Assembly (NCBI GenBank): GCA_032718475.1 | Contig: JAUCBJ010001693.1 | Span: forward strand, 1-64,000 | Reading direction: 5' to 3' | Origin: Nemertoderma westbladi | Lineage: Eukaryota > Animalia > Xenacoelomorpha | Length of the DNA stretch: 64,000 nt | Shown here: one piece after another, positions 1 through 64,000 of the stretch | Position numbering within the stretch: position 1 is the first letter of the stretch | How the letters are laid out: each line of letters opens with the position of its first letter | Translations under genes and position numbers: made by a program | Notes under the pieces: generated by a model | Told to the model about the DNA's origin: nothing | The model's database searches: none | What the model saw: only the letters and a program-made list of their open reading frames with translations

Positions 1-1340
1 CGCAACCATTACCGACGTATCAACACCGACTCCGTCCTCATCAATCTCCACCACCCTCCCCTCAACAAAATCACACCGGCCATGTGACTCGATCCTAGTT
101 TGAACATTTGTTTTTACGGTGTTATGTTTTATAATTAATTAAATTTTGCTGCAATATTAAGGAACCCCTGAAATTCCTACCAGTGACCCTAAACCATTTT
201 GGTGCATCTGCCGTATATACAGTACATAGTTTAATTATCTCACAAAATCATTTACAGTTTTACGGTGCTATTTTTAATATTTTATGAAATTTTGCTGCAA
301 TAATTAATTCATATCCCCGCAAGTTCCTACCAGAGACCCCTAACCACTTTGGTGCATCTGCCGTATACATGGTACATAGTTTAATTATCTCTCAAAATCA
401 TTTACAGTTTCACGAGACCCTAAACCATTTTGGCGCATCTTTCATACAGTACATAGGCCTACTTTAATTATCTCACAAAATCATTTACAGTTTTATTGTA
501 CTTTTTAATACTTTTACCACAGACCCCAAACCACTTTGGTCCATATGACGTATATGCGGTACACAGTTTTATTACCTCACAGTTTTATGGTGCTATTTTA
601 TTTTAATTTTTGCTGCAATAATTATTTATACCTACCATTCTAAAAACATCTAACAAAGAAACCCACCACCCCCCCCCCCCCCCCCCAAACCCCCCTCTCA
701 AACCTGCTGAAATATTCCTCCTTATTTTCTCGAGACTCAAACCTTGTCCTAAAAATACTTTCCGCCAACTACGCCCATTCTCGGACTACCCACAACAAAG
801 CCCAACGTAGCCATTTTTATTCATACTGTATCTACGTGCCCCTTGATACTAAATTATACAGTAACACAGCCCTAAGTAACCCCTAGCCTGAAACCGGTAG
901 CTCCCCACAACCAGTTAACAGCCTGCCTGCCGCAGACTCATACCCCCTACAACCCTAGGTAGTTACCGTCAGCTACAGTACTTGCATACTTTGGCAACCT
1001 ACCTACCTAACATACCTAAACGACACATGTCCCCCCTCCCCGCCAGACCCACTTTAATTTTAATTGTACCACCCTTACTTAATTAAATAGACATACAGTA
1101 GGACCGCATGTCATTGTGTTTCCTTATAGTTATAATGATAATGTACGCGTTCTACCTAGCCAGTCATTCTGTTTTTATATAAATTGTTTTTAATGTTCAT
1201 TTTATCATAAATAAATACCGCTGAGGACACCCGCAACGGGCGAAATGCGCATACGGTAAATTAACTTTTTTATTATTTATAACCGTGGTTAGACCCTCAA
1301 CAACCCTACTATCTCTCCGCCTGGAGACATTTTCGATTAA
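1..1340 (+). mobile_element. 3' end of a Penelope-like retroelement (GIY-YIG tail, 3' UTR/pseudo-LTR)
   Basis: Frame 1 reads RNHYRRINTDSVLINLHHPPLNKITPAM* (1-87), resembling the R..E..I....P.LN end of Penelope GIY-YIG domains. It is followed by C/A-rich UTR, degenerate repeats (~170-600) and a minimal hammerhead at 1216-1258. The right boundary is approximate. Confidence 0.6.
1216..1258 (+). ncRNA. Minimal type I hammerhead ribozyme
   Basis: TACCG-CTGAGGA-ca-CCCG-caa-CGGG-c-GAAA-TGCGCA-TA-CGGTA. Stem I TACCG/CGGTA, core CUGANGA and GAAA, stem II, palindromic minimal stem III and a UH cleavage site, as in Penelope-associated minimal HHRs. Confidence 0.8.
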
Positions 1341-1384
1341 CTTTACATTTTACTGATAGAAGTTAAGTCAAATCCCCCGATGCC

Positions 1385-1632
1385 CCAGTCAGCTTAGTTG
1401 TTCACGTGCTGCTCGAAGTCCCAGACTAGTTAACCAGTTAGCTTAGTTGTTTACGTGCTGCTCGAAGTCCTAGACTAGTTAACAATCCGCAGTCCGACTA
1501 GTTGTTCACGTGCTGCTCGAAGCCCCAGACTAGTTAACCAGTCAGCTTAGTTGTTCACGTGCTGCTCGAAGCCCCAGACTAGTTAATCAGTCAGCTTATT
1601 TGTGTACGTGCTGCTCGAAGTCCCAGAATAGA
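1385..1632. repeat. 49-bp minisatellite, ~5 copies
   Basis: Unit cagtcagcttagttgttcacgtgctgctcgaagtcccagactagttaac repeated. Confidence 0.9.
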
Positions 1633-2080
1633 TAAAACAACAACAATAACGGATGAGTGAGTTAAACCGATAAGAAATAATTTATTCTGATTCAATGAAT
1701 TACATTTAGTCTTACTCTATTCATGTAGGGTTTTCAATGTTAAAACAGATTTGAATTTACCGCCAAAATATAGGTGGCAGATCTGATCTGCCACCCTTTT
1801 TAGTACAGTACTGCAGTAGTACAAAAGTAGTAACTTAGTAACTGAAGCAGAAGTAACTGAAGTAAGTAGTAACTGAAAGTAGTACTTTCAATCATTTGAA
1901 TTTCCCGCGCTATGAAGCAGGGTGGCACCTTTTAGGGACTTGTTTGCCAATTGCTAATGTCTGAATGTTTACCAGCGTAGGCCATACCACAGTTATGTAC
2001 GGGTACGGTTGACGGTATTAGGCCTATCTTACAGTCTTAAATGCAGAAATGCAAATGTGTTGTAAAATCTTACCGTAGCT

Positions 2081-3847
2081 GGGTGCATGTAAAGAGCGGA
2101 CTGCGGACTGCGGACTACGGACTGCGGATTGTCAATTAAAAGCCCAAATATGCGCGGTCAATTTGAATTTTAGCATTATAATGTAAGAATCCGCTCTTTG
2201 TTGTCTGGACAAACGGCGGACTGAAGCCAGAAAATTGTAACCTGATTGGCTCAATCATTTACATAGGCCCAAAGGGAACTTTCCTGAATCCTCTTATTGG
2301 CTTAAATGTTTTCATTGTGACACAGAGATGGAAACCTATTATTTTGAAAACCTATTATGTAGGCAGTAGGAAGAACTCTTGAACTTTCAATAAAATCTCT
2401 CAGGTTAAGGCCGGTTCACTCTTTTAAGCATGATTCATTCGTAATTATACTTTGGATGAAGACTTTGGGACTACCAGACTACTGTAGTATGTACTTCTGC
2501 TGCCGAAGCAGAGTTATGCTTATTGCTTAAAGGTGTGAACCGCGACCTTATAAGATATTCCTTGTTTGCTTGTTACTTAAATTAAAAGTTTTTACGTTGG
2601 GGTCGTCCAAAAAAAAGGGGGGGGGGGGGGGGGGTGGGGGGAGGTTGGCTTGTACTGCCACTATTATGTCTCTGTTAGTTGAAACAAAATTGGAACATAA
2701 TTGAAACATATTAGTCGTACATAGTTGTGAAACATTATTTTTCCAAGATTAACCGACTTATTAGCGTTCAAACATTTCCGACGATGACAACGACAGACGG
2801 GTCCACCACTTATACACATATGCTAAGGCTCACCTGGACTTACGTTGCTCGCCCCACAGTTAATCGCCCATGTGAAGAATACCAGGATTTCACTTTTCGG
2901 TCGACTTTTTATTGGAATTTTATATATGAAGATTATTTTTTTTTTTAATTTATCTTTATTAAATGTTTTATATCGCTTATTTCTGTCTTATAACCTGTAC
3001 ACATACTAATTCGTTTATTGTTTTGGTTAGATTCAGCCCTTCTGTAACCTGTATATTTGGTGAAAACCTGGTATTCTTCACATGGGGGTAACTGCAAAGT
3101 GAAATATAACGGCAGAAAGTCTGGTATACTTCACATGGGCCCAGTTAATCGTATGTCAGTGTCAGATATGTATGATATCACAGCCCACACTAAAAAAGCA
3201 TTAAAAAAAGCACTAGCCGATCAGGTGTTCGTGGTTTTCATTTTAAGGCTGTCATAAAAATTTGGACAGAATTAAATGCCAGTACAGCAGTAATTAGATG
3301 CGTCCTATTGGATGCTATTTATAGATCCACACCCCTTTCCTTTGCCCCTGTTCCCCCTTTTCTTACGCTCTCTTACCCCCAGCACAGAGAAGATCTTCCC
3401 CCAGCTCCTGCGCTTAGGATGTCCGAATATTCGCTCTTTTATATTTGCGAACTGTGACATAAACTCTAAAGGCAGGATGTATATAAAAATATTTATTGAA
3501 ATAAATAATCTGAAAATCCGTAGAATGTTGATTATATAGTAGGCCCTTAATCAACAGTCCACGTAATTACTGTATAGGATAGTTATTTCCTGTATTACAG
3601 TGTTGCACAATGGTAAACATTTGAAAGCCAAATGGGATGATTCATTCTTTAAGTTCCCTTTCAGCTTCAGCCTATGTACATGATTGAGCCAATCAGGTTA
3701 CAATTTACCGGCTTCAGTCCGCCATTTGTCCAGACAACAAAGAGCGGATTCTTAGTTTGGAAGTCGATAATTCAAATTGACCGCGCGTATTTTGGCAATC
3801 CCCAGTCCGTAGTCCGCCAGTCCGCAGTCCGCTCTTTACATGCACCC
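2081..3847. mobile_element. Non-autonomous Mutator-like (MULE) element
   Basis: ~185-bp TIRs (gggtgcatgtaaagagcggactgcgg... / ...ccgcagtccgctctttacatgcaccc) flanked by the 9-bp TSD accgtagct (2072-2080, 3848-3856). Confidence 0.85.
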
Positions 3848-4066
3848 ACCGTAGCTAACGCATAACGGTGTCGTTGGTGTCAGACATCCAGTAGTGCCAG
3901 AAACCATTACCGGTACGGTACACAGTACCGGTACCGGTACCGGTAGACCCACATACTGACATAGTGAGATAATACTGTAGTACGCGGACCCGGAATACTG
4001 GAATACAGCAGTACCGGTGCCCTGTACATTACTACATCAGTCGCTGGTCGGGCAATTAACAGATTA

Positions 4067-5134
4067 ATGGAGGGTAATAGGCTTACCGGAGATCGTGGTC
4101 CGACTACGGGTGCCTCTAGAGGGAATGCCGGCACTGTTTCTAAACAACTTGCATCTGGAGTTGTCAAACTAGGGGGAGATGTAGACGGTTATAACAGTGC
4201 CTCGCCGGAGTCGAAACGATTTAAAACAGAAGAAAAAACTGGATTATTTAAAAAACTACCGGTACCATTACCAAAGAACAAAAACAAGAAGTTGGAAAAA
4301 ACAATTCCGAATCCTGATAGCAGGAAGACAATAATGAAGTGTTTGAAAGAAATTCGAGAGTTGCAGGAAAGTTCAGTAACTTATAGAGAGATGGTCATCA
4401 AAACATTTTTGAAAGATACCTCCACTCTAAAGATTGGCAAATGTTGTGATGTATGTGGAAGGGTATTCGGTAAATGTGAGAGATTGAAAATGGGAACCCA
4501 GGATATTTCTGGTTGCACTCGTGTTCAAAACGGGATTGACATACTATGCGTGTGGTGCGAGTCAACTAGACATATGATCGCTGTGTGCCCGGATCTTTGT
4601 AAAGCTTGCTGGACGTGCGGATTACGTGGGCACGGAAGCCTTCCCGGAAAAAATAAAAAATGTTGGAAGGAGTTCTCTATTGCCGAGCAAATTCGGCTGT
4701 ACGACCGACTAGAAAGCTACGCTGAAGATCATGTTTCGCTAGAGAATCGCATGGGATATGCGGGGCCCGGATACGGCGGGAGAAGTGAGGCTAATCGGAA
4801 AATGCGGAACGGGTTATTTTCTTTCCCAGTAGATATTCTTCATAAAAATCAGATTAATACGGAGTCGTATAACTTTACTTACAAACATCTGAAGGACAAG
4901 GCCAGGCATCCTGAAGTTGGTCCCCTTAAAGTGCAGGAATGGCTTCTACAGTACAGTCCAGATGAACCCGAGCAGGCTAACTGGCTGTTCGATGACACAG
5001 CTACCAACCCATATGATGCCAATGATACCGACTCGAGTTTAATCACCAAACTAGTGACTAGACTAATGACTAAGGCCACCAGTAGTGGGTTTGATCACCG
5101 CGCCGGTTTATTTGTTAAAAGTATAGTTTTATAA
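4067..5134 (+). CDS. Intronless 355-aa Cys/His-rich putative Zn-finger protein, related to the accessory ORF of the BEL/Pao element
   Basis: Uninterrupted non-repetitive ORF with motifs CCDVC, CVWC-x4-H-x4-CP and CWTCGLRGH, a basic N-terminal patch, and AATAAA near 5208. Confidence 0.75.
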   Translation: MEGNRLTGDRGPTTGASRGNAGTVSKQLASGVVKLGGDVDGYNSASPESKRFKTEEKTGLFKKLPVPLPKNKNKKLEKTIPNPDSRKTIMKCLKEIRELQESSVTYREMVIKTFLKDTSTLKIGKCCDVCGRVFGKCERLKMGTQDISGCTRVQNGIDILCVWCESTRHMIAVCPDLCKACWTCGLRGHGSLPGKNKKCWKEFSIAEQIRLYDRLESYAEDHVSLENRMGYAGPGYGGRSEANRKMRNGLFSFPVDILHKNQINTESYNFTYKHLKDKARHPEVGPLKVQEWLLQYSPDEPEQANWLFDDTATNPYDANDTDSSLITKLVTRLMTKATSSGFDHRAGLFVKSIVL

Positions 5135-5849
5135 TTTAACTTTTTTTGTTATAAATATTAACGTCTTATCTACATTTTTTCATTTTCTCACAGATTTATA
5201 AGAGAGAAATAAAGATAAAAGATACAATATGCATATTTGTATGTTATTCGTATTTATCTATTAATTGCAAATCCATCCAGTCCCTTAGATATTAGTTAGA
5301 GAGTACAGATGTTATTATTTTTCAATTGTATAATTTTTTAACTACTTACTTCATGGCGAATATAAATCCATCACGTATATGTTATTAGTCGATTATAGTT
5401 TGCATAATACTGTGTGTATATATATAAATGTGTATGTATATAATTGTATTCGAACCAGTATTATTATTATTATTATTAGGGTCGCGTGAATGGATTTTGC
5501 TCAAATTACTTGCAAACCTTTTCTACTTCGATGCTCTTTGAAAACATAAAATAAAATTCCACCAAAAATATGTTAAATTTTACTTTTTTCGCCCAGAAAA
5601 AAGGTAAAATAGAAGCAATCGTATGGGTTACTTATTCCCTAGGGAAAAAAAGTACTCATTTTTCTCCCGATTTTGGGGTATATTCGATCGATAAAGTAAC
5701 AATTTAAGAATAAAAAATGTTACTTTGTTTTTGTAAAATAAATAGTTATTATTTTTAAATAGAACATTATTTTAAATCCTTCCATAGAAAATACGTTTAA
5801 ACAATCAACTACATTATTCTCACACCTTTTACATTATTTTCACTGCAAA

Positions 5850-6295
5850 GTCAGATTGGCCAGGGATATTTACTTAGGCCACTCCAGAGTTTCCAGTAAA
5901 AACCACGCACCTTTACAACGTGGCTTAAATGAAGAAGTTCGTCGTTTGAGAGGAATCCAAAGGTTGAGCATCCGTATGTGGCGGCGGGCATTATTACTAA
6001 AGACCACAGTTTGGATGCGGTTTTCATGGAGACTGTATGTAGATTCACCAAGGGCGCTAGACGCTTACAGGAGGCAATACCGCGCGGGCCTGGGGGTGCG
6101 AATAATGCCCGGATGGCTTATTGGTGGTAGACAATACCACGCCCAGGTAGTTAAATTTATTATCAGATTGTAATTGGTGACTATTGTACATAAGTTTATC
6201 GTCATGGGATAGACGCCGGCCTCTTCCAAAATTTTACGACCTTTGTCTTGGTGAGATTAACCTCAAGGTCGTTAACCTTACAGTAAACTTAAAAT
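5850..6295 (-). mobile_element. Degenerate LINE fragment related to the element at 47120-50703
   Basis: Minus-strand KLWSLVIMPAATYG...HVVKVRGFYWKLWSGLSKY matches [14 protein letters not shown]...[19 protein letters not shown] of the intact LINE ORF. Confidence 0.85.
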
Positions 6296-6799
6296 TCTTC
6301 AAACTTAAACTTAAAAAAAAAATCCTTAATTCTTATTGAATTTAATTAAATATATATGTGCATATGCATGCATACAATATGCATATGCACACATATGTAT
6401 ACAAATACATATGCATATAGCTAGACTTTGCTAAAAAAAATAGTTCCAGAACAAGTTTTTCTTATTCTATAACGTTCTTTTAATATTTTGTAAATCTATT
6501 AAAATGTTATAGAACAATAATATTTGTTCTTGAACCTTTTTTTATATTACTTAACATGTTTTAGAACATTTCCAACGAATTAAAAAATTTAAAGTATAAA
6601 TTACAGTATAATTACAAACACAATTAATGAGAAACTAGGCCACCGAACCTGAAAGAGGGAAACTGATAGTTTATATAAGACTAGATTACCGGTAGGATCT
6701 TAGGTAGTACCGTTCTGCCATACATACTTTGAAATAATAATAAGTTGTTAATCCGTTCTTTAACTCCGCATCAACAAACATATAACGTGATTGGTGCTT

Positions 6800-8530
6800 G
6801 GGATTTCACTTAATAGCAATTAATCGGATTGGTCCATTTGTTATAAATGACAGTGATATCTGCAACGAGTTGCAGGCTCAATACCAGTTTGTTTTCTCAA
6901 ACACGGTTGTGGATTCGAGGTATATAATGTTTAAAATATTCAGTGAATCAATGAGTTCAGGGATCTTCAAAAAACAATTCAAATATGGGATTATAACTCC
7001 AATCTCTAAGAAGGGATTCAACCTTTTAACACGTCCAGTCTCATTAACCTCACACCTATCTAAAATATTAGATCATTATATGGGATTCCTGATGAAATTA
7101 TTGCAGCAATCAGATCAGTATACGATGGTTCGACAACATTTGTGTCTACTGTTGACGGTGACACAGAACCATTTGAAGTGTTATGGGGCGTCCTCCAAGG
7201 AGACACACTTGCACCATTCTTGTTCATTATTGTGGTTGACTATGTTCTACGCATGTCCTTAGATCATCATAATGATGATGGGGTGATGATAACTCCACCT
7301 ACTGGATCCAGAAGTCGAGGAAATCCTGCCAAGTACCTAACTGATCTAGACTTTGCTGATGACTTAGGAGTACTCTCAGAATCATTAGAGGGAGCCCAAC
7401 GGCTCCTCAGCTCATTAGAACATGCTGCTTCTAGTGTTGGTCTTTTTATTAACTCCAGAAAGACCAAAATTCTGACAGTTAACTTTGAAAGTCCTCAGCA
7501 AGTCTCTGATCGGATGAGCATAAGCTCAAAGGATGGTATGCTTGAGCATGTGGACGACTTCTGTTACCTGGGATCATGGATCCGGAAGTCAGGTGAGGAC
7601 CTTCGAATATGTAAGGGAAAGGAATGGGCAGCCTTGAATAGGCTTTCCAGGATTTGGAAGTCACCGAGAATTAATCGGAAACTTAAGGTCCGATTATTTA
7701 GAGCAGCAGTAGTTCCAGTACTCCTCTATGGGAGTCCATGCTGGGCTCTAACTGCTGAGGACACCAAATCTCTGGATGGCACATTCACAAGAATGCTACG
7801 CCGGGTTCATTGTGTCAAGTACAATGCACACATCTCCAACCAGACACTATATAACATTGAAGGTGTCTCATTGGTTCCCCCAAGCTTGACACTAGAACAA
7901 AATCGCCTCCGCTTTGCAGGACATTGCTTTCGCCGTGAGGACCAGCCAGTGCATAATCTTGTACTTTGGCAGCCTCATGGAGTGATTAAGCATGGTGGAC
8001 AGCCCATGACTTTCTTGAGACGCATCTTAAAGGACGCTGGCCTTAAAGATGCGGATGATCTAGCAAATGTCATGGGTGATAGGGAGTTGTGGCGGTGCAA
8101 TTTTGTTGACAAGCCGGCACAGCATTCTTAAAAATGCAGCTGCAATGCAGCATGCCGATCCTAGTAGAAAATATTAGAACGAATAATTAATTAGGGACGG
8201 TTTGGTCGATTATTTAGAGTCCAATAGCCTACTAAATTTATTCCAGCACGGTTTTCAACGGGGCAGATCGTGTCTCTCTCAGCTACTCGTCCAGTATAGT
8301 CACATATTAGCCCTTTTATCAACAGGTGACGGGACAGATATTATCTATCTTGACTTCGCCAAGGCCTTCGACAAAGTGGGCCATGGTAACTTGCTCAACA
8401 AAGTTGGCAGTCTTGGTATATGAGGTTACCTGGGCTGCTGGATACCAGACTTTCTCTCCAACAGGTTCCAACAAGTATCAGTTAACGGATTGATCCCGTA
8501 TAATTAATTAGCGTGGTTCCTCAGGGTACA
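6800..8530 (+). mobile_element. Degenerate CR1-like LINE RT fragment, interrupted by an RTE insertion
   Basis: ITPISKKG..RPVSLTSHLSKIL lies before the insertion, and YLESNSLL..QHGFQRGRSCLSQLL..DIIYLDFAKAFDKV after it. Stops and frameshifts are present. Confidence 0.8.
7073..8167 (+). mobile_element. 5'-truncated RTE-clade LINE (RT C-terminal part, ORF 7142-8131)
   Basis: GVLQGDTLAPFLF, LDFADD, FCYLGS and RLRFAGHC motifs. Short tagtag tail. 11-bp TSD aaaatattaga (7062-7072, 8168-8178). Confidence 0.9.
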
Positions 8531-8637
8531 ATAAATCCAATAACAATATAATCAATAACCGGTAACTGATTGGTAATCAATTCAAACCCTCTCTATGAAT
8601 GATATGGCTGTTGTTGTGAGCTACAGTAAGGCTCCCT

Positions 8638-10620
8638 TTAACCCTATTTGGCCCGGGGGAGTCATTTTATATTTTTTTTGTAATTTATCTGTACCTTCGA
8701 GTCAGATTTGTTTGGAAACCGAGATTTCGTGACGTTTCCTACAATTTATTTGGCTATCCAACAGAGCTAACGCCATTTATATGGCAATGTTAGTTTTCGT
8801 GCTCTGGGCCCTTTCTGGCACCCACCTCCAGTATTTTTCGTGCTAAAATAACAAAAGTTTTCATTGTTCACTAAAATTAATATAATCACGGTAGATAGAG
8901 GTTTTTTTGGATGCTCAAATGCTGGATCACGATTATAAACTCAAATATAACATTAGAGAAAAAATTTGGTCAATTTGAATGTGCCCCCTGGGGCACGAAG
9001 AAAACAAGTAGTGGAAATATGATAATGAAAAATCACCACGAAATCAAATTGATTTTATGACCATATGGGTTTTTGGGATCACTGAAAATTATCGTACCTT
9101 GTTGATTACGGCATTTTTGGATTTGTGTCAAAGTTCGGCACAAAATGGGCCCTGGCACAAATTTGATAATAACGAACCTGCCTATTAATAGGCCAGGGTA
9201 GTTCTTGTCAAGAGTTGAGCCGTTCAAAAACACGATGTGGGTGTGTGTAGGTAGGGGGGGTGTGTGTGTGTGTGTGTATAACCATCCAATATATCAAAAA
9301 CTCAAGCAGGTACGCAAAAATTTAATAACAAACTCTCCATAAATTTTTGTTGCGCACAAGACTGTATATTTTTTGTGGCGTTTCGATCACGGGGTCACTG
9401 AAAAATAGCGGTTTTGAAAATTTAAAGACGGATTTCACCGATTTCAACTCGTCGAGTATGCACCAACTTTTTTGCCTCAGAATCTTTTCAAATATCGCCA
9501 ATCTCGCACAGAACGTCGCCAAAATTTGTTAGTCCTGCAAAAAAACGCACCAATTCGTCTAAAAGAGAAAATTATTGGTTGCAGAATAATATGATTCAAC
9601 TAGAAAAGGGGGCTATGAGGAGACCGTCCATAGACAAACGTAGTGTAGTTGGGTCCCTCCTCATTCATTATCATCAACCTATAAAACATCTGAACGGCCC
9701 AGTGCTTACAATGATATTCCCATATGATTCACTGGGAAGAGCTATTCAGCTGGCGGGGTAATACATTATACAAACTTACAGTTGATGTTTGATTACTGTC
9801 TGGGTTAGAGTGAGATAGTAATAAATTTAGCAAGTAGAACAGTAGTATACCGGTACTTCTCTGCAGTTTGGGCCTATCCACCATTCAATAAATAGTAGTA
9901 GCTTTTTAGGCCCTCATGAGTACCAGCAGCTGGTGTTTCTATCGTTGAGTTGATGGCAATAGGCCTATTCGTGTTTTCATTTTCGCTCACTCAGGGTACT
10001 GGTTTGAGAGGCAGGTTCGTTTAAGGCCAGCTTGCTGGCTTTCTAGTTAAAAATCATTACCAAATCAACAGGAATTTCTGACATTAGGGGTTTTCTTTTC
10101 TGGGATGCTGTTCACGAATAAAAATATACGATCAAAACTTTGAAAGTTTTTTTCGTCCCACCAGACAAACACCAAAAATGAGTTGCGTTACCACAAATGA
10201 TTTTTAACGATTTGTATAGTGATCAGTGGCCTTGAAACCCCATGTATCTTCATAATTATATACCAAAGCCAAAAATTTAACAGTTTGACATTTTTGCTAC
10301 TCGTACTTTTCGTTCTGGGGCACCAGAATGGCACCAAAAATGATGTTTGCATTTCCAGAAATATTATTACTGTAACTAGTTGTGTCGTGATCAGTGACCT
10401 CGAAAACCCTTTTACCTTCAGAATTATTAAGACAAACACAAAACTTTTTAGTTTGATATTTATGCTTACATTAAGTATTTTTCATTCTGGGAGACCAAAA
10501 TAGCACCAAAATGATGGTTGCATTGCCAGAAAATATTTTTAAAAAGTTTTATCGTGATCAGCGACCTCGAAAACCCTTTTAATACCATCAAAATTGTAAT
10601 TTTTGAGCTTTGATTCCAAA
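8638..10620. mobile_element. Probable non-autonomous DNA transposon remnant(s)
   Basis: Starts ttaa-ccctatt like the element at 63711. Contains ~170-bp imperfect repeats with gtgatcagtgacctcgaaaaccc (10190-10600). The right terminus was not found. Confidence 0.4.
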
Positions 10621-11841
10621 GAATTTCTAAAGTGACCCATGGTATATTAAATATAGAAATATATTCTATTTTAGTATTCCATGACTCCCTCTATCTGCCA
10701 GTGTACCCAGGCCAACCTGCATTTCCCGCTGGGCGGCAGGTGATTCAGACCAGTTGAATTGTCAGGAAAATGTTTATATTAAATGCTTCTACAGTTTAGG
10801 TTTAGTGGTAACTGCCATGTGAACACATAGATAGATATTAGCACAGTTCTGCGATATTGGTTCCCTAACCGCCTCCCTTACTAACCTGCATAATTTAAAA
10901 CATAAACCGTTTGGAAATCACGAATAAATCCACTGTGCCGGTGAGCTTCCATCCGAGCCGCTAATATGTGGTCAATAACGGTAGGCCTACTAATAGCTAC
11001 TATACCTACATATATTGCTGCAGTGGTTGTGGTAGGCTAGGCTTACTGTAATTACGAACTACTGTATATAGCTTTACAATTATTTCGAAAATGGAAAAAT
11101 GCCCCTCCCATTTGAGTGAGTGCTTGGATAAGTACGGAAGCACATACGTAGATAAGAATTCCATGACAACCAATGGGAATTTTGGTTTGGTACATCATTG
11201 AACCATTTACACAGTAACGGGAAAAAATGATATAAGCTACTCCTTAATGAATTAAGAGAGGGCGGCGATTTAAATTTATATATGGTTTTTTTGATTCCTC
11301 ATAATAGATTGAATTATTCATTTTTATGCATTTTAAAAATTATTCATTAAATTAATCGTAATTTACCATACAATTGGTAAATACTAGTGTTTACGCTTTA
11401 GTTTAAGTATTTACCAAACTAGTGTACAATTTAATTTTAAATAATTTAGTTTAGGCCTTTTCCCATTGGGATACTCCAATTGGGGTGTCACAGTCACAGG
11501 TACGGGTCTAATTCTAAATTTTAGTACCATTACCATTACACCACAATCGGAGAACGCATGGATCAATTTCCAGGAATGTAGGCCTACATGGACGTACAGT
11601 TATGATATCGGTAGAAATACAAAAATAGGAGAAATATTCCTGAGTATTTATTACGAGAGTTATTTGTTTCCACCTCCACTAACTGAAACATTAATGACAA
11701 AAAAACAGGATTTTCTACAAATAGGGTGTCCGCGTCATCTAAACGGGAATCTAAATAATAGTTCGAAAGTTTCTACACGGAAAATAGACCGGAGTACTGT
11801 GAATGGGGGGCGCGGTCGCCTTATACTGTACCCTAACCCTA

Positions 11842-14800
11842 TGTAACGCTATATATGCTATGATACCTGTCCGGCTACCGGTTTATATTAGTCTGACCAG
11901 TGCGTTACATACATTGACAGTATAGTGGCCCGCCCTAACCACCACCGCGAGAAAGAAAATATCTGCAGCAAAACATCTCGTCTAGACAAGATGTTCGGTA
12001 GCAACATTTCTTCTGGACATGTCGTTGCAACAACTCGTATGGACATGTTGTTGCTAAAACATCTCGTCTGAACGTGTTGTTGCTACAACATCTCGTCTGG
12101 GTGTGTTGTTGCTACAACATCTCGTCTGGACGTGTTGTTGCTACAACATCTCGTCTGGACATGTCGTTGCTACAACATCTCGCCTGGGCGTGTTGCTGCT
12201 ACAACATCTCGCCTGGGCGTGTCGTTGCTACAATATATCGTATGGACATGTCGTTGCTACAACACTTCGTCTGGACGTTTTGCTGCTACAACACCTTGTC
12301 TGGAGGTTTTGTTGCTACAACATCTCGCATAGGCGTGTTGTTGCTACAATATCTCGTCTGGACGTGTTGTTGCTACAACATCTCGTCTGGACGTGTTGCT
12401 GCTACAACATATCGTGTGGACATGTTGTTGCTACAACATCTCGCCTGGGCGTGTTGTTGCTACAATATATCGTATGGACATGTCGTTGCTACAACACTTC
12501 GTCTGGACGTGTTGCTGCTACAACATCTCGTCTGGACGTGTTGTTGCTACAACATCTCGTCTGGACGTGTTGTTGCTACAACATCTCGTCTGGACGTGTT
12601 GTTGCTACAACATCTCGTCTGGACATGTTGTTGCTACAATATTTCGTCTGGACGTGCTGTTGCTACAACATCTCTCCTGGACGTGTTGTTGCTACAACAT
12701 CTCGTCTGGAAGTGTTGTTGATACAACAACTCGTATGGACATGTTGTTGCTACAACATCTCGCATAGGCGTGTTGTTGCTACAATATCTCGTCTGGACGT
12801 GTTGTTGCTACAACATCTCGTCTGGACGTGTTGTTGCTACAACATCTCGCCTGGGCGTGTTGTTGCTACAATATATCGTATGGACATGTCGTTGCTACAA
12901 CACTTCGTCTGGACGTGTTTCTGCTACAACATCTCGTCTGGACGTGTTGTTGCTACAACATCTCGTCTGGACGTGTTGTTGCTACAACATCTCGTCTGGA
13001 CGTGTTGTTGCTACAACATCTCGTCTGGACATGTTGTTGCTACAATATTTCGTCTGGACGTGTTGTTGCTACAACATCTCTCCTGGACGTGTTGTTGCTA
13101 CAACATCTCGTCTGGAAGTGTTGTTGCTACAACAACTCGTATGGACATGTTGTTGCTACAACATCTCGCATAGGCGTGTTGTTGCTACAATATCTCGCAT
13201 GGACGTGTTGTTGCTACAACATCTCGTCTGGACGTGTTGTTGCTACAACATCTCGTCTGGACGTGTTGTTGCTACAACATCTCGTCTGGGCATGTTGTTG
13301 CTACAACATCTGGTCTGGGCGTGTTGTTGCTACAACATCTCGCCTGGACGTGTTGTTGCTACAACATCTCGTCTGGACGTGTTGTTGCTACAACATCTCG
13401 TCTGGACGTGTTGTTGCTACAACATCTCGTCTGGACATGTTGTTGCTACAACATCTCGCCTGGGCGTGTTGCTGCTACAACATCTCGTGTGGACATGTTT
13501 TTGCTACAACATCTCGCCTGGGCGTGTTGTTGCTACAATATATCGTATGGACATGTCGTTGCTACAACACCTCGTCTGGACGTGTAGCTGCTACAACATC
13601 TCGTCTGGAGGTGTTGTTGCTACAACATCTCGTGTGGGCGTGTTGTTGCTACAATATCTCGCCTGGACGTGTTGTAGCTACAACATCTCGTCTGGACGTG
13701 TTGTTGCTACAACATCTCGTCTGGACGTGTCGTTGCTACAACATCTCGTCTGGACGTGTCGTTGCTACAACATCTCGTCTGGACGCGTTATTGCTACAAC
13801 ATCTCGTCTGTGCTTGTTGTTGCTAAAACATCTCGTCTGGACGTGTTGTTGCTACAACATCTCGTATGGACATGTCGTTGCTACAACATCTCGCCTGGGC
13901 GTGTTGCTGCTACAACATCTCGTCTGGAGGTATTGTTGCTACAAAATCTCGCCTGGGCGTGTTGTTGCTACAATATATCGTATGGACATGTCGTTGCTAC
14001 AACACCTCGTCTGGACGTGTTGTTGCTACAGCATCTCGTCTGGGCGTGTCGTTGCTACAACATCTCGTCTGGACGTGTCGTTGCTACAACATCTCGTCTG
14101 GACGTGTTGTTGCTACAACACCTCGTCTGGACGTGTTGCTGCTACAACATCTCGTGTGGACGTGTCGTTGCTACAACATCTCGTCTGGACGTGTCGTTGC
14201 TAAAACGTGTCGTCTGGACGTGTTGTTGCTACAACATCTCGTATGGACATGTCGTTGCTACAACATCTCGCCTGGGCGTGTTGCTGCTACCACATCTCGT
14301 GTGGACATGTTGTTGCTACAACATCTTGCCTGGGCGTGTTGTTGCTACAATATATCGTATGGACATGTCGTTGCTCACACCGAGAATACTTACGAATAAC
14401 CGGTAGATCTCTTGGTTTTCATGATTCATTGAGGTAAGCGGAGGGGAGTACTATTCACAATTGCATAGTTAAAATAACAGTGGTTTGTATGAGTTTATGC
14501 TGTTTCATAGTCCCCAACGTACGTGAGTTAAGTTCTCCTTATATGCGAGTAAAATTGGTGACAGTCGGCAAATTAACGTGTTTCAGTATTATTGTCAGCG
14601 ACGTGAGTGCGAGTGAATAATTATACATTCCTAAAGAATGTAAACATTGCGTAGTCTCATGTCCGCCCGTTGTACAGTAATTAGTAAGTCATATCTCTGC
14701 GTGGTATTTAAAGCGCAGCACCTGAAATGAACTGTTGGCATTTCATTAAAAATAAACATAGTTTCTGGAGATTATATAGTAGAGATCAATCGAATAATAC

Positions 14801-14951
14801 AAAGTAGTGTATCCCACTCCCGCTGATAGAATCCAGTCTCCCACACTGTGGGTCATACGCCGCGCTAGACTGGCTTCTACTGTGTTCACATTTAGTATGG
14901 ACTGTCAGGCATTATAAGACACATAAATTAGCAGGTTAAACTGCGCGAACA
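11842..14951 (+). mobile_element. Putative solo/orphan LTR of a divergent BEL/Pao-like family, expanded by an internal minisatellite
   Basis: Begins TGTAA and ends gcgcgaaCA (compare TGTAA...gcgcgtaCA of the LTRs at 51319 and 62356). The last ~550 bp share many colinear motifs with those LTRs. No TSD was found and the left end is tentative. Confidence 0.55.
11966..14375. repeat. 29-bp minisatellite, ~83 copies, with higher-order structure
   Basis: Unit gttgttgctacaacatctcgtctggacgt. The variant series recurs at 406 bp, i.e. 14 units (e.g. 12708 and 13114). Confidence 0.97.
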
Positions 14952-16868
14952 GATTTCCCACATAAAAAAAAACAGTTTAAATAAAAATATCAACTATAAA
15001 CAATACGTAGGATTAAGTATAATAGCGAAACGAGAACCGTAGCTTTCCCAAACTTTTAACACGAAGACCAAAAATACTCATAGAGAATACTGTAAACATA
15101 ATTCATCAAATATTAATTAGTAAAGGAGCTGGTTAAATTAGACGGGCTGTTATTATCAAAAGAGTGAATTTATACTCCTCCTGAGCACCCGTACCTTAGC
15201 TACTGTAATTTAAACATAAACATAACTTAAAGAGTATGAATATTAACGAGCGGTTGGTTTTATTGCGATGTTTGAAATGAAAGAAAAAATGAACTCTTGT
15301 TTTGTCCATAATAAACACGAGTGGGGCCTTCGAGCAGCAAAAGCTACAAGCCATCTATCTTAGCGAACAATTATATTTTTACTATGGCTAGTTATATCTT
15401 GGCTTCCGACACACACACACACACATACAGACTTTTAGAAAACGGCCATAGTATAATTATAACAGTTTGCTGATGTCTCGCAGTTTTGACTCGCCCCACA
15501 ATAACTTAATATAGTTAATAAAGTGAAACTAACCCCTTCATTGTCCGCATTATTCCATCTCATTTGCACATTTCTCCCCGTCAACTCTTGGATATTTTCG
15601 TTAATATCTTCAAATCCTTTATTATTCATTACCAATTTAGTTTATTATTTATTTAGGTATTAATTTACTTTACACAACTGGTAACACTCTTAGACAGGTC
15701 ACGGACTCACACATTGGGTAAACAGTTTGTATCAGGTCTCAGGTATTACTGTAGGTATATACTGTAATTAGAGGACTACTGTACCTGAGTTCTTGCCAAA
15801 AAATACTTAAACTCCAATACGGATTTATTGTAAAAAGGTTTATTAAATAATTCTTAAAATTATGATAAGGATTTTCCGTGACAGTGATGAGATGAAAAGC
15901 TTCTTTAGAAAAAAATGTCGTACCTCTAATTGTTCAGTAGGGCCTACCATATCAAGTGGGTTTAAAGTTTGTAAATATATAACTCACTGCTGGGTTTATG
16001 CAATTTATGAAAACTTTACTTAATGGATTATAACCTGAAAACTTTGGCAAGTTTCCTTCTATAGGTTTATTCCATGACTCATGACATATATTTAATAAAT
16101 TAATGCGCCCTGCCTACTAAAGGTCATTATCACTTGACTAATTTTGTTAGTAGGCCTACTGTAGGGTATACAGTAATTCAGTAACTGGGATTTGAATGCC
16201 AGAATTTAATACATTTAATATGAGGAATTTGCAGTAGGGAGGAGGGCCTGAATCTGACCCTTGTTCACATATTATGCCAGCAGAATATTACATATCACTA
16301 TACCGGACATACTGGAGTTGCATATGCCCAGATAATATATTAAATATTAATCAAGTTAGTGAGTGCAACTCAACTAAATACAAGCGGATTAGAAGAACAT
16401 TGTAAATTACTGTACTTTGAAACATATATTCTGTTATTCGGCTATTGTACCTGACATTCGTGAAAAATAAGAATAATATTATTGGTGGAATTTCTCAAAT
16501 TTTTCCGGTATGAACTGACTCTTAACATCCGCGTAATAAATGTTCAATAACATATAGTTTGTTATTATGAAACATATCCTACAACGATATGACAGAATAC
16601 CAGGAATTTGTACGAGTACTTGGATCGATAGGAATTGGTGTGGTTTTGATGGCGTAATTGGAGTGGATCCATTACTTAAAATTCAAATTTGAAATATTTA
16701 GGTGGTTGCCTGGTAACACAAGCAGCGTACTCATAATCATTATTTATTAGGTAATGATTGGTCAGTTAGTAACATTCTCATAGATTTAATTAGGCCTAAC
16801 TTCATAATTTTGTAAACGAAAGTGTTATTTTGTATAATGACATTTTGTAGAATATTACATTTCTGGTA

Positions 16869-16976
16869 ATGGATAATCCGGCGTTTGAGGATAAGAGTCG
16901 AAAAGAAAGAAATGGTGCGCATGTAGAGGAGGTGGAATTCACATGGAAGGGTAAAGTGGTCAAAGGGAATAATGAG
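16869..16976 (+). CDS. ABCG probable first coding exon
   Basis: [16 protein letters not shown]...KGNNE then GAG|GTTAGT, phase 0. No conserved domain, so inferred from position and phase. Confidence 0.65.
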
Positions 16977-19900
16977 GTTAGTACTGTAGTGTCAGTAGTT
17001 ATTTATATATCATTACATCATTCGGGAATATTAGAATTAGTTTATCTAAGGCGATGTGTTCCCTGCAGCAGCTACAGCTGATATCAGTGCAATTTAATTT
17101 AAGGAGGGCGCTAGAGTTGTAAAATAAATAATGTATCCCATAGAGTTGGGCGTTTCCATTCTAACATAATTATAAAGGTAATTAAAAACTGCAATCACCC
17201 TTCATTATGTTTTATAGAAGACACCAATGGATCGAACTGGTGACCTCCGGGTTTGAAGTCTGACGCTCTAACCATTCAGCTAGCGGCTCAGGTAAAAGAT
17301 AGACCTGGAAATACTATCTGATACCTTGTATGTCCGGAATTTACCTCATCATGGCAAACCATCTGTCAATACCATCATATGCTGCCACTGTGCTCAACCC
17401 TACCATACTTGGTCGTCTTTAACCACTCGCTACAATGAAATGATAGGTATATTAACCATGAACCATCACGGCCACAATGATTAATTAAACACTCTAACTA
17501 CTAATTTTGGCAGGACAGTTGTTACACCCATGGAGAAATGCGAGTTGCCCAACAAAAAAAGTTATAATAATATGAAACTTGTAACTGTCCTACCTAAATT
17601 AGTAGTTAAAGTGTAAAATTAATCATTGTGGCCGTGATGGTTCATGGTTAATATACACTACCCTTTCATTGTAGCGAGTGGTTAAAGACGACCAAGTACT
17701 GTAGGGTTGAGCACAGTGGCAGCAGGCCATGAGGAAGTAAATTGCGGACATACAAGGTGTCAGATAGTATTTCCAGGTCTATCTTTTACCTGAGCCGCTA
17801 GCTGAATGGTTAGAGCGTCAGACTTCCAACTCGGAGGTCACCAGTTCGATCCCACCCAGGACGTCATTGCCGAATTTGCGAAAGCTGTGCCCAACAAAAA
17901 GTTCTAATATCTATTTATGAGATTATGCGGCGTAATATATCAATCAATCAATACCACCTTATTATATTAACTCCAGGGATTTTCACACTACAGATCGTAA
18001 TCTTGTACCCAAGGACAGTAAGATAACGGGCCATATTTACTCAACATTGTTGCGTCAAATAAAACCATTACGTTTTAACGTTTACTAACAATAATTAATC
18101 GCGACATGAAAGGCATAAGGATACGAGATGTAGTAATAGTAAAAGAAATAGAAAAAATATAATAGAAAGAGTATCTGTGCATGTGATGCGTCACCAGAGT
18201 TCATTGAGTAACACTTTCATCACGTTATGCAATACCTTATACAGTATATATTAGTACATCACGTTGTAAATCTTAGAGCTGTAGCAGTATTGTAAGGAAG
18301 AGGGAAGCCTAAAGATCGGCTGGTTACTGACACACCCTTAACCTAAACTTGAATATTCACATAGTTGGAATAAAATGAAGCTGATTGGTTGCCAAGTAGG
18401 AAGCATTTCTTCAGCAACCTGTTAAATTGGTAGCAACGGGATGAATGGTACAGCATAACATTCCATACAAACCAAGGGTGGCAGCTTCCGTTATTTTTTA
18501 TTTTGTATACTTATTTTTCATGTTTTGGGTTGCGATTGTTTTATTTATTCTTTTTGTTTCGTACCTTCTGAATTAATTAATACAGTACCAATTTTATGAA
18601 TGTTCTAATAATTTCTTTCATTAAACTTGTCTTTGATTAACTACACTAGAACTAAGATTAGTCAATTTGTGTATGCCTAAATTAAAAGTATGTTCAATAA
18701 TGAAGCTTAAAAGTGGTAAATACGAAATTACTAATAATACGCCTACCGGTACTAATAGACGAATAAATAACCCTACCAACCAGGACCAAGGAGATTCTGC
18801 ACAAGTGCTGATAGGTCAGCGTCAGGTGAGTTTGTTTATTCACGTTATACAGCAATGTGTTGTGGGTTGGGGCCAGGGCAAGGCGACCTTTACTACAGTA
18901 CTAACAGGCCCTGCAGCCCAGACAACTGCAGAATTAGCGTAGTCCTAAAATTCTGCACTGGCCTAGTAGTAAAGGTCGCCTTGGGCCAGGGCTTAAGGCA
19001 CCTTGGGCCAAGGCCAGGGTGTGTGTTTGCGTTTGTTACAATAATTGAAAATCTGTAATTGTATCATCCAGTAATTTGTACTGGATAAATTGCAGTATTC
19101 AGGTATTAGCGACGTAGACAAATGTTCCAGTGGGCAGTTGTGACCGGTGTCCAGTGATTAAGGTCCGGATCATAGGGAGGGAGCCACCTAGCTGTGGACA
19201 AGGTAATTAATTAGGGTCCGGATAATAGGGAGAGACACCCAGCTGTGGACAAGGTAATTAATTAGGGTCCGGATAATAGGGAGAGACACCCAGCTGTGGA
19301 CAAGGTAATTAATTAGGGTCCGGATAATAGGGAGAGACACCCAGCTGTGGACAAGGTAATTAATTAGGGTCCGGATAATAGGGAGAGACACCCAGCTGTG
19401 GACAAGGTAATTAATTAGGGTCCGGATAATAGGGAGAGACACCCAGCTGTGGACAAGGTAATTAATTAGGGTCCGGATCATAGGGAGCCAGCCACCTACT
19501 GTAGCTGTGGACAAGGTAATTAATTAGGGTCCGGATAATAGGGAGCCACCTAGCTGTGGACAAGGTAATTAATTAGGGTCCGGATAATAGGGAGAGACAC
19601 CCAGCTGTGGACAAGGTAATTAATTAGGGTCCGGATCATAGGAGCCAGCCACCTACTGTAGCTGTGGACAAGGTAATTAATTAGGGTCCGGATAATAGGG
19701 AGCCACCTAGCTGTGGACAAGGTAATTAATTAGGTTCCGGATAATAGGGAGCCACCTAGCTGTGGACAAGGTAATTAATTAGGTTCCGGATCATAGGGAG
19801 CCAGCCACCTACTGTAGCTGTGGACAAGGTAATTCATTAGGTTCCGGATCATAGGGAGAGCCACCCACCCAGCTGTGGACAAGGTAATTAATTAGGGTCC

Positions 19901-22900
19901 GGATAATAGGGAGCCACCTAGCTGTGGACAAGGTAATTAATTAGGGTCCGGATAATAGGGAGCCACCTAGCTGTGGACAAGGTAATTAATTAGGGTCCGG
20001 ATAATAGGGAGCCACCTAGCTGTGGATAAGGTAATTAATTAGGGTCCGGATAATAGGGAGCCACCTAGCTGTGGATAAGGTAATTAATTAGGGTCCGGAT
20101 AATAGGGAGCCACCTAGCTGTTAAATGTTTTATCGTCGAACATCTTCCTTATTCTTCTTTATTAATATTATATGGTTTAGTATATTATGTTGCGGAGAGG
20201 TTTTTTTCGCTCTTGTGGTGACAATCACAGCAAAAAACCAATATTGCAATGTATTTTACAGTCTACCTATTCTCGTATCTTTATTTGCACTCACTCACTA
20301 CGATCGTTAGTGTAACAAACCACCCGCATCAACACACTGTAAAATACCACTTTACACAATAACGTGAACGTAAATATTTAACATATTATTTAGATTATTG
20401 CTAATGGACCAGATAGGCAACAAGAAGATCACACTAACAGTAACCAACTTTTTGGAGCCGCATTGAAGGAAACTATCCCAAGTGTAGAATGTGGTGGCTG
20501 CGGGCTACCAGATTGTACACCATGTGCTAATAGGTAAGTAAAGGGTGGTGTGGTACTGACGACCAGATTGTGGGGCGAACCACGAAGTGAGCGAAGCCTT
20601 AGCATATAGGTATCATTAACGAGTTTTCTGTCGTGACCTAATGTACGTATGTAGTCCGTCAAAAGTTTAGAAAGAATCTGAAGTTTGGTAAAACAAATCA
20701 GACTGTCTGTAAGTTGGTACCGGTTTTTGATGAAATTAAATCAAACTTGATAAACAAGTGGTCTGTTATGTCAAAGGTTTAGGAAGATTCAGAAGTTTGG
20801 TCAAAACTCAATAATCAGACAGTCTGTCTGTCGGTACCGGCAGTTTCACACTTTTGATAAAAATAATAAGTCGCGTTGGTGACCATGGACATTTGTATTT
20901 CCCGTTAATAACATTTATTTCTAGGGGACACTTCCCATTAATAACATGTTGTTTTTCAGTGAACAATCAAGAATTGAACGTGGAGTGAATGTGTATTTCA
21001 ACAACATTACAGTTTCTATGATGGGAAGAAAGGTGTTGAATAATGTGTCAGGTCGAGCTTATCCGGGTGAACTATTGGGTGTTATGGGGCCAAGTGGTAA
21101 GTATTTGGGTTTTGGGACAAAGTGGAAAGTATTTGCGTTATGGGACCAAGTGTATTTGAGTTATGGGACCAAGTGGTAAGTATTTGGGTTATGGGACGAA
21201 GCGGTAAGTATTTGAGTTATGGGACCAAGTGGTAAGTATTTGGGTTATGGGACGAAGTGGTAAGTATTTGAGTTATGGGACCAAGTGGTAAGTATTTGGG
21301 TTATGGGACGAAGCGGTAAGTATTTGGGTTATGGGACCAAGTGGTAAGTATTTGGGTTATGGGACGAAGTGGTAAGTATTTGAGTTATGGGACCAAGTGG
21401 TAAGTATTTGGGTTATGGGACGAAGTGGTAAGTATTTGAGTTATGGGACCAAGTGGTAAGTATTTGGGTTATGGGACGAAGCGGTAAGTATTTGGGTTAT
21501 GGGACCAAGTGGTAAGTATTTGGGTTATGGGACCAAGTGGTAAGTATTTGGGTTATGGGACCAAGTAGTGTAGTGGTATATATTTTAGTTATGGGGGGGG
21601 GGGGGGGGGGTGATGATTCCAACCAGGCCCGTAGCCAGGATTTTTTAGTTGTGTAGGCGATGGAATATCAGGGTAGGCAGGCGCAAATGTTAATTTGGAT
21701 AAATTTTATAATAATAATAATTAATATTTAATAATAATTCCAAGTCCAAGGCTCTACCAACTTCGCCACTGCGTTGAAGATAAAATTATCTAAACTAAAG
21801 TAAACTATTATAAAACTAAAACCCAACTGGAAATTAACAACAAGAACACCATAACACCAACAACGGAGTGAATACTAGAAGTCTTGCTACGTGGACCTAA
21901 AAAGGCGGGGGAGAGTTTCAGATAAACCTTTTATTGGTAATACACAACACACTCAACAGGTACCTACACCTACAATAGCTACATCATAAGCAGATTCTAT
22001 TCTAAACAAAATACTGTATATGTACCATTGCCATATTACAGGATGGGTGCAACCTTTGCCCATAAGGCAGTAAGGCAATATTCGCCCGCGAGCAACCTTC
22101 GTCCAATAAGATTGTGTTAGAAACCATTTTAGTTACAAATTCAGGGAAAGGAGCAGGTTACAGATACTGCTTTTTCTAACCAAAACAATAAACGATGTTG
22201 TTACCAATTTCTAGGAAAGGAGCAGGTTACAGAGACGGCTTTTCTCACCAAAACAATCAAAGTTTGCTCTGGGCGAAGTTTGGACGAGGGCGAAGTTAGC
22301 TGCGTACCTTACAGGACCAGTGTTCGGTGACTGTAAGGGTGGAGTAGGCCCTACTGTTACTGTACTGTAGTAGTAGTAACAGTGTTGGCCTACGGAAGGT
22401 ATTATTAAAATGAAAGTAAATCTGAGTGTAATATGTACTGGTGTTTGATTACTTCAAGGCGAATTTTTAAAGAAGACGCATGGAACCAGAAAATGGTGGG
22501 GTGTAAAAATGTAAAATTATTACTAATTAAGTAAAATTTCTCCCAAAAAATTGGGTAGGCGAGACCCACGTTTGGGTAGGCGGCGCCTACCTTCGCCTTA
22601 TACTGGCTACGGCACTGATTCCAACCATAAGTATTTCGGTTATTGGACAGAGTGGTAAGTAATTTTGTCATGGGACCTTTTCAGAAGAATCCTTCACTGC
22701 AATAATCCATATTTTACCAACTTCCCTAGGTGCCGGTAAGACGACTCTACTCAACATACTTGGAGGTCGACACACAGAAATAGATTCGGGTTACTTTCAC
22801 ATTAATGGGGTTCCTTTAACCAAAAGAATGAGACGAAAAATATGCTATGTCCTGCAACATGACGTATTCTTCCCAAATTTAACTTTAAATGATACATTAA

Positions 22901-25900
22901 TGGTAAGATGTGTCTTATTTAATGACGATTCTTAGCGCATAACACGTTACGCAAGGCATAGATTTAGTCTCAAGACACATTAATAAACCGCGACAATGTT
23001 TGGTTACCATTGGTTACCATTATCATTATTATTTATTATTGGTTATCATTATTTTGTTGGTAAAAAGGCATGCTGATTCCTGACAGTGGCCTCCACTTTC
23101 TCGCGAATTTTTTAAGCCTGCCCTGAGGTGATTTTTGGTTCAGAGTAAAACGCGGATCCGGATCAGGATCCGGATTATATCATTTAACATTGTACAAGCA
23201 AAGGCAATGTATACGTTAATGTATAATATGTTGCTTGGCGTGGGTGGCTGAGGCCTTGGCCTTGGTTGGTTAGTTTCCATGGTGATTGTTCTAGAATAAT
23301 AAATTATTTGCCTTGAGAGAACCAAACCAACCCATCAACACAATGTTGAAGCACAGCGTATTGTATCCCAGCCGTCGGGCTGGCGCCTCGTACAACACAA
23401 TGCAAGCAGCTCAATATTGGTTTTAAATTCTCTTGTTAATATTTTCCAACTCAATAAAAAATATTCACTTGAAATGCACTATAGAGGGGTGGGGAGATGT
23501 TGCGGTGCCGCAATAATTAACTTGAATCCACGTTTTACACCCCTTCCCGGATCCAGTAACACTCGGTAATTAACATGAATCCGCGTTTTACACCCCTTCC
23601 CGGATCCAGTAACACTTGGTAATTAACATGAATCCGCGTTTTACACCCCTTCCCGGATCCAGTAACACTTGGTAATTAACATGAATCCGCGTTTTACACC
23701 CCTTCCCGGATCCAGTAACACTTGGTAATTAACATGAATCCGCGTTTTACACCCCTTCCCGGATCCAATAAAACTAAGTAATTAATTTGAATCCGTGTTT
23801 TACACCCCTCCCCGGATCCAGTAACACTTGGTAATTAACATGAATCCGCGTTTTACACCCCTTCCCGGATCCAGTAACACTTGGTAATTAACATGAATCC
23901 GCTTTTTACACCCCTTCCCGGATCCAGTAACACTTGGTACTGTAATTAACATGAATCCGCTTTTTACACCCCTTCCCGGATCCAGTAACACTTGGTAATT
24001 AACATGAATCCGCGTTTTACACCCCTTTCCGGATCCAATAAAACTAAGTAATTAATTTGAATCCGTGTTTTACACCCCTTCCCGGATCCAGTAACAAACT
24101 CTGTATATAATTAACGTAAATTCGGGTTTTACACTCCATTCCGGATTCACAAAATATATGAATCCGCGTTTTACACTTCAATAAGGATTGCGTATTTCAG
24201 AATCCGCATATTACACTCAGTTACGGATTGCATGTAAATCCGGATCCACCTTTTACACTCGCAAATCCGGGTCCTGATCCGTATCCGGATCCTGAATCAA
24301 GATCCTGAATCGGGATCCGCGTTTTACACCTACCCGTGATTTTTGTGCAAAAATATAGCTTTTATTTTTGGATTCGGGAGTATAAGCTATAAGGACATTT
24401 GTGTAAAATCATGTAAAGGAAATTTACTTAAAGAAAAGTTACCAAAGGCAAAAGGGCACTGATGGTGCCACCAACTTTTATCGATCATAATACTATGAGA
24501 TAGAACTGATAAATAGCTCTCACCAGATACCAAATATATTAAACTTTGTCGAACCAATAAAGACTTATAAAGTTTTTAGTTAAGAGTACATAAATTAAAA
24601 CATTAATTTCTCTTTTCATTCCCTCTCTTAGTATACGGCTCATTTACGTCTATCAGATTCCCTCAAAGTATCTGAGAAAGAAGCGATTGTTAACGGTATC
24701 ATCGATAGCTTGGATCTGGGTCTCTGTAGAAACACAAGTAAGTTGTTAACTGTATCATCGATAGCTTGGATCTGGGTCTCTGTAGAAACACAAGTAAGTT
24801 GTTAACTGTATCATCGATAGCTTGGATCTGGATCTCTGTAGAAACACAAGTAAGTTGTTAACTGTATCATCGATAGCTTGGATCTGGGTCTCTGTAGAAA
24901 CACAAGTAAGTTGTTAACTGTATCATCGATAGCTTGGATCTGGGTCTCTGTAGAAACACAAGTAAGTTGTTAACTGTATCATCGATAGCTTGGATCTGGG
25001 TCTCTGTAGAAACACAAGTAAGTTGTTAACTGTATCATCGATAGCTTGGATCTGGATCTCTGTAGAAACACAAGTAAGTTGTTAACTGTATCATCGATAG
25101 CTTGGATCTGGGTCTCTGTAGAAACACAAGTAAGTTGTTAACTGTATCATCGATAGCTTGGATCTGGGCCTCTGTAGAAACACAAGTAAGTTGTTAACGG
25201 TATCATCGATAGCTTGGATCTGGGTCTCTGTAGAAACACAAGTAAGTTGTTAACTGTATCATCGATAGCTTGGATCTGGGTCTCTGTAGAAACACAAGTA
25301 AGTTGTTAACTGTATCATCGATAGCTTGGATCTGGGTCTCTGTAGAAACACAAGTAAGTTGTTAACTGTATCATCGATAGCTTGGATCTGGGTCTCTGTA
25401 GAAACACAAGTAAGTTGTTAACTGTATCATCGATAGCTTGGATCTGGGTCTCTGTAGAAACACAAGTAAGTTGTTAACTGTATCATCGATAGCTTGGATC
25501 TGGGTCTCTGTAGAAACACAAGTAAGTTGTTAACTGTATCATCGATAACTTGGATCTGGGTCTCTGTAGAAACACAAGTAAGTTGTTAACTGTATCATCG
25601 ATAGCTTGGACCTGGGTCTCTGTAGAAACACAAGTAAGTTGTTAACTGTATCATCGATAGCTTGGATCTGGGTCTCTGTAGAAACACAAGTAAGTTGTTA
25701 ACTGTATCATCGATAACTTGGATCTGGGTCTCTGTAGAAACACAAGTAAGTTGTTAACTGTATCATCGATAGCTTGGATCTGGGTCTTTGTAGAAACACA
25801 AGTAAGTTGTTAACTGTATCATCGATAACTTGGATCTGGGTCTCTGTAGAAACACAAGTAAGTTGTTAACGGTATCATCGATAGCTTGGATCTGGGTCTC

Positions 25901-28900
25901 TGTAGAAACAAACAAGTAAGTTGTTAACTGTATTATCGATAGCTTGGATCTGGGTCTCTGTAGAAACACAAGTAAGTTGTTAACTGTATCATTGATAGCT
26001 TGGATCTGGGTCTCTGTAGAAACACAAGTAAGTTGTTAACTGTATCATCGATAACTTGGATCTGGGTCTCTGTAGAAACACAAGTAAGTTGTTAACTGTA
26101 TCATCGATAGCTTGGGTCTGGGTCTCAGTAGAAACACAAGTAAGTTGTTAACTGTACCATCGATAGCTTGGATCTGGGCCTCTGTAGAAACACAAGTAAG
26201 TTGTTAACTGTATCATCGATAGCTTGGATCTGGGTCTCTGTAGAAACACAAGTAAGTTGTTAACTGTATCATCGATAGCTTGGATCAATCTGGGCTTCTA
26301 AAGAAACACAAGTAAGTTGTTAACTGTATTATCGATAGCTTGGATATGGGTCTCTGTAGAAACACAAGTAAGTTGTTAACTGTATCATCGATAGCTTGGA
26401 TCAATCTGGACTTCTAAAGAAACACAAGTAAGTTGTTAACTGTATCATCGATAGCTTGGATCTGGGTCTCTGTAGAAACACAAGTAAGTTGTTAACTGTA
26501 TCATCGATAGCTTGGATCTGGGTCTCTGTAGAAACACAAGTAAGTTGTTAACTGTATCATCGATAGCTTGGATTTGGGTCTCTGTAGAAACAAACAAGTA
26601 AGTTGTTAACTGTATCATCGATAGCTTGGATCTGGGTCTCTATAGAAACACAAGTAAGTTGTTAACTGTATCATCGATAGCTTGGATCTGGGTCTCTGTA
26701 GAAACACAAGTAAGTTGTTAACTGTATCATCGATAGCTTGGATCTGGGTCTCTATAGAAACACAAGTAAGTTGTTAACTGTATCATCGATAGCTTGGATC
26801 TGGGTCTCTATAGAAACACAAGTAAGTTGTTAACTGTATCATCGATAGCTTGGATCTGGGTCTCTATAGAAACACAAGTAAGTTGTTAACTGTATCATCG
26901 ATAGCTTGGATCTGGGTCTCTGTAGAAACACAAGTAAGTTGTTAACTGTATCATCGATAGCTTGGATCTGGGTCTCTATAGAAACACAAGTAAGTTGTTA
27001 ACGGTATCATCGATAGCTTGGATCTGGGTCTCTGTAGAAACACAAGTAAGTTGTTAACTGTATCATCGATAACTTGGATCTGGGTCTCTGTAGAAACACA
27101 AGTAAGTTGTTAACTGTATCATCGATAGCTTGGATCTGGGTCTCTATAGAAACACAAGTAAGTTGTTAACTGTATCATCGATAGCTTGGATCTGGGTCTC
27201 TATAGAAACACAAGTAAGTTGTTAACTGTATCATCGATAGCTTGGATCTGGGTCTCTGTAGAAACACAAGTAAGTTGTTAACTGTATCATCGATAGCTTG
27301 GATCTGGGCCTCTGTAGAAACACAAGTAAGTTGTTAACTGTATCATCGATAGCTTGGATCTGGGTCTCTATAGAAACACAAGTAAGTTGTTAACTGTATC
27401 ATTGATAGCTTGGATCTGGGTCTCTGTAGAAACACAAGTAAGTTGTTAACTGTATCATCGATAGCTTGGATTTGGGTCTCTGTATAAACACAAGTAAGTT
27501 GTTAACGGTATCATCGATAGCTTGGATTTGGGCCTCTGTAGAAACACAAGTAAGTTGTTAACTGTATCATCGATAGCTTGGATCTGGGCCTCTGTAGAAA
27601 CACAAGTAAGTTGTTAACTGTATCATCGATAGCTTGGATCTGGGCCTCTGTAGAAACACAAGTAAGTTGTTAACTGTATCATCGATAGCTTGGATCTGGG
27701 TCTCTATAGAAACACAAGTAAGTTGTTAACTGTATCATCGATAGCTTGGATCTGGGTCTCTGTAGAAACACAAGTAAGTTGTTAACTGTATCATCGATAG
27801 CTTGGATCTGGGTCTCTATAGAAACACAAGTAAGTTGTTAACTGTATCATCGATAGCTTGGGTCTGGGTCTCTATAGAAACACAAGTAAGTTGTTAACTG
27901 TATCATCGATAGCTTGGATCTGGGCCTCTGTAGAAACACAAGTAAGTTGTTAACTGTATCATCGATAGCTTGGATCTGGGTCTCTGTAGAAACACAAGTA
28001 AGTTGTTAACTGTATCATCGATAGCTTGGATCTGGGCCTCTGTAGAAACACAAGTAAGTTGTTAACTGTATCATCGATAGCTTGGATCTGGGTCTCTGTA
28101 GAAACACAAGTAAGTTGTTAACTGTATCATCGATAGCTTGGATCTGGGTCTCTATAGAAACACAAGTAAGTTGTTAACTGTATCATCGATAGCTTGGATC
28201 TGGGTCTCTGTAGAAACACAAGTAAGTTGTTAACTGTATCATCGATAGCTTGGATCTGGGCCTCTGTAGAAACACAAGTAAGTTGTTAACTGTATCATCG
28301 ATAGCTTGGATCTGGGTCTCTGTAGAAACACAAGTAAGTTGTTAACTGTATCATCGATAGCTTGGATCTGGGTCTCTGTAGAAACACAAGTAAGTTGTTA
28401 ACTGTATCATCGATAGCTTGGATCTGGGTCTCTGTAGAAACACAAGTAAGTTGTTAACTGTATCATCGATAGCTTGGATCTGGGTCTCTGTAGAAACACA
28501 AGTAAGTTGTTAACTGTATCATCGATAGCTTGGATCTGGGTCTCTGTAGAAACACAAGTAAGTTGTTAACTGTATCATCGATAGCTTGGATCTGGGCCTC
28601 TGTAGAAACACAAGTAAGTTGTTAACTGTATCATCGATAGCTTGGATCTGGGTCTCTGTAGAAACACAAGTAAGTTGTTAACTGTATCATCGATAGCTTG
28701 GATCTGGGCCTCTGTAGAAACACAAGTAAGTTGTTAACTGTATCATCGATAGCTTGGATCTGGGCCTCTATAGAAACACAAGTAAGTTGTTAACTGTATC
28801 ATCGATAGCTTGGATCTGGGTCTCTGTAGAAACACAAGTAAGTTGTTAACTGTATCATCGATAGCTTGGATCTGGGCCTCTGTAGAAACACAAGTAAGTT

Positions 28901-31900
28901 GTTAACTGTATCATCGATAGCTTGGATCTGGGTCTCTGTAGAAACACAAGTAAGTTGTTAACTGTATCATCGATAGCTTGGATCTGGGCCTCTGTAGAAA
29001 TTCAAGTAAGTTGTTAACTGTATCATCGATAGCTTGGATCTTGGACTCTGTAGAAACACAAGTAAGTTGTTAACTGTATCATCGATAGCTTGGATCTGGG
29101 TCTCTGTAGAAACACATGTAAGTTGTTAACTGTATCATCGATAGCTTGGATCTGGGTCTCTGTAGAAACAAACACAAGTAAGTTGTTAACTGTATCATCG
29201 ATAGCTTGGATTTGGGTCTCTGTAGAAACACAAGTAAGTTGTTAACTGTATCATCAATAGCTTGGATCTGGGTCTCTGTAGAAACACAAGTAAGTTGTTA
29301 ACTGTACCATCGATAGCTTGGATCTGGGACTCTGTAGAAACTCAAATAAGTTGTTAACTGTATCATCGATAGCTTGGATCTGGGTCTCTGTAGAAACACA
29401 AGTAAGTTGTTAACTGTATCATCGATAGCTTGGATCTGGGTCTCTGTAGAAACACAAGTAAGTTGTTAACTGTATCATCGATAGCTTGGATTTGGGTCTC
29501 TGTAGAAACACAAGTAAGTTGTTAACTGTATCATCGATAGCTTGGATCTGGGTCTCTGTAGAAACACAAGTAAGTTGTTAACTGTATCATCGATAGCTTG
29601 GATCTGGGTCTCTGTAGAAACACATGTAAGTTGTTAACTGTATCATCGATAGCTTGGATCTGGGTCTCTGTAGAAACAAACACAAGTAAGTTGTTAACTG
29701 TATCATCGATAGCTTGGATCTGGGTCTCTGTAGAAACACAAGTAAGTTGTTAACTGTATCATCGATAGCTTGGATCTGGGTCTCTGTAGAAACACAAGTA
29801 AGTTGTTAACGGTATCATCGATAGCTTGGATCTGGGTCTCTGTAGAAACACAAGTAAGTTGTTAACTGTATCATCGATAGCTTGGATCTGGGTCTCTGTA
29901 GAAACACAAGTAAGTTGTTAACTGTATCATCGATAGCTTGGATCTGGGTCTCTGTAGAAACACAAGTAAGTTGTTAACTGTATCATCGATAGCTTGGATC
30001 TGGGTCTCTGTAGAAACACAAGTAAGTTGTTAACTGTACCATCGATAACTTGGATCTGGGACTCTGTAGAAACACAAGTAAGTTGTTAACTGTATCATCG
30101 ATAGCTTGGATCTGGGTCTCTGTAGAAACACAAGTAAGTTGTTAACTGTATCATCGATAGCTTGGATCTGGGTCTCTGTAGAAACACAAGTAAGTTGTTA
30201 ACTGTATCATCGATAGCTTGGATCTGGGACTCTGTAGAAACACAAGTAAGTTGTTAACTGTATCATCGATAGCTTGGATCTGGGTCTCTGTAGAAACACA
30301 AGTAAGTTGTTAACTGTATCATCGATAGCTTGGATCTGGGTCTCTGTAGAAACAAACACAAGTAAGTTGTTAACTGTATCATCGATAGCTTGGATTTGGG
30401 TCTCTGTAGAAACACAAGTAAGTTGTTAACTGTATCATCGATAGCTTGGATCTGGGTCTCTGTAGAAACACAAGTAAGTTGTTAACTGTATCATCGATAG
30501 CTTGGATCTGGGTCTCTGTAGAAACACAAGTAAGTTGTTAACTGTATCATCGATAGCTTGGATCTGGGTCTCTGTAGAAACAAACACAAGTAAGTTGTTA
30601 ACTGTATCATCGATAGCTTGGATCTGGGCCTCTGTAGAAACACAAGTAAGTTGTTAACTGTATCATCGATAGCTTGGATCTGGGCCTCTGTAGAAACACA
30701 AGTAAGTTGTTAACTGTATCATCGATAGCTTGGATCTGGGTCTCTATAGAAACACAAGTAAGTTGTTAACTGTATCATCGATAGCTTGGATCTGGGTCTC
30801 TGTAGAAACAAACACAAGTAAGTTGTTAACTGTATCATCGATAGCTTGGATCTGGGCCTCTGTAGAAACACAAGTAAGTTGTTAACTGTATCATCGATAG
30901 CTTGGATCTGGGCCTCTGTAGAAACACAAGTAAGTTGTTAACTGTATCATCGATAGCTTGGATCTGGGTCTCTATAGAAACACAAGTAAGTTGTTAACTG
31001 TATCATCGATAGCTTGGATCTGGGTCTCTGTAGAAACACAAGTAAGTTGTTAACTGTATCATCGATAGCTTGGATCTGGGTCTCTATAGAAACAAACACA
31101 AGTAAGTTGTTAACTGTATCATCGATAGCTTGGATCTGGGTCTCTGTAGAAACACAAGTAAGTTGTTAACTGTATCATCGATAGCTTGGATCTGGGTCTC
31201 TGTAGAAACAAACACAAGTAAGTTGTTAACTGTATCATCGATAGCTTGGATTTGGGTCTCTGTAGAAACACAAGTAAGTTGTTAACTGTATCATCGATAG
31301 CTTGGATCTGGGTCTCTGTAGAAACACAAGTAAGTTGTTAACTGTATCATCGATAGCTTGGATCTGGGTCTCTGTAGAAACACATGTAAGTTGTTAACTG
31401 TATCATCGATAGCTTGGATCTGGGTCTCTGTAGAAACACAAGTAAGTTGTTAACTGTATCATCGATAGCTTGGATCTGGGTCTCTGTAGAAACACAAGTA
31501 AGTTGTTAACTGTATCATTGATAGCTTGGATCTGGGACTCTGTAGAAACACAAGTAAGTTGTTAACTGTATCATCGATAGCTTGGATCTGGGTCTCTGTA
31601 GAAACACAAGTAAGTTGTTAACTGTATCATCGATAGCTTGGACCTGGGTCTCTGTAGAAACACAAGTAAGTTGTTAACTGTATCATCGATAGCTTGGATC
31701 TGGGTCTCTGTAGAAACACAAGTAAGTTGTTAACTGTATCATCGATAGCTTGGATCTGGGTCTCTGTAGAAACACAAGTAAGTTGTTAACTGTATCATCG
31801 ATAGCTTGGATCTGGGTCTCTGTAGAAACACAAGTAAGTTGTTAACTGTATTATCGATAGCTTGGATCTGGGTCTCTGTAGAAACACAAGTAAGTTTTTA

Positions 31901-34900
31901 ACTGTATCATCGATAGCTTGGATCTGGGCCTCTGTAGAAACACAAGTAAGTTGTTAACTGTATCATCGATAGCTTGGATCTGGGTCTCTGTAGAAACACA
32001 AGTAAGTTGTTAACTGTATCATCGATAGCTTGGATCTGGGTCTCTGTAGAAACAAACACAAGTAAGTTGTTAACTGTATCATCGATAGCTTGGATCTGGG
32101 CCTCTGTAGAAACACAAGTAAGTTGTTAACTGTATCATCGATAGCTTGGATCTGGGTCTCTAGAAACACAAGTAAGTTGTTAACTGTATCATCGATAGCT
32201 TGGATCTGGGTCTCTGTAGAAACACAAGTAAGTTGTTAACTGTATCATCGATAGCTTGGATCTGGGCCTCTGTAGAAACACAAGTAAGTTGTTAACTGTA
32301 TCATCGATAACTTGGATCTGGGTCTCTGTAGAAACACAAGTAAGTTGTTAACTGTATCATCGATAGCTTGGATCTGGGTCTCTGTAGAAACACAAGTAAG
32401 TTGTTAACTGTATCATCGATAGCTTGGATCTGGGTCTCTGTAGAAACACAAGTAAGTTGTCAACGGTATCATCGATAGCTTGGATCTGGGTCTCTGTAGA
32501 AACACAAGTAAGTTGTTAACTGTATCATCGATAGCTCGGATCGTGTACTTCTCAAACAGACAGAGGAACAAATATCACCAGCAATGAAATTAACAATGTT
32601 TTTTATTTCAGTTATCGGTAATGTGATGGTTAGGGGACTTTCCGGAGGCGAAAAGAAAAGAGCAAATATAGCCAGCGAGTTGCTAACCAACCCTTCCTTG
32701 CTGCTTCTCGATGTGAGTTGGTTGGACAGTATATATTTATTATTAGAAGAGTATTAATTATTAATTAATACGATTTTTGAATTTCATTACATTTTCGTAT
32801 AATTTCAAAGGTTAATCAGGAAATCAGACCAGTTGAGTACCTCCCTCGACTTTTCCTGCAGTTAGTAGTAGTAGATAATCTCAGACAATTATTTAGTTTA
32901 TATATTAGGACTATTATTCGATAAAAAAAAAGTAAGCGCAAAACACCGATTTTTTCACTCATTTTCAATTTAGCGAAATTCAACTATTCTGTCCGAGTGG
33001 TTGAGTTTTACACGAGTTGGCAGTTTTTTGGAACGAGGAAAGCTAGTGTTAAAATGCCAACGAGTGGAAAACTCAACACACGAGGGCAGAATATCTCAAT
33101 TTTGCTGAAGAAAATGAGTGGAAAATAGTGTTTTCCGTTACATTTTTATATCGAATATATTGTTTTATTTGAAAAAAAGTATCACCAGCGTTATCACTGT
33201 GTCCTTGTCCTTGGATTTCTAAGGCATAAGTTGCCGGTGCTAGGAATTACCACAAAACACCCCAAAAGATACCAAAAGACCCAAAATAGTTCAAAAATAC
33301 TTAAAAAAACAGGTACCTGATCCGTTCCCTTACCAGCTTACAGTTAAGGTATTCCTGAACTGTTAGGTATTTTGCGGGGTAGGTATTTTGGTGTATTCTG
33401 GGGTATTTTAGGTAATTCGTAGGATCAAAATCTTCCGAAAAAAACGTTGCGTCAGCCTTCTCATTAAAATTGTGGATCACCTCCAGATCGTCAAGAAGGA
33501 TGTTATTACTGTATTAGGCCGATGGCCTACCATAGGTCCGGTACTTCTCGCTGCCATTCTGCTGGATGACCCTGGTCTAATTCAAATACCGGTATTATAA
33601 TAGTTGTACAGTAAACACAGTACCGGTACAAATGGTTTATTGACATATATCTAAGTCTGGTAATTCCTTTTTACCTTTTTACACATTGCAGTCTACACCC
33701 TCAGCCTGTCTGTACCTGTCATTATTCCGTACCGGTCCCGGTATAAACAATTTGGTTTCATTTTTTTATGTGTGAGCTGTATGATGAATTACATTTAAAA
33801 TAACTATTGACATACTTGTTGCAATAACTATTGACATACTTGTTGCAATAACTATTGACATACTTGTTGCAATAACTATTGACATACTTGTTGCAATAAC
33901 TATTTACATACTTGTTGCAATAACTATTGACATACTTGTTGCAATAACTATTGACATACTTGTTGCAATAACTATTTACATACTTGTTGCAATAACTATT
34001 TACATACTTGTTGCAATAACTATTTACATACTTGTTGCAATAACTATTTACATACTTGTTGCAATAACTATTTACATACTTGTTGCAATAACTATTTACA
34101 TACTTGTTGCAATAACTGTTGACATACTTGTTGCAATAACTATTTACATACTTGTTGCAATAACTATTTACATACTTGTTGTAATAACTATTTACATACT
34201 TGTTGCAATAACTATTTACATACTTGTTGCAATAACTATTTACATACTTGTTGCAATAACTATTTACATACTTGTTGCAATAACTATTTACATACTTGTT
34301 GCAATAACTATTGACATACTTGTTGCAATAACTATTTACATACTTGTTGCAATAACTATTGACATACTTGTTGCAATAACTATTGACATACTTGTTGCAA
34401 TAACTATTGACATACTTGTTGCAATAACTATTTACATACTTGTTGCAATAACTATTGACATACTTGTTGCAATAACTATTGACATACTTGTTGCAATAAC
34501 TATTTACATACTTGTTGCAATAACTATTTACATACTTGTTGCAATAACTATTTACATACTTGTTGCAATAACTATTTACATACTTGTTGCAATAACTATT
34601 TACATACTTGTTGCAATAACTATTGACATACTTGTTGCAATAACTATTTACATACTTGTTGCAATAACTATTGACATACTTGTTGCAATAACTATTGACA
34701 TACTTGTTGCAATAACTATTGGCATACTTGTTGCAATAACTATTGACATACTTGTTGCAATAACTATTGACATGCTTGTTGCAATAACTATTGACATACT
34801 TGTTGCAATAACTATTTACATACTTGTTGCAATAACTATTGACATACTTGTTGCAATAACTATTGACATACTTGTTGCAATAACTATTTACATACTTGTT

Positions 34901-37900
34901 GCAATAACTATTTACATACTTGTTGCAATAACTATTTACATACTTGTTGCAATAACTATTTACATACTTGTTGCAATAACTATTTACATACTTGTTGCAA
35001 TAACTATTTACATACTTGTTGCAATAACTATTTACATACTTGTTGCAATAACTATTGACATACTTGTTGCAATAACTATTTACATACTTGTTGCAATAAC
35101 TATTGACATACTTGTTGCAATAACTATTGACATACTTGTTGCAATAACTATTGACATACTTGTTACAATAACTATTGACATACTTGTTGCAATAACTATT
35201 GACATACTTGTTGCAATAACTATTGACATACTTGTTGCAATAACTATTTACATACTTGTTGCAATAACTATTGACATACTTGTTGCAATAACTATTGACA
35301 TACTTGTTGCAATAACTATTGACATACTTGTTGCAATAACTATTTACATACTTGTTGCAATAACTATTTACATACTTGTTGCAATAACTATTTACATACT
35401 TGTTGCAATAACTATTTACATACTTGTTGCAATAACTATTTACATACTTGTTGCAATAACTATTGACATACTTGTTGCAATAACTATTGACATACTTGTT
35501 GCAATAACTATTGACATACTTGTTGCAATAACTATTTACATACTTGTTGCAATAACTATTTACATACTTGTTGCAATAACTATTGACATACTTGTTGCAA
35601 TAACTATTTACATACTTGTTGCAATAACTATTTACATACTTGTTGCAATAACTATTTACATACTTGTTGCATTAACTATTTACATACTTGTTGCAATAAC
35701 TATTGACATACTTGTTGCAATAACTATTTACATACTTGTTGCAATAACTATTTACATACTTGTTGCTATAACTATTTACATACTTGTTGCAATAACTATT
35801 GACATACTTGTTGCAATAACTATTTACATACTTGTTGCAATAACTATTGACATACTTGTTGCAATAACTATTGACATACTTGTTGCAATAACTATTGACA
35901 TACTTGTTGCAATAACTATTGACATACTTGTTGCAATAACTATTGACATACTTGTTGCAATAACTATTTACATACTTGTTGCAATAACTATTGACATACT
36001 TGTTGCAATAACTATTGACATACTTGTTGCAATAACTATTTACATACTTGTTGCAATAACTATTTACATACTTGTTGCAATAACTATTGACATACTTGTT
36101 GCAATAACTATTGACATACTTGTTGCAATAACTATTGACATACTTGTTGCAATAACTATTGACATACTTGTTGCAATAACTATTTACATACTTGTTGCAA
36201 TAACTATTTACATACTTGTTGCAATAACTATTGACATACTTGTTGCAATAACTATTTACATACTTGTTGCAATAACTATTTACATACTTGTTGCAATAAC
36301 TATTTACATACTTGTTGCAATAACTATTTACATACTTGTTGCAATAACTATTGACATACTTGTTGCAATAACTATTGACATACTTGTTGCAATAACTATT
36401 GACATACTTGTTGCAATAACTATTTACATACTTGTTGCAATAACTATTTACATACTTGTTGCAATAACTATTGACATACTTGTTGCAATAACTATTTTCA
36501 TACTTGTTGCAATAACTATTTACATACTTGTTGCAATAACTATTTACATACTTGTTGCAATAACTATTTACATACTTGTTGCAATAACTATTTACATACT
36601 TGTTGCAATAACTATTTACATACTTGTTGCAATAACTATTTACATACTTGTTGCAATAACTATTTACATACTTGTTGCAATAACTATTTACAGTACTTGT
36701 TGCATACTTTGACAGCTGTGTTGCATACCTATTGTCATACTTGTTGCACTAACGTACGTTACATGACTTGTGTGCAATAACTATTTAGCCTACTTGTTGC
36801 AATCACTATTTACATACTTGTTGCAATAACTGTTTACATACTTGTGTGTAAAGTAGCACTTTACAGTGTGATGATCCGAGTGGCTTTGTTACACGAACGA
36901 ACGTTAGTGAGTGAGTGAAAATAAAGCCACGAGGATCAGAATACTGTAAAGTACTTTGCAACAAGTATGTATGTAGTTTTATTCCAAAATTGTAACATTA
37001 CGAAATGATTGTGTATATATTATAAGTGATAGAAACTGTACAAATTATATTAGTTGCTGTATAAATAAATGTAAAAATGACATAAATTATGTTATAAATA
37101 AGTTAGCTTATATTTATGGTGGCGTTTGGAGCCATGTTATAATAATATACCTAGGCCCTACCGGTTATTAATAGCTATACCCCGCCTACCGGTAGGTAAT
37201 GTAGTAGACCTATCTGGCTGTCACCCAAATTTCCACTTATTGTCCAATGACAATGAAATGAGTGGTATCCAATGACGGCGTTAAATGTCCCCTTAGTGCA
37301 CATTTACTTAACGTTGTCATGGGTTACCACGTAAACAATAACACGAAATACAATACTAAATGTACAGGCCAATACAATGCTGTAATATCCTCTAAAGTTG
37401 TAAAGTGCTAAATAACAACTCGATGTTAATACTAACGGCGTTGAGTAATGTTACAATTTTGGAATAAAAATATTTTTTAAAAATTTGTTTAAAAATATAT
37501 TTTTTTTTAATTTTCAAAAAATTAGTTAAAAAATTACTTTTTTAAACTAATTTTCCAAAAAATAGTTAAAAAATAGACTTTTTTAAACTAATTTTCGGGA
37601 AATTTGTGAAAAAATTAAGATTTAGAAAGAGCCCTTTTCAAATAAAAAGGCTCTTTTTCTCACTAATAATTTTAAAATTGAGTTAATTTATCTAACTTTT
37701 TTTCACTAATTTCCAGAAAATTAGTTAAAAAAGTCTTTTTTAACTAATTTTAGCTTACTGTACAGCTAGCTCAAAACAATATTCCGTCTGTACAGTAGTA
37801 AAGGTAGTACCGGTACTTGTACACGGTAACACAGTGGGCCTAGTACTGTACAATACTGCAGTACAATTTGAATACTGATATTGGTGATAGTGGATAGACC

Positions 37901-40900
37901 CGTCTCATCCTCAGATCCTACAGAATAGCTGTTAGCAGTACCGGACCTGGTGGTAGGCCTAAATATTGACGATCTGTACCCTCTCGAAAATTTGAATGAG
38001 CAAGATGACGCGATGTTTTCGGAGCTACTGACTCAGAAATCTTAGGATGATATATATCTGAATGCGTGGGCGGCATTAATAGAGTATTATCGTCGTAAGT
38101 AAACAACGATAACGCTGCTGATATTTTTTTCAAATAAAATAATATATTCGATATAAAAACATTACGGAAAACACTATTTTCCACTCATTTTCTTTAGCAA
38201 TATTCAGTTATTCTAACCTCGTGTGGACAGAATCGTTGTATTTCGCTAAATTGAAAATGAGTGAAAAAAGCGGTGTTTTCCGCTTACTTTTTTTTTTATC
38301 GAAAAATAGTCCTATATACTGACACCTCATTATACCAAGCGTCGCTTTGGTTGATCAACCTGTTCAACAACTTGTGCTATGGCAACAATTATAGCGATTT
38401 TATCCAATAGGAACCGACCTCTGGTTTAGACTCATCCACTGCCCTTCAACTTATGACCACCCTCAAGCGGTTCACACGCGAATCGGGGAAAACTGTTATA
38501 ACCAGTATCCATCAGCCTTCAAGTCAAATATTCGAGGTTGGTAGTTTTTCTATGTAACCCTTATTTACCCTTCAATTTTACACTTAAATATTTGAGTTGG
38601 GTAGTTTATACTATTTGGAGGCAGACACGTTCAAGTGTTATGGAGACATCAGCGAACGAGGATTATCCGTTTGTGTTGACTTTGATTTGTGTGTCCGTTT
38701 GTCTAATTGAGTAAGTCCAGTGGTAAGGCAACCCCGACAGTATAGTAAACCAGTAACAAACTGTATTAATGTATATCAAGGCGTCTTTTAATACTTTATT
38801 AAAGGACGCCTTGTCCTTTAATATAGGCCAGGTTCCACCTTGGTGTAGTGGTTGTATTGAATTCACATCTCCCGTAGGTCGTGGGTTCGATCCTCACATG
38901 GGCCAGGGCAGTTTTCGTTTCGGCACGAATGCTTTAAAGGGACCAGCCAGGCGCATCTCTCTGCCTTGCATCCTTAACCATTTAACGCCCATTGCACCTT
39001 AAATGGAACATGGTATATAGAGAGATATGGGCGGTTGCTGCTTTGAAAGAAACGTGATTTTTTTTTATATGAGTAAATTACATGTCAATTTCAAAACTGG
39101 AAATTGCCTGTTGAAAAGTGGTATTTTTGAAAAATTTAGGTGTCTTTTTGAATCTTAAAATTATGAGATGTGGGGTAGTCAAAAATTTTCCAAAATTAGC
39201 TTTCCTGTTGGCCTGAATGCTATGTTAATCTTTTTTTATCAGTTTCAGCTTTCAAATTGTTATTTAACAATGTTTAATACAGCAGTAAAGTGAAATGTTC
39301 CATTTAAGGTGCGTTGGGACTTCAAACTCTTTTTTTTACATTTTTTGAAAATTGCTTCATTTACTAACAGTTATAATTACTGTATAATTATGTTGCTATT
39401 ACGCATCATTTTATCTCGTTTAGCTGTCATACAGTCCACATTCTAGACCTGACTCGAATAAATTGCATTTCCTTGACCTGATTTTGATAAACTTTGTAAA
39501 AATGTGTGACACTCCTCGGGGTGGGCCACGATCTTACGCTCCCGATCTCAGTGAGGCCATGTCCTGTCCAGGTTTGCTGGGTGGTGGGGACAGGAAGAGC
39601 GGAGGTTGATGTCCTCTCGGGTTACTCTGCAGATGTGGACAGGGAGGTTAGGGCAGAATCTAGGTGTGTGTTGGCTGGTTGGTGGCCAAGGATGAGGGAA
39701 ACAAGGGGTCCAGCCTGGCAAACGGCGTCTACATTTGCAGCTGGTGCATGGTCAGTTGCCTTGTGCAGGCCTAGACCCCCCATAGCGGTTGGAAGGCATG
39801 CCTTGTTGTATGACCAGTCAGAGAGCGAACCTCCGACCAGGTCAGAAAAGGAGTCACGCATGATGAGGTCGAATTCCAAGGAATACTGCACTACCTGAGA
39901 TGGAGGGCAACAGCGCAGGGCGTAGATGACCTTGTGGTAAGCAGGAGCGGAGGAGGGCAGTTTACATCTGTGAGTCCTGCAGGTCTGGCAGGCATGCAAT
40001 TATGGCACGGACCTTTATTGATCCGTCCCATAACAGTATAAGGATCAGCATCAGTATATCAGAACAGCAGTACTTTTGTGCACAATCTACTTATTGATAC
40101 AAAAGTCGATAACTTGATAGGCCTAGTCTATGTAGTTTATATACTATACCTATAGGACTATAAACGGAACTCGATAAACCGAAAGTAAATCTGACAGAAC
40201 ATCCCGGTTTACATCATCTGATAAATGGCTACTGGAACCTATCTTAACAACAGTAACTTTTTTCCAGTTAGTTTATATCAGTAAGTACAGTATATCAGTG
40301 TTACACCTGCTTATCCATACTGTAGCTGAATAGCCTAACTAATTGCAGTAGCTTCTGAAAAATCAATGCCAGGGTCCTATATAATTTATGTAAGAACTTA
40401 TAAAGTTCTGAAAAGAGAATGCCTTTCCAACATTTAGAAAAAAATATGTGCTCTAATGCCCAACGCACCTTAAATGGAACATAGCTGTAACTTCTGAACA
40501 AACACTTTTTTTGCAAAAGTGTAAATGTAAAGTTTTTTTATTGGGCCATTTTGAGTTAGTTTCCAAAATATGAAACATTTTTGACATGGGGAAGTAGGTG
40601 TGGGCGTTAAACGGATAAGTGGTAGCTAAATGAGTACTGGAGTTTCCTCTGGGGAGTAAAGTTCTGGGGGGGGGGGGCCGCACTGGAAATAAGTCGTCAG
40701 ACTTTGTGCGTAATACCTGGCCTAGCGGCCGAAGAAAATTTACTTTACTTTACTTTATTTTGTCCAATACCATAACAGCTGTAATACTGGGCTGGCAGTG
40801 TGTGATCTAAATGTTTCAGTTCAGTACATTTTATTTGTTCCAGATGTTCGATAAACTGTTGTTGCTTAGCAATGGACAAGTGGCTTACTATGGACCCGGT

Positions 40901-41826
40901 GCAGAAATTATTGACTTCTTTAAAGATGTTGGTGTTCCTTGTAAAACCAATTACAATCCCGCCGACTTTATTAGTAAGTTTATTGAAAACATAACTCCCT
41001 TTTTTTGTACCCATACCCAGCAGCCAGTAAACTCTATTCAGTCGACACCAAACAGTGCGCTCCAGGCAACAGGAATGTCTGCGGGTTCCTTTGCTAACTG
41101 GACTCGACTACAACCTGGACAAGTTCATATCGGAGGTTGGTGGCAAGTGAACCCAATAGCGGTCGCTTCCATCACAACGCTCCGCTTGTGTATCCTCCAT
41201 AGTGTTCCAGATGAAAACATGAATATCTTTCCATTTTGCTTGTTTTTATACTGTGTAACTGTATTCTATCTATGAAACCGGGCCCACACACTGCCACTGA
41301 TGGATTATTTTCCTCAGCGTTTAGAAACGGTAAAGTTTGTGGAATAAGAAATAAATAAATTATAAAATGCTATGCAATAAATCTACTAAGTTCATACTTT
41401 GCAATTTGTAGTGGAACAACTACGAGAATCTAAAGAGGTAGAAACCACTATTGTTGAGGGTTTCAATAAGATTCGGGAGAAGGACCCGGAGCTAAAACTA
41501 CCGTCAGAAGGCGACGAGAATGTGAAAGTCGCTGTACTTCCAGAGGATAACACGGTTAGTGGGAAACTATTCAAGTGCAATGGACCCGTTTAGTGTTTGT
41601 ATAGGTATAGCAGGTATTGTTTGTTACACAAAATGTATTTACTATAATGTTGACTGTATTTACGTGTGTCTTTTATTTAGTAAATATTATTTTTTAATGA
41701 TAGGAACATAAATGGAAGGAATCGAAATGGCCGACTTCGTTTTGGACACAGTATTCAACCCTCACCAAGAGAGCGTTCAAACAGAATATCAAAGTTATTC
41801 TTGATAAATTCAATATTATTCAACAG
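16869..41826 (+). CDS. ABCG: ABC transporter subfamily G half-transporter, 5' part (11 exons; NBD and linker; continues beyond the window)
   Basis: join(16869-16976,18784-18825,20394-20533,20960-21096,22730-22902,24632-24737,32612-32712,38411-38536,40844-40973,41412-41554,41704-41826). All introns are GT-AG with compatible phases. Encodes Walker A, Q-loop, signature, Walker B, H-loop, NPADF and KWPTSFWTQ. Confidence 0.93.
17228..17851. repeat. Foldback (~290-bp arms) with tRNA-like outer ends
   Basis: 17228-17519 is the near-perfect reverse complement of 17582-17851. The ends carry A box TAGCTGAATGG and B box GTTCGATCC. Confidence 0.85.
18784..18825 (+). CDS. ABCG probable small exon 2
   Basis: ccag|GACCAA...CGTCAG|gtgagt, 42 nt, phase 0-0, [14 protein letters not shown]. 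Confidence 0.55.
19162..20120. repeat. 47-56-bp minisatellite (~19 copies) containing a donor-like AAG|GTAATT
   Basis: Unit gctgtggacaaggtaattaattagggtccggataatagggagagacaccca (51 bp) plus length variants. Confidence 0.95.
20394..20533 (+). CDS. ABCG exon 3
   Basis: ttag|ATTATT...GCTAATAG|gtaagt. Open frame [10 protein letters not shown]...[16 protein letters not shown]. Phase-2 end matches the next exon. Confidence 0.75.
20960..21096 (+). CDS. ABCG exon 4 (start of NBD)
   Basis: ttcag|[37 protein letters not shown]|gtaagt. Confidence 0.95.
21075..21566. repeat. 28-bp tandem array of the exon-4 end plus 5' splice site (~17 copies; degenerate copies also at 22626-22680)
   Basis: Unit gtaagtatttgggttatgggaccaagtg. 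Confidence 0.95.
21624..22617. mobile_element. hAT-type MITE
   Basis: TIRs caggcccgtagccag / ctggctacggcactg and 8-bp TSD attccaac (21616-21623, 22618-22625). Confidence 0.8.
22730..22902 (+). CDS. ABCG exon 5 (Walker A, Q-loop)
   Basis: cctag|GT GCC GGT AAG ACG gives [13 protein letters not shown]...[20 protein letters not shown]|gtaaga. Confidence 0.97.
23137..24335. mobile_element. Non-autonomous MULE-like element with an internal 53-bp tandem array (23515-24095)
   Basis: TIR cores gtaaaacgcggatcc / ggatccgcgttttac and 9-bp TSD gtgattttt (23128-23136, 24336-24344). The internal repeat contains the TIR motif atccgcgttttacac. Confidence 0.85.
24632..24737 (+). CDS. ABCG exon 6
   Basis: cttag|[36 protein letters not shown]|gtaagt. 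Confidence 0.95.
24688..32541. repeat. 56-bp tandem array of the exon-6 end plus 5' splice site (~140 copies, ~7.85 kb)
   Basis: Unit gtaagttgttaactgtatcatcgatagcttggatctgggtctctgtagaaacacaa. The first copy is coding sequence. Confidence 0.99.
32612..32712 (+). CDS. ABCG exon 7 (signature, Walker B)
   Basis: ttcag|..[33 protein letters not shown]|gtgagt. Confidence 0.97.
32906..38314. mobile_element. Non-autonomous DNA element with ~270-bp imperfect TIRs enclosing a satellite and nested elements
   Basis: taggactattattcgataaaaaaaaagtaagcg... is the reverse complement of ...cgcttacttttttttttatcgaaaaatagtccta. Subterminal hairpin at 32985-33092. Confidence 0.75.
33799..36845. repeat. 24-bp minisatellite, ~120 copies, two alleles (G/T at one position)
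   Basis: Unit taactatt[g/t]acatacttgttgcaa. Degenerates after 36690 into a hairpin at 36833-36971. Confidence 0.99.
38411..38536 (+). CDS. ABCG exon 8 (D-loop, H-loop)
   Basis: atag|[42 protein letters not shown]|gttggt. Confidence 0.97.
38832..38915 (+). mobile_element. tRNA-derived SINE-like head
   Basis: A box TGGTGTAGTGG and B box GGTTCGATCC, with no intact cloverleaf. Confidence 0.5.
38988..39318. mobile_element. MITE (a further terminus copy lies at ~40459)
   Basis: TIRs cccattgcaccttaaatggaaca / tgttccatttaaggtgcgttggg. Confidence 0.65.
39505..40000 (-). mobile_element. Fragment of an RLE-type (CRE-like) non-LTR retrotransposon
   Basis: [12 protein letters not shown]....LVG..LSD.SY.KACLP..MGGLGL..A.DHAPAA, a post-RT thumb motif. 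GC-richer than the flanks. Confidence 0.7.
40844..40973 (+). CDS. ABCG exon 9
   Basis: ccag|[44 protein letters not shown]|gtaagt. Confidence 0.97.
41412..41554 (+). CDS. ABCG exon 10 (linker)
   Basis: gtag|[19 protein letters not shown]...VLPEDNT|gttagt; phases fit. Confidence 0.85.
41704..41826 (+). CDS. ABCG exon 11 (pre-TM1)
   Basis: atag|[41 protein letters not shown]|gtaagt. Confidence 0.93.
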
Positions 41827-41910
41827 GTAAGTCACTTCTCCAGACAATCTCTGCAAAACGTAACACCTTCTTATCTTTATTTTAATTACCAATGAATAAC
41901 AAATTATATA

Positions 41911-42816
41911 CACCATGACCCGTAATATAGTGTCATTTTCTGATGACACGGACCCCCCCCCCCCCATATTTTTCTACAAATCTTTATCATATTGCTTGAA
42001 ATTAGAAACACAACTAGTTCAACTCACCGTCGTTGTTACAATGAAGCTGGAATTTTCGATTTCGCCTTTAAATTTTTTTATAAGCGTTTTAAAAAAGTGT
42101 CTTTTGCGAAATCGCACCCTCTGTATCATTGCCATTCTTCACTTTAGTCGTAATTTTTGTCACATCAATAGAAAGCTTGCGTTGCAAGGATTTCAAATAT
42201 GTAACAATATCTGAATTTCATTGAGAAACAGCTGAGATATAGGCGTTCGAAGATTGCAAGAATTATTGTTCGCTGCAGGCCATTTATTCTATTTAATAAA
42301 TACACAATATTCTAGAACAATTTGTTTATGTATGATTAGCTAGGCAATATAGATATTGTATAGGCATACCGCTGTTGCCTACCAACTCATAAAATAAATA
42401 ACACATTCTAGAATTTTGTGTATTTATTAAATAGAATAAATGGCCTCCAGCGAACAATAATTCTTGCAATCTTTGAATGCCTATTTCTCAGCTGTTTCTC
42501 AATGAAATTCAGATATTGTTACATATTTCGAATCCTTGCAACGCAAGCTTTCTATTGATGTGAAAAAATTACGACTAAAGTGAAGAATGGCAATGATACA
42601 GAGGGTGCGATTTCGCAAAAGACACTTTTTTAAAACGCTTATAAATAAAATTTAAAGGCGAAATCGAAAATTCCGGCTTCATGGTAACAACCACGGTGAG
42701 TTGAACTAGTTGTGTTTCAAATTTAATATGATAAAGATTTGTAGAAAAATCTGGGGGGGGGGGGGGGGGGGGGGTCCGTGTCATCAGAAAATGTCACTAT
42801 ATTACGGGTCTTGGTG
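41911..42816. mobile_element. Foldback MITE with ~400-bp arms, TA-flanked (Tc1/mariner-type)
   Basis: ta|caccatgacccgtaatatagtg ... cactatattacgggtcttggtg|ta; the arms are near-perfect reverse complements. Confidence 0.85.
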
Positions 42817-42867
42817 TAATTCTTCAATAATATAGTGTTATTCTATAAAATAATAAATTCTCTCATA

Positions 42868-43548
42868 CACCATGTCCTGCAATATAGTGTCTTTATTACA
42901 AAAACACAAATCTTAGTGAGATTGCATGAAATTTGAAACAGAGATAGTTTCCCCTCCCGGCCACTGACTGGATGAGCCAGAATTTTTATTTTTTGATTTC
43001 AATCTTTAACTACAAGCGTTTAAAAAAAGTGTCTCCAGCGATATTACACCAGTTACACCGCAGTTATTCTTCTACCTTATAGCTGTTTGTTGGTACCAAT
43101 GGAAAGCTGGCCCTGCAAGGATTTCAAATATGTAACACAATTTGAATTTCGTTGAAAAATAGCTGAGATACGAGCGTTCAAATGTTGCATGGTTTTGCAC
43201 CTGCACGAGGGTATTTTATTCTATTAATAAATAAACCATATTCTGGAACACGTTTTGAATGTATAAATAGCTAATTATAGTTAATTAGTTAGTTATTTAT
43301 TGTCCCATGGGACCAATATAAACACACATCAAAACAAAACAAAAAACAAGTCAGGACAACCAGTACCTATAATGCTTAACGTTTGCGTATCAGTGCTTAA
43401 TAAGAGTATGATTAATAAGAGTATGATAATACTGTAGTATGTTTTTATAATAGTATAGTGGCCATGGTATTCCAGATTATGATGCATTTATTAAATAGAA
43501 TAAAACACCCTCGTGCAGGTGCATAACCATGCAACATTTGAACGCCCA
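42868..43548. mobile_element. Related foldback MITE with truncated right arm
   Basis: Starts caccatgtcctgcaatatagtg. 43172-43250 is the inverse of 43467-43546. Cut by the next element. Confidence 0.7.
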
Positions 43549-43549
43549 T

Positions 43550-45559
43550 GGCGAGTGTGAATATAACTTTAAGATAAATTGTATCTAATTATTTTAGACC
43601 ATATATTAATATTTTAATAATTTATAAATTTTAGATTCCGTGCAATTTAATATATAATTACAGCACTTAGGTTTTTACCATTTACCCCGACTGGGGGGTG
43701 TCCAGATTAATTAATAAATTAATAATAAGATTAATCGTAAATATATTTACGTACGATATTGTTCGTAAAAACAAAATATTTTTACTGCACTGTGAATAAA
43801 AGCATTTATGATTAATCGTACGATTTTTACGATTAATCGTATTTTATGACGAAAATTAAAATAAGCTGATGTGAATAAAATTTTACGAACGATCGTTGTC
43901 GTAAATATTGATCGTACGTATTAGAAATCGTTCGTATATTTACGGCAACTCACATTTGTGTCGTAGCTTAAATAAAGCAAAGTAATTGGCTAATATTAAT
44001 ATGTTTTAATAAATGTGGCCATTTTTGTATTTTTTAAACAAGTTTAGCTTTTTTATGGTAATTTCTACAATAATTTATTAATCATTAGAACATTATTTTC
44101 TAATTACGTACATGTCATTCGGATGGGAACCAGTCAAGCTGGCAATATATTTGCGATAGTGGAATAAAAAATATAAAAAATGCAACACACAACATGCAAT
44201 CGAACAAACAATGTAACTCAAACTTGAATATAAAATAACATCAACAACTAGAGTCCATAATACTCCTGCACTCGAGCTCGCTTCTGTGAAAAACTAAGAG
44301 AGTTTAATTGCAAAGGTTGTGGTAATAAAATCAGCATTAGTTACGTCAATTTGCTTCGGCGCCCCACAGAAATGCAGAATTGTACAGACTTTATTGAGTA
44401 ATTAGAGGTCGATATAGAGAACAGCCGGGGTAGCGCATTACAGTATTTAAGTAACATTATTTTACTTATTTTACTTTTTTCGCTCGAATTACCCGATAAT
44501 CGGGAGATAAAAGAACTTATTTTTTCATTGAGGGAGTAGCCACCCTAGAGTCAAAGTTTCAGATATTTGTTTTTTTTATTCATCTAGAGTAGAATTTAAT
44601 GAGAATTTAATTTAATTTCAAATCTTAAAACGGCTTAGTAGAGATATATAATTTAATTCCAGAGTAATCGTGGAATCTCTGCCTCCTATGAATCTGACCG
44701 TCACAATGTATGACGGTCAGGCAGACAATCCGACTGACAGACAGAGTAGATTAAATTAGACTAGATAATAATTGGAGGAAGCTCTATTCTTAGACATTCT
44801 GAAACTGATTAAAAATCAAACGTTTTCTAAAATTACAGGGGTTTCTATCTATTCTAGCTCTTACAGCATATTTTATGATATGCTTAAAAAATGTAAATTA
44901 GGATGAATGACTGGGGTGGGTATGAAACTTCTGTAGGACAAGACATGGATTATTTATATTCCTAGCCAGCCAGCCTGCATTCCATGCCTATTACTGTAGA
45001 GTCTGTTATTTTTATTTATTGTTTTCGTTCTCAGTAGTGAACGACCGGGGGTACAAAATCGACGGGGGTCGGGGCCGGGGGAATTGCTTTAGGCCGGGGC
45101 CGGGTATTAAAAAATAAATTTACAACACAACAATTCAAATTACTGTACAATAACATAAAAAAATTACTGGAAATAAAATGAATAATTTAATTTTATAGTG
45201 TAGGTAGGGTTGGGTGGGGTTAAAGACAGTTTTAGTCTAGGGTTGTGATTTCCGAATTACTAACTAACTCCGAATAACTGAGTCTCGTGCTGCGCGACGA
45301 GCGTGCAATGTTGTTGTCACGGACACGGCGTAATTTCAACCTACGATTGATCTTAAATTATTTACGATTAATCGTAGTGAAGATACGTTTTATTCACAAT
45401 AGCAATACGATTAATCTTTCTCACGATTAATCGTCAAATTTCTACGATCAATCTTGACAACGTGCGATTTTATTCACATCAAACATACGATTAATCGTAA
45501 AAATAGTACAAATTAGATCGTACGATGGCGATTAATTGTGAGTTTTATTCACACTCGCC
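43550..45559. mobile_element. Non-autonomous TIR element (possibly PIF/Harbinger-like)
   Basis: 14-bp TIR ggcgagtgtgaata / tattcacactcgcc, with many subterminal (ac)gattaatcgt palindromes at both ends. No clear TSD. Confidence 0.7.
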
Positions 45560-45860
45560 CTGGATATAGGGAATATGGAATGAAAATAATCCCGTTAACA
45601 GAATAAATACGCCTTTAATTTTTACAGGTATTGAAAATCACCCACCTAAATTATGTTGTATATTACATCCAATCAAGAACCTTTAATATAATTTAACCAA
45701 TGGACAACAGATTCTAGAATTTAATCTTCATATTATATAAATAACAAAAACGTCGATAAAACTTGTCATACGCAAAACACTAATGATTTAAGTTGCACAA
45801 AGTTTTATTAGGATAAATAAATAATAGAAACAGTACTGGTGATTAGGTTCCATTGCTGTG

Positions 45861-46277
45861 ATGGCTTACAATGAGAGTGAAAATGGCGTGTTGGGTGAGG
45901 ATGAGTTACTGAGTTGGGCCTTAGAGGAAGATAGAAAGAAGGATATTGTGAGTAGATCAACCAGCAGAAAAGATATGGAGAAACGGAGACGAAAGAAACG
46001 GAAGGGAAGTAAGAAGGGAAAGAAGAAGGGAAAGAAGAGCAGGTCTAGGAGTCGCCGAGGTAAAGGAAGTCGGTCTAGAAGTCGTAGAGGAAAGGGGAAG
46101 AAAGGAAAGAAGATGAAGGGAAGATCGAAAAGTCGGGGGAAGAAAGGAGTAGGGAAGTCTCGATCAAGGGGCCTTGGAAGAAGAGCCGATGGGAAAAGTC
46201 TTGCCAGTCAGGGAAAACTTGATCCTTGCAGCAAGTTTATGAAGAAGTTGGCAAAAGAGGATATGAAACTGAACTAA
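45861..46277 (+). CDS. Protamine-like / sperm nuclear basic protein candidate, copy 1 (138 aa, intronless)
   Basis: Acidic ~27-aa leader, then a K/R/S/G-rich body with SRSRSRRGKG repeats. CCAAT x2 and TATAAA upstream (45669-45742); AATAAA near 46486. Confidence 0.7.
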   Translation: MAYNESENGVLGEDELLSWALEEDRKKDIVSRSTSRKDMEKRRRKKRKGSKKGKKKGKKSRSRSRRGKGSRSRSRRGKGKKGKKMKGRSKSRGKKGVGKSRSRGLGRRADGKSLASQGKLDPCSKFMKKLAKEDMKLN

Positions 46278-46333
46278 TTAATCCTGTAAACTGATATTTT
46301 CCTGCCTCGCGGTCAACTATTTTATTGATAAAG

Positions 46334-46407
46334 CGTTACTAATAATATATTATTTAATGAATTAAGATTTTAATCTTAATTCATTAAATAATATATTCTT
46401 AGTAACG
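46334..46407. repeat. Near-perfect 74-bp AT-rich hairpin 3' of the protamine-like gene
   Basis: cgttactaataatatattatttaatgaattaagatt-tt-aatcttaattcattaaataatatattcttagtaacg. Confidence 0.85.
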
Positions 46408-47119
46408 GTCCTACTGTTATCTGTCAATTACTTTATCTTTCATGCAATGATTATAAATATTATCCTACATGCCCATAACTAAAGAAATAAATTTACTCAA
46501 GAAATTCCAGAAACATGTTGCATTTCTATAACTGCTTGTAAGCCAACATATTATTATAATGTTAACTTTACTTCACCGTAGAAGTAAGTTTCGAACGCCC
46601 ATAGCTATTTATTATATTATATATTTTTAAAAACTGCCATCTCGAAAATGCTCCAGTTGCACCGCAGTTATTCTTTAACCTAATTGATTTGGTACCAATG
46701 GAAAGCTGGCCATGCAAGGATTCCAAATAATAATGTAAAAACATTTGAATTTGGTTGGGTGCAGAGAGATGTACTTTTTCGAATTTGTAATGCCAAATTT
46801 GTGGGAAGATCTGTGGATACCTCAATGTGTGACTATTCCACAATAGTTTATTTTATCGGGGTAGTTCGTACTTTAGATAGTATATGTTGGAATTGACTGA
46901 GCATACCAATAGTTCTTACTCGCGAAGTTAGTTCTTTGTCTTGATAGGCATACGGCCCCTGGATATAGTGAATATGGAATGAAAATAATCCCGTTAACAG
47001 AATAAATACGCCTTTGATTTTTACAGGTATTGAAAATCACCCACCTAAATTATGTTGTATATTACATCCATTCAAGAACCTTTAATATAATTTAACCAAT
47101 GGACAACAGATTCTAGAAT

Positions 47120-50100
47120 CCGACCACGACGGAATGCCGTACCAATCGGTGAGCGGGTGAATTGACGTCATTCGCCTACCGTACCGACCAGGGGCGGACC
47201 CAAGGTTATTGGACATGGACACGGACATGTATCAATGTGGAACTCTGCGCCCCCGGTCCCAAATGCGCCCGTGGCCCCCGCCGCGGCCTCGAATGCGCCC
47301 GTGGCCCCCGCCGTGGCCCCGAATGCGCCCGTGGCCCCCGCCGCGGCCCCGAATGCGCCCGTGGCCCCTGCCGCGGCCCCGAATGCGCCCGTGGCCCCCG
47401 TCACGGCCCCGAATGCGCCCGTGGCCCCCGCCGCGGCCCCGAATGCGCCTGTGGCCCACGCCGCGGCCCCTAATGCGCCCGTGGCCCACGCCGCGGCCCC
47501 GAATGCGCCCATGGCCCCCGCCGCGGCCCCGAATGCGCCCGTGGCCCCCGCCGCGTCCCCGAATGCGCCCGTGGCCCCCGCCACGGCCCCGAATGCGCGC
47601 GTGGCCATTTCATGTAAAGGTTGCAGGAAAGTTTACCGTTACCCAGCTAGCCTTACAAAGCATCAGATTTTGTGTCCGCGGTTCAAAGCTGCTGATAACT
47701 TAGAACTGCTGTCACAGCTCCCTTTTTCCTTGCCAAATACACTGCCAAAAATAGGTGCTGATGCGAACAGCTTATCATTCATATCCTGGAACGTGGAGGG
47801 AGCAGAGACCACATTGGACACGACCATCGATGAAACTTTTACCAACACAGACGTTCTGTTACTCACTGAGACTTTTATGGAAGACCTCGTTATTGATGGG
47901 TATGCTTGCTACAATGTCCCTTGTGAAAAACAAGACCATGGCCGTCCAACGGGTGGTCTAACCATAGGAATCAACTCTCGGCTATCATTCGTGCATAAAT
48001 GTTTATTCTCTAGCCCGTCAATAATAGCCGTGCAATGCCCGAATTTCCATATTATTTTAGCTTATTTTAAACCTGTGACCGATGTAACCGAGATACTATT
48101 GGAGCTCAACGACGTGGTACAGTTGGTGTTGTTTAAAGCAAACATTCCCGTGATTTTAGCTGGCGATTTTAATTGCCGGATAGATGGCGACAGTACGCGT
48201 GGTGATCTGTTATGTGACTCTCTATTGGGTCTCAATCTCGTATCAATCTCAGACCCTAAATTGCCGACTTATATCTGTTGGAATGGAACTAGTGTTATCG
48301 ATCTTGTGTTTGCCAGTACCAATATCTTAGATTATATCAACACCGCAGTAATACATACAATCAATACTAAACACCAGCGCGTCAATATCAATCTATCAAT
48401 GGAACATATTAATTCTGTTGGAATTGGAACACGAGATAAACGCCCTGAGACAATCCGTAACATCGATACGGACAAACTAGGTGAATTACTCGACCCGGAA
48501 ATCTTTGCAAATGCATTGGCTGACAGTGTCGATTCGGCATGCAAACATGTATCCGATGCAATTACTCAGTCTGCAATAAACCGCCCACAAAGGAAATCAA
48601 AGCCATGGTTTAACAAATCCTGTTATAATCTTATGTCCCAGGTTAAACAACATCGTAGTTTAATAAACAGCGACTCATCGGATACCCAACTGGAAGCATA
48701 CAGAACCATTCAGAAGGAATATAAATCAACTATGAAAGCGAATAAAAAGTTATACTCAATACGGCGTGAGTCGAATATAATTAAACGTTGTGAATCAGAC
48801 CAAAAGGAATTCTGGAACATATTGAAAACTCGGAAAGAAACATCAGTGTCCCACCAGGTGACTAATGAGAGCTGGTTCAACCATTTCACATCTCTGCTTA
48901 CAAGACCAAATCCACCTCAGCTTCCTGAAGTCGATAATAACTATGAAGATTACCTTGATACCACAATAACGGGGGAAGAAGTAACTGCAGCTGTAGCAAG
49001 CCAGAAGTCGGGAAAGGCTGCTGGCCCAGACGGTATCACTAATGATATACTGAAAAAAGGGTTCGGCCATCTGTTCCCTTTTCTGTTCGCGTTATTCGCT
49101 GTATGCTTCTCGAAAGCAACCTGCCCTATAGCATGGCTAACCTCAATAATTATTCCATTGTATAAGGGAAAAGGCCCAAAGTCTTCGCCGGATGCATACC
49201 GCGGGATCGCACTGTTATCTTGTTTATTTAAAACGTATACCTCAATCCTATTCAAACGGTTATATACATGGGCCGAGACATATAATAAACTTCCAGACGA
49301 ACAGTATGGTTTCCGTACTGGCCGATCCACATTAGACGCTGTACGCAAATTATACAGTTACATATCTAACTCATTGCCATCGGGTAGTCCAGTGTATTGT
49401 GTCTTTGTGGATTTCACAAAGGCATTCGACTCTGTTAACAGGGTCAAATTAGCCTATAAATTATCCAAACTTGGAGTAAGTCGAATATTTATCTCAGCAA
49501 TATGGGCTTTAATAGCTACAAACTGCATTCGCATTTGTGTAGGATTGTATCTATCAGACCCAATTTTTCAGATGATCGGTGTAATACAAGGTGACAAGTT
49601 GTCGCCGCTACTTTTTAGCTTGTTCATTGCTGACCTGCCTCTAGTTCTGACCGGTATTGGTATTGGTCTACTCCTTTATGCCGATGACCTAGCTATCTAT
49701 GGAAATTCGATTAATTCGGTGCAAAAAACTTTAGACAAACTCTACAAATATTGTGATGAAAATGACTTACATGTAAATTTGTCCAAAACTAAGGTAGTGA
49801 AGTTCCGCCGTGGTGGACGCTTGTCAAAGCAAGATAAACTTTTTTATAACAACAAATCATTGGAATTTATTAACAATTTTAATTACTTAGGAGTAGTGTT
49901 TACAACTACAAACAAATCATCAGGCCATTACAAACACTTATATAAACGTGGTGTTGCCTCGTGCATGCGACTAGCCTGCATAGTTGATATGCATTCGATA
50001 TCGTACCCCTCTGCTCAAAAATTATGGTCCCTGGTGGTGTTTCCCGCTGTTACCTACGGCATATCTGTATTCCAGAACTTAACAAAGGAACAACAGAAAC

Positions 50101-50703
50101 AATTAGAACACGTAATAAAGGTGCGCGGTTTTTTCTGGAAAATTTGGTGTGGAGTAGCGAAATATGCGTCCACTACAAAGATTTTAGAAGCTGTTGATAA
50201 CCCAAACAGCACATCAATCTCATTGGCCAACTTAGCTGGGAACAGGCGCCGCATAGCGGCACAGTTCCTATCTAATGGGTTTCACCACAAAGTCTGCCAA
50301 GAGGGGAGATGCTGGAGACCAAAAGATAAATGTGTCTGTCGTCTCTGTAAAGAGCCAGCAAAAGATGTTGCCCACACTTTGGTTTGTGAAGCTATACCAA
50401 ATCCCCAAACCCCACTGGAACTTGCCTTTTACCTGCAAAAGCTCGATTGACCATTTTACCGACATTTTATGTGCATTAATTTTTACCAAATTTAACTTAG
50501 CCAAAATATATAATAAAATATTAACTAAATGGTATTTATTTCTAACATAGTATATTTTATGCGTGTACTGATTAATTTGTATATTAGTGCTAAAAATTAT
50601 GTCCTCAATTAACTGTATGTATTATTTTATATTTATTGTGTATTTTATTAATATCTATATCCTCTTACGTCCAATCTGGATATTACACGTCTTATGAATT
50701 ATC
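47120..50703 (+). mobile_element. Apparently full-length single-ORF LINE (APE-RT), intact
   Basis: 11-bp TSD gattctagaat (47109-47119, 50704-50714). The empty site is present in the paralogous unit at 45710-45720. No poly-A tail. Confidence 0.95.
47235..50450 (+). CDS. LINE polyprotein: Ala/Pro repeat, C2HC finger, APE endonuclease, reverse transcriptase, Cys-rich C-terminus (1071 aa)
   Basis: SWNVEG, LTET, GDFN, SVIDL (APE); [32 protein letters not shown] (RT); CKGC-x12-H-x3-C; terminal CVCRLC..H...C. Confidence 0.95.
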
Positions 50704-50855
50704 GATTCTAGAATTTAATCTTCATATTATATAAATAACAAAAACGTCGATAAAACTTGTCATACGCAAAACACTAATGATTAAAGTTGCAACAAATTTT
50801 TATTAGGATAAATAAATAATAGAAACAGTACTGGTGATTAGGTTCCAGTGCTGTG

Positions 50856-51224
50856 ATGGCTTACAATGAGAGTGAAAATGGCGCGTTGGGTGAGGATGAG
50901 TTACTGAGTTGGGCCTTAGAGGAAGATAGAAAGAAGGATATTGTGAGTAGATCAACCAGCAGGAAATATATGGCGAAACGGAGACGAAAGAAACGGAAGG
51001 GAAGTAAGAAGGGAAAGAAGAGCAGGTCTAGGAGTCGCCGAGGTAAAGGAAGTCGGTCTAGAAGTCGTAGAGGAAAGGGGAAAAAAGGAAAGACGATGAA
51101 GGGAAGATCGAAAAGTCGGGGGAAGAAAGGAGTAGGGAAGTCCCGATCAAGGGGCCTTGGAAGAAGAGCCGATGGGAAAAGTCTTGCCTGTCAGGGAAAA
51201 CTTGACCTTGCAGCAAGTTTATGA
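50856..51224 (+). pseudogene. Protamine-like gene, copy 2 (probably disabled)
   Basis: Near-identical to copy 1, but with a 12-bp deletion, a 1-nt deletion near the end (cttgaccttg vs cttgatccttg), a LINE in the promoter and an LTR element in the 3' flank. Confidence 0.65.
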
Positions 51225-51318
51225 AGAAGTTGGTAAAGGAGGAGATGAAACAGAACTACTATCTGAAAAAAAAATTTGTTGATTTGTTGAACTAATTAAT
51301 CCTGTAAACTGATATTTT

Positions 51319-52589
51319 TGTAAAATCTTCTGTGGGATATAACTGGCCCCTTTTGCTTCGCAATCCAGTTTCCCCCCAGGCGCTGGAATACTCTAAAAGG
51401 CTCTCTAACTATATATATATTCCCCTCGCCCGTAAGGTACCGTTATAGGTGTTTTAACGGACATAAAAGTCATTCTTCTATATACGTGTTTTGGCGGACA
51501 TGGTAAGGCAAAAAACCTGCAATGCACCAAATACCTTTACACAGCTTAGCCTTGATGATTCAGATTACGACATCTAACAGCTGGTTGCTGACATGGAAAC
51601 GGCCATTGGACACATGGTTCTTTGTTTAGCTTAAGCCAATCAGAGCGATTTTTTCTGTCGATGTGGAGCTTTTCGGCCGATCATACTAGGAGTGTTCAGT
51701 CTTACTGTTTTTGTGATACTGTTGTGTTGTTGCTATCTAGGCCAGGAACACCGGCTCTAGAGTCAACTCGTTTTCATACTTTAGAAGAAACATTAGTAGG
51801 CTTAAGATTATAGAGCGTATAACTGTTATCAGTTCAGTCCAGTCCATATCATATATCACATATCATAACTTGTCATATCATATCTTGACCTACCGTCTTA
51901 ATGTTTTACTGTTGTCATATTTTGTATTAGTTGGTTGAATATTATTTGGAGAACATTTATAAAGAACCCAAATTTCCCAATTTTCTTGATACACTACAGG
52001 TTAGAGAGACGGGTTATATATAGCGATTGCGACTTATATTATTGTGGTTTGTAGTGAATTTAATGCTATTTGATAAGCACTACATGAATCCGTTGCTGTT
52101 CTCTTTATATATGATAAAATTCATTGACGGTCGGCAAATTAGTGAGCAGTATTGTGTGTTACCGGTAGTGTGCATGATTGTGACTGATAACTAAGCATTT
52201 CCTAAAGAATGCGCCTCATACGTGAATCATAAGCCTTACCGACTTACCGTTGTGATTAGTATAAGTCATATCTCTGTTTACCTAGATAGAGCGCCACGTC
52301 CTAAAGGAACTGTTAATATTTCCCGAAAGTGAATAATATTAGTCAGAAATTATTTATTAACGATCAATCGAATAATACAGTAAGCTTACACTGCAATAAT
52401 AATCTAAGCCCTCAGAATCCAGTCTCCCGGGTATATCCAGCGGGTGAATGGACGCGCACTAGGCTGGCTTCTGCTAATGTTGTGTTTATTGGTATTAAAT
52501 ATTTGTCAACTTCTAAAGTCTATTTGTAAACCAAAAGACATATAAATTTTGGCAGGTTAAACTGCTAAAGGTCTTCAAAAGCGCGTACA
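51319..52589 (+). repeat. 5' LTR
   Basis: Direct repeat of 62356-63626; I could see only ~4 substitutions. Confidence 0.97.
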
Positions 52590-54834
52590 ATAACAGTTAT
52601 AGTCTTTATTGCAGTAAGCAATAAAGTTGAAAGTACCGGTCGACCGGTAAACCTGAACCGGTACTTCTGTAGGTCAGTAGGCCCAACTGCCAGAACCGGT
52701 ACTGCTGTAGGTCCGTAGGTCCAACTGCCAGAACCGGTACTTCTGTAGGTCTGTAGGCCCAACCATCCTAACCGGTACTTCCAGTATAAGTACATTAGTA
52801 TTATTCGATTTTGATTATTGTATACCGGTAGGTCTCGATATTAAATCGGGGACGCCTGGTTTTTATTGGGATTTTACTTAGGTCCATTTCTGTCAGTTTT
52901 ATTTCCTAGTAAGTTAATATTGAGCTGAAGACGTGTAAGTCTGCTCAGATTGTTCAGATAACTGTAGGCCGGACTGTTGTCGGATTGTTGTTGGGTTTGG
53001 AGAGATTACTGCGTGTGTAGAGTTTGTCCGATAGAGTGCCAGTTAGTAAGTTGGGGCAGCCATAGCTGTAAGGTCAATCCCCTCTTAAAGAATAAGTCGT
53101 ACTACCGTGTTAGAACGCATACTAACTAACCATTTTGGAATCTGCACATACTGTAGTTTATTTAGGCTTGACAGTATTCTGCCAGCGTTTTGGCCTGTGT
53201 TTGTTTGTGTGGTCTGTTCAGGTACCGTAATAGTTATTACTCAGATATTTTGTAGGCTGGATTGTTGTCTAGCTATTATTAGGTCTGAAGAGATTGCTGC
53301 GTGTGTAGAGTTTGTCTGATAAAGTGCCAGTTAGTAAGTTGGGGCAGCCATAGCTGTAAGGTCAATCCCCTCTTAAAGAATAAGTCGTACTACCGTGTTA
53401 GAACGCATACTAACTAACCATTTTGGAATCTGCACATACTGTAGTTTATTTAGGCTTGGTGGTAGTCTGCCAGCGTTTGGTTTGTATTTTGTTTGAGTAG
53501 TCTGTACACGTAGCGTAATATTTATTATTCAGAGTTTATGCGATTATTCGCAACATTCATGTCCCCAAGTTTATTCCTACAGTAATTGTGCTTGTTACAC
53601 ATACCGTTATAGTTAAATTAACCCCGGTACTACACGGGCTGCTTGGCGTAGGAAAAGACTGGTGACTTTGTGCTTCGGTCACTCCAGCAGATGCCGTGGT
53701 TCTTTTAACTGTTCAAGTATATTTAACTACTGATTATTTGTTGTACCAGTACTTGTACCTAATTTAGGGTTTAGTGTACAGTGCTTTCCGAAAGTAATTA
53801 GTGTGTAGGCAGTATATTTGTGTTGTAAAGTGGTTAATAGGCACGTTGGATCTGGTAGTCCGCGGTAATTAACTTCTAGGTAGGAACACTCCGTGATACA
53901 TAACGTAGTACCTATAGCGATACGGCTATAGGTCGTCAGGCGGTGGTATTTTCCTATCTGGACAGTGCAATATATTTACTACTACTTATTATTTTCAAAT
54001 ACCGTAGTACCCTGTCCGTTGTAATAACCAGAAATCTAACCCTTTGTTAGACTGGTTTGTAGACTTCCTGTAAAATTACCCTAAAAATTTCGTACGTAAT
54101 ATTTTGTTGTGTTTAATTAGAGATTTAATCTCACCCATATCGTAAGTAATTTGTAGTATTAAGTAACTTAGGTAAATTAGAATTATCTGTTTTAGTGTCC
54201 CATAAGTAGCACTTCACTGAGAGCGCACAGCTTCTGTGTAGTGACTTCCCCAGAAATAATAACATCTATTTCAATATTGTAACAAAAACCCTTTTTAACG
54301 GGTATATATCTATTATAAATCAACTCAAACGATTTATAAATAGTAGGCCTGCCATACAACAACTAGGTCTCAATATCAGTTGGACTACTGCTTAAATAAC
54401 GGTAATAAAGTAAGTTAAAGTAACCAAGTAACCCTAAAATATTCAGAAATTCAATTATTCTAAAATAATTGACATACCGGTATTTACCATAGGCTTATTA
54501 TATTTATTTCTATAAATTTGTGCTGAAATCATACCGGTATTCTGTAATTAATTCTAGTCTGTAATAATTATACTTATATATACTATAAGTGTCAGCTGTA
54601 TACCGGTATTCACGATAGGCCTATTATATATTTATATATATTTGTGCTAAAATTATATACCGGTACTCTGTGACAAATCTAGTCTGTAATAATACTTATA
54701 TATATACTATAAGTGTATACCGGTATTCTAATATACTGTAATAAATTACCGGTACTAGGCCAACGGTCATACTGAATTACTAGACTTGCTTTAACTGTAT
54801 TTATAGCCGTAGGCATTCAACTGTGTAAACAAAC

Positions 54835-57800
54835 ATGTCAGACGCAACCAAATCACTGTCAGATAGTCTCTTAGAAAGTGTTAGAATGAGTATTAGACAT
54901 AGGCAGCGTATTAAAAGGATCTGTGACCAAGATCCAAGTATAGAACATCCTAGATCCAAGTCTAAGTCACCTACTATTGTAAGAAAGGCCATCCCTACAG
55001 TAGTAGTGTCAGACCCTAGGCTAGTAGAACAGCGTAGGTCTATCATCGGCACTCGGGCCCAAGTCAAGCGGGATCAAGAAGCAGCTATCAAACAGCAGCA
55101 ACCTCCTAGCCAAAAACCTAGTTCTCAGCAGCCCGATAGCTCCAGTAGTTTGGATACTGTTGAGCGGACACCCGAACGCGGAGAGAAGATGGCGGATACG
55201 GTTTATGATGAGCGGCCAACCTATGAAGAATCAACCGACGCCACTTCTTCTCAAGTGGAAAGCGAAGTGGAAAGCGAAGTGGAAAGCGAATTAACAGCAG
55301 CAGAGAAGCCGCGAACTAGAGACGCCATTGACATATATCTGTCAGACTATCAGCGATTCCTAGGAGACGAAGAGTTGAGGAGACGACTGTCTGGACTTCG
55401 CCCTAATAGTGAAGGAACCAAGCTTGTGTTGGACGCAATCGATGCGGAAATGTTAGCTGCGAACCAAACTAAATTCGATGAACAACTCCGCATCACTAGA
55501 GTCCAAGAAGAACAAGTAAAGAAAAAAGCGATAGAAGACAGAAAGAAAGCGGCAGTGGCAGCAGCAGCGGCAAAGGCGGCAGCGGAAGAGGCAAAAGCGG
55601 CAGTGGCAGTGGAAGTGGCAGCAGCAGTGGCAAAAGCGGCAGCGGCAGTGGAAGCAGCAAAAGCAGCAGCAGCAATAGCATTGGCAGAAGCAGAACAGAG
55701 AGCGTCTGAAGAGACCACCCAACTGGAGTTGGAAAATCTTCAAGAGACGCAAGACTGCATAAATAAACAGTTAACTGCTAATCAAATGCAGATGATGAGT
55801 CGATCTACTCCCAAACGCCAAGGATACACATCATCGGAGGAAGGCGAAACCACCGATCCTGAAGGCGGAGGAAATAGATCTCGTCTAAGCAGGCGTAGAA
55901 AAGCATCTCACCGTCACAAATTGCCTGATTTGCCCCCAGCTGTTAGAAGACAACTAGCTAACACAGACTTAGGTAGTTCAGAACCCACAGACCAAATTGT
56001 TAAGGTCAAAAGACTCCCTACGATACTCGATGAGTCTGAAATAATTAGGCCTGTCGTTCCCAAAGCCACTCCTGTGCTAGAGACCCCTGTACTTACAGAG
56101 CTTAACTCTAAATTCCCTTTACACAGTACTACACTGCCTGTACCCGGTAGAACAGTCCATGAGAATATCCCTGTCCTGGACGCTGAGAGAGAAATCAAAG
56201 ATTTGTCTCCCGTCGTCCCGCGTCTGCCCGCTACAATGTTGGCGACTCCCGCTTCGGCGGTCGAGTGGGTAGAGGAGGGACGGCGGGGGATGAATCTCCT
56301 GCTCGGACAGATGCAGGAGACTGTCCACCAACTCAAGGGAACATTAAGGGAAAGTAGGGTAGAATTGCAAGAAGTGCAGCAAAGTATCGCGCTAGAACGC
56401 GACAAATTAGTCAATATACAAAAGGGTATACCAATACCCCCTGTAACATTGTGTCAACCTGTTAGGTCTGAAGTATTACATGCGCAAGGTGTGGAGCCTA
56501 CACGCATCTATACTGCTAGTGAAGTAGAAACTCCTATAGCAAACCCTATTAAGGGTGATTATGAACCTGTTGTTAATGATATTCCCTATAGACCTGATAA
56601 TAATCCGAGAAATTTATATACCGATAATTCGATATTAAATAATACGATGGCCCAAGAAAGCTTTACGCGTCAGATGGCTAGAACAGAAGCCCGCCAAGCG
56701 GTCAAAGTGGGAGAAATCGTCAAATTCAATGGAGATGAGATGAAATGGTTACCTTTCAATGAATATTACAAAGATAGCATACAGAACTCTGTACTATCTA
56801 ACGGAGAGAAACTTAGGTTCCTCATCAAGTGCTTAGAAGGACCTCCCAAGTTAATGGCGTTAAAGTTTATTGGACATCCAGAAGGATTAAGACAAGTTTG
56901 GGATACATTAAACATCAGGTATGGTAACAAGGATAACATAGCTAAGTATTTGTATGCAAAATTAGTAGCCCCCCGAAACTTCCTTAGTAGCGGGATTATA
57001 GAGTTTTCCGATGAGATTCAGGAGATCTGTAGACAATTGGACTGGTTAGGTAAGTCTCATGAATATCAGAGTTCCATGGTTATTGGAGCAGTAGTCTCTA
57101 CTTTACCAAAGGGTGGAGTATGTACACGCTGGGACAAGAAAGTGTTGTACATGAATGAACAACAACGACGAAGCCCTACCATGGCTGATCTCATGTCCTT
57201 TTTAGATAGTAAAGTAAAATTACAACTCATAAAGCAGTCCAGAGAGAAAACATCGGAAAATAAGGTAAGTGAGAAACCCGTTTCTAGGAGAAGGATAATA
57301 CCAGTGTGTTATACTGACGACGGCGAAAGCCAAGCTTCTCAAGAAGAGGACAGCGGGAAAGACACAGCAAAATCTTACTATGACAACAAGACCTATAAAG
57401 ACGTAAGTAAATACAAGTCTCGAACCAGTAACAGGAGAGAACAGGTAACAACAACTCCTCCTACGTCTCCTAAGAGAATTCACGGAAGAAAGCCCGAAGA
57501 AAGAACGAGAGTGCATAACGTTACCCAAGGTAAAGTGAGTAACATCAAACCAAAATGTGCGCTGTGCGACGGGCCCCACCGTTTGAGTGCGTGTGCTGAA
57601 TTTCTAAAGAAATCCCTTGTAGACAGACGTACAGTCCTGTGGAATAAGCGGTTATGCTATAATTGCCTCAGATCAGGACACCAACGGCGAACCTGTTACT
57701 CCGACGTAAAGTGTGCAAAGTGTGGCGCGAAACATCACATCTTGTTACACAGTGAGTTCGAACGAAACAACCCGAGTCAGGTAAGTGAGCCCGAACTACA

Positions 57801-58989
57801 TGTCCAGTTCAGTGATGTAAATGACACTGATCAAGAATCTGAGATGGAAGGATTCTATACTGACGAATTCTCCGACGCCAACGAATCCTGTTACTTAATA
57901 AATACCGCAGTGTATCGAGCACTTACGCATGAAAAGGACACCGAAAATGAGTTCCCCCCAACTACCTTTGACAGACAACCATCTTGGAAAGCTCCAACTT
58001 CCAATGTAGGAATCAGAGAATTTCCTGTAGTGCAGGTAAGAGTTCACGGTCCTAACAACAGTTACATAGTGAACGCCCTCCTTGACTCCGGCAGCACAGG
58101 AACATTCATCGATCAAGAACTAGCCAAAGATATCTTTGCTGGACAACCCAAATTCCGGACTAAATTGAATATATCAGGAATTATGCAGGTTTGGAAATCT
58201 ACCCTAACGGCAGACTACTATGTAGGTGTGTTGTCCACCCCCCAGGATAAGTTAGGAGCACAAGGTATAAGGTCGGTAAAAATGGTGGCTATAAAGAACT
58301 TCGCTACTACTCAAGCAGACCTTTATAATTGGGACGAGGATGAGAGCATCCAACATCTTAAGATACCTCGATTCCAGACAGATTATCCTGGAGTGCAAAT
58401 ACTCATCGGCCAAAACGCGCATGAAGCGCTCGAGACATTGGAGAAATGGCCTGCTCAACCGCAGCCATTACAAACCTATGCGGTAAGAACTAGAGTAGGT
58501 TGGTACTTCACTGGCCCTTCCCGTAGAACTCTCAAAGAGAGATTACCTCAACAACAGGTATACCAAGTAAAGGAATGGGAAGTGGAGAGCAGTGATGTGG
58601 ACGATCCAACTGAGGGAACACCATACTCCTCAGATAATGACGATATTAACTCCAATGTAGATCAATGGAGACATTGCCTTGGGACGATTAATCCAGCCGA
58701 CATCGCTTCCAGAGGAGCAACTCCTCAAAAACTGATAGATACTCCAGGCTGGTTAGGTGGATCCGACTTCTTAAGTAAAGAAGAAGAAGAATGGCCTCCT
58801 CATCTTACCCCGGCGGAGATTAGACAGGCCAAGGGAGCGGAGAAAGTAACACAACAACTCAATCGCCCAGCTAGTCGTTTATGTTTACTGGAAAGAGACC
58901 AAAAACTGTCCGGAAACTATGGAAGGCAAGATACTCTTCCTACGACCACTTCCCTAATCCGACAAATATCTAGGGACTCCATAACGTAA
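54835..58989 (+). CDS. BEL/Pao Gag-protease fused to an RNase H C-terminal remnant (1384 aa); RT and integrase absent
   Basis: KFNGDEMKW..F (DUF1759-like); CALCDGPH..C, CYNCLRSGH..C and CAKCGAKHHILLH; ALLDSGS protease; then directly QWRHCLGTINPADIASRG..W.GG.DFL...EEWP. Confidence 0.92.
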   Translation: MSDATKSLSDSLLESVRMSIRHRQRIKRICDQDPSIEHPRSKSKSPTIVRKAIPTVVVSDPRLVEQRRSIIGTRAQVKRDQEAAIKQQQPPSQKPSSQQPDSSSSLDTVERTPERGEKMADTVYDERPTYEESTDATSSQVESEVESEVESELTAAEKPRTRDAIDIYLSDYQRFLGDEELRRRLSGLRPNSEGTKLVLDAIDAEMLAANQTKFDEQLRITRVQEEQVKKKAIEDRKKAAVAAAAAKAAAEEAKAAVAVEVAAAVAKAAAAVEAAKAAAAIALAEAEQRASEETTQLELENLQETQDCINKQLTANQMQMMSRSTPKRQGYTSSEEGETTDPEGGGNRSRLSRRRKASHRHKLPDLPPAVRRQLANTDLGSSEPTDQIVKVKRLPTILDESEIIRPVVPKATPVLETPVLTELNSKFPLHSTTLPVPGRTVHENIPVLDAEREIKDLSPVVPRLPATMLATPASAVEWVEEGRRGMNLLLGQMQETVHQLKGTLRESRVELQEVQQSIALERDKLVNIQKGIPIPPVTLCQPVRSEVLHAQGVEPTRIYTASEVETPIANPIKGDYEPVVNDIPYRPDNNPRNLYTDNSILNNTMAQESFTRQMARTEARQAVKVGEIVKFNGDEMKWLPFNEYYKDSIQNSVLSNGEKLRFLIKCLEGPPKLMALKFIGHPEGLRQVWDTLNIRYGNKDNIAKYLYAKLVAPRNFLSSGIIEFSDEIQEICRQLDWLGKSHEYQSSMVIGAVVSTLPKGGVCTRWDKKVLYMNEQQRRSPTMADLMSFLDSKVKLQLIKQSREKTSENKVSEKPVSRRRIIPVCYTDDGESQASQEEDSGKDTAKSYYDNKTYKDVSKYKSRTSNRREQVTTTPPTSPKRIHGRKPEERTRVHNVTQGKVSNIKPKCALCDGPHRLSACAEFLKKSLVDRRTVLWNKRLCYNCLRSGHQRRTCYSDVKCAKCGAKHHILLHSEFERNNPSQVSEPELHVQFSDVNDTDQESEMEGFYTDEFSDANESCYLINTAVYRALTHEKDTENEFPPTTFDRQPSWKAPTSNVGIREFPVVQVRVHGPNNSYIVNALLDSGSTGTFIDQELAKDIFAGQPKFRTKLNISGIMQVWKSTLTADYYVGVLSTPQDKLGAQGIRSVKMVAIKNFATTQADLYNWDEDESIQHLKIPRFQTDYPGVQILIGQNAHEALETLEKWPAQPQPLQTYAVRTRVGWYFTGPSRRTLKERLPQQQVYQVKEWEVESSDVDDPTEGTPYSSDNDDINSNVDQWRHCLGTINPADIASRGATPQKLIDTPGWLGGSDFLSKEEEEWPPHLTPAEIRQAKGAEKVTQQLNRPASRLCLLERDQKLSGNYGRQDTLPTTTSLIRQISRDSIT

Positions 58990-60818
58990 TAACATATGGA
59001 GTGGGCGTGTGACTATATCATTTTATATTTGTTTTTATTTTATATTTATGTATGTATTATTATGTAATTTTATTATAATCGTTTTCTTTAATTTTATTTA
59101 GTAGAATGTTCTTTTAGTGATTATTTAGTAGATTAGTGCAATATATTAGTGTTTATTACGTACGTAATTACTTATAATATATATTTAGTGCGACGGCGAG
59201 AAATAATTATTTTTTCTCTTTCCTTACTGTCCGTATCATATTATAAATACGTGACTACAGTAAGATGAAATGTCCGTACTTATTAAAGTACAATAAAGCT
59301 CCTACTATACTTAAGTATTATTGGTAGGCAGAGTATTAGGAATGCAAAGTTCAGATCCTCGTGTCTCGGCTAAACCAAGCTCTGGGTAGACCTTGGAAAC
59401 GACTTGCCTCTTCACACTGACATTGCTTCGTGCGATATTGCTCTTCTACCTTATATTAAATAATACATATAGTAGCGTGATGTCCCTCTAACAGTAGCGT
59501 AAACGCAAATAATCGTTTTCTTTAATTTTATTTAGTAGAATGTTCTTTTAGTGATTATTTAGTAGATTAGTGCAATATATTAGTGTTTATTACGTACGTA
59601 ATTACTTATAATATATATTTAGTGCGACGGCGAGAAATAATTATTTTTTCACTTTCCTTACTGTCCGTATCATATTATAAATACGTGACTACAGTAAGAT
59701 GAAATGTCCGTACTTATTACTTAGGAATAAACCTTTTGACCATCTGTAATTCTAGTCGATTAAGATATCGCGGCACCCACCGATATACTTGAAAGACAAA
59801 TTCTAGAATCAGTGATTAACGTCCCCAGACAAGTTCTGGAATAAATCGGTGCCCATCTTAAATATTAATTTAATATTTATTAAAATCTGTAAAATTCAGA
59901 TCCTTTAAAATTTCTAGTCAATTAAGATATCGCAGCACTTACCGATACTCTTAAAAGACAATTTTATAGAATTAAGGATCCTAAGTCCCCAGACATACTC
60001 TGGAATAAAAATTGTGTCAATTTTAACATCAAATAATAAAATTCATGGGAATAAATTTAAATTCATATTTTAAATGAATTTCATAAATTGTCATTTTGTG
60101 CAATTTGTAACATTCCCAAAATTCCATTAATTAATAGATCACGGGAGCGGAGATTCATCCTATTGAGTGTATTAGAGTGCGAGAATCTCCAACATATAGT
60201 CAATAGCCGATAAAATTAATAAAATCATACATAAAGAGGATATTGACAATTAAAGAATTATTATTAAATAGCATCCCAGATCTGTATGCATGAGAATTAC
60301 CCTAATTCTACCGCTAGCATTCCATAATGTCACCATAGCAACACCCACGCTAGAATTAGAAGCAAGTTAAGAGAACAATAGAAAGCTTGTCACATTGCAT
60401 AGCATAGAGAATACATAGCACACTGTTAGTATCCAAGGATACACAGTAATAACGTGACATTCTGGAAGGCACTGACTAACGGACAAATGGCCTGTATGTG
60501 TACAATTGGTGACAGTTGTGTGGAATTTGTGCGTTTGTAGGTGAATGTTACTGCTAAGGTGTGTTTACAGTAGCTAGTCGCAATTGTGAAAGTAGCCCAA
60601 CTCTCCTATAGAAAGAACCTAAAGTGGATTCAAGCCTTTGGGACGGACAGTGGAGTGACTTGTGCCGGTTATCGTTGTCGTGATGTTGCTACATGTTGGC
60701 GTAAACACCGCGACGACGGTACATCGGCGCTGAGAATCCCACTGTCCGGGGCGAAGAGAGGTAGGCAGCGACGCCCGCTCGCCTAAACATAAACTCATTA
60801 CAATATTAATAAACTCAA

Positions 60819-62277
60819 ATGGCAGATATGACGGAGTTGATAGAAGATGATCTTGGTATCAGGGAGCGATATACTCTACCTTTACAAGCATTTGTGGATA
60901 GCTTGATACGCGATGAAGCCGATCCAACCATTACGGAGGACGGTGGTCGTTGTATCGAACCGCCGATGTCCCAAGAGCAACTTACGCGTGAATTGGACTG
61001 TCGGGAGTTCGCCGCTCGCTATACGCATCGTGATGGTACGTATATGGACTTCCTAACTACCGGCCATCCTATCGATTTACCTGATACGGACGATGTAGAC
61101 ACCGAAAGGGAAATGGTTCTATTTAAATATCATACCCAGCGGAGTCGTAACGATAAACCGAAAATAGATCACGAAAATTCTATTCGTAACAGACTGGGAA
61201 GACGAACCAATATGCCTAGAATCTGAGGAGATTCAGCCTATCGCGCCCGGAACAGCGACAACGATTACATCCTAGAATGGTATCAAGGTCCACAGTGTCT
61301 CACTGCGTACGATTATCGCCATGCCAACTATGTTTCTCGGCAACGTTGTCGGTTATGCGCATCGAGAGACCATGTTACGCCCATGGACACAAACGTCCGT
61401 TGTTCCTATTTCCACGAACAACCGGCGATGGAAATTTATTGCGCGTATTGCAGGCTCAATAACTTGCACATTTTTGCAGTTTGCCCTCAATTTATGACTC
61501 AATGGCAACATTGTCAACTAAAGGGACGCGCCAGTTTCGATTGCCCTTTTTAATCACGATTTGGAAAGCCTAGATGAAATGATCACACTACGTTACATCA
61601 GAGCTTGGGAAGCGAACGCTGATTTACATTGTGATTCGCGCCATCGCTATTATCCTGGACGCGCTTACGAAGGAGTTTATGCGTTCCATCCTTATCTATT
61701 CGCTTCGGTTGAACAGAAATCACGCATATCAAGTTACGAGCTACTGAAGCGCGTCGGAGAATGTATTTCAACCAAATTCGTACGCAAATTTCTCAGGAGT
61801 GTTAATCCTAGCGACCTTCATTCCTATAACTTAATCAATTATATCCGTCAGGATCCGGACTATGGAGACTTGTTTGTTAACTCACACCCCGAGTTACAGG
61901 AAGTATATCGACGGCCTTACGAATACCGAGCCCGCGAACGCGAGTTGGAAAGAACCATTAAACCCTGGAGGTTTCTAACTGCCTATGGTCCACCCACGGC
62001 CCTCGTTCAGACCACTCGTAAAGGACCCGTAAGAGCGGCTGTCTTGAAACGAGCTCTCAAAGCCGTTAGAACCCTCTCACCTGACGTTGATGTCAATCAA
62101 CCCGGTACTTCGACTGGCAGATACACCGACCATAATCCTACACCCTCTGATGCAATCATATTGCACCCTTCACCCAGGAGTTATAGCCCTCCTTGTAAAG
62201 TGGCTCGCCCCAAAGAGAAAAGGACTCTGGCTAGCTTTAAAAAACTGCGTAAACGCCGTCCGCGCAAGAAAGACTAA
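60819..62277 (+). pseudogene. Accessory ORF of the LTR element (~485 aa ancestral), Zn-finger protein, disrupted
   Basis: The frame of 60819 continues through one TGA (61224-61226) into CRLC..H..C..CAYC..H..AVCP..C.LKG. A 1-nt frameshift at the T run (~61547-61551) then joins ORF 61561-62277. Basic C-terminal tail. Confidence 0.8.
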
Positions 62278-62355
62278 CTGTTTAGAGTATTTACGTATAT
62301 TAGAAACTGTGATTTTGTATATTTTATAGACTCAAATCCCATTTTCTGGGAGCGG

Positions 62356-63626
62356 TGTAAAAGCTTCTGTGGGATATAACTGGCCCCTTTTGCTTCGCAA
62401 TCCAGTTTCCCCCCAGGCGCTGGAATACTCTAAAAGGCTCTCTAACTATATATATATTCCCCTCGCCCGCAAGGTACCGTTATAGGTGTTTTAACGGACA
62501 TAAAAGTCATTCTTCTATATACGTGTTTTGGCGGACATGGTAAGGCAAAAAACCTGCAATGCACCAAATACCTTTACACAGCTTAGCCTTGATGATTCAG
62601 ATTACGACATCTAACAGCTGGTTGCTGACATGGAAACGGCCATTGGACACATGGTTCTTTGTTTAGCTTAAGCCAATCAGAGCGATTTTTTCTGTTGATG
62701 TGGAGCTTTTCGGCCGATCATACTAGGAGTGTTCAGTCTTACTGTTTTTGTGATACTGTTGTGTTGTTGCTATCTAGGCCAGGAACACCGGCTCTAGAGT
62801 CAACTCGTTTTCATACTTTAGAAGAAACATTAGTAGGCTTAAGATTATAGAGCGTATAACTGTTATCAGTTCAGTCCAGTCCCTATCATATATCACATAT
62901 CATAACTTGTCATATCATATCTTGACCTACCGTCTTAATGTTTTACTGTTGTCATATTTTGTATTAGTTGGTTGAATATTATTTGGAGAACATTTATAAA
63001 GAACCCAAATTTCCCAATTTTCTTGATACACTACAGGTTAGAGAGACGGGTTATATATAGCGATTGCGACTTATATTATTGTGGTTTGTAGTGAATTTAA
63101 TGCTATTTGATAAGCACTACATGAATCCGTTGCTGTTCTCTTTATATATGATAAAATTCATTGACGGTCGGCAAATTAGTGAGCAGTATTGTGTGTTACC
63201 GGTAGTGTGCATGATTGTGACTGATAACTAAGCATTTCCTAAAGAATGCGCCTCATACGTGAATCATAAGCCTTACCGACTTACCGTTGTGATTAGTATA
63301 AGTCATATCTCTGTTTACCTAGATAGAGCGCCACGTCCTAAAGGAACTGTTAATATTTCCCGAAAGTGAATAATATTAGTCAGAAATTATTTATTAACGA
63401 TCAATCGAATAATACAGTAAGCTTACACTGCAATAATAATCTAAGCCCTCAGAATCCAGTCTCCCGGGTATATCCAGCGGGTGAATGGACGCGCACTAGG
63501 CTGGCTTCTGCTAATGTTGTGTTTATTGGTATTAAATATTTGTCAACTTCTAAAGTCTATTTGTAAACCAAAAGACATATAAATTTTGGCAGGTTAAACT
63601 GCTAAAGGTCTTCAAAAGCGCGTACA
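62356..63626 (+). repeat. 3' LTR
   Basis: Direct repeat of 51319-52589. Confidence 0.97.
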
Positions 63627-63710
63627 ATTTTCCTGCCTCGCGGTCAACTATTTTATCGATAAAGCGTTACTAAGAATATATTATTTAATGAATTAAGATT
63701 TTAATCTTAA

Positions 63711-64000
63711 CCCTATTAGTACCGGGCTATAAAATGTTGTACAAATACCGGGGAGGGGTCATATTGACCCCCCCCCCCCCCCCCCCCCTCTAAAATCTAC
63801 AAATATTTACGAAAACGTCTGATTTTTTGTTTGTACGTAGGTATCACTTGTCTGGATCCGACCGAAAAAAAAATTTTCGAAAAAATGTACTGCGGTGGTT
63901 ATATTGCAGCACCAAAATTACAAGTAGTGCACAATTTTCACCAAATTTGAAAGTTACATTTTCGGCTAATTATTTTTCAATACAGGTTTTCTGGGGTGCA
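63711..64000. mobile_element. Left end of a TTAA-inserted (piggyBac-like) non-autonomous element
   Basis: Similarity to the copy-1 hairpin stops at TTAA (63707-63710) and is followed by ccctattagtaccggg. Confidence 0.6.

What the first reader, a model, noticed from the sequence alone, without database searches (positions are those of the whole stretch)
24688..32541. An intron made almost wholly of ~140 copies of its own exon end and 5' splice site
Seen: the 56-bp unit is the last 50 nt of exon 6 plus GTAAGT, so ~140 identical ACAA|GTAAGT donors fill nearly all of a 7.87-kb intron. Only the first is productive: donor 2 shifts the frame, and donors 3 onward include an in-frame TAA. Each unit also has a branch-like TTAAC, a tctctgtAG acceptor-like site and an 8-nt AAACACAA before the next donor. 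Inference: either strict first-donor selection (exon definition or co-transcriptional), or stepwise recursive/micro-exon splicing. It could also be an intron-gain-by-tandem-duplication intermediate or an NMD-tuned expression dial.
Basis: partly seen in the sequence, partly recalled or inferred. Interest (0 to 1): 0.8.

Follow-up and report, generated by a model that had tools for sequence, protein, structure and literature searches.

The report
Splice donor repeated 138 times
In an animal ABC-transporter gene, a 56-base piece holding the end of an exon and its splice signal is repeated about 140 times and fills the next intron, yet the one spliced RNA assembly found uses the first signal, so it is likely a large but ordinary example of a repeat type known from human and lancelet genes.

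Summary
A 56-bp minisatellite (24687-32542, 139.5 copies) starts inside exon 24632-24737 of an ABCG-type transporter gene and fills 99% of a 7,874-nt intron. It supplies 138 GTAAGT donors, and only the first keeps the frame. The unit-to-unit junction is present in DNA contigs of two samples, so the array is real; its length is unverified. A run whose contigs are spliced joins donor 1 directly to the next exon in one unbranched contig. Exclusive use is not shown, and that animal's array genotype is unknown. The intron holds no AG|GT, so recursive splicing fails its defining feature; Rogers-type intron gain fails too. New here: a second, older donor array (28 bp) sits two exons upstream in the same gene and is also spliced at its first donor. 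The architecture is known from human F7, CBS, IFI6, LMNB2, PDGF, ABCA7 (up to about 427 units) and amphioxus 'mirages'. This scan already noted the pattern on other DNA (16 findings, at least 12 genomes). Verdict: new member of a known kind, low interest.

The parts
24687..32542 (+). Array A: 56-bp minisatellite, 139.5 copies; first unit is the last 51 nt of the exon plus the donor
   Evidence: unit junction in DNA contigs
24632..24737 (+). Coding exon of the ABC nucleotide-binding domain whose 3' end seeds array A
   Evidence: open frame; both splice junctions seen as loose ends of run X4 contigs
24738..24743 (+). Authentic 5' splice site (donor 1), the only one of 138 that keeps the frame
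   Evidence: used in X4 contig 32
24794..32513 (+). 137 downstream pseudo-donors; each would give a premature stop
32543..32611 (+). Non-repeat intron tail with a branch-like TTAAC, T-rich tract and the authentic AG
   Evidence: sequence; tail beyond 35 nt is not a significant copy of the unit, p=0.35
32612..32712 (+). Next exon (ABC signature and Walker B region)
   Evidence: Pfam PF00005 E=7e-6; its start is the loose end of X4 contig 32
22730..22902 (+). Preceding exon (Walker A to Q-loop)
   Evidence: Pfam PF00005 E=5e-7; 63% identical to two bivalve ABC-2 type proteins
20960..21096 (+). Exon whose 3' end seeds array B
   Evidence: X4 contig 25 covers it with spliced joints on both sides
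21073..21566 (+). Array B: 28-bp exon-end plus donor minisatellite, 17.8 copies, 15 GTAAG donors including the authentic one; the donors of copies 2 and 3 are dead
   Evidence: raised depth in DNA contigs and first-donor use in X4
22628..22677 (+). About two decayed copies of the 28-bp unit, cut off from array B by about 1.06 kb of other DNA, 52 nt before the acceptor
   Evidence: local score 68 against a maximum of 39 in 500 shuffles
16869..41826 (+). Host gene, ABCG/ABC-2 type half transporter, 5' half only (10 modelled coding exons, 429 aa open)
   Evidence: 46% over 370 aa to P0001; no membrane-domain exons found in the window

Best explanation
This is a minisatellite whose first unit spans an exon end and its 5' splice site; the assembled RNA uses the first donor, and the other 137 donors are likely silent passengers of a repeat that probably grew by ordinary slippage and unequal exchange. 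Shown: the array, the reading-frame outcome of every donor, and first-donor use in one spliced assembly. Inferred, step by step: (1) a short intron already existed, since the GTAAG and the acceptor tail do not derive from flanking exon sequence; (2) a local duplication of the exon end plus donor seeded the repeat, perhaps through an 8-nt match between the exon and the intron start; (3) the first donor wins by position, being the first one transcribed after the upstream acceptor (exon 106 nt, against 162, 218, 274 nt and more for later donors), as in the 5'-to-3' scanning shown for F7; (4) any leak to donor 2 or later gives a premature stop and would probably be cleared by nonsense-mediated decay, so the array is tolerated. 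Array B looks like a later stage of the same life cycle: more diverged, frayed at both ends and split by an insertion.
For: One unbranched X4 contig (depth 1471) covers 24650-24737 and continues into the start of exon 32612; the bin across the donor equals exactly that one contig's share (447.8 = 1471.3 x 7/23). The same holds at array B (contig 25, depth 909; 156.7 = 908.7 x 5/29). X4 behaves as RNA: a 426-nt GT..AG skip, and 0.28 of words held against 0.30 expected for exons alone. Donor 1 has no advantage in sequence or local fold: unpaired probability 0.37 against 0.40 +/- 0.12, with 55 of 137 other donors lower, so position is the remaining difference. Splice-signal positions are not significantly better conserved than the rest of the unit (3 of 13 against 21 of 43 variable, p=0.09). 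The gene is repeat-prone: five arrays take 12,945 of 24,958 bases. Precedents: PMC1557585, PMC3087553, PMC3902484.
Against: Only one spliced run was found, it is on record as 'DNA?', it is held as contigs that drop rare variants, and whether that animal carries the arrays is unknown. Stop-bearing isoforms would be under-represented in any case. The trend to fewer variants at splice-signal positions (p=0.09) is weak but points the other way. In IFI6 and CBS the two nearest pseudo-donors are used (PMC1557585, introduction), and in ABCA7 one-unit retention is seen (PMC5954066, passages), so some leak here is plausible. In array B the two nearest pseudo-donors are dead, which could reflect selection against leak rather than neutrality, although frayed array edges are expected anyway.
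Confidence: 0.8

Rival explanations
1. Leaky array with a regulatory or dosage effect: a share of transcripts uses donor 2 or 3, or skips the next exon, is destroyed by nonsense-mediated decay, and array length tunes transporter level.
For: All 137 non-first donors give a premature stop. In ABCA7, longer arrays go with lower expression and one-unit retention (PMC5954066, passages). Dead proximal donors in array B suggest that leak can matter.
Against: No significant conservation of splice signals in the unit. The X4 contig crosses the junction unbranched. In F7, adding or removing units did not change donor choice (PMC1557585, part 3). Extra distal copies add no nearer competitor, so length gives no obvious dial.
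Confidence: 0.1
2. Stepwise removal: recursive splicing or successive 8-nt micro-exons along the array.
For: Each unit has a branch-like TTAAC, a TAG and a donor; three or six micro-exons would keep the frame open.
Against: 0 AGGT and 0 AGGC in the intron, and none of the four AGs of the unit is followed by GT. The unit AG is G-rich upstream and 48 nt from its own donor, with the branch-like A only 12 nt from it. One, two, four or five micro-exons give a stop. The spliced contig has no added bases at the junction.
Confidence: 0.03
3. The intron itself arose from the tandem duplication (intron gain caught in the act).
For: 99.1% of the intron is copies of the unit, and 51 of 56 unit bases match the exon.
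Against: The model needs a duplicated exonic segment with AGGT that supplies both splice sites (PMC4974935, passages). The unit has none; GTAAG is not the start of the next exon; the acceptor lies in a tail that is not a significant copy of the unit (p=0.35). Intron position in related species could not be checked.
Confidence: 0.04
4. Assembly artefact or strongly inflated copy number.
For: The array length cannot be read from short-read contigs; one DNA sample may be the source of the assembly.
Against: Contigs cross the unit-to-unit junction in three DNA runs of two samples, with summed depth of 10^4-10^5 (about 10^3 at the lowest bins) against about 30-170 on the unique exon (this is not a copy number). 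The 138 units carry recurring variants, and 84 of 138 differ from the consensus.
Confidence: 0.03

Closest known systems
Human F7 intron 7 37-bp VNTR (Borensztajn et al. 2006, PMC1557585; parts 1 and 3 of 6 read: abstract, introduction, part of the results)
   Same: First unit spans the exon-intron boundary; the authentic donor is followed by identical pseudo-donors; the most upstream one is used.
   Different: F7 has 5-9 units with 4 exonic bases each. Here there are about 140 units with 42-51 exonic bases each, filling 99% of the intron.
Human IFI6 (6-16) intron 2, CBS intron 13, LMNB2 and PDGF intron 4 minisatellites (as summarised in the introduction of PMC1557585; primary papers not read)
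   Same: Repeated donor behind the authentic one, 10-26 copies.
   Different: IFI6 and CBS also use the two nearest pseudo-donors.
Amphioxus 'mirage' minisatellites in Adh3, globins, TnC and PGBD5 (PMC3087553, 7 passages; PMC3902484, 1 passage)
   Same: Invertebrate tandem copies of exon-intron boundaries that hold real exon sequence, occur in several genes, show concerted evolution with frayed edges, and are reported not to disturb splicing.
   Different: The globin arrays described have 3-6 units; this one has about 140. Copy numbers for Adh3 were not in the passages read.
Human ABCA7 intron 18 25-bp VNTR (De Roeck et al. 2018, PMC5954066; 12 passages)
   Same: Donor at the start of the units and comparable or larger scale: 298 to 10,678 bp, about 12 to 427 units.
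   Different: The ABCA7 unit begins at the GT and holds no exon sequence; length-linked effects on splicing and expression are reported there and untested here.

Membership tests
Exon-intron boundary minisatellite (F7 type, 'mirage') | Head-to-tail array of a short unit | tested here: met
   56 bp x 139.5, 96% matches
Exon-intron boundary minisatellite (F7 type, 'mirage') | First unit spans a real exon-intron boundary | tested here: met
   Array starts at 24687, exon ends at 24737; junction seen in a spliced contig
Exon-intron boundary minisatellite (F7 type, 'mirage') | Downstream units repeat the donor sequence | tested here: met
   138 of 139 positions read GTAAGT
Exon-intron boundary minisatellite (F7 type, 'mirage') | Normal mRNA is made from the most upstream donor | tested here: met
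   X4 contig 32 and contig 25; one run only, array genotype of that animal unknown, exclusivity not shown
Exon-intron boundary minisatellite (F7 type, 'mirage') | Copy number varies between alleles (VNTR) | not testable with these tools
   Only short-read contigs are held; summed depth is no copy number
Recursive splicing (ratchet points) | Acceptor directly followed by a donor (AG|GT) inside the intron | tested here: not met
   0 AGGT, 0 AGGC in 24738-32611; definition from the search listing of PMC8605326
Recursive splicing (ratchet points) | Saw-tooth nascent coverage and internal lariats | not testable with these tools
   No raw RNA reads offered
Intron gain by tandem duplication (Rogers model) | Duplicated exonic segment with AGGT supplies both splice sites | tested here: not met
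   No AGGT in the unit; acceptor in a non-repeat tail; definition from PMC4974935
Intron gain by tandem duplication (Rogers model) | Intron absent in related species | not testable with these tools
   No genome held; no eukaryote locus collection available
Regulated unproductive splicing (AS-NMD) | Alternative isoform carries a premature stop | tested here: met
   137 of 137 non-first donors, by translation
Regulated unproductive splicing (AS-NMD) | The isoform is really made, regulated and conserved | tested here: inconclusive
   Unbranched first-donor contig; signal conservation p=0.09 and 0.18

The most novel reading that the evidence does not exclude
In this animal, exon-end plus donor duplications are a favoured way of growing introns: two introns of one gene were built from under about 100 nt to kilobases this way, the array stays in exchange with the coding exon (46 of 136 units would change or frameshift the protein if copied into it), and the nearest rival donors are pruned by selection as arrays age. 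The 138-donor intron would then be one of the largest natural tests of positional donor choice with exon-containing units, and allele length might set transporter dosage through decay of leaky transcripts.
Probability: 0.12. Interest if true: 0.55.

Novelty: new member of a known kind. Interest (0 to 1): 0.22.

Why it matters
As it stands it is a large natural example of a known rule: with many equal donors in a row, the first is used. It extends that rule to an invertebrate intron in which 137 rivals share the authentic donor's sequence and local fold, and it gives two arrays of different age in one gene. That makes it a handy substrate for testing co-transcriptional versus exon-definition choice, but the question was already made testable by F7 minigenes and by ABCA7 alleles of similar size. 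It would matter more only if leak, length-linked dosage or a genome-wide excess of donor-anchored arrays were shown.

Tried and rejected
No whole genome is held, so the genome-wide count of donor-anchored arrays could not be made. No RNA holder is listed by record; run X4 was recognised as spliced only by laying it. X4 has no cover at 24754-24790 or 21123-21200; contigs show presence only, so this is not counted as evidence against use of later donors. Summed contig depth was rejected as a copy number: X2 and X3 are one sample and differ about 25-fold over the unit. My first gene model had an exon at 18650-18825; the spliced contig joins the exon ending at 16976 directly to 20394, so it was dropped and the donor tests were rerun with the same result. 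Structure masking of the pseudo-donors was rejected. A decayed full last unit was suggested by eye but is not significant (p=0.35). Variants shared by neighbouring units were not significantly clustered by my measure (p=0.29). Two of the five arrays in the gene being donor-anchored is not strong evidence of a special mechanism: given array A, the chance that one of the other four seeds covers a donor is about 0.12 under random placement. A four-term paper search gave 0 hits. No earlier notes exist for this genome. Supplements of the papers were not opened; they may hold copy numbers for the lancelet arrays. I make no claim that 138 donors is a record.
Full report
Observation. Cutting at the donors gives 139 positions, of which 138 read GTAAGT and 134 have the exact ACAA|GTAAGT context. 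Of the 138 units between them, 125 are 56 nt, 10 are 60, 2 are 58 and 1 is 54. Fifty-four equal the consensus, and there are 30 variant types. The intron is 7,874 nt, 99.1% array, with a 69-nt non-repeat tail.

Host gene. The flanking exons match Pfam ABC_tran (E=5e-7 and 7e-6) and a later exon matches ABC2_membrane_7 weakly; of 6 exons scanned, 2 had no hit and 1 had only a weak STAS match. The preceding exon is 63% identical to two bivalve proteins with ABC-2 domains, the 2 hits among 58 candidates. Ten modelled coding exons give 429 open codons, 46% identical over 370 aa to P0001. The membrane-domain exons were not found in the window. I call the gene ABCG-type from this domain order, which is established knowledge. 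The organism was not identified.

Reading frame. Donor 1 keeps the frame, donor 2 stops in the next exon, and the other 136 of 138 donors stop inside the retained array.

Is the array real? Six runs were listed, four holding the stretch, none on record as RNA. I laid those four. In three DNA-like runs of two samples, contigs cross the unit-to-unit junction, and the summed depth over the unit is mostly 10^4-10^5 against about 30-170 on the unique exon. This shows a multi-copy tandem array, not its length. One sample may be the assembly's own source.

Which donor is used? Run X4 is labelled 'DNA?' but behaves as RNA. It skips a 426-nt GT..AG intron, its loose ends equal the neighbouring exons, and it holds 0.28 of the query words where exons alone predict 0.30. 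One X4 contig, depth 1471, covers 24650-24737 without a difference and continues into the first bases of exon 32612. The depth bin across the donor equals that single contig's share. So first-donor splicing is shown. Exclusivity is not shown: contigs drop rare variants, stop-bearing isoforms would be depleted, and I cannot tell whether this animal carries the array.

A second array. The 28-bp array at 21073-21566 (17.8 copies) is the end of exon 20960-21096 plus its donor, with 15 GTAAG sites of which only the first keeps the frame. The donors of copies 2 and 3 are dead. About two decayed units lie at 22628-22677, 52 nt before the acceptor (score 68, best of 500 shuffles 39), so this array probably once filled its intron and was later split by about 1 kb of other DNA. 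X4 again splices at the first donor, and the DNA runs show raised depth over the units. The gene is repeat-prone in general: five arrays take 12,945 of 24,958 bases. Under random seeding a second donor-anchored array has a chance of about 0.12, so the pair is suggestive only.

Mechanism. Donor 1 has the same sequence as its rivals and the same predicted accessibility (0.37 against 0.40 +/- 0.12; 55 of 137 lower), which leaves position. It is the first donor after the upstream acceptor and closes a 106-nt exon; later donors would give 162, 218, 274 nt and more. For human F7, minigenes showed that identical downstream donors are functional but unused, even when strengthened up to a consensus value of 91, and that adding or removing units changes nothing (PMC1557585, parts 1 and 3 of 6). 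I infer the same positional rule here; whether it is co-transcriptional commitment or exon definition is untested. The seed was probably a duplication of the exon end plus donor of an intron that already existed. An 8-nt stretch occurs both 51 nt before the donor and just after it, and the exon differs from the array consensus at the next base, shared by only 6 of 138 units. This fits a microhomology join but does not prove it.

Rivals. Recursive splicing needs an acceptor directly followed by a donor (search listing of PMC8605326; its outline and short abstract). The intron has 0 AGGT and 0 AGGC, and none of the unit's four AGs is followed by GT. The 8-nt micro-exon route would add bases; one, two, four or five copies give stops, while three or six keep the frame. 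The unit AG has 6 G in positions -20 to -4 against 0-2 at the 10 modelled acceptors, though its pyrimidine count (10) is within their range (9-16). Intron gain by the Rogers model needs a duplicated exonic AGGT (PMC4974935, passages), which is absent, and the acceptor tail is not a significant copy of the unit. A decay-based dial remains possible: every later donor gives a stop, and ABCA7 shows length-linked effects (PMC5954066, passages). Against it, splice-signal positions are not significantly protected (3 of 13 against 21 of 43 variable, p=0.09; donor alone 1 of 6 against 23 of 50, p=0.18).

What is known. The introduction of PMC1557585 lists IFI6 (25 pseudo-sites, two nearest used), CBS (15-20 units, two used), LMNB2 and PDGF (authentic donor only) beside F7. 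Amphioxus 'mirages' are tandem copies of exon-intron boundaries in Adh3, globin, TnC and PGBD5 genes, reported not to disturb splicing and to fray at their edges (PMC3087553; PMC3902484). The search term 'mirage' was recalled, prompted by the lancelet remark in earlier notes. The ABCA7 array reaches about 427 units and 10.7 kb, though its unit holds no exon sequence. Repeats at exon-intron boundaries were also surveyed in human segmental duplications (PMC2812944, passages). Supplements were not opened. Earlier notes of this scan list 16 findings in at least 12 genomes with these words; they are unchecked leads, and my F7-type reading was recorded before I saw them.

Verdict. A real, large, new member of a known kind. 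What stands out is the amount of coding exon in each unit, the near-complete filling of the intron and the second, older array in the same gene. None of this needs a new mechanism. Interest 0.22.

Noticed in passing
window 19157-20121: A 49-53-bp array in the first long intron carries 18 AGGTAA junctions, i.e. the AG|GT that array A lacks, but with no pyrimidine tract by eye. The X4 contig removes this intron whole in the mature RNA.
   Followed up: partly
window 18650-18825: A 176-nt AG..GT segment with one open frame that the spliced contig skips: a chance pseudo-exon or a cassette exon.
   Followed up: partly
window 24622-24691: DNA run X1 holds a second version of the exon (3 differences, unlike upstream sequence, depth 49 against 29); one of the differences, silent at 24661, is also in X2. 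A second allele or a paralogue that may also run into the array.
   Followed up: no
window 11972-14375, 23514-24096, 33799-36845, 47254-47606: Further minisatellites (29 bp x 83, 53 bp x 11, 24 bp x 127, 30 bp x 12) that are not anchored at modelled exon ends. The flank of the 53-bp array has very high summed depth in DNA runs, so it likely belongs to a dispersed family.
   Followed up: partly
window 41827-64000: No membrane-domain exon of the transporter was found in the 22 kb after the last modelled donor; the rest of the gene lies beyond the window or is lost.
   Followed up: partly
window 47235-50450 +: 1071-aa ORF that looks by eye like a non-LTR retrotransposon (endonuclease plus reverse transcriptase); it sits in the second copy of a duplicated block (45710-46276 and 50704-51258, 95% alike).
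   Followed up: no
window 51319-52591 and 62356-63628: 1,273-bp direct repeats, 99.7% identical, around a 1384-aa ORF at 54835-58989: likely a young LTR element.
   Followed up: no
window 41909-42818 and 17229-17852: Long inverted repeats (90% and 81% self-complementary) inside introns of the gene; the second includes a tRNA-like stretch by eye.
   Followed up: no

Follow-up and report, generated by a model that had tools for sequence, protein, structure and literature searches.

Multi-helix cis-acting RNA near an LTR is known from the retroviral 5' leader and R/U5 region and from the HTLV-1 Rex and HIV-1 Rev response elements, and self-priming of the Tf1 type is reportedly the subject of the cited works of Lin and Levin (1997/1998). 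Belpaoviridae have LTRs of 0.2–1.2 kb and bind host tRNA-Arg or tRNA-Gly at an 18-nt site, and the replication of these BEL/Pao elements is poorly understood (PMC8742986). Host tRNA is the only priming given for the family (ICTV profile, PMC8742986). In the available passages of PMC3601003, BEL/Pao LTRs are not modelled, and residual conservation in long R regions is said to be able to reflect stem-loops. Tf1-type self-priming requires structured LTR RNA according to the available parts of PMC7175516 and PMC4600332, the first of which gives the Tf1 self-primer as 11 nt long; the available text of PMC6317226 takes 10-nt complementarity as the criterion for self-primers. We found neither self-priming nor a large structured LTR RNA described for BEL/Pao in the open-access literature. 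A term search of PMC3118150 returned no mention of primers, and the available portions of PMC6934838, PMC13524379 and bioRxiv 2025.09.22.674508 hold nothing on BEL/Pao self-priming or LTR RNA.

Here we describe a locus in a 64,000-nt window of Nemertoderma westbladi (contig JAUCBJ010001693.1, the whole stretch of DNA that was analysed). It contains an LTR retrotransposon, hereafter element B, which is a young non-autonomous BEL/Pao derivative with the following parts:

51319-52589, + strand: 5' LTR of element B, 1271 nt, TG...CA, paired with 62356-63626.
62356-63626, + strand: 3' LTR of element B, assigned from the LTR pair and target-site duplication; it includes a third copy of the domain described below.
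54835-58989, + strand: single ORF for BEL/Pao Gag (DUF1759, zinc knuckles) and protease, from Pfam and homologue matches.
60819-62277, + strand: broken accessory ORF, with a stop near 61224 and a frame change near 61522-61553.

The two LTRs are 99.7% identical, their four differences all falling within the 5' half. They are flanked by the target-site duplication ATTTT (51314-51318 and 63627-63631), and a short purine run, GGGAGCGG, lies directly upstream of the 3' LTR. The Gag-protease ORF matches DUF1759 at E 3e-12; 40 of its 41 matches carry Pao peptidase or DUF1759, and all 41 carry at least one BEL/Pao-associated domain. Its product is fused to a Pol piece of about 50 residues, whose counterpart in full-length polyproteins lies several hundred residues downstream. 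Beyond this remnant, no match to RT or integrase was found in element B, and we therefore regard it as non-autonomous. Compared against the defining characters of BEL/Pao, element B has the Gag-protease homology and the paired LTRs with target-site duplication, and lacks the RT/RNase H/integrase content and the tRNA-Arg/Gly primer-binding site. A search of viral contigs found no relative of its Gag. The accessory ORF has a Cys/His-rich middle and a Lys/Arg-rich end; it matches no Pfam family at cut-off and weakly matches the ORF at 3968-5134 (pairwise E 7e-06). The 2.2-kb leader (52641-54760) holds 38-nt and 288-nt tandem repeats and many ACCGGT palindromes, and a length-variable 5-mer-like repeat occupies 51830-51890 of the LTR.

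Several other features of the window were recorded alongside. Element B is inserted within the second of two direct repeats of about 650 nt (45710-46379, and 50704-51318 plus 63627-63710) that are about 95% alike and flank an endonuclease-RT ORF (47166-50450); it is unusual for a LINE-type ORF to be flanked by direct repeats of this length. Terminal inverted repeats of about 240 nt, 81% alike and flanked by a 7-bp direct repeat, mark 2080-3848 as a likely non-autonomous DNA transposon. Large satellites with units of 51, 28, 53, 56 (139 copies) and 24 nt (127 copies) span 19157-36845, and 40811-41900 contains ABCG-type transporter exons that match Pfam ABC2_membrane_7.

The original prediction concerned the 3' half of the element B LTR, where about a dozen colinear blocks were said to be kept, between unalignable spacers, at the ends of two highly divergent LTRs. 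The two copies of this domain are:

51974-52589, + strand: conserved, probably structured domain, copy B, delimited by homology, exact blocks, block pairing and contig depth.
14407-14951, + strand: conserved, probably structured domain, copy A, from a divergent family (nhmmer E 5.6e-30 against copy B).

The third copy, within the 3' LTR, is at 63011-63626. Homology between A and B is real. Their local alignment scores 351, compared with 117 ± 10.5 and a maximum of 153 for 300 dinucleotide shuffles, and they share eight exact matches of at least 10 nt, compared with a shuffle mean of 0.42 and a maximum of three (n = 300). Chained colinear exact blocks of at least 6 nt number 17 and total 166 nt, and blocks of 13–18 nt hold most of the identity; the longest (18 nt, 52362-52379) is mostly unpaired in the structure model. 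All of the blocks first named were found at their places and in the same order, whereas the spacers proved not to be wholly unalignable: 341 of 545 aligned columns (62.6%) are identical, in an alignment in which MAFFT misplaced two blocks. The description as two LTRs holds for copy B, the 3' half of a 1271-nt LTR. Copy A ends in GAACA at 14951, with CA at the place homologous to the end of B, but no partner LTR, target-site duplication or LTR start was found for it, and a 29-mer satellite (81 copies, 12028-14375) lies directly upstream, so that copy A is called an LTR end by homology. Nothing upstream of it resembles the 5' half of the element B LTR.

Pattern scans for outside homologues returned 6, 0 and 4 loci in viral contigs, 23 in metagenomes, and 0 and 0 in prokaryote genomes. 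None of these 33 loci matches past the seeded block (best E 0.006), and they were therefore dropped as chance. Around copy A itself, the satellite (11972-14375) sits where element B has its 5-mer-like repeat, and may be an expansion inside the LTR. A 9-nt match at 14473-14481, adjoining the first long conserved block of copy A, corresponds to 52589-52597, where the LTR of element B ends (one base) and its primer-binding site begins (8 nt); it may be chance. The ORF at 3968-5134 (+ strand) is intact and Cys/His-rich and may belong to another related element, which could be the body of copy A; an Atlas search with 4067-5134 gave zinc-knuckle leads only, with scores under 0.9.

Variation in the domain was followed in four public runs (X1, X3, X4 and X5), of which X4 is a guessed RNA run and the others are DNA contigs. 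The family is very abundant in all four, with 7905 contigs of X1 over 871 nt. Summed contig depth, which does not equal copy number, rises 10–20 fold from 51910-51939 to 51970-51999 in X1, X3 and X5; before 51973/51974, unlike sequence (loose ends) is reached by contigs of X1, X3 and X4. The depth step near 51970 and the unlike sequence upstream of 51974 bear out the 5' boundary first proposed; together they identify the domain as a module common to subfamilies with different upstream LTR parts. Among the 40 variants listed of 152 rows, all of them unphased, 37 fall in the domain, with four in the 166 nt of exact blocks and 33 in the 450 nt outside them (p = 0.021). Only two of the listed variants fall in modelled helices. 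One, 52348 A>G, restores C-G from a C.A mismatch, the one mismatch of copy B. For the other, 52472 T>G, loose ends of X4 and X5 put C at the partner position 52414, an apparent and unphased change from A-U to C-G. Two others, 52049 T>G and 52341 A>T, disrupt predicted pairs outside the counted helices. The 5' part of the element B LTR (51334-51668), which carries a TATATATA run at 51410, is also widely shared in these runs.

The domain probably forms a conserved structure in plus-strand RNA. The model contains the following elements:

52413-52473, + strand: strongest of the conserved helices, with 5 bp and 7 bp separated by one mismatch (A: 14827-14879).
52149-52378, + strand: central helix between 52149-52155 and 52372-52378, with a long irregular hairpin inside it.
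52125-52508, + strand: long-range pairing 52125-52130/52503-52508 (A: 14559-14566/14900-14907), chosen by eye.
52552-52565, + strand: terminal hairpin GCAG-GTTAAA-CTGC, from folding, in both copies.

The helices named in the original prediction can form in A and in B, and the majority of paired positions are invariant. Among 46 pairs in eight hand-picked helices compared between these two families only, 37 are unchanged, six show one-sided changes, two are double changes and one is broken; the helices were chosen by eye, and two further candidates lie outside this count. Eight of the nine pairs that differ between A and B remain paired, and all six one-sided changes involve G.U on the plus strand. 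The helix at 52413-52473 contains a U-A/C-G double change. Within the central helix lie the CUAAA-loop cap (52195-52212) and helix 52270-52275/52345-52350, and the long irregular hairpin with the CUAAA loop is predicted for A and for B even though the letters that build it differ. Pairing 52125-52130/52503-52508, absent from folding-program predictions, is predicted to cross helix 52481-52486/52537-52542 as a pseudoknot or kissing loop. The terminal hairpin is invariant and thus uninformative for covariation. Pairing 52045-52052/52134-52141, outside the helix count, is the same in both copies and is hit by one family variant. A further pairing, 52452-52457/52581-52586, has 6 bp in B and overlaps the terminal hairpin in A, and was set aside as speculation; an exhaustive listing of stems common to both copies (102 plus, 50 minus) was dropped for its noise.

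For the domain as a whole, the proposal of a large structured RNA finds moderate support in plus-strand block pairing and in variants that avoid the blocks. Conserved block-to-block pairing valid in both A and B sums to -77.7, compared with null means of -55.3 and -61.2, and is matched by 3 of 500 across-block and 13 of 500 within-block shuffles, with block edges partly set by eye; the minus-strand sum, -58.0, is at null level. RNAalifold gives z -1.62 on the plus strand, with the energy equalled in 5 of 60 column shuffles, and z -0.40 on the minus strand. Against the proposal, folding energy is ordinary, and neither copy beats its shuffles (z 0.04 with 20 shuffles and 0.70 with 100). Free folds of A and B agree in part only, and enforcing seven helices costs 15–17 kcal/mol.

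These ordinary energies, the 62.6% overall identity, the 37 invariant pairs among 46 and the largely unpaired state of the longest block would all suit plain shared descent or exchange of an LTR half that carries protein-binding, promoter or poly(A) motifs and a few hairpins, with no large fold. We judge this explanation unlikely, since identity is concentrated in exact blocks of 13–18 nt, block pairing exceeds the null and does so on one strand only, the two copies are predicted to build an equivalent long hairpin from different letters, and family variants avoid the blocks.

The position of the domain relative to the start of reverse transcription is defined by three further features:

52590-52601, + strand: position of the primer-binding site, without TGG, complementary to 51818-51829.
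51818-51829, + strand: candidate self-primer, exact reverse complement of 52590-52601, followed by TCAGTT/TCAGTC.
52604-52626, + strand: perfect 9-bp hairpin directly after the primer-binding site, from folding.

No TGG follows the 5' LTR of element B, and the position was judged not to be a tRNA site; the 64-kb window contains no tRNA genes. Instead, the 12 nt after the 5' LTR (offset 0) are an exact complement of a segment inside the LTR, as was the case in 3 of 5000 Markov-resampled LTRs. Measured against a self-primer definition of at least 10 nt lying at most 5 nt from the 5' LTR, element B has 12 nt at offset 0. A gap of 760 nt separates the candidate primer from the site and is largely filled by the conserved domain. 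None of the 40 variants listed of 152 rows falls at 52590-52600; the first is at 52601, where a common variant would cut the primer match to 11 nt. At joints in the public runs, contigs keep the sequence to 51831 and then vary. Contig depth over the primer is about one-tenth of that over the site, and copy A has no primer site, so the complementarity holds for one element only. In six folding windows, the primer duplex is predicted in two (0.96 and 0.94; the others 0.20, 0, 0 and 0), and the hairpin at 52604-52626 has a pair probability of 0.91–0.99 in five and 0.35 in one. No U5-leader stem was stable across these windows, the site being followed by the 9-bp hairpin. Judged by these sequence features, the element B lineage appears to prime without tRNA.

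Where the transcript begins bears on this proposal. TCAGTT at 51829, just after the candidate primer, is initiator-like, and we take it to fit the initiator consensus. As an initiator it would place the transcript start just downstream of the candidate primer, and it could mean a second, primer-less transcript, or that the primer is not the transcript 5' end. Two TATA-like runs, at 51410 and 51479, point to starts much further upstream. Alternative transcript starts regulate Tf2, according to the available part of PMC5341516.

Our preferred reading, held tentatively and with somewhat less than even confidence, is that the domain is a large cis-acting RNA of a tRNA-independent BEL/Pao lineage that serves priming and packaging. 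By analogy with Tf1, the transcript would start at or near 51819, its first 11 nt would pair with the primer-binding site, and RNase H from an autonomous relative would cut near 51829/51830 to leave a 3'-OH. Reverse transcription would then copy the domain first, giving a TG end with no offset. In plus-strand RNA the multi-helix domain would lie between the predicted self-primer (51818-51829) and the site (52590-52601), where it may compact the 760 nt that separate them, and it may also give Gag and RT a handle for recognising the RNA. Such a handle could be the reason why families with unrelated upstream LTR parts, the RT-less one included, keep the domain; element B, having no RT or integrase, depends on cis signals. 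From position alone, we infer that the fold and priming are linked. Among the functions guessed at first, priming and packaging are supported directly, if circumstantially, by the tRNA-less, self-complementary site; for a ribozyme the support amounts to a loose likeness in topology. An IRES is unlikely because the gag ATG (54835) is 2.2 kb downstream.

The same interval has splice-like ends:

51997-52005, + strand: splice-donor-like CAG/GTTAGA (51999/52000); the copy A homologue is GAG/GTAAGC at 14433/14434.

The donor at 51999/52000 is one of two donor-like matches in the element B LTR, and that at 14433/14434 is the sole one in 14378-14951; both fit AG/GTWAG and fall within the first block. 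An acceptor-like AG/G lies inside the terminal hairpin at 52555/52556 (A: 14934/14935), and the GT...AG ends are conserved in both copies. Because a donor at homologous places and GCAG/G in both copies bracket the domain, it may be a regulated LTR intron, running from 52000 to 52555 in B and from 14434 to 14934 in A, with a fold that controls splicing or nuclear export. The Rev and Rex response elements are the model: the target would be unspliced genomic RNA, and the basic accessory protein, whose ORF ends with a Lys/Arg-rich run, might bind the fold. An intron would be compatible with self-priming. We rank this possibility first among the alternatives, though as unlikely in itself. No 51999-52556 joint occurs among the joints listed (7; 15 of 21), drawn from DNA contigs and one guessed RNA run, and the acceptors have no pyrimidine tract. 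Furthermore, the primer complement runs uninterrupted in the DNA, a spliced junction would not pair with the primer site, and element B carries the accessory ORF in broken form. A strong donor-like site at 51502/51503, in the 5' part of the LTR, makes a second intron possible, running to CAG sites after the candidate primer.

Catalysis by the RNA itself offers another route to a priming 3'-OH. Group I introns are organised around P3/P7, a guanosine site and a terminal G. A large ribozyme could cut the transcript at the primer 3' end, or self-splice; its size, its invariant unpaired blocks, a predicted pseudoknot strand order loosely like group I P3/P7, and its place adjoining the duplex that needs cutting all speak for it, and an ordinary folding energy is compatible with tertiary-stabilised RNA. 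We nevertheless hold a ribozyme to be very unlikely, and equally improbable the specific case of a new class of large ribozyme that docks the primer/site duplex and cleaves it to free a 3'-OH primer. No Rfam match to group I, group II, RNase P/MRP or lariat-capping models was found to E 5, and no GACUA/UAGUC-type P7, terminal G or domain-V triad was seen; the Tf1 cut is made by RNase H, according to the available part of PMC7175516. More broadly, a search of the whole window with Rfam 15 covariance models gave 0 matches at gathering score, in agreement with the novelty first claimed. The best E values, 0.33 and 0.38 on two regions, belong to unrelated families that differ between A and B, and 6S, sR17, snoMBII-202 and lincRNA-p21 were rejected as minus-strand hits far below gathering and not common to both copies. 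Elsewhere in the window, 1216-1258 (+ strand) holds a minimal hammerhead-like core (CTGAGGA, CGAAA and a palindromic TGCGCA stem III, with a 5-bp stem I and short stem II, both of which fold). It has no Rfam match at gathering score and presumably resembles the hammerheads of Penelope-like elements.

LTR elements can also carry host RNA, as Cassandra elements carry 5S RNA. The length and block-like conservation of the domain are similar to those of host non-coding RNAs such as telomerase RNA, 7SK or RNase P/MRP, and Rfam models miss divergent invertebrate members. Capture of one of these or of another host RNA gene is still the least probable of the explanations considered: Rfam and tRNA searches yielded no match, neither a telomere template nor an H/ACA two-hairpin layout was seen in both copies, and the end of the domain is the exact end of the LTR.

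If the preferred priming and packaging role is correct, this high-copy lineage would add a further retrotransposon family to those that self-prime, and it would supply a defined RNA, with variants already present in the host genome, for probing of structure and tests of cleavage. Priming without tRNA may be common, which leaves the large conserved domain as the more unusual feature.

Set beside known systems, element B is most like Belpaoviridae in its DUF1759 Gag, zinc knuckles, protease, TG...CA LTRs, 5-bp target-site duplication and purine run before the 3' LTR, and differs in having no tRNA-Arg/Gly site, RT or integrase. The likeness to group I introns is loose, in that a long-range helix crosses another and small terminal hairpins come after it, and no Rfam match, conserved core, guanosine site or terminal G was found. 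With the retroviral leader and the Rex/Rev response elements the domain shares its putative character as a multi-helix cis RNA, a nearby splice donor and a basic accessory protein; in contrast to R/U5 and Rex/Rev, it has no sequence likeness to them, is three times the usual U5 length, and its binding and splicing are putative. Tf1, Tf2 and Tj1, of the Tf1/sushi group (Ty3/gypsy), are like element B in having no tRNA site and in having 11–12 nt after the 5' LTR that are complementary to an LTR segment. Element B does not belong to that clade, as its proteins are not of the Ty3/gypsy type, and it differs from Tf1 in its BEL/Pao protein, in a predicted transcript start, and in a 760-nt gap between primer and site that holds a conserved domain of about 600 nt.

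Follow-up and report, generated by a model that had tools for sequence, protein, structure and literature searches.

A recent, pol-deleted BEL/Pao LTR retrotransposon of 12.3 kb in Nemertoderma westbladi probably takes the primer for reverse transcription from its own RNA in a Tf1-like manner, using the LTR block 51818–51829 on a site at 52590–52601 directly behind the 5' LTR, a reading to which we assign a probability of about 0.7. The observations behind it are the missing TGG site, a 12-nt complement in register with the LTR end, conservation within the family up to the block and a like signature in distant elements. The element is located on contig JAUCBJ010001693.1 of assembly GCA_032718475.1, and positions 1–64,000 of its forward strand, the whole stretch of 64,000 nucleotides that was analysed, are called the window; the parts of the element and the sibling LTR fragment described below lie on the plus strand.

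Structure and age of the element

The 5' LTR (51319–52589) and the 3' LTR (62356–63626) are two copies of a 1271-nt sequence with TG...CA ends that differ from each other at four positions. Both are flanked by the 5-nt target-site duplication ATTTT (51314–51318 and 63627–63631), and an empty target site is found at 46296–46300 inside a paralogous repeat. The second LTR, the duplication and the empty site together fix the LTR end at 52589 beyond doubt and mark the insertion as recent. A purine-rich tract (62348–62355) is located directly before the 3' LTR. The gag-protease frame (54835–58989) is open, encodes 1384 aa with a DUF1759 domain (E 3e-12) and Cys-His knuckles and is fused to a short late-pol segment; its protein matches are BEL/Pao-type polyproteins in 52 of 52 cases (best E 3.5e-22). 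A tblastn search with these 52 relatives recovered only gag, protease and the short late-pol segment from the element, and the copy, which thus lacks RT, integrase and most of RNase H, is a non-autonomous derivative that depends on helper enzymes.

Accessory reading frames belonging to no known family (60819–62277) precede the 3' LTR, and for the last of them a search of the Atlas brought no usable match. An accessory frame at 61227–61553 and an orphan frame elsewhere in the window (3968–5134) have a Cys/His motif in common (13 of 40 positions identical, pairwise E 7e-6), and the orphan frame is perhaps the relic of a related element. The non-coding parts of the element contain internal duplications at 52954–53533, 54474–54728, 59075–59719 and 59750–60009.

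The missing tRNA site and a complement within the LTR

According to the ICTV profile of 2021, Belpaoviridae are primed by a host tRNA, either tRNA-Arg or tRNA-Gly, at a site of 18 nt (PMC8742986). Such a site for the 3' end of either tRNA is absent from the element, as no TGG occurs between the LTR and position 52857, in agreement with the first-pass annotation of this DNA, which had already noted that no TGG-starting primer-binding site follows the 5' LTR. ARAGORN detected no tRNA genes in the window, and the three Rfam matches over 51200–54900 were all at chance level.

Instead, we propose a non-tRNA primer-binding site at 52590–52601, a sequence present once in the window and flush with the LTR end. 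Its perfect 12-nt complement at 51818–51829, repeated in the 3' LTR at 62855–62866, is the candidate 3' end of a self-primer and lies 760 nt upstream, its register matching the LTR end to the nucleotide. Shuffling of the LTR gave a perfect 12-nt complement at offset 0 in 11 of 20000 cases, and in 24 of 20000 if offsets of 0–4 were allowed. The block is also the best LTR partner of the first 18 nt of the leader (−15.5 kcal/mol; 2 of 150 shuffles). On one side the pairing ends exactly at the LTR boundary, and on the other, upstream of the block, it can continue through a 2×2 loop into six more pairs between 51810–51815 and 52604–52609, with a total of −18.8 kcal/mol. The published self-primer screen of Neumann et al., as described in the available text of PMC6317226, accepts complements of at least 10 nt starting 0–5 nt after the LTR, and the element falls within this range with 12 nt at offset 0. 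The earlier proposal of tRNA-independent self-priming is thus supported in its general idea by the flush 12-nt complement; its named partner, the U5 motif 52534–52545, has to be replaced by the better partner 51818–51829, which had been overlooked.

In the proposed mechanism the block would pair with the site and be cleaved behind 51829 by RNase H provided in trans, and from the 3' end released in this way minus-strand DNA would be extended, beginning precisely at the LTR boundary; we infer both the presence of the block in the transcript and the cut behind it. The primer may be a Tf1-like 5'-terminal 11–12-mer, or it may be formed by the 3' end of a capped RNA piece of greater length with its start near 51445. 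Two other candidates were rejected: a spliced extension of the element's own primer was not found over 44 candidate junctions, and for a primer ending at a polyadenylation site none of the five hexamers scanned occurs within 40 nt upstream of 51829.

The first 11 nt of the site form an interrupted palindrome, and the block is therefore also a 10/11 direct copy of the site. Together with a self-dimer energy of −6.4 kcal/mol this would fit site and block being repeats of one palindromic signal, for protein binding or dimerisation, that is neither primer nor site. We judge such a signal very unlikely, as the inverted reading fits at 12 of 12 positions and is followed by six more pairs, whereas the direct reading does not extend, and the element would be left without any primer.

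Pairing between LTR and leader

All letters quoted in the first-pass annotation are present where it had placed them, and its perfect 13-nt complementarity between the LTR (52366–52378) and the leader (52798–52810) also exceeds chance near the junction. Among LTR shuffles a 13-nt match was reached in 14 of 2000 if compared with the first 320 nt of the leader and in 128 of 2000 if compared with all 2.2 kb of it. The energy of the duplex was equalled by one of 150 shuffles, and its pair probability is 0.90. The LTR arm is identical in a diverged sibling LTR fragment (14382–14951), which aligns to 51949–52589 only and holds neither the primer block nor the primer site. Being 200 nt away from the LTR end, this pairing cannot set the end of U5 and is better read as a scaffold than as a primer; we infer that it would leave the site unpaired. 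In a fold of 51818–52640 the primer duplex has a pair probability of 0.96. In folds reaching 52950 its probability drops to 0.00, the site 52590–52601 is mostly unpaired and 51825–51834 pairs with 52182–52191 instead. The loss is explained by the crossing of the primer duplex with the 13-bp duplex, as nested folding cannot hold both.

The remaining pairings named earlier did not perform as well. The U5 motif 52534–52545 and 52597–52607 are indeed complementary with one bulge, and the first-pass annotation had this pairing prime reverse transcription or switch the RNA conformation. However, it is weak with −6.5 kcal/mol and near chance, such a match being present in 75 of 1000 shuffles, its probability is 0.00 in all five folds, and it begins 7 nt from the LTR end. 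Moreover, the motif had been called conserved but differs by one letter in the sibling fragment, and it overlaps the hexamer TATAAA (52541–52546), which is located 44 nt before the LTR end; AATAAA is absent from the LTR. We read this hexamer as a likely polyadenylation signal rather than a primer, and priming or switching through the U5 motif seems extremely improbable. Two weaker complements reported at about 52848 and 52886 are at chance level (130 and 39 of 150 shuffles, respectively). A conformational switch through U5-leader pairing would be possible around 52604–52615 but is unsupported: the LTR arm 52390–52399, a 10-nt complement of 52606–52615 and candidate for a third duplex, competes with a hairpin at 52604–52626, has a probability of 0.08, costs 3.9 kcal/mol when forced and was matched in energy by 18 of 150 shuffles. 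A 6-bp stem at the LTR end (52452–52457 with 52581–52586) forms in four of five folds.

The LTR hairpins 52415–52470 and 52552–52565 are kept in the sibling fragment. A common fold of element and sibling contains changes on both sides in 16 of 85 pairs, which with two sequences only is too thin a basis for conclusions.

RNA start and variation within the family

A TATA-like box at 51410–51419, recognised by its motif only, is a candidate promoter with a putative start near 51445, and a motif scan suggested a candidate GT-AG intron in the LTR (51503–51784) that ends 33 nt before the primer block. A start at 51818/51819 would by analogy give a Tf1-like primer of 11–12 nt, while a start near 51445 together with the donor at 51503 and the acceptor at 51784 would allow a spliced primer of about 100 nt.

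The stretch is present in at least six runs from four studies, one of which may be the window's own sample; among the seven runs listed all records are contigs and none is RNA, which has no bearing on expression. The junction of LTR and leader is covered by contigs from four runs, representing no more than three samples, in an alignment on 51250–53050, with two diverged family contigs spanning the LTR end into the leader. The family contigs of the four runs match through 51831 and mostly end by 51840. The summed depth in X1 on 51780–51870, which is not copy number, amounts to 81000 at 51828–51831, 7200 at 51836–51839 and 2300 behind, and in X2 and X3 it falls likewise behind 51831. Among the best 19 of 36 loose ends in the same region 12 start at 51830–51841 and are A/C-rich, and the 12 indels listed out of 14 are all found at 51804–51815 and 51837–51851, none of them inside the block. 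Judged by depth, loose ends and indels, family members thus agree as far as the predicted cut and diverge beyond it. Among the contig joints listed, 3 of 15 leave at 51831. No substitutions were reported at 1% on 51780–51870 by a table that may under-report, as contigs carry up to four other letters at positions that the table does not give; on 51250–53050 the 40 substitutions listed out of 241 spare block and site, a weak indication. No compensatory change of block and site was seen among the family contigs of the four runs, and a two-motif LTR pattern gave no matches in metagenome, viral and genome contigs. The A/C-rich tract of short duplications at 51830–51870 is thus hypervariable in the family and starts at the predicted cut, which makes it a testable mark of the end of the strong-stop DNA.

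A similarity that ends at the block fits self-priming, and it also fits a promoter ending at a start near 51831. In this main rival the block would be a core-promoter element present only in U3 at the RNA 3' end, and block and 13-nt arm would circularise the genome with the leader or give a 3'-derived primer. Initiator-like motifs begin at 51829 (TCAGTT) and 51834 (TCAGTC), the former allowing a start that would exclude the block from the RNA 5' end, family conservation stops at this very place, and every arm required for circularisation is present in both LTRs. However, the pairing stops exactly at the LTR end, a register that circularisation would not require. In addition, the family letters vary behind 51830, the TATA-like box and the GT-AG pair are located upstream of the block, and four distant elements (see below) have no complement unless they are spliced, a pointer to an RNA with an upstream start. 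On balance we consider the core-promoter explanation unlikely and prefer self-priming.

Distant BEL/Pao elements

For a wider comparison we used a BEL/Pao alignment search, which gave 79 metagenome loci and no relative among viral contigs. At least 200 nt of upstream sequence were available for 46 loci, and the end of the 5' LTR was set by hand in 28 of them, with the other 18 left out; seven ends were defined by two diverging copies and the rest by a terminal repeat or by a CA preceding the TGG site, and two of the ends are uncertain. Self-complements of 10–15 nt, contiguous or spliced, were found in six of the eleven elements without TGG vs none of the 17 with TGG. The Fisher p is 0.0012 and changes to 0.018 if kin are collapsed by eye or to 0.016 if three weak TGG calls are moved; in this comparison many loci had incomplete LTRs, and fewer junctions were available in the TGG elements. 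Two elements without TGG have 11 contiguous complementary nt (2 and 1 of 1000 shuffles). In four others the complement spans a GT-AG junction of the LTR and does not occur unspliced (L017 15 nt, L016 11 nt, L079 11 nt and L070 10 nt; 0 of 500 shuffles each), as judged by a splice test that was written after three of its cases had been seen by eye. In L003, a close relative of L016, the complement is unbroken. The sites of the elements without TGG differ in their letters, each following its own LTR. A complement of 11–12 nt in L022 proved to be chance once the LTR end was placed at the TGG site.

These data also bear on the idea that a host RNA (a tRNA half, an edited tRNA or another small RNA) primes at 52590 and that the LTR complement is incidental. 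Priming by half-tRNAs without TGG is known in copia lineages, as reported in the accessible part of PMC6317226. However, chance seldom yields a 12-nt complement in register, 0 of 17 TGG elements have one, and the sites of the elements without TGG differ mutually and follow their own LTRs. We judge a host RNA distinctly improbable.

Because of the spliced distant relatives, an internal primer that is not 5'-terminal is plausible for the window element too. Extending this, self-priming might be a widespread, undescribed mode of BEL/Pao elements with the 3' end of a longer capped and spliced 5' fragment as primer; some lineages would pair via an exon junction, and the family in the window, possibly of separate origin, would use an unbroken block 33 nt behind its candidate LTR intron. 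We put this forward only tentatively and consider it somewhat more likely to be wrong than right. In a protein tree of the 35 loci with an unbroken frame of at least 1200 aa the window element forms a long branch of uncertain placement near the TGG elements, not joined to the group without TGG, and therefore the tree gives no support to a common origin.

In L003 (122–180) and L011 (753–800) the letters right behind the block differ between the LTR copies and the block is identical, and L003, like the window element, has a short tandem repeat behind the block. L077, whose LTR end is uncertain and which was counted as negative, contains a 17-nt duplex with one bulge (55–85 with 6850–6880, −23.6 kcal/mol) between its putative site and the LTR. 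The TGG-type element L057 has a strong LTR-leader duplex just behind its site (127–150, −25.3 kcal/mol), showing that pairing of LTR and leader also occurs outside self-primed elements.

Comparison with known systems

In Tf1 the RNA's initial 11 bases are paired with the site, and RNase H cleaves between bases 11 and 12, as stated in the available text of PMC7175516. Like Tf1/Tf2, Tj1 and other Tf1/sushi elements (Ty3/gypsy chromoviruses), the element lacks a tRNA site, has a flush site that complements an LTR block of 11–12 nt and has candidate flanking LTR-leader duplexes; the five letters with which the site begins are the ones reported for Tf1 (PMC11042837, accessible part). In contrast to Tf1, the loop between primer and site measures 760 nt here, and the primer as RNA 5' end is only a candidate. 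The accessible part of PMC10085805 describes a three-duplex ‘pretzel’ structure for Tf1, which to our reading also implies a crossing arrangement of duplexes. Its counterpart is partly supported in the element: the 6-bp stem at the LTR end forms, whereas the downstream 10-bp duplex has a probability of 0.08. Although the element likely works like Tf1, it is no member of Tf1/sushi, as gag and protease are of BEL/Pao type and chromodomain and pol are absent. With Belpaoviridae (PMC8742986) it shares LTRs with TG...CA ends, the target duplication, the purine tract, a DUF1759 gag and the protease; it differs in the absent tRNA-Arg/tRNA-Gly site and in this copy's missing RT, integrase and most of RNase H.

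From such a sequence signature self-priming has been predicted for the plant lineages Tcn1 (gypsy) and TAR/Houba/Osr-1 (copia), as described in the text available of PMC6317226. These belong to other superfamilies and show the same signature as the element, and BEL/Pao would be the third superfamily with this trait. No report of self-priming in BEL/Pao was found in the literature covered, including the accessible parts of PMC3601003 and PMC2864245, with most subscription papers, supplements, Repbase and GyDB notes outside its scope; a term search in the available text of PMC554778 and PMC3118150 revealed no passage on PBS or tRNA. If true, a self-primed branch would bring the mechanism of Tf1 into a third LTR superfamily, in a group described as tRNA-primed. 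It might also confer freedom from the host tRNA supply and from tRNA-fragment silencing, and annotation pipelines demanding a tRNA site would misjudge such elements.

Surroundings of the element

The element is inserted in the second copy (50704–51318) of a repeat with a lysine/arginine-rich frame, whose first copy is located at 45710–46379. The two copies flank a LINE frame (47166–50450) that looks intact and contains endonuclease and RT. Large tandem arrays with units of about 58, 56 and 72 nt are found at 11972–14375, from 24575 onward and at 33800–36845, respectively, the first of which adjoins the sibling LTR fragment.
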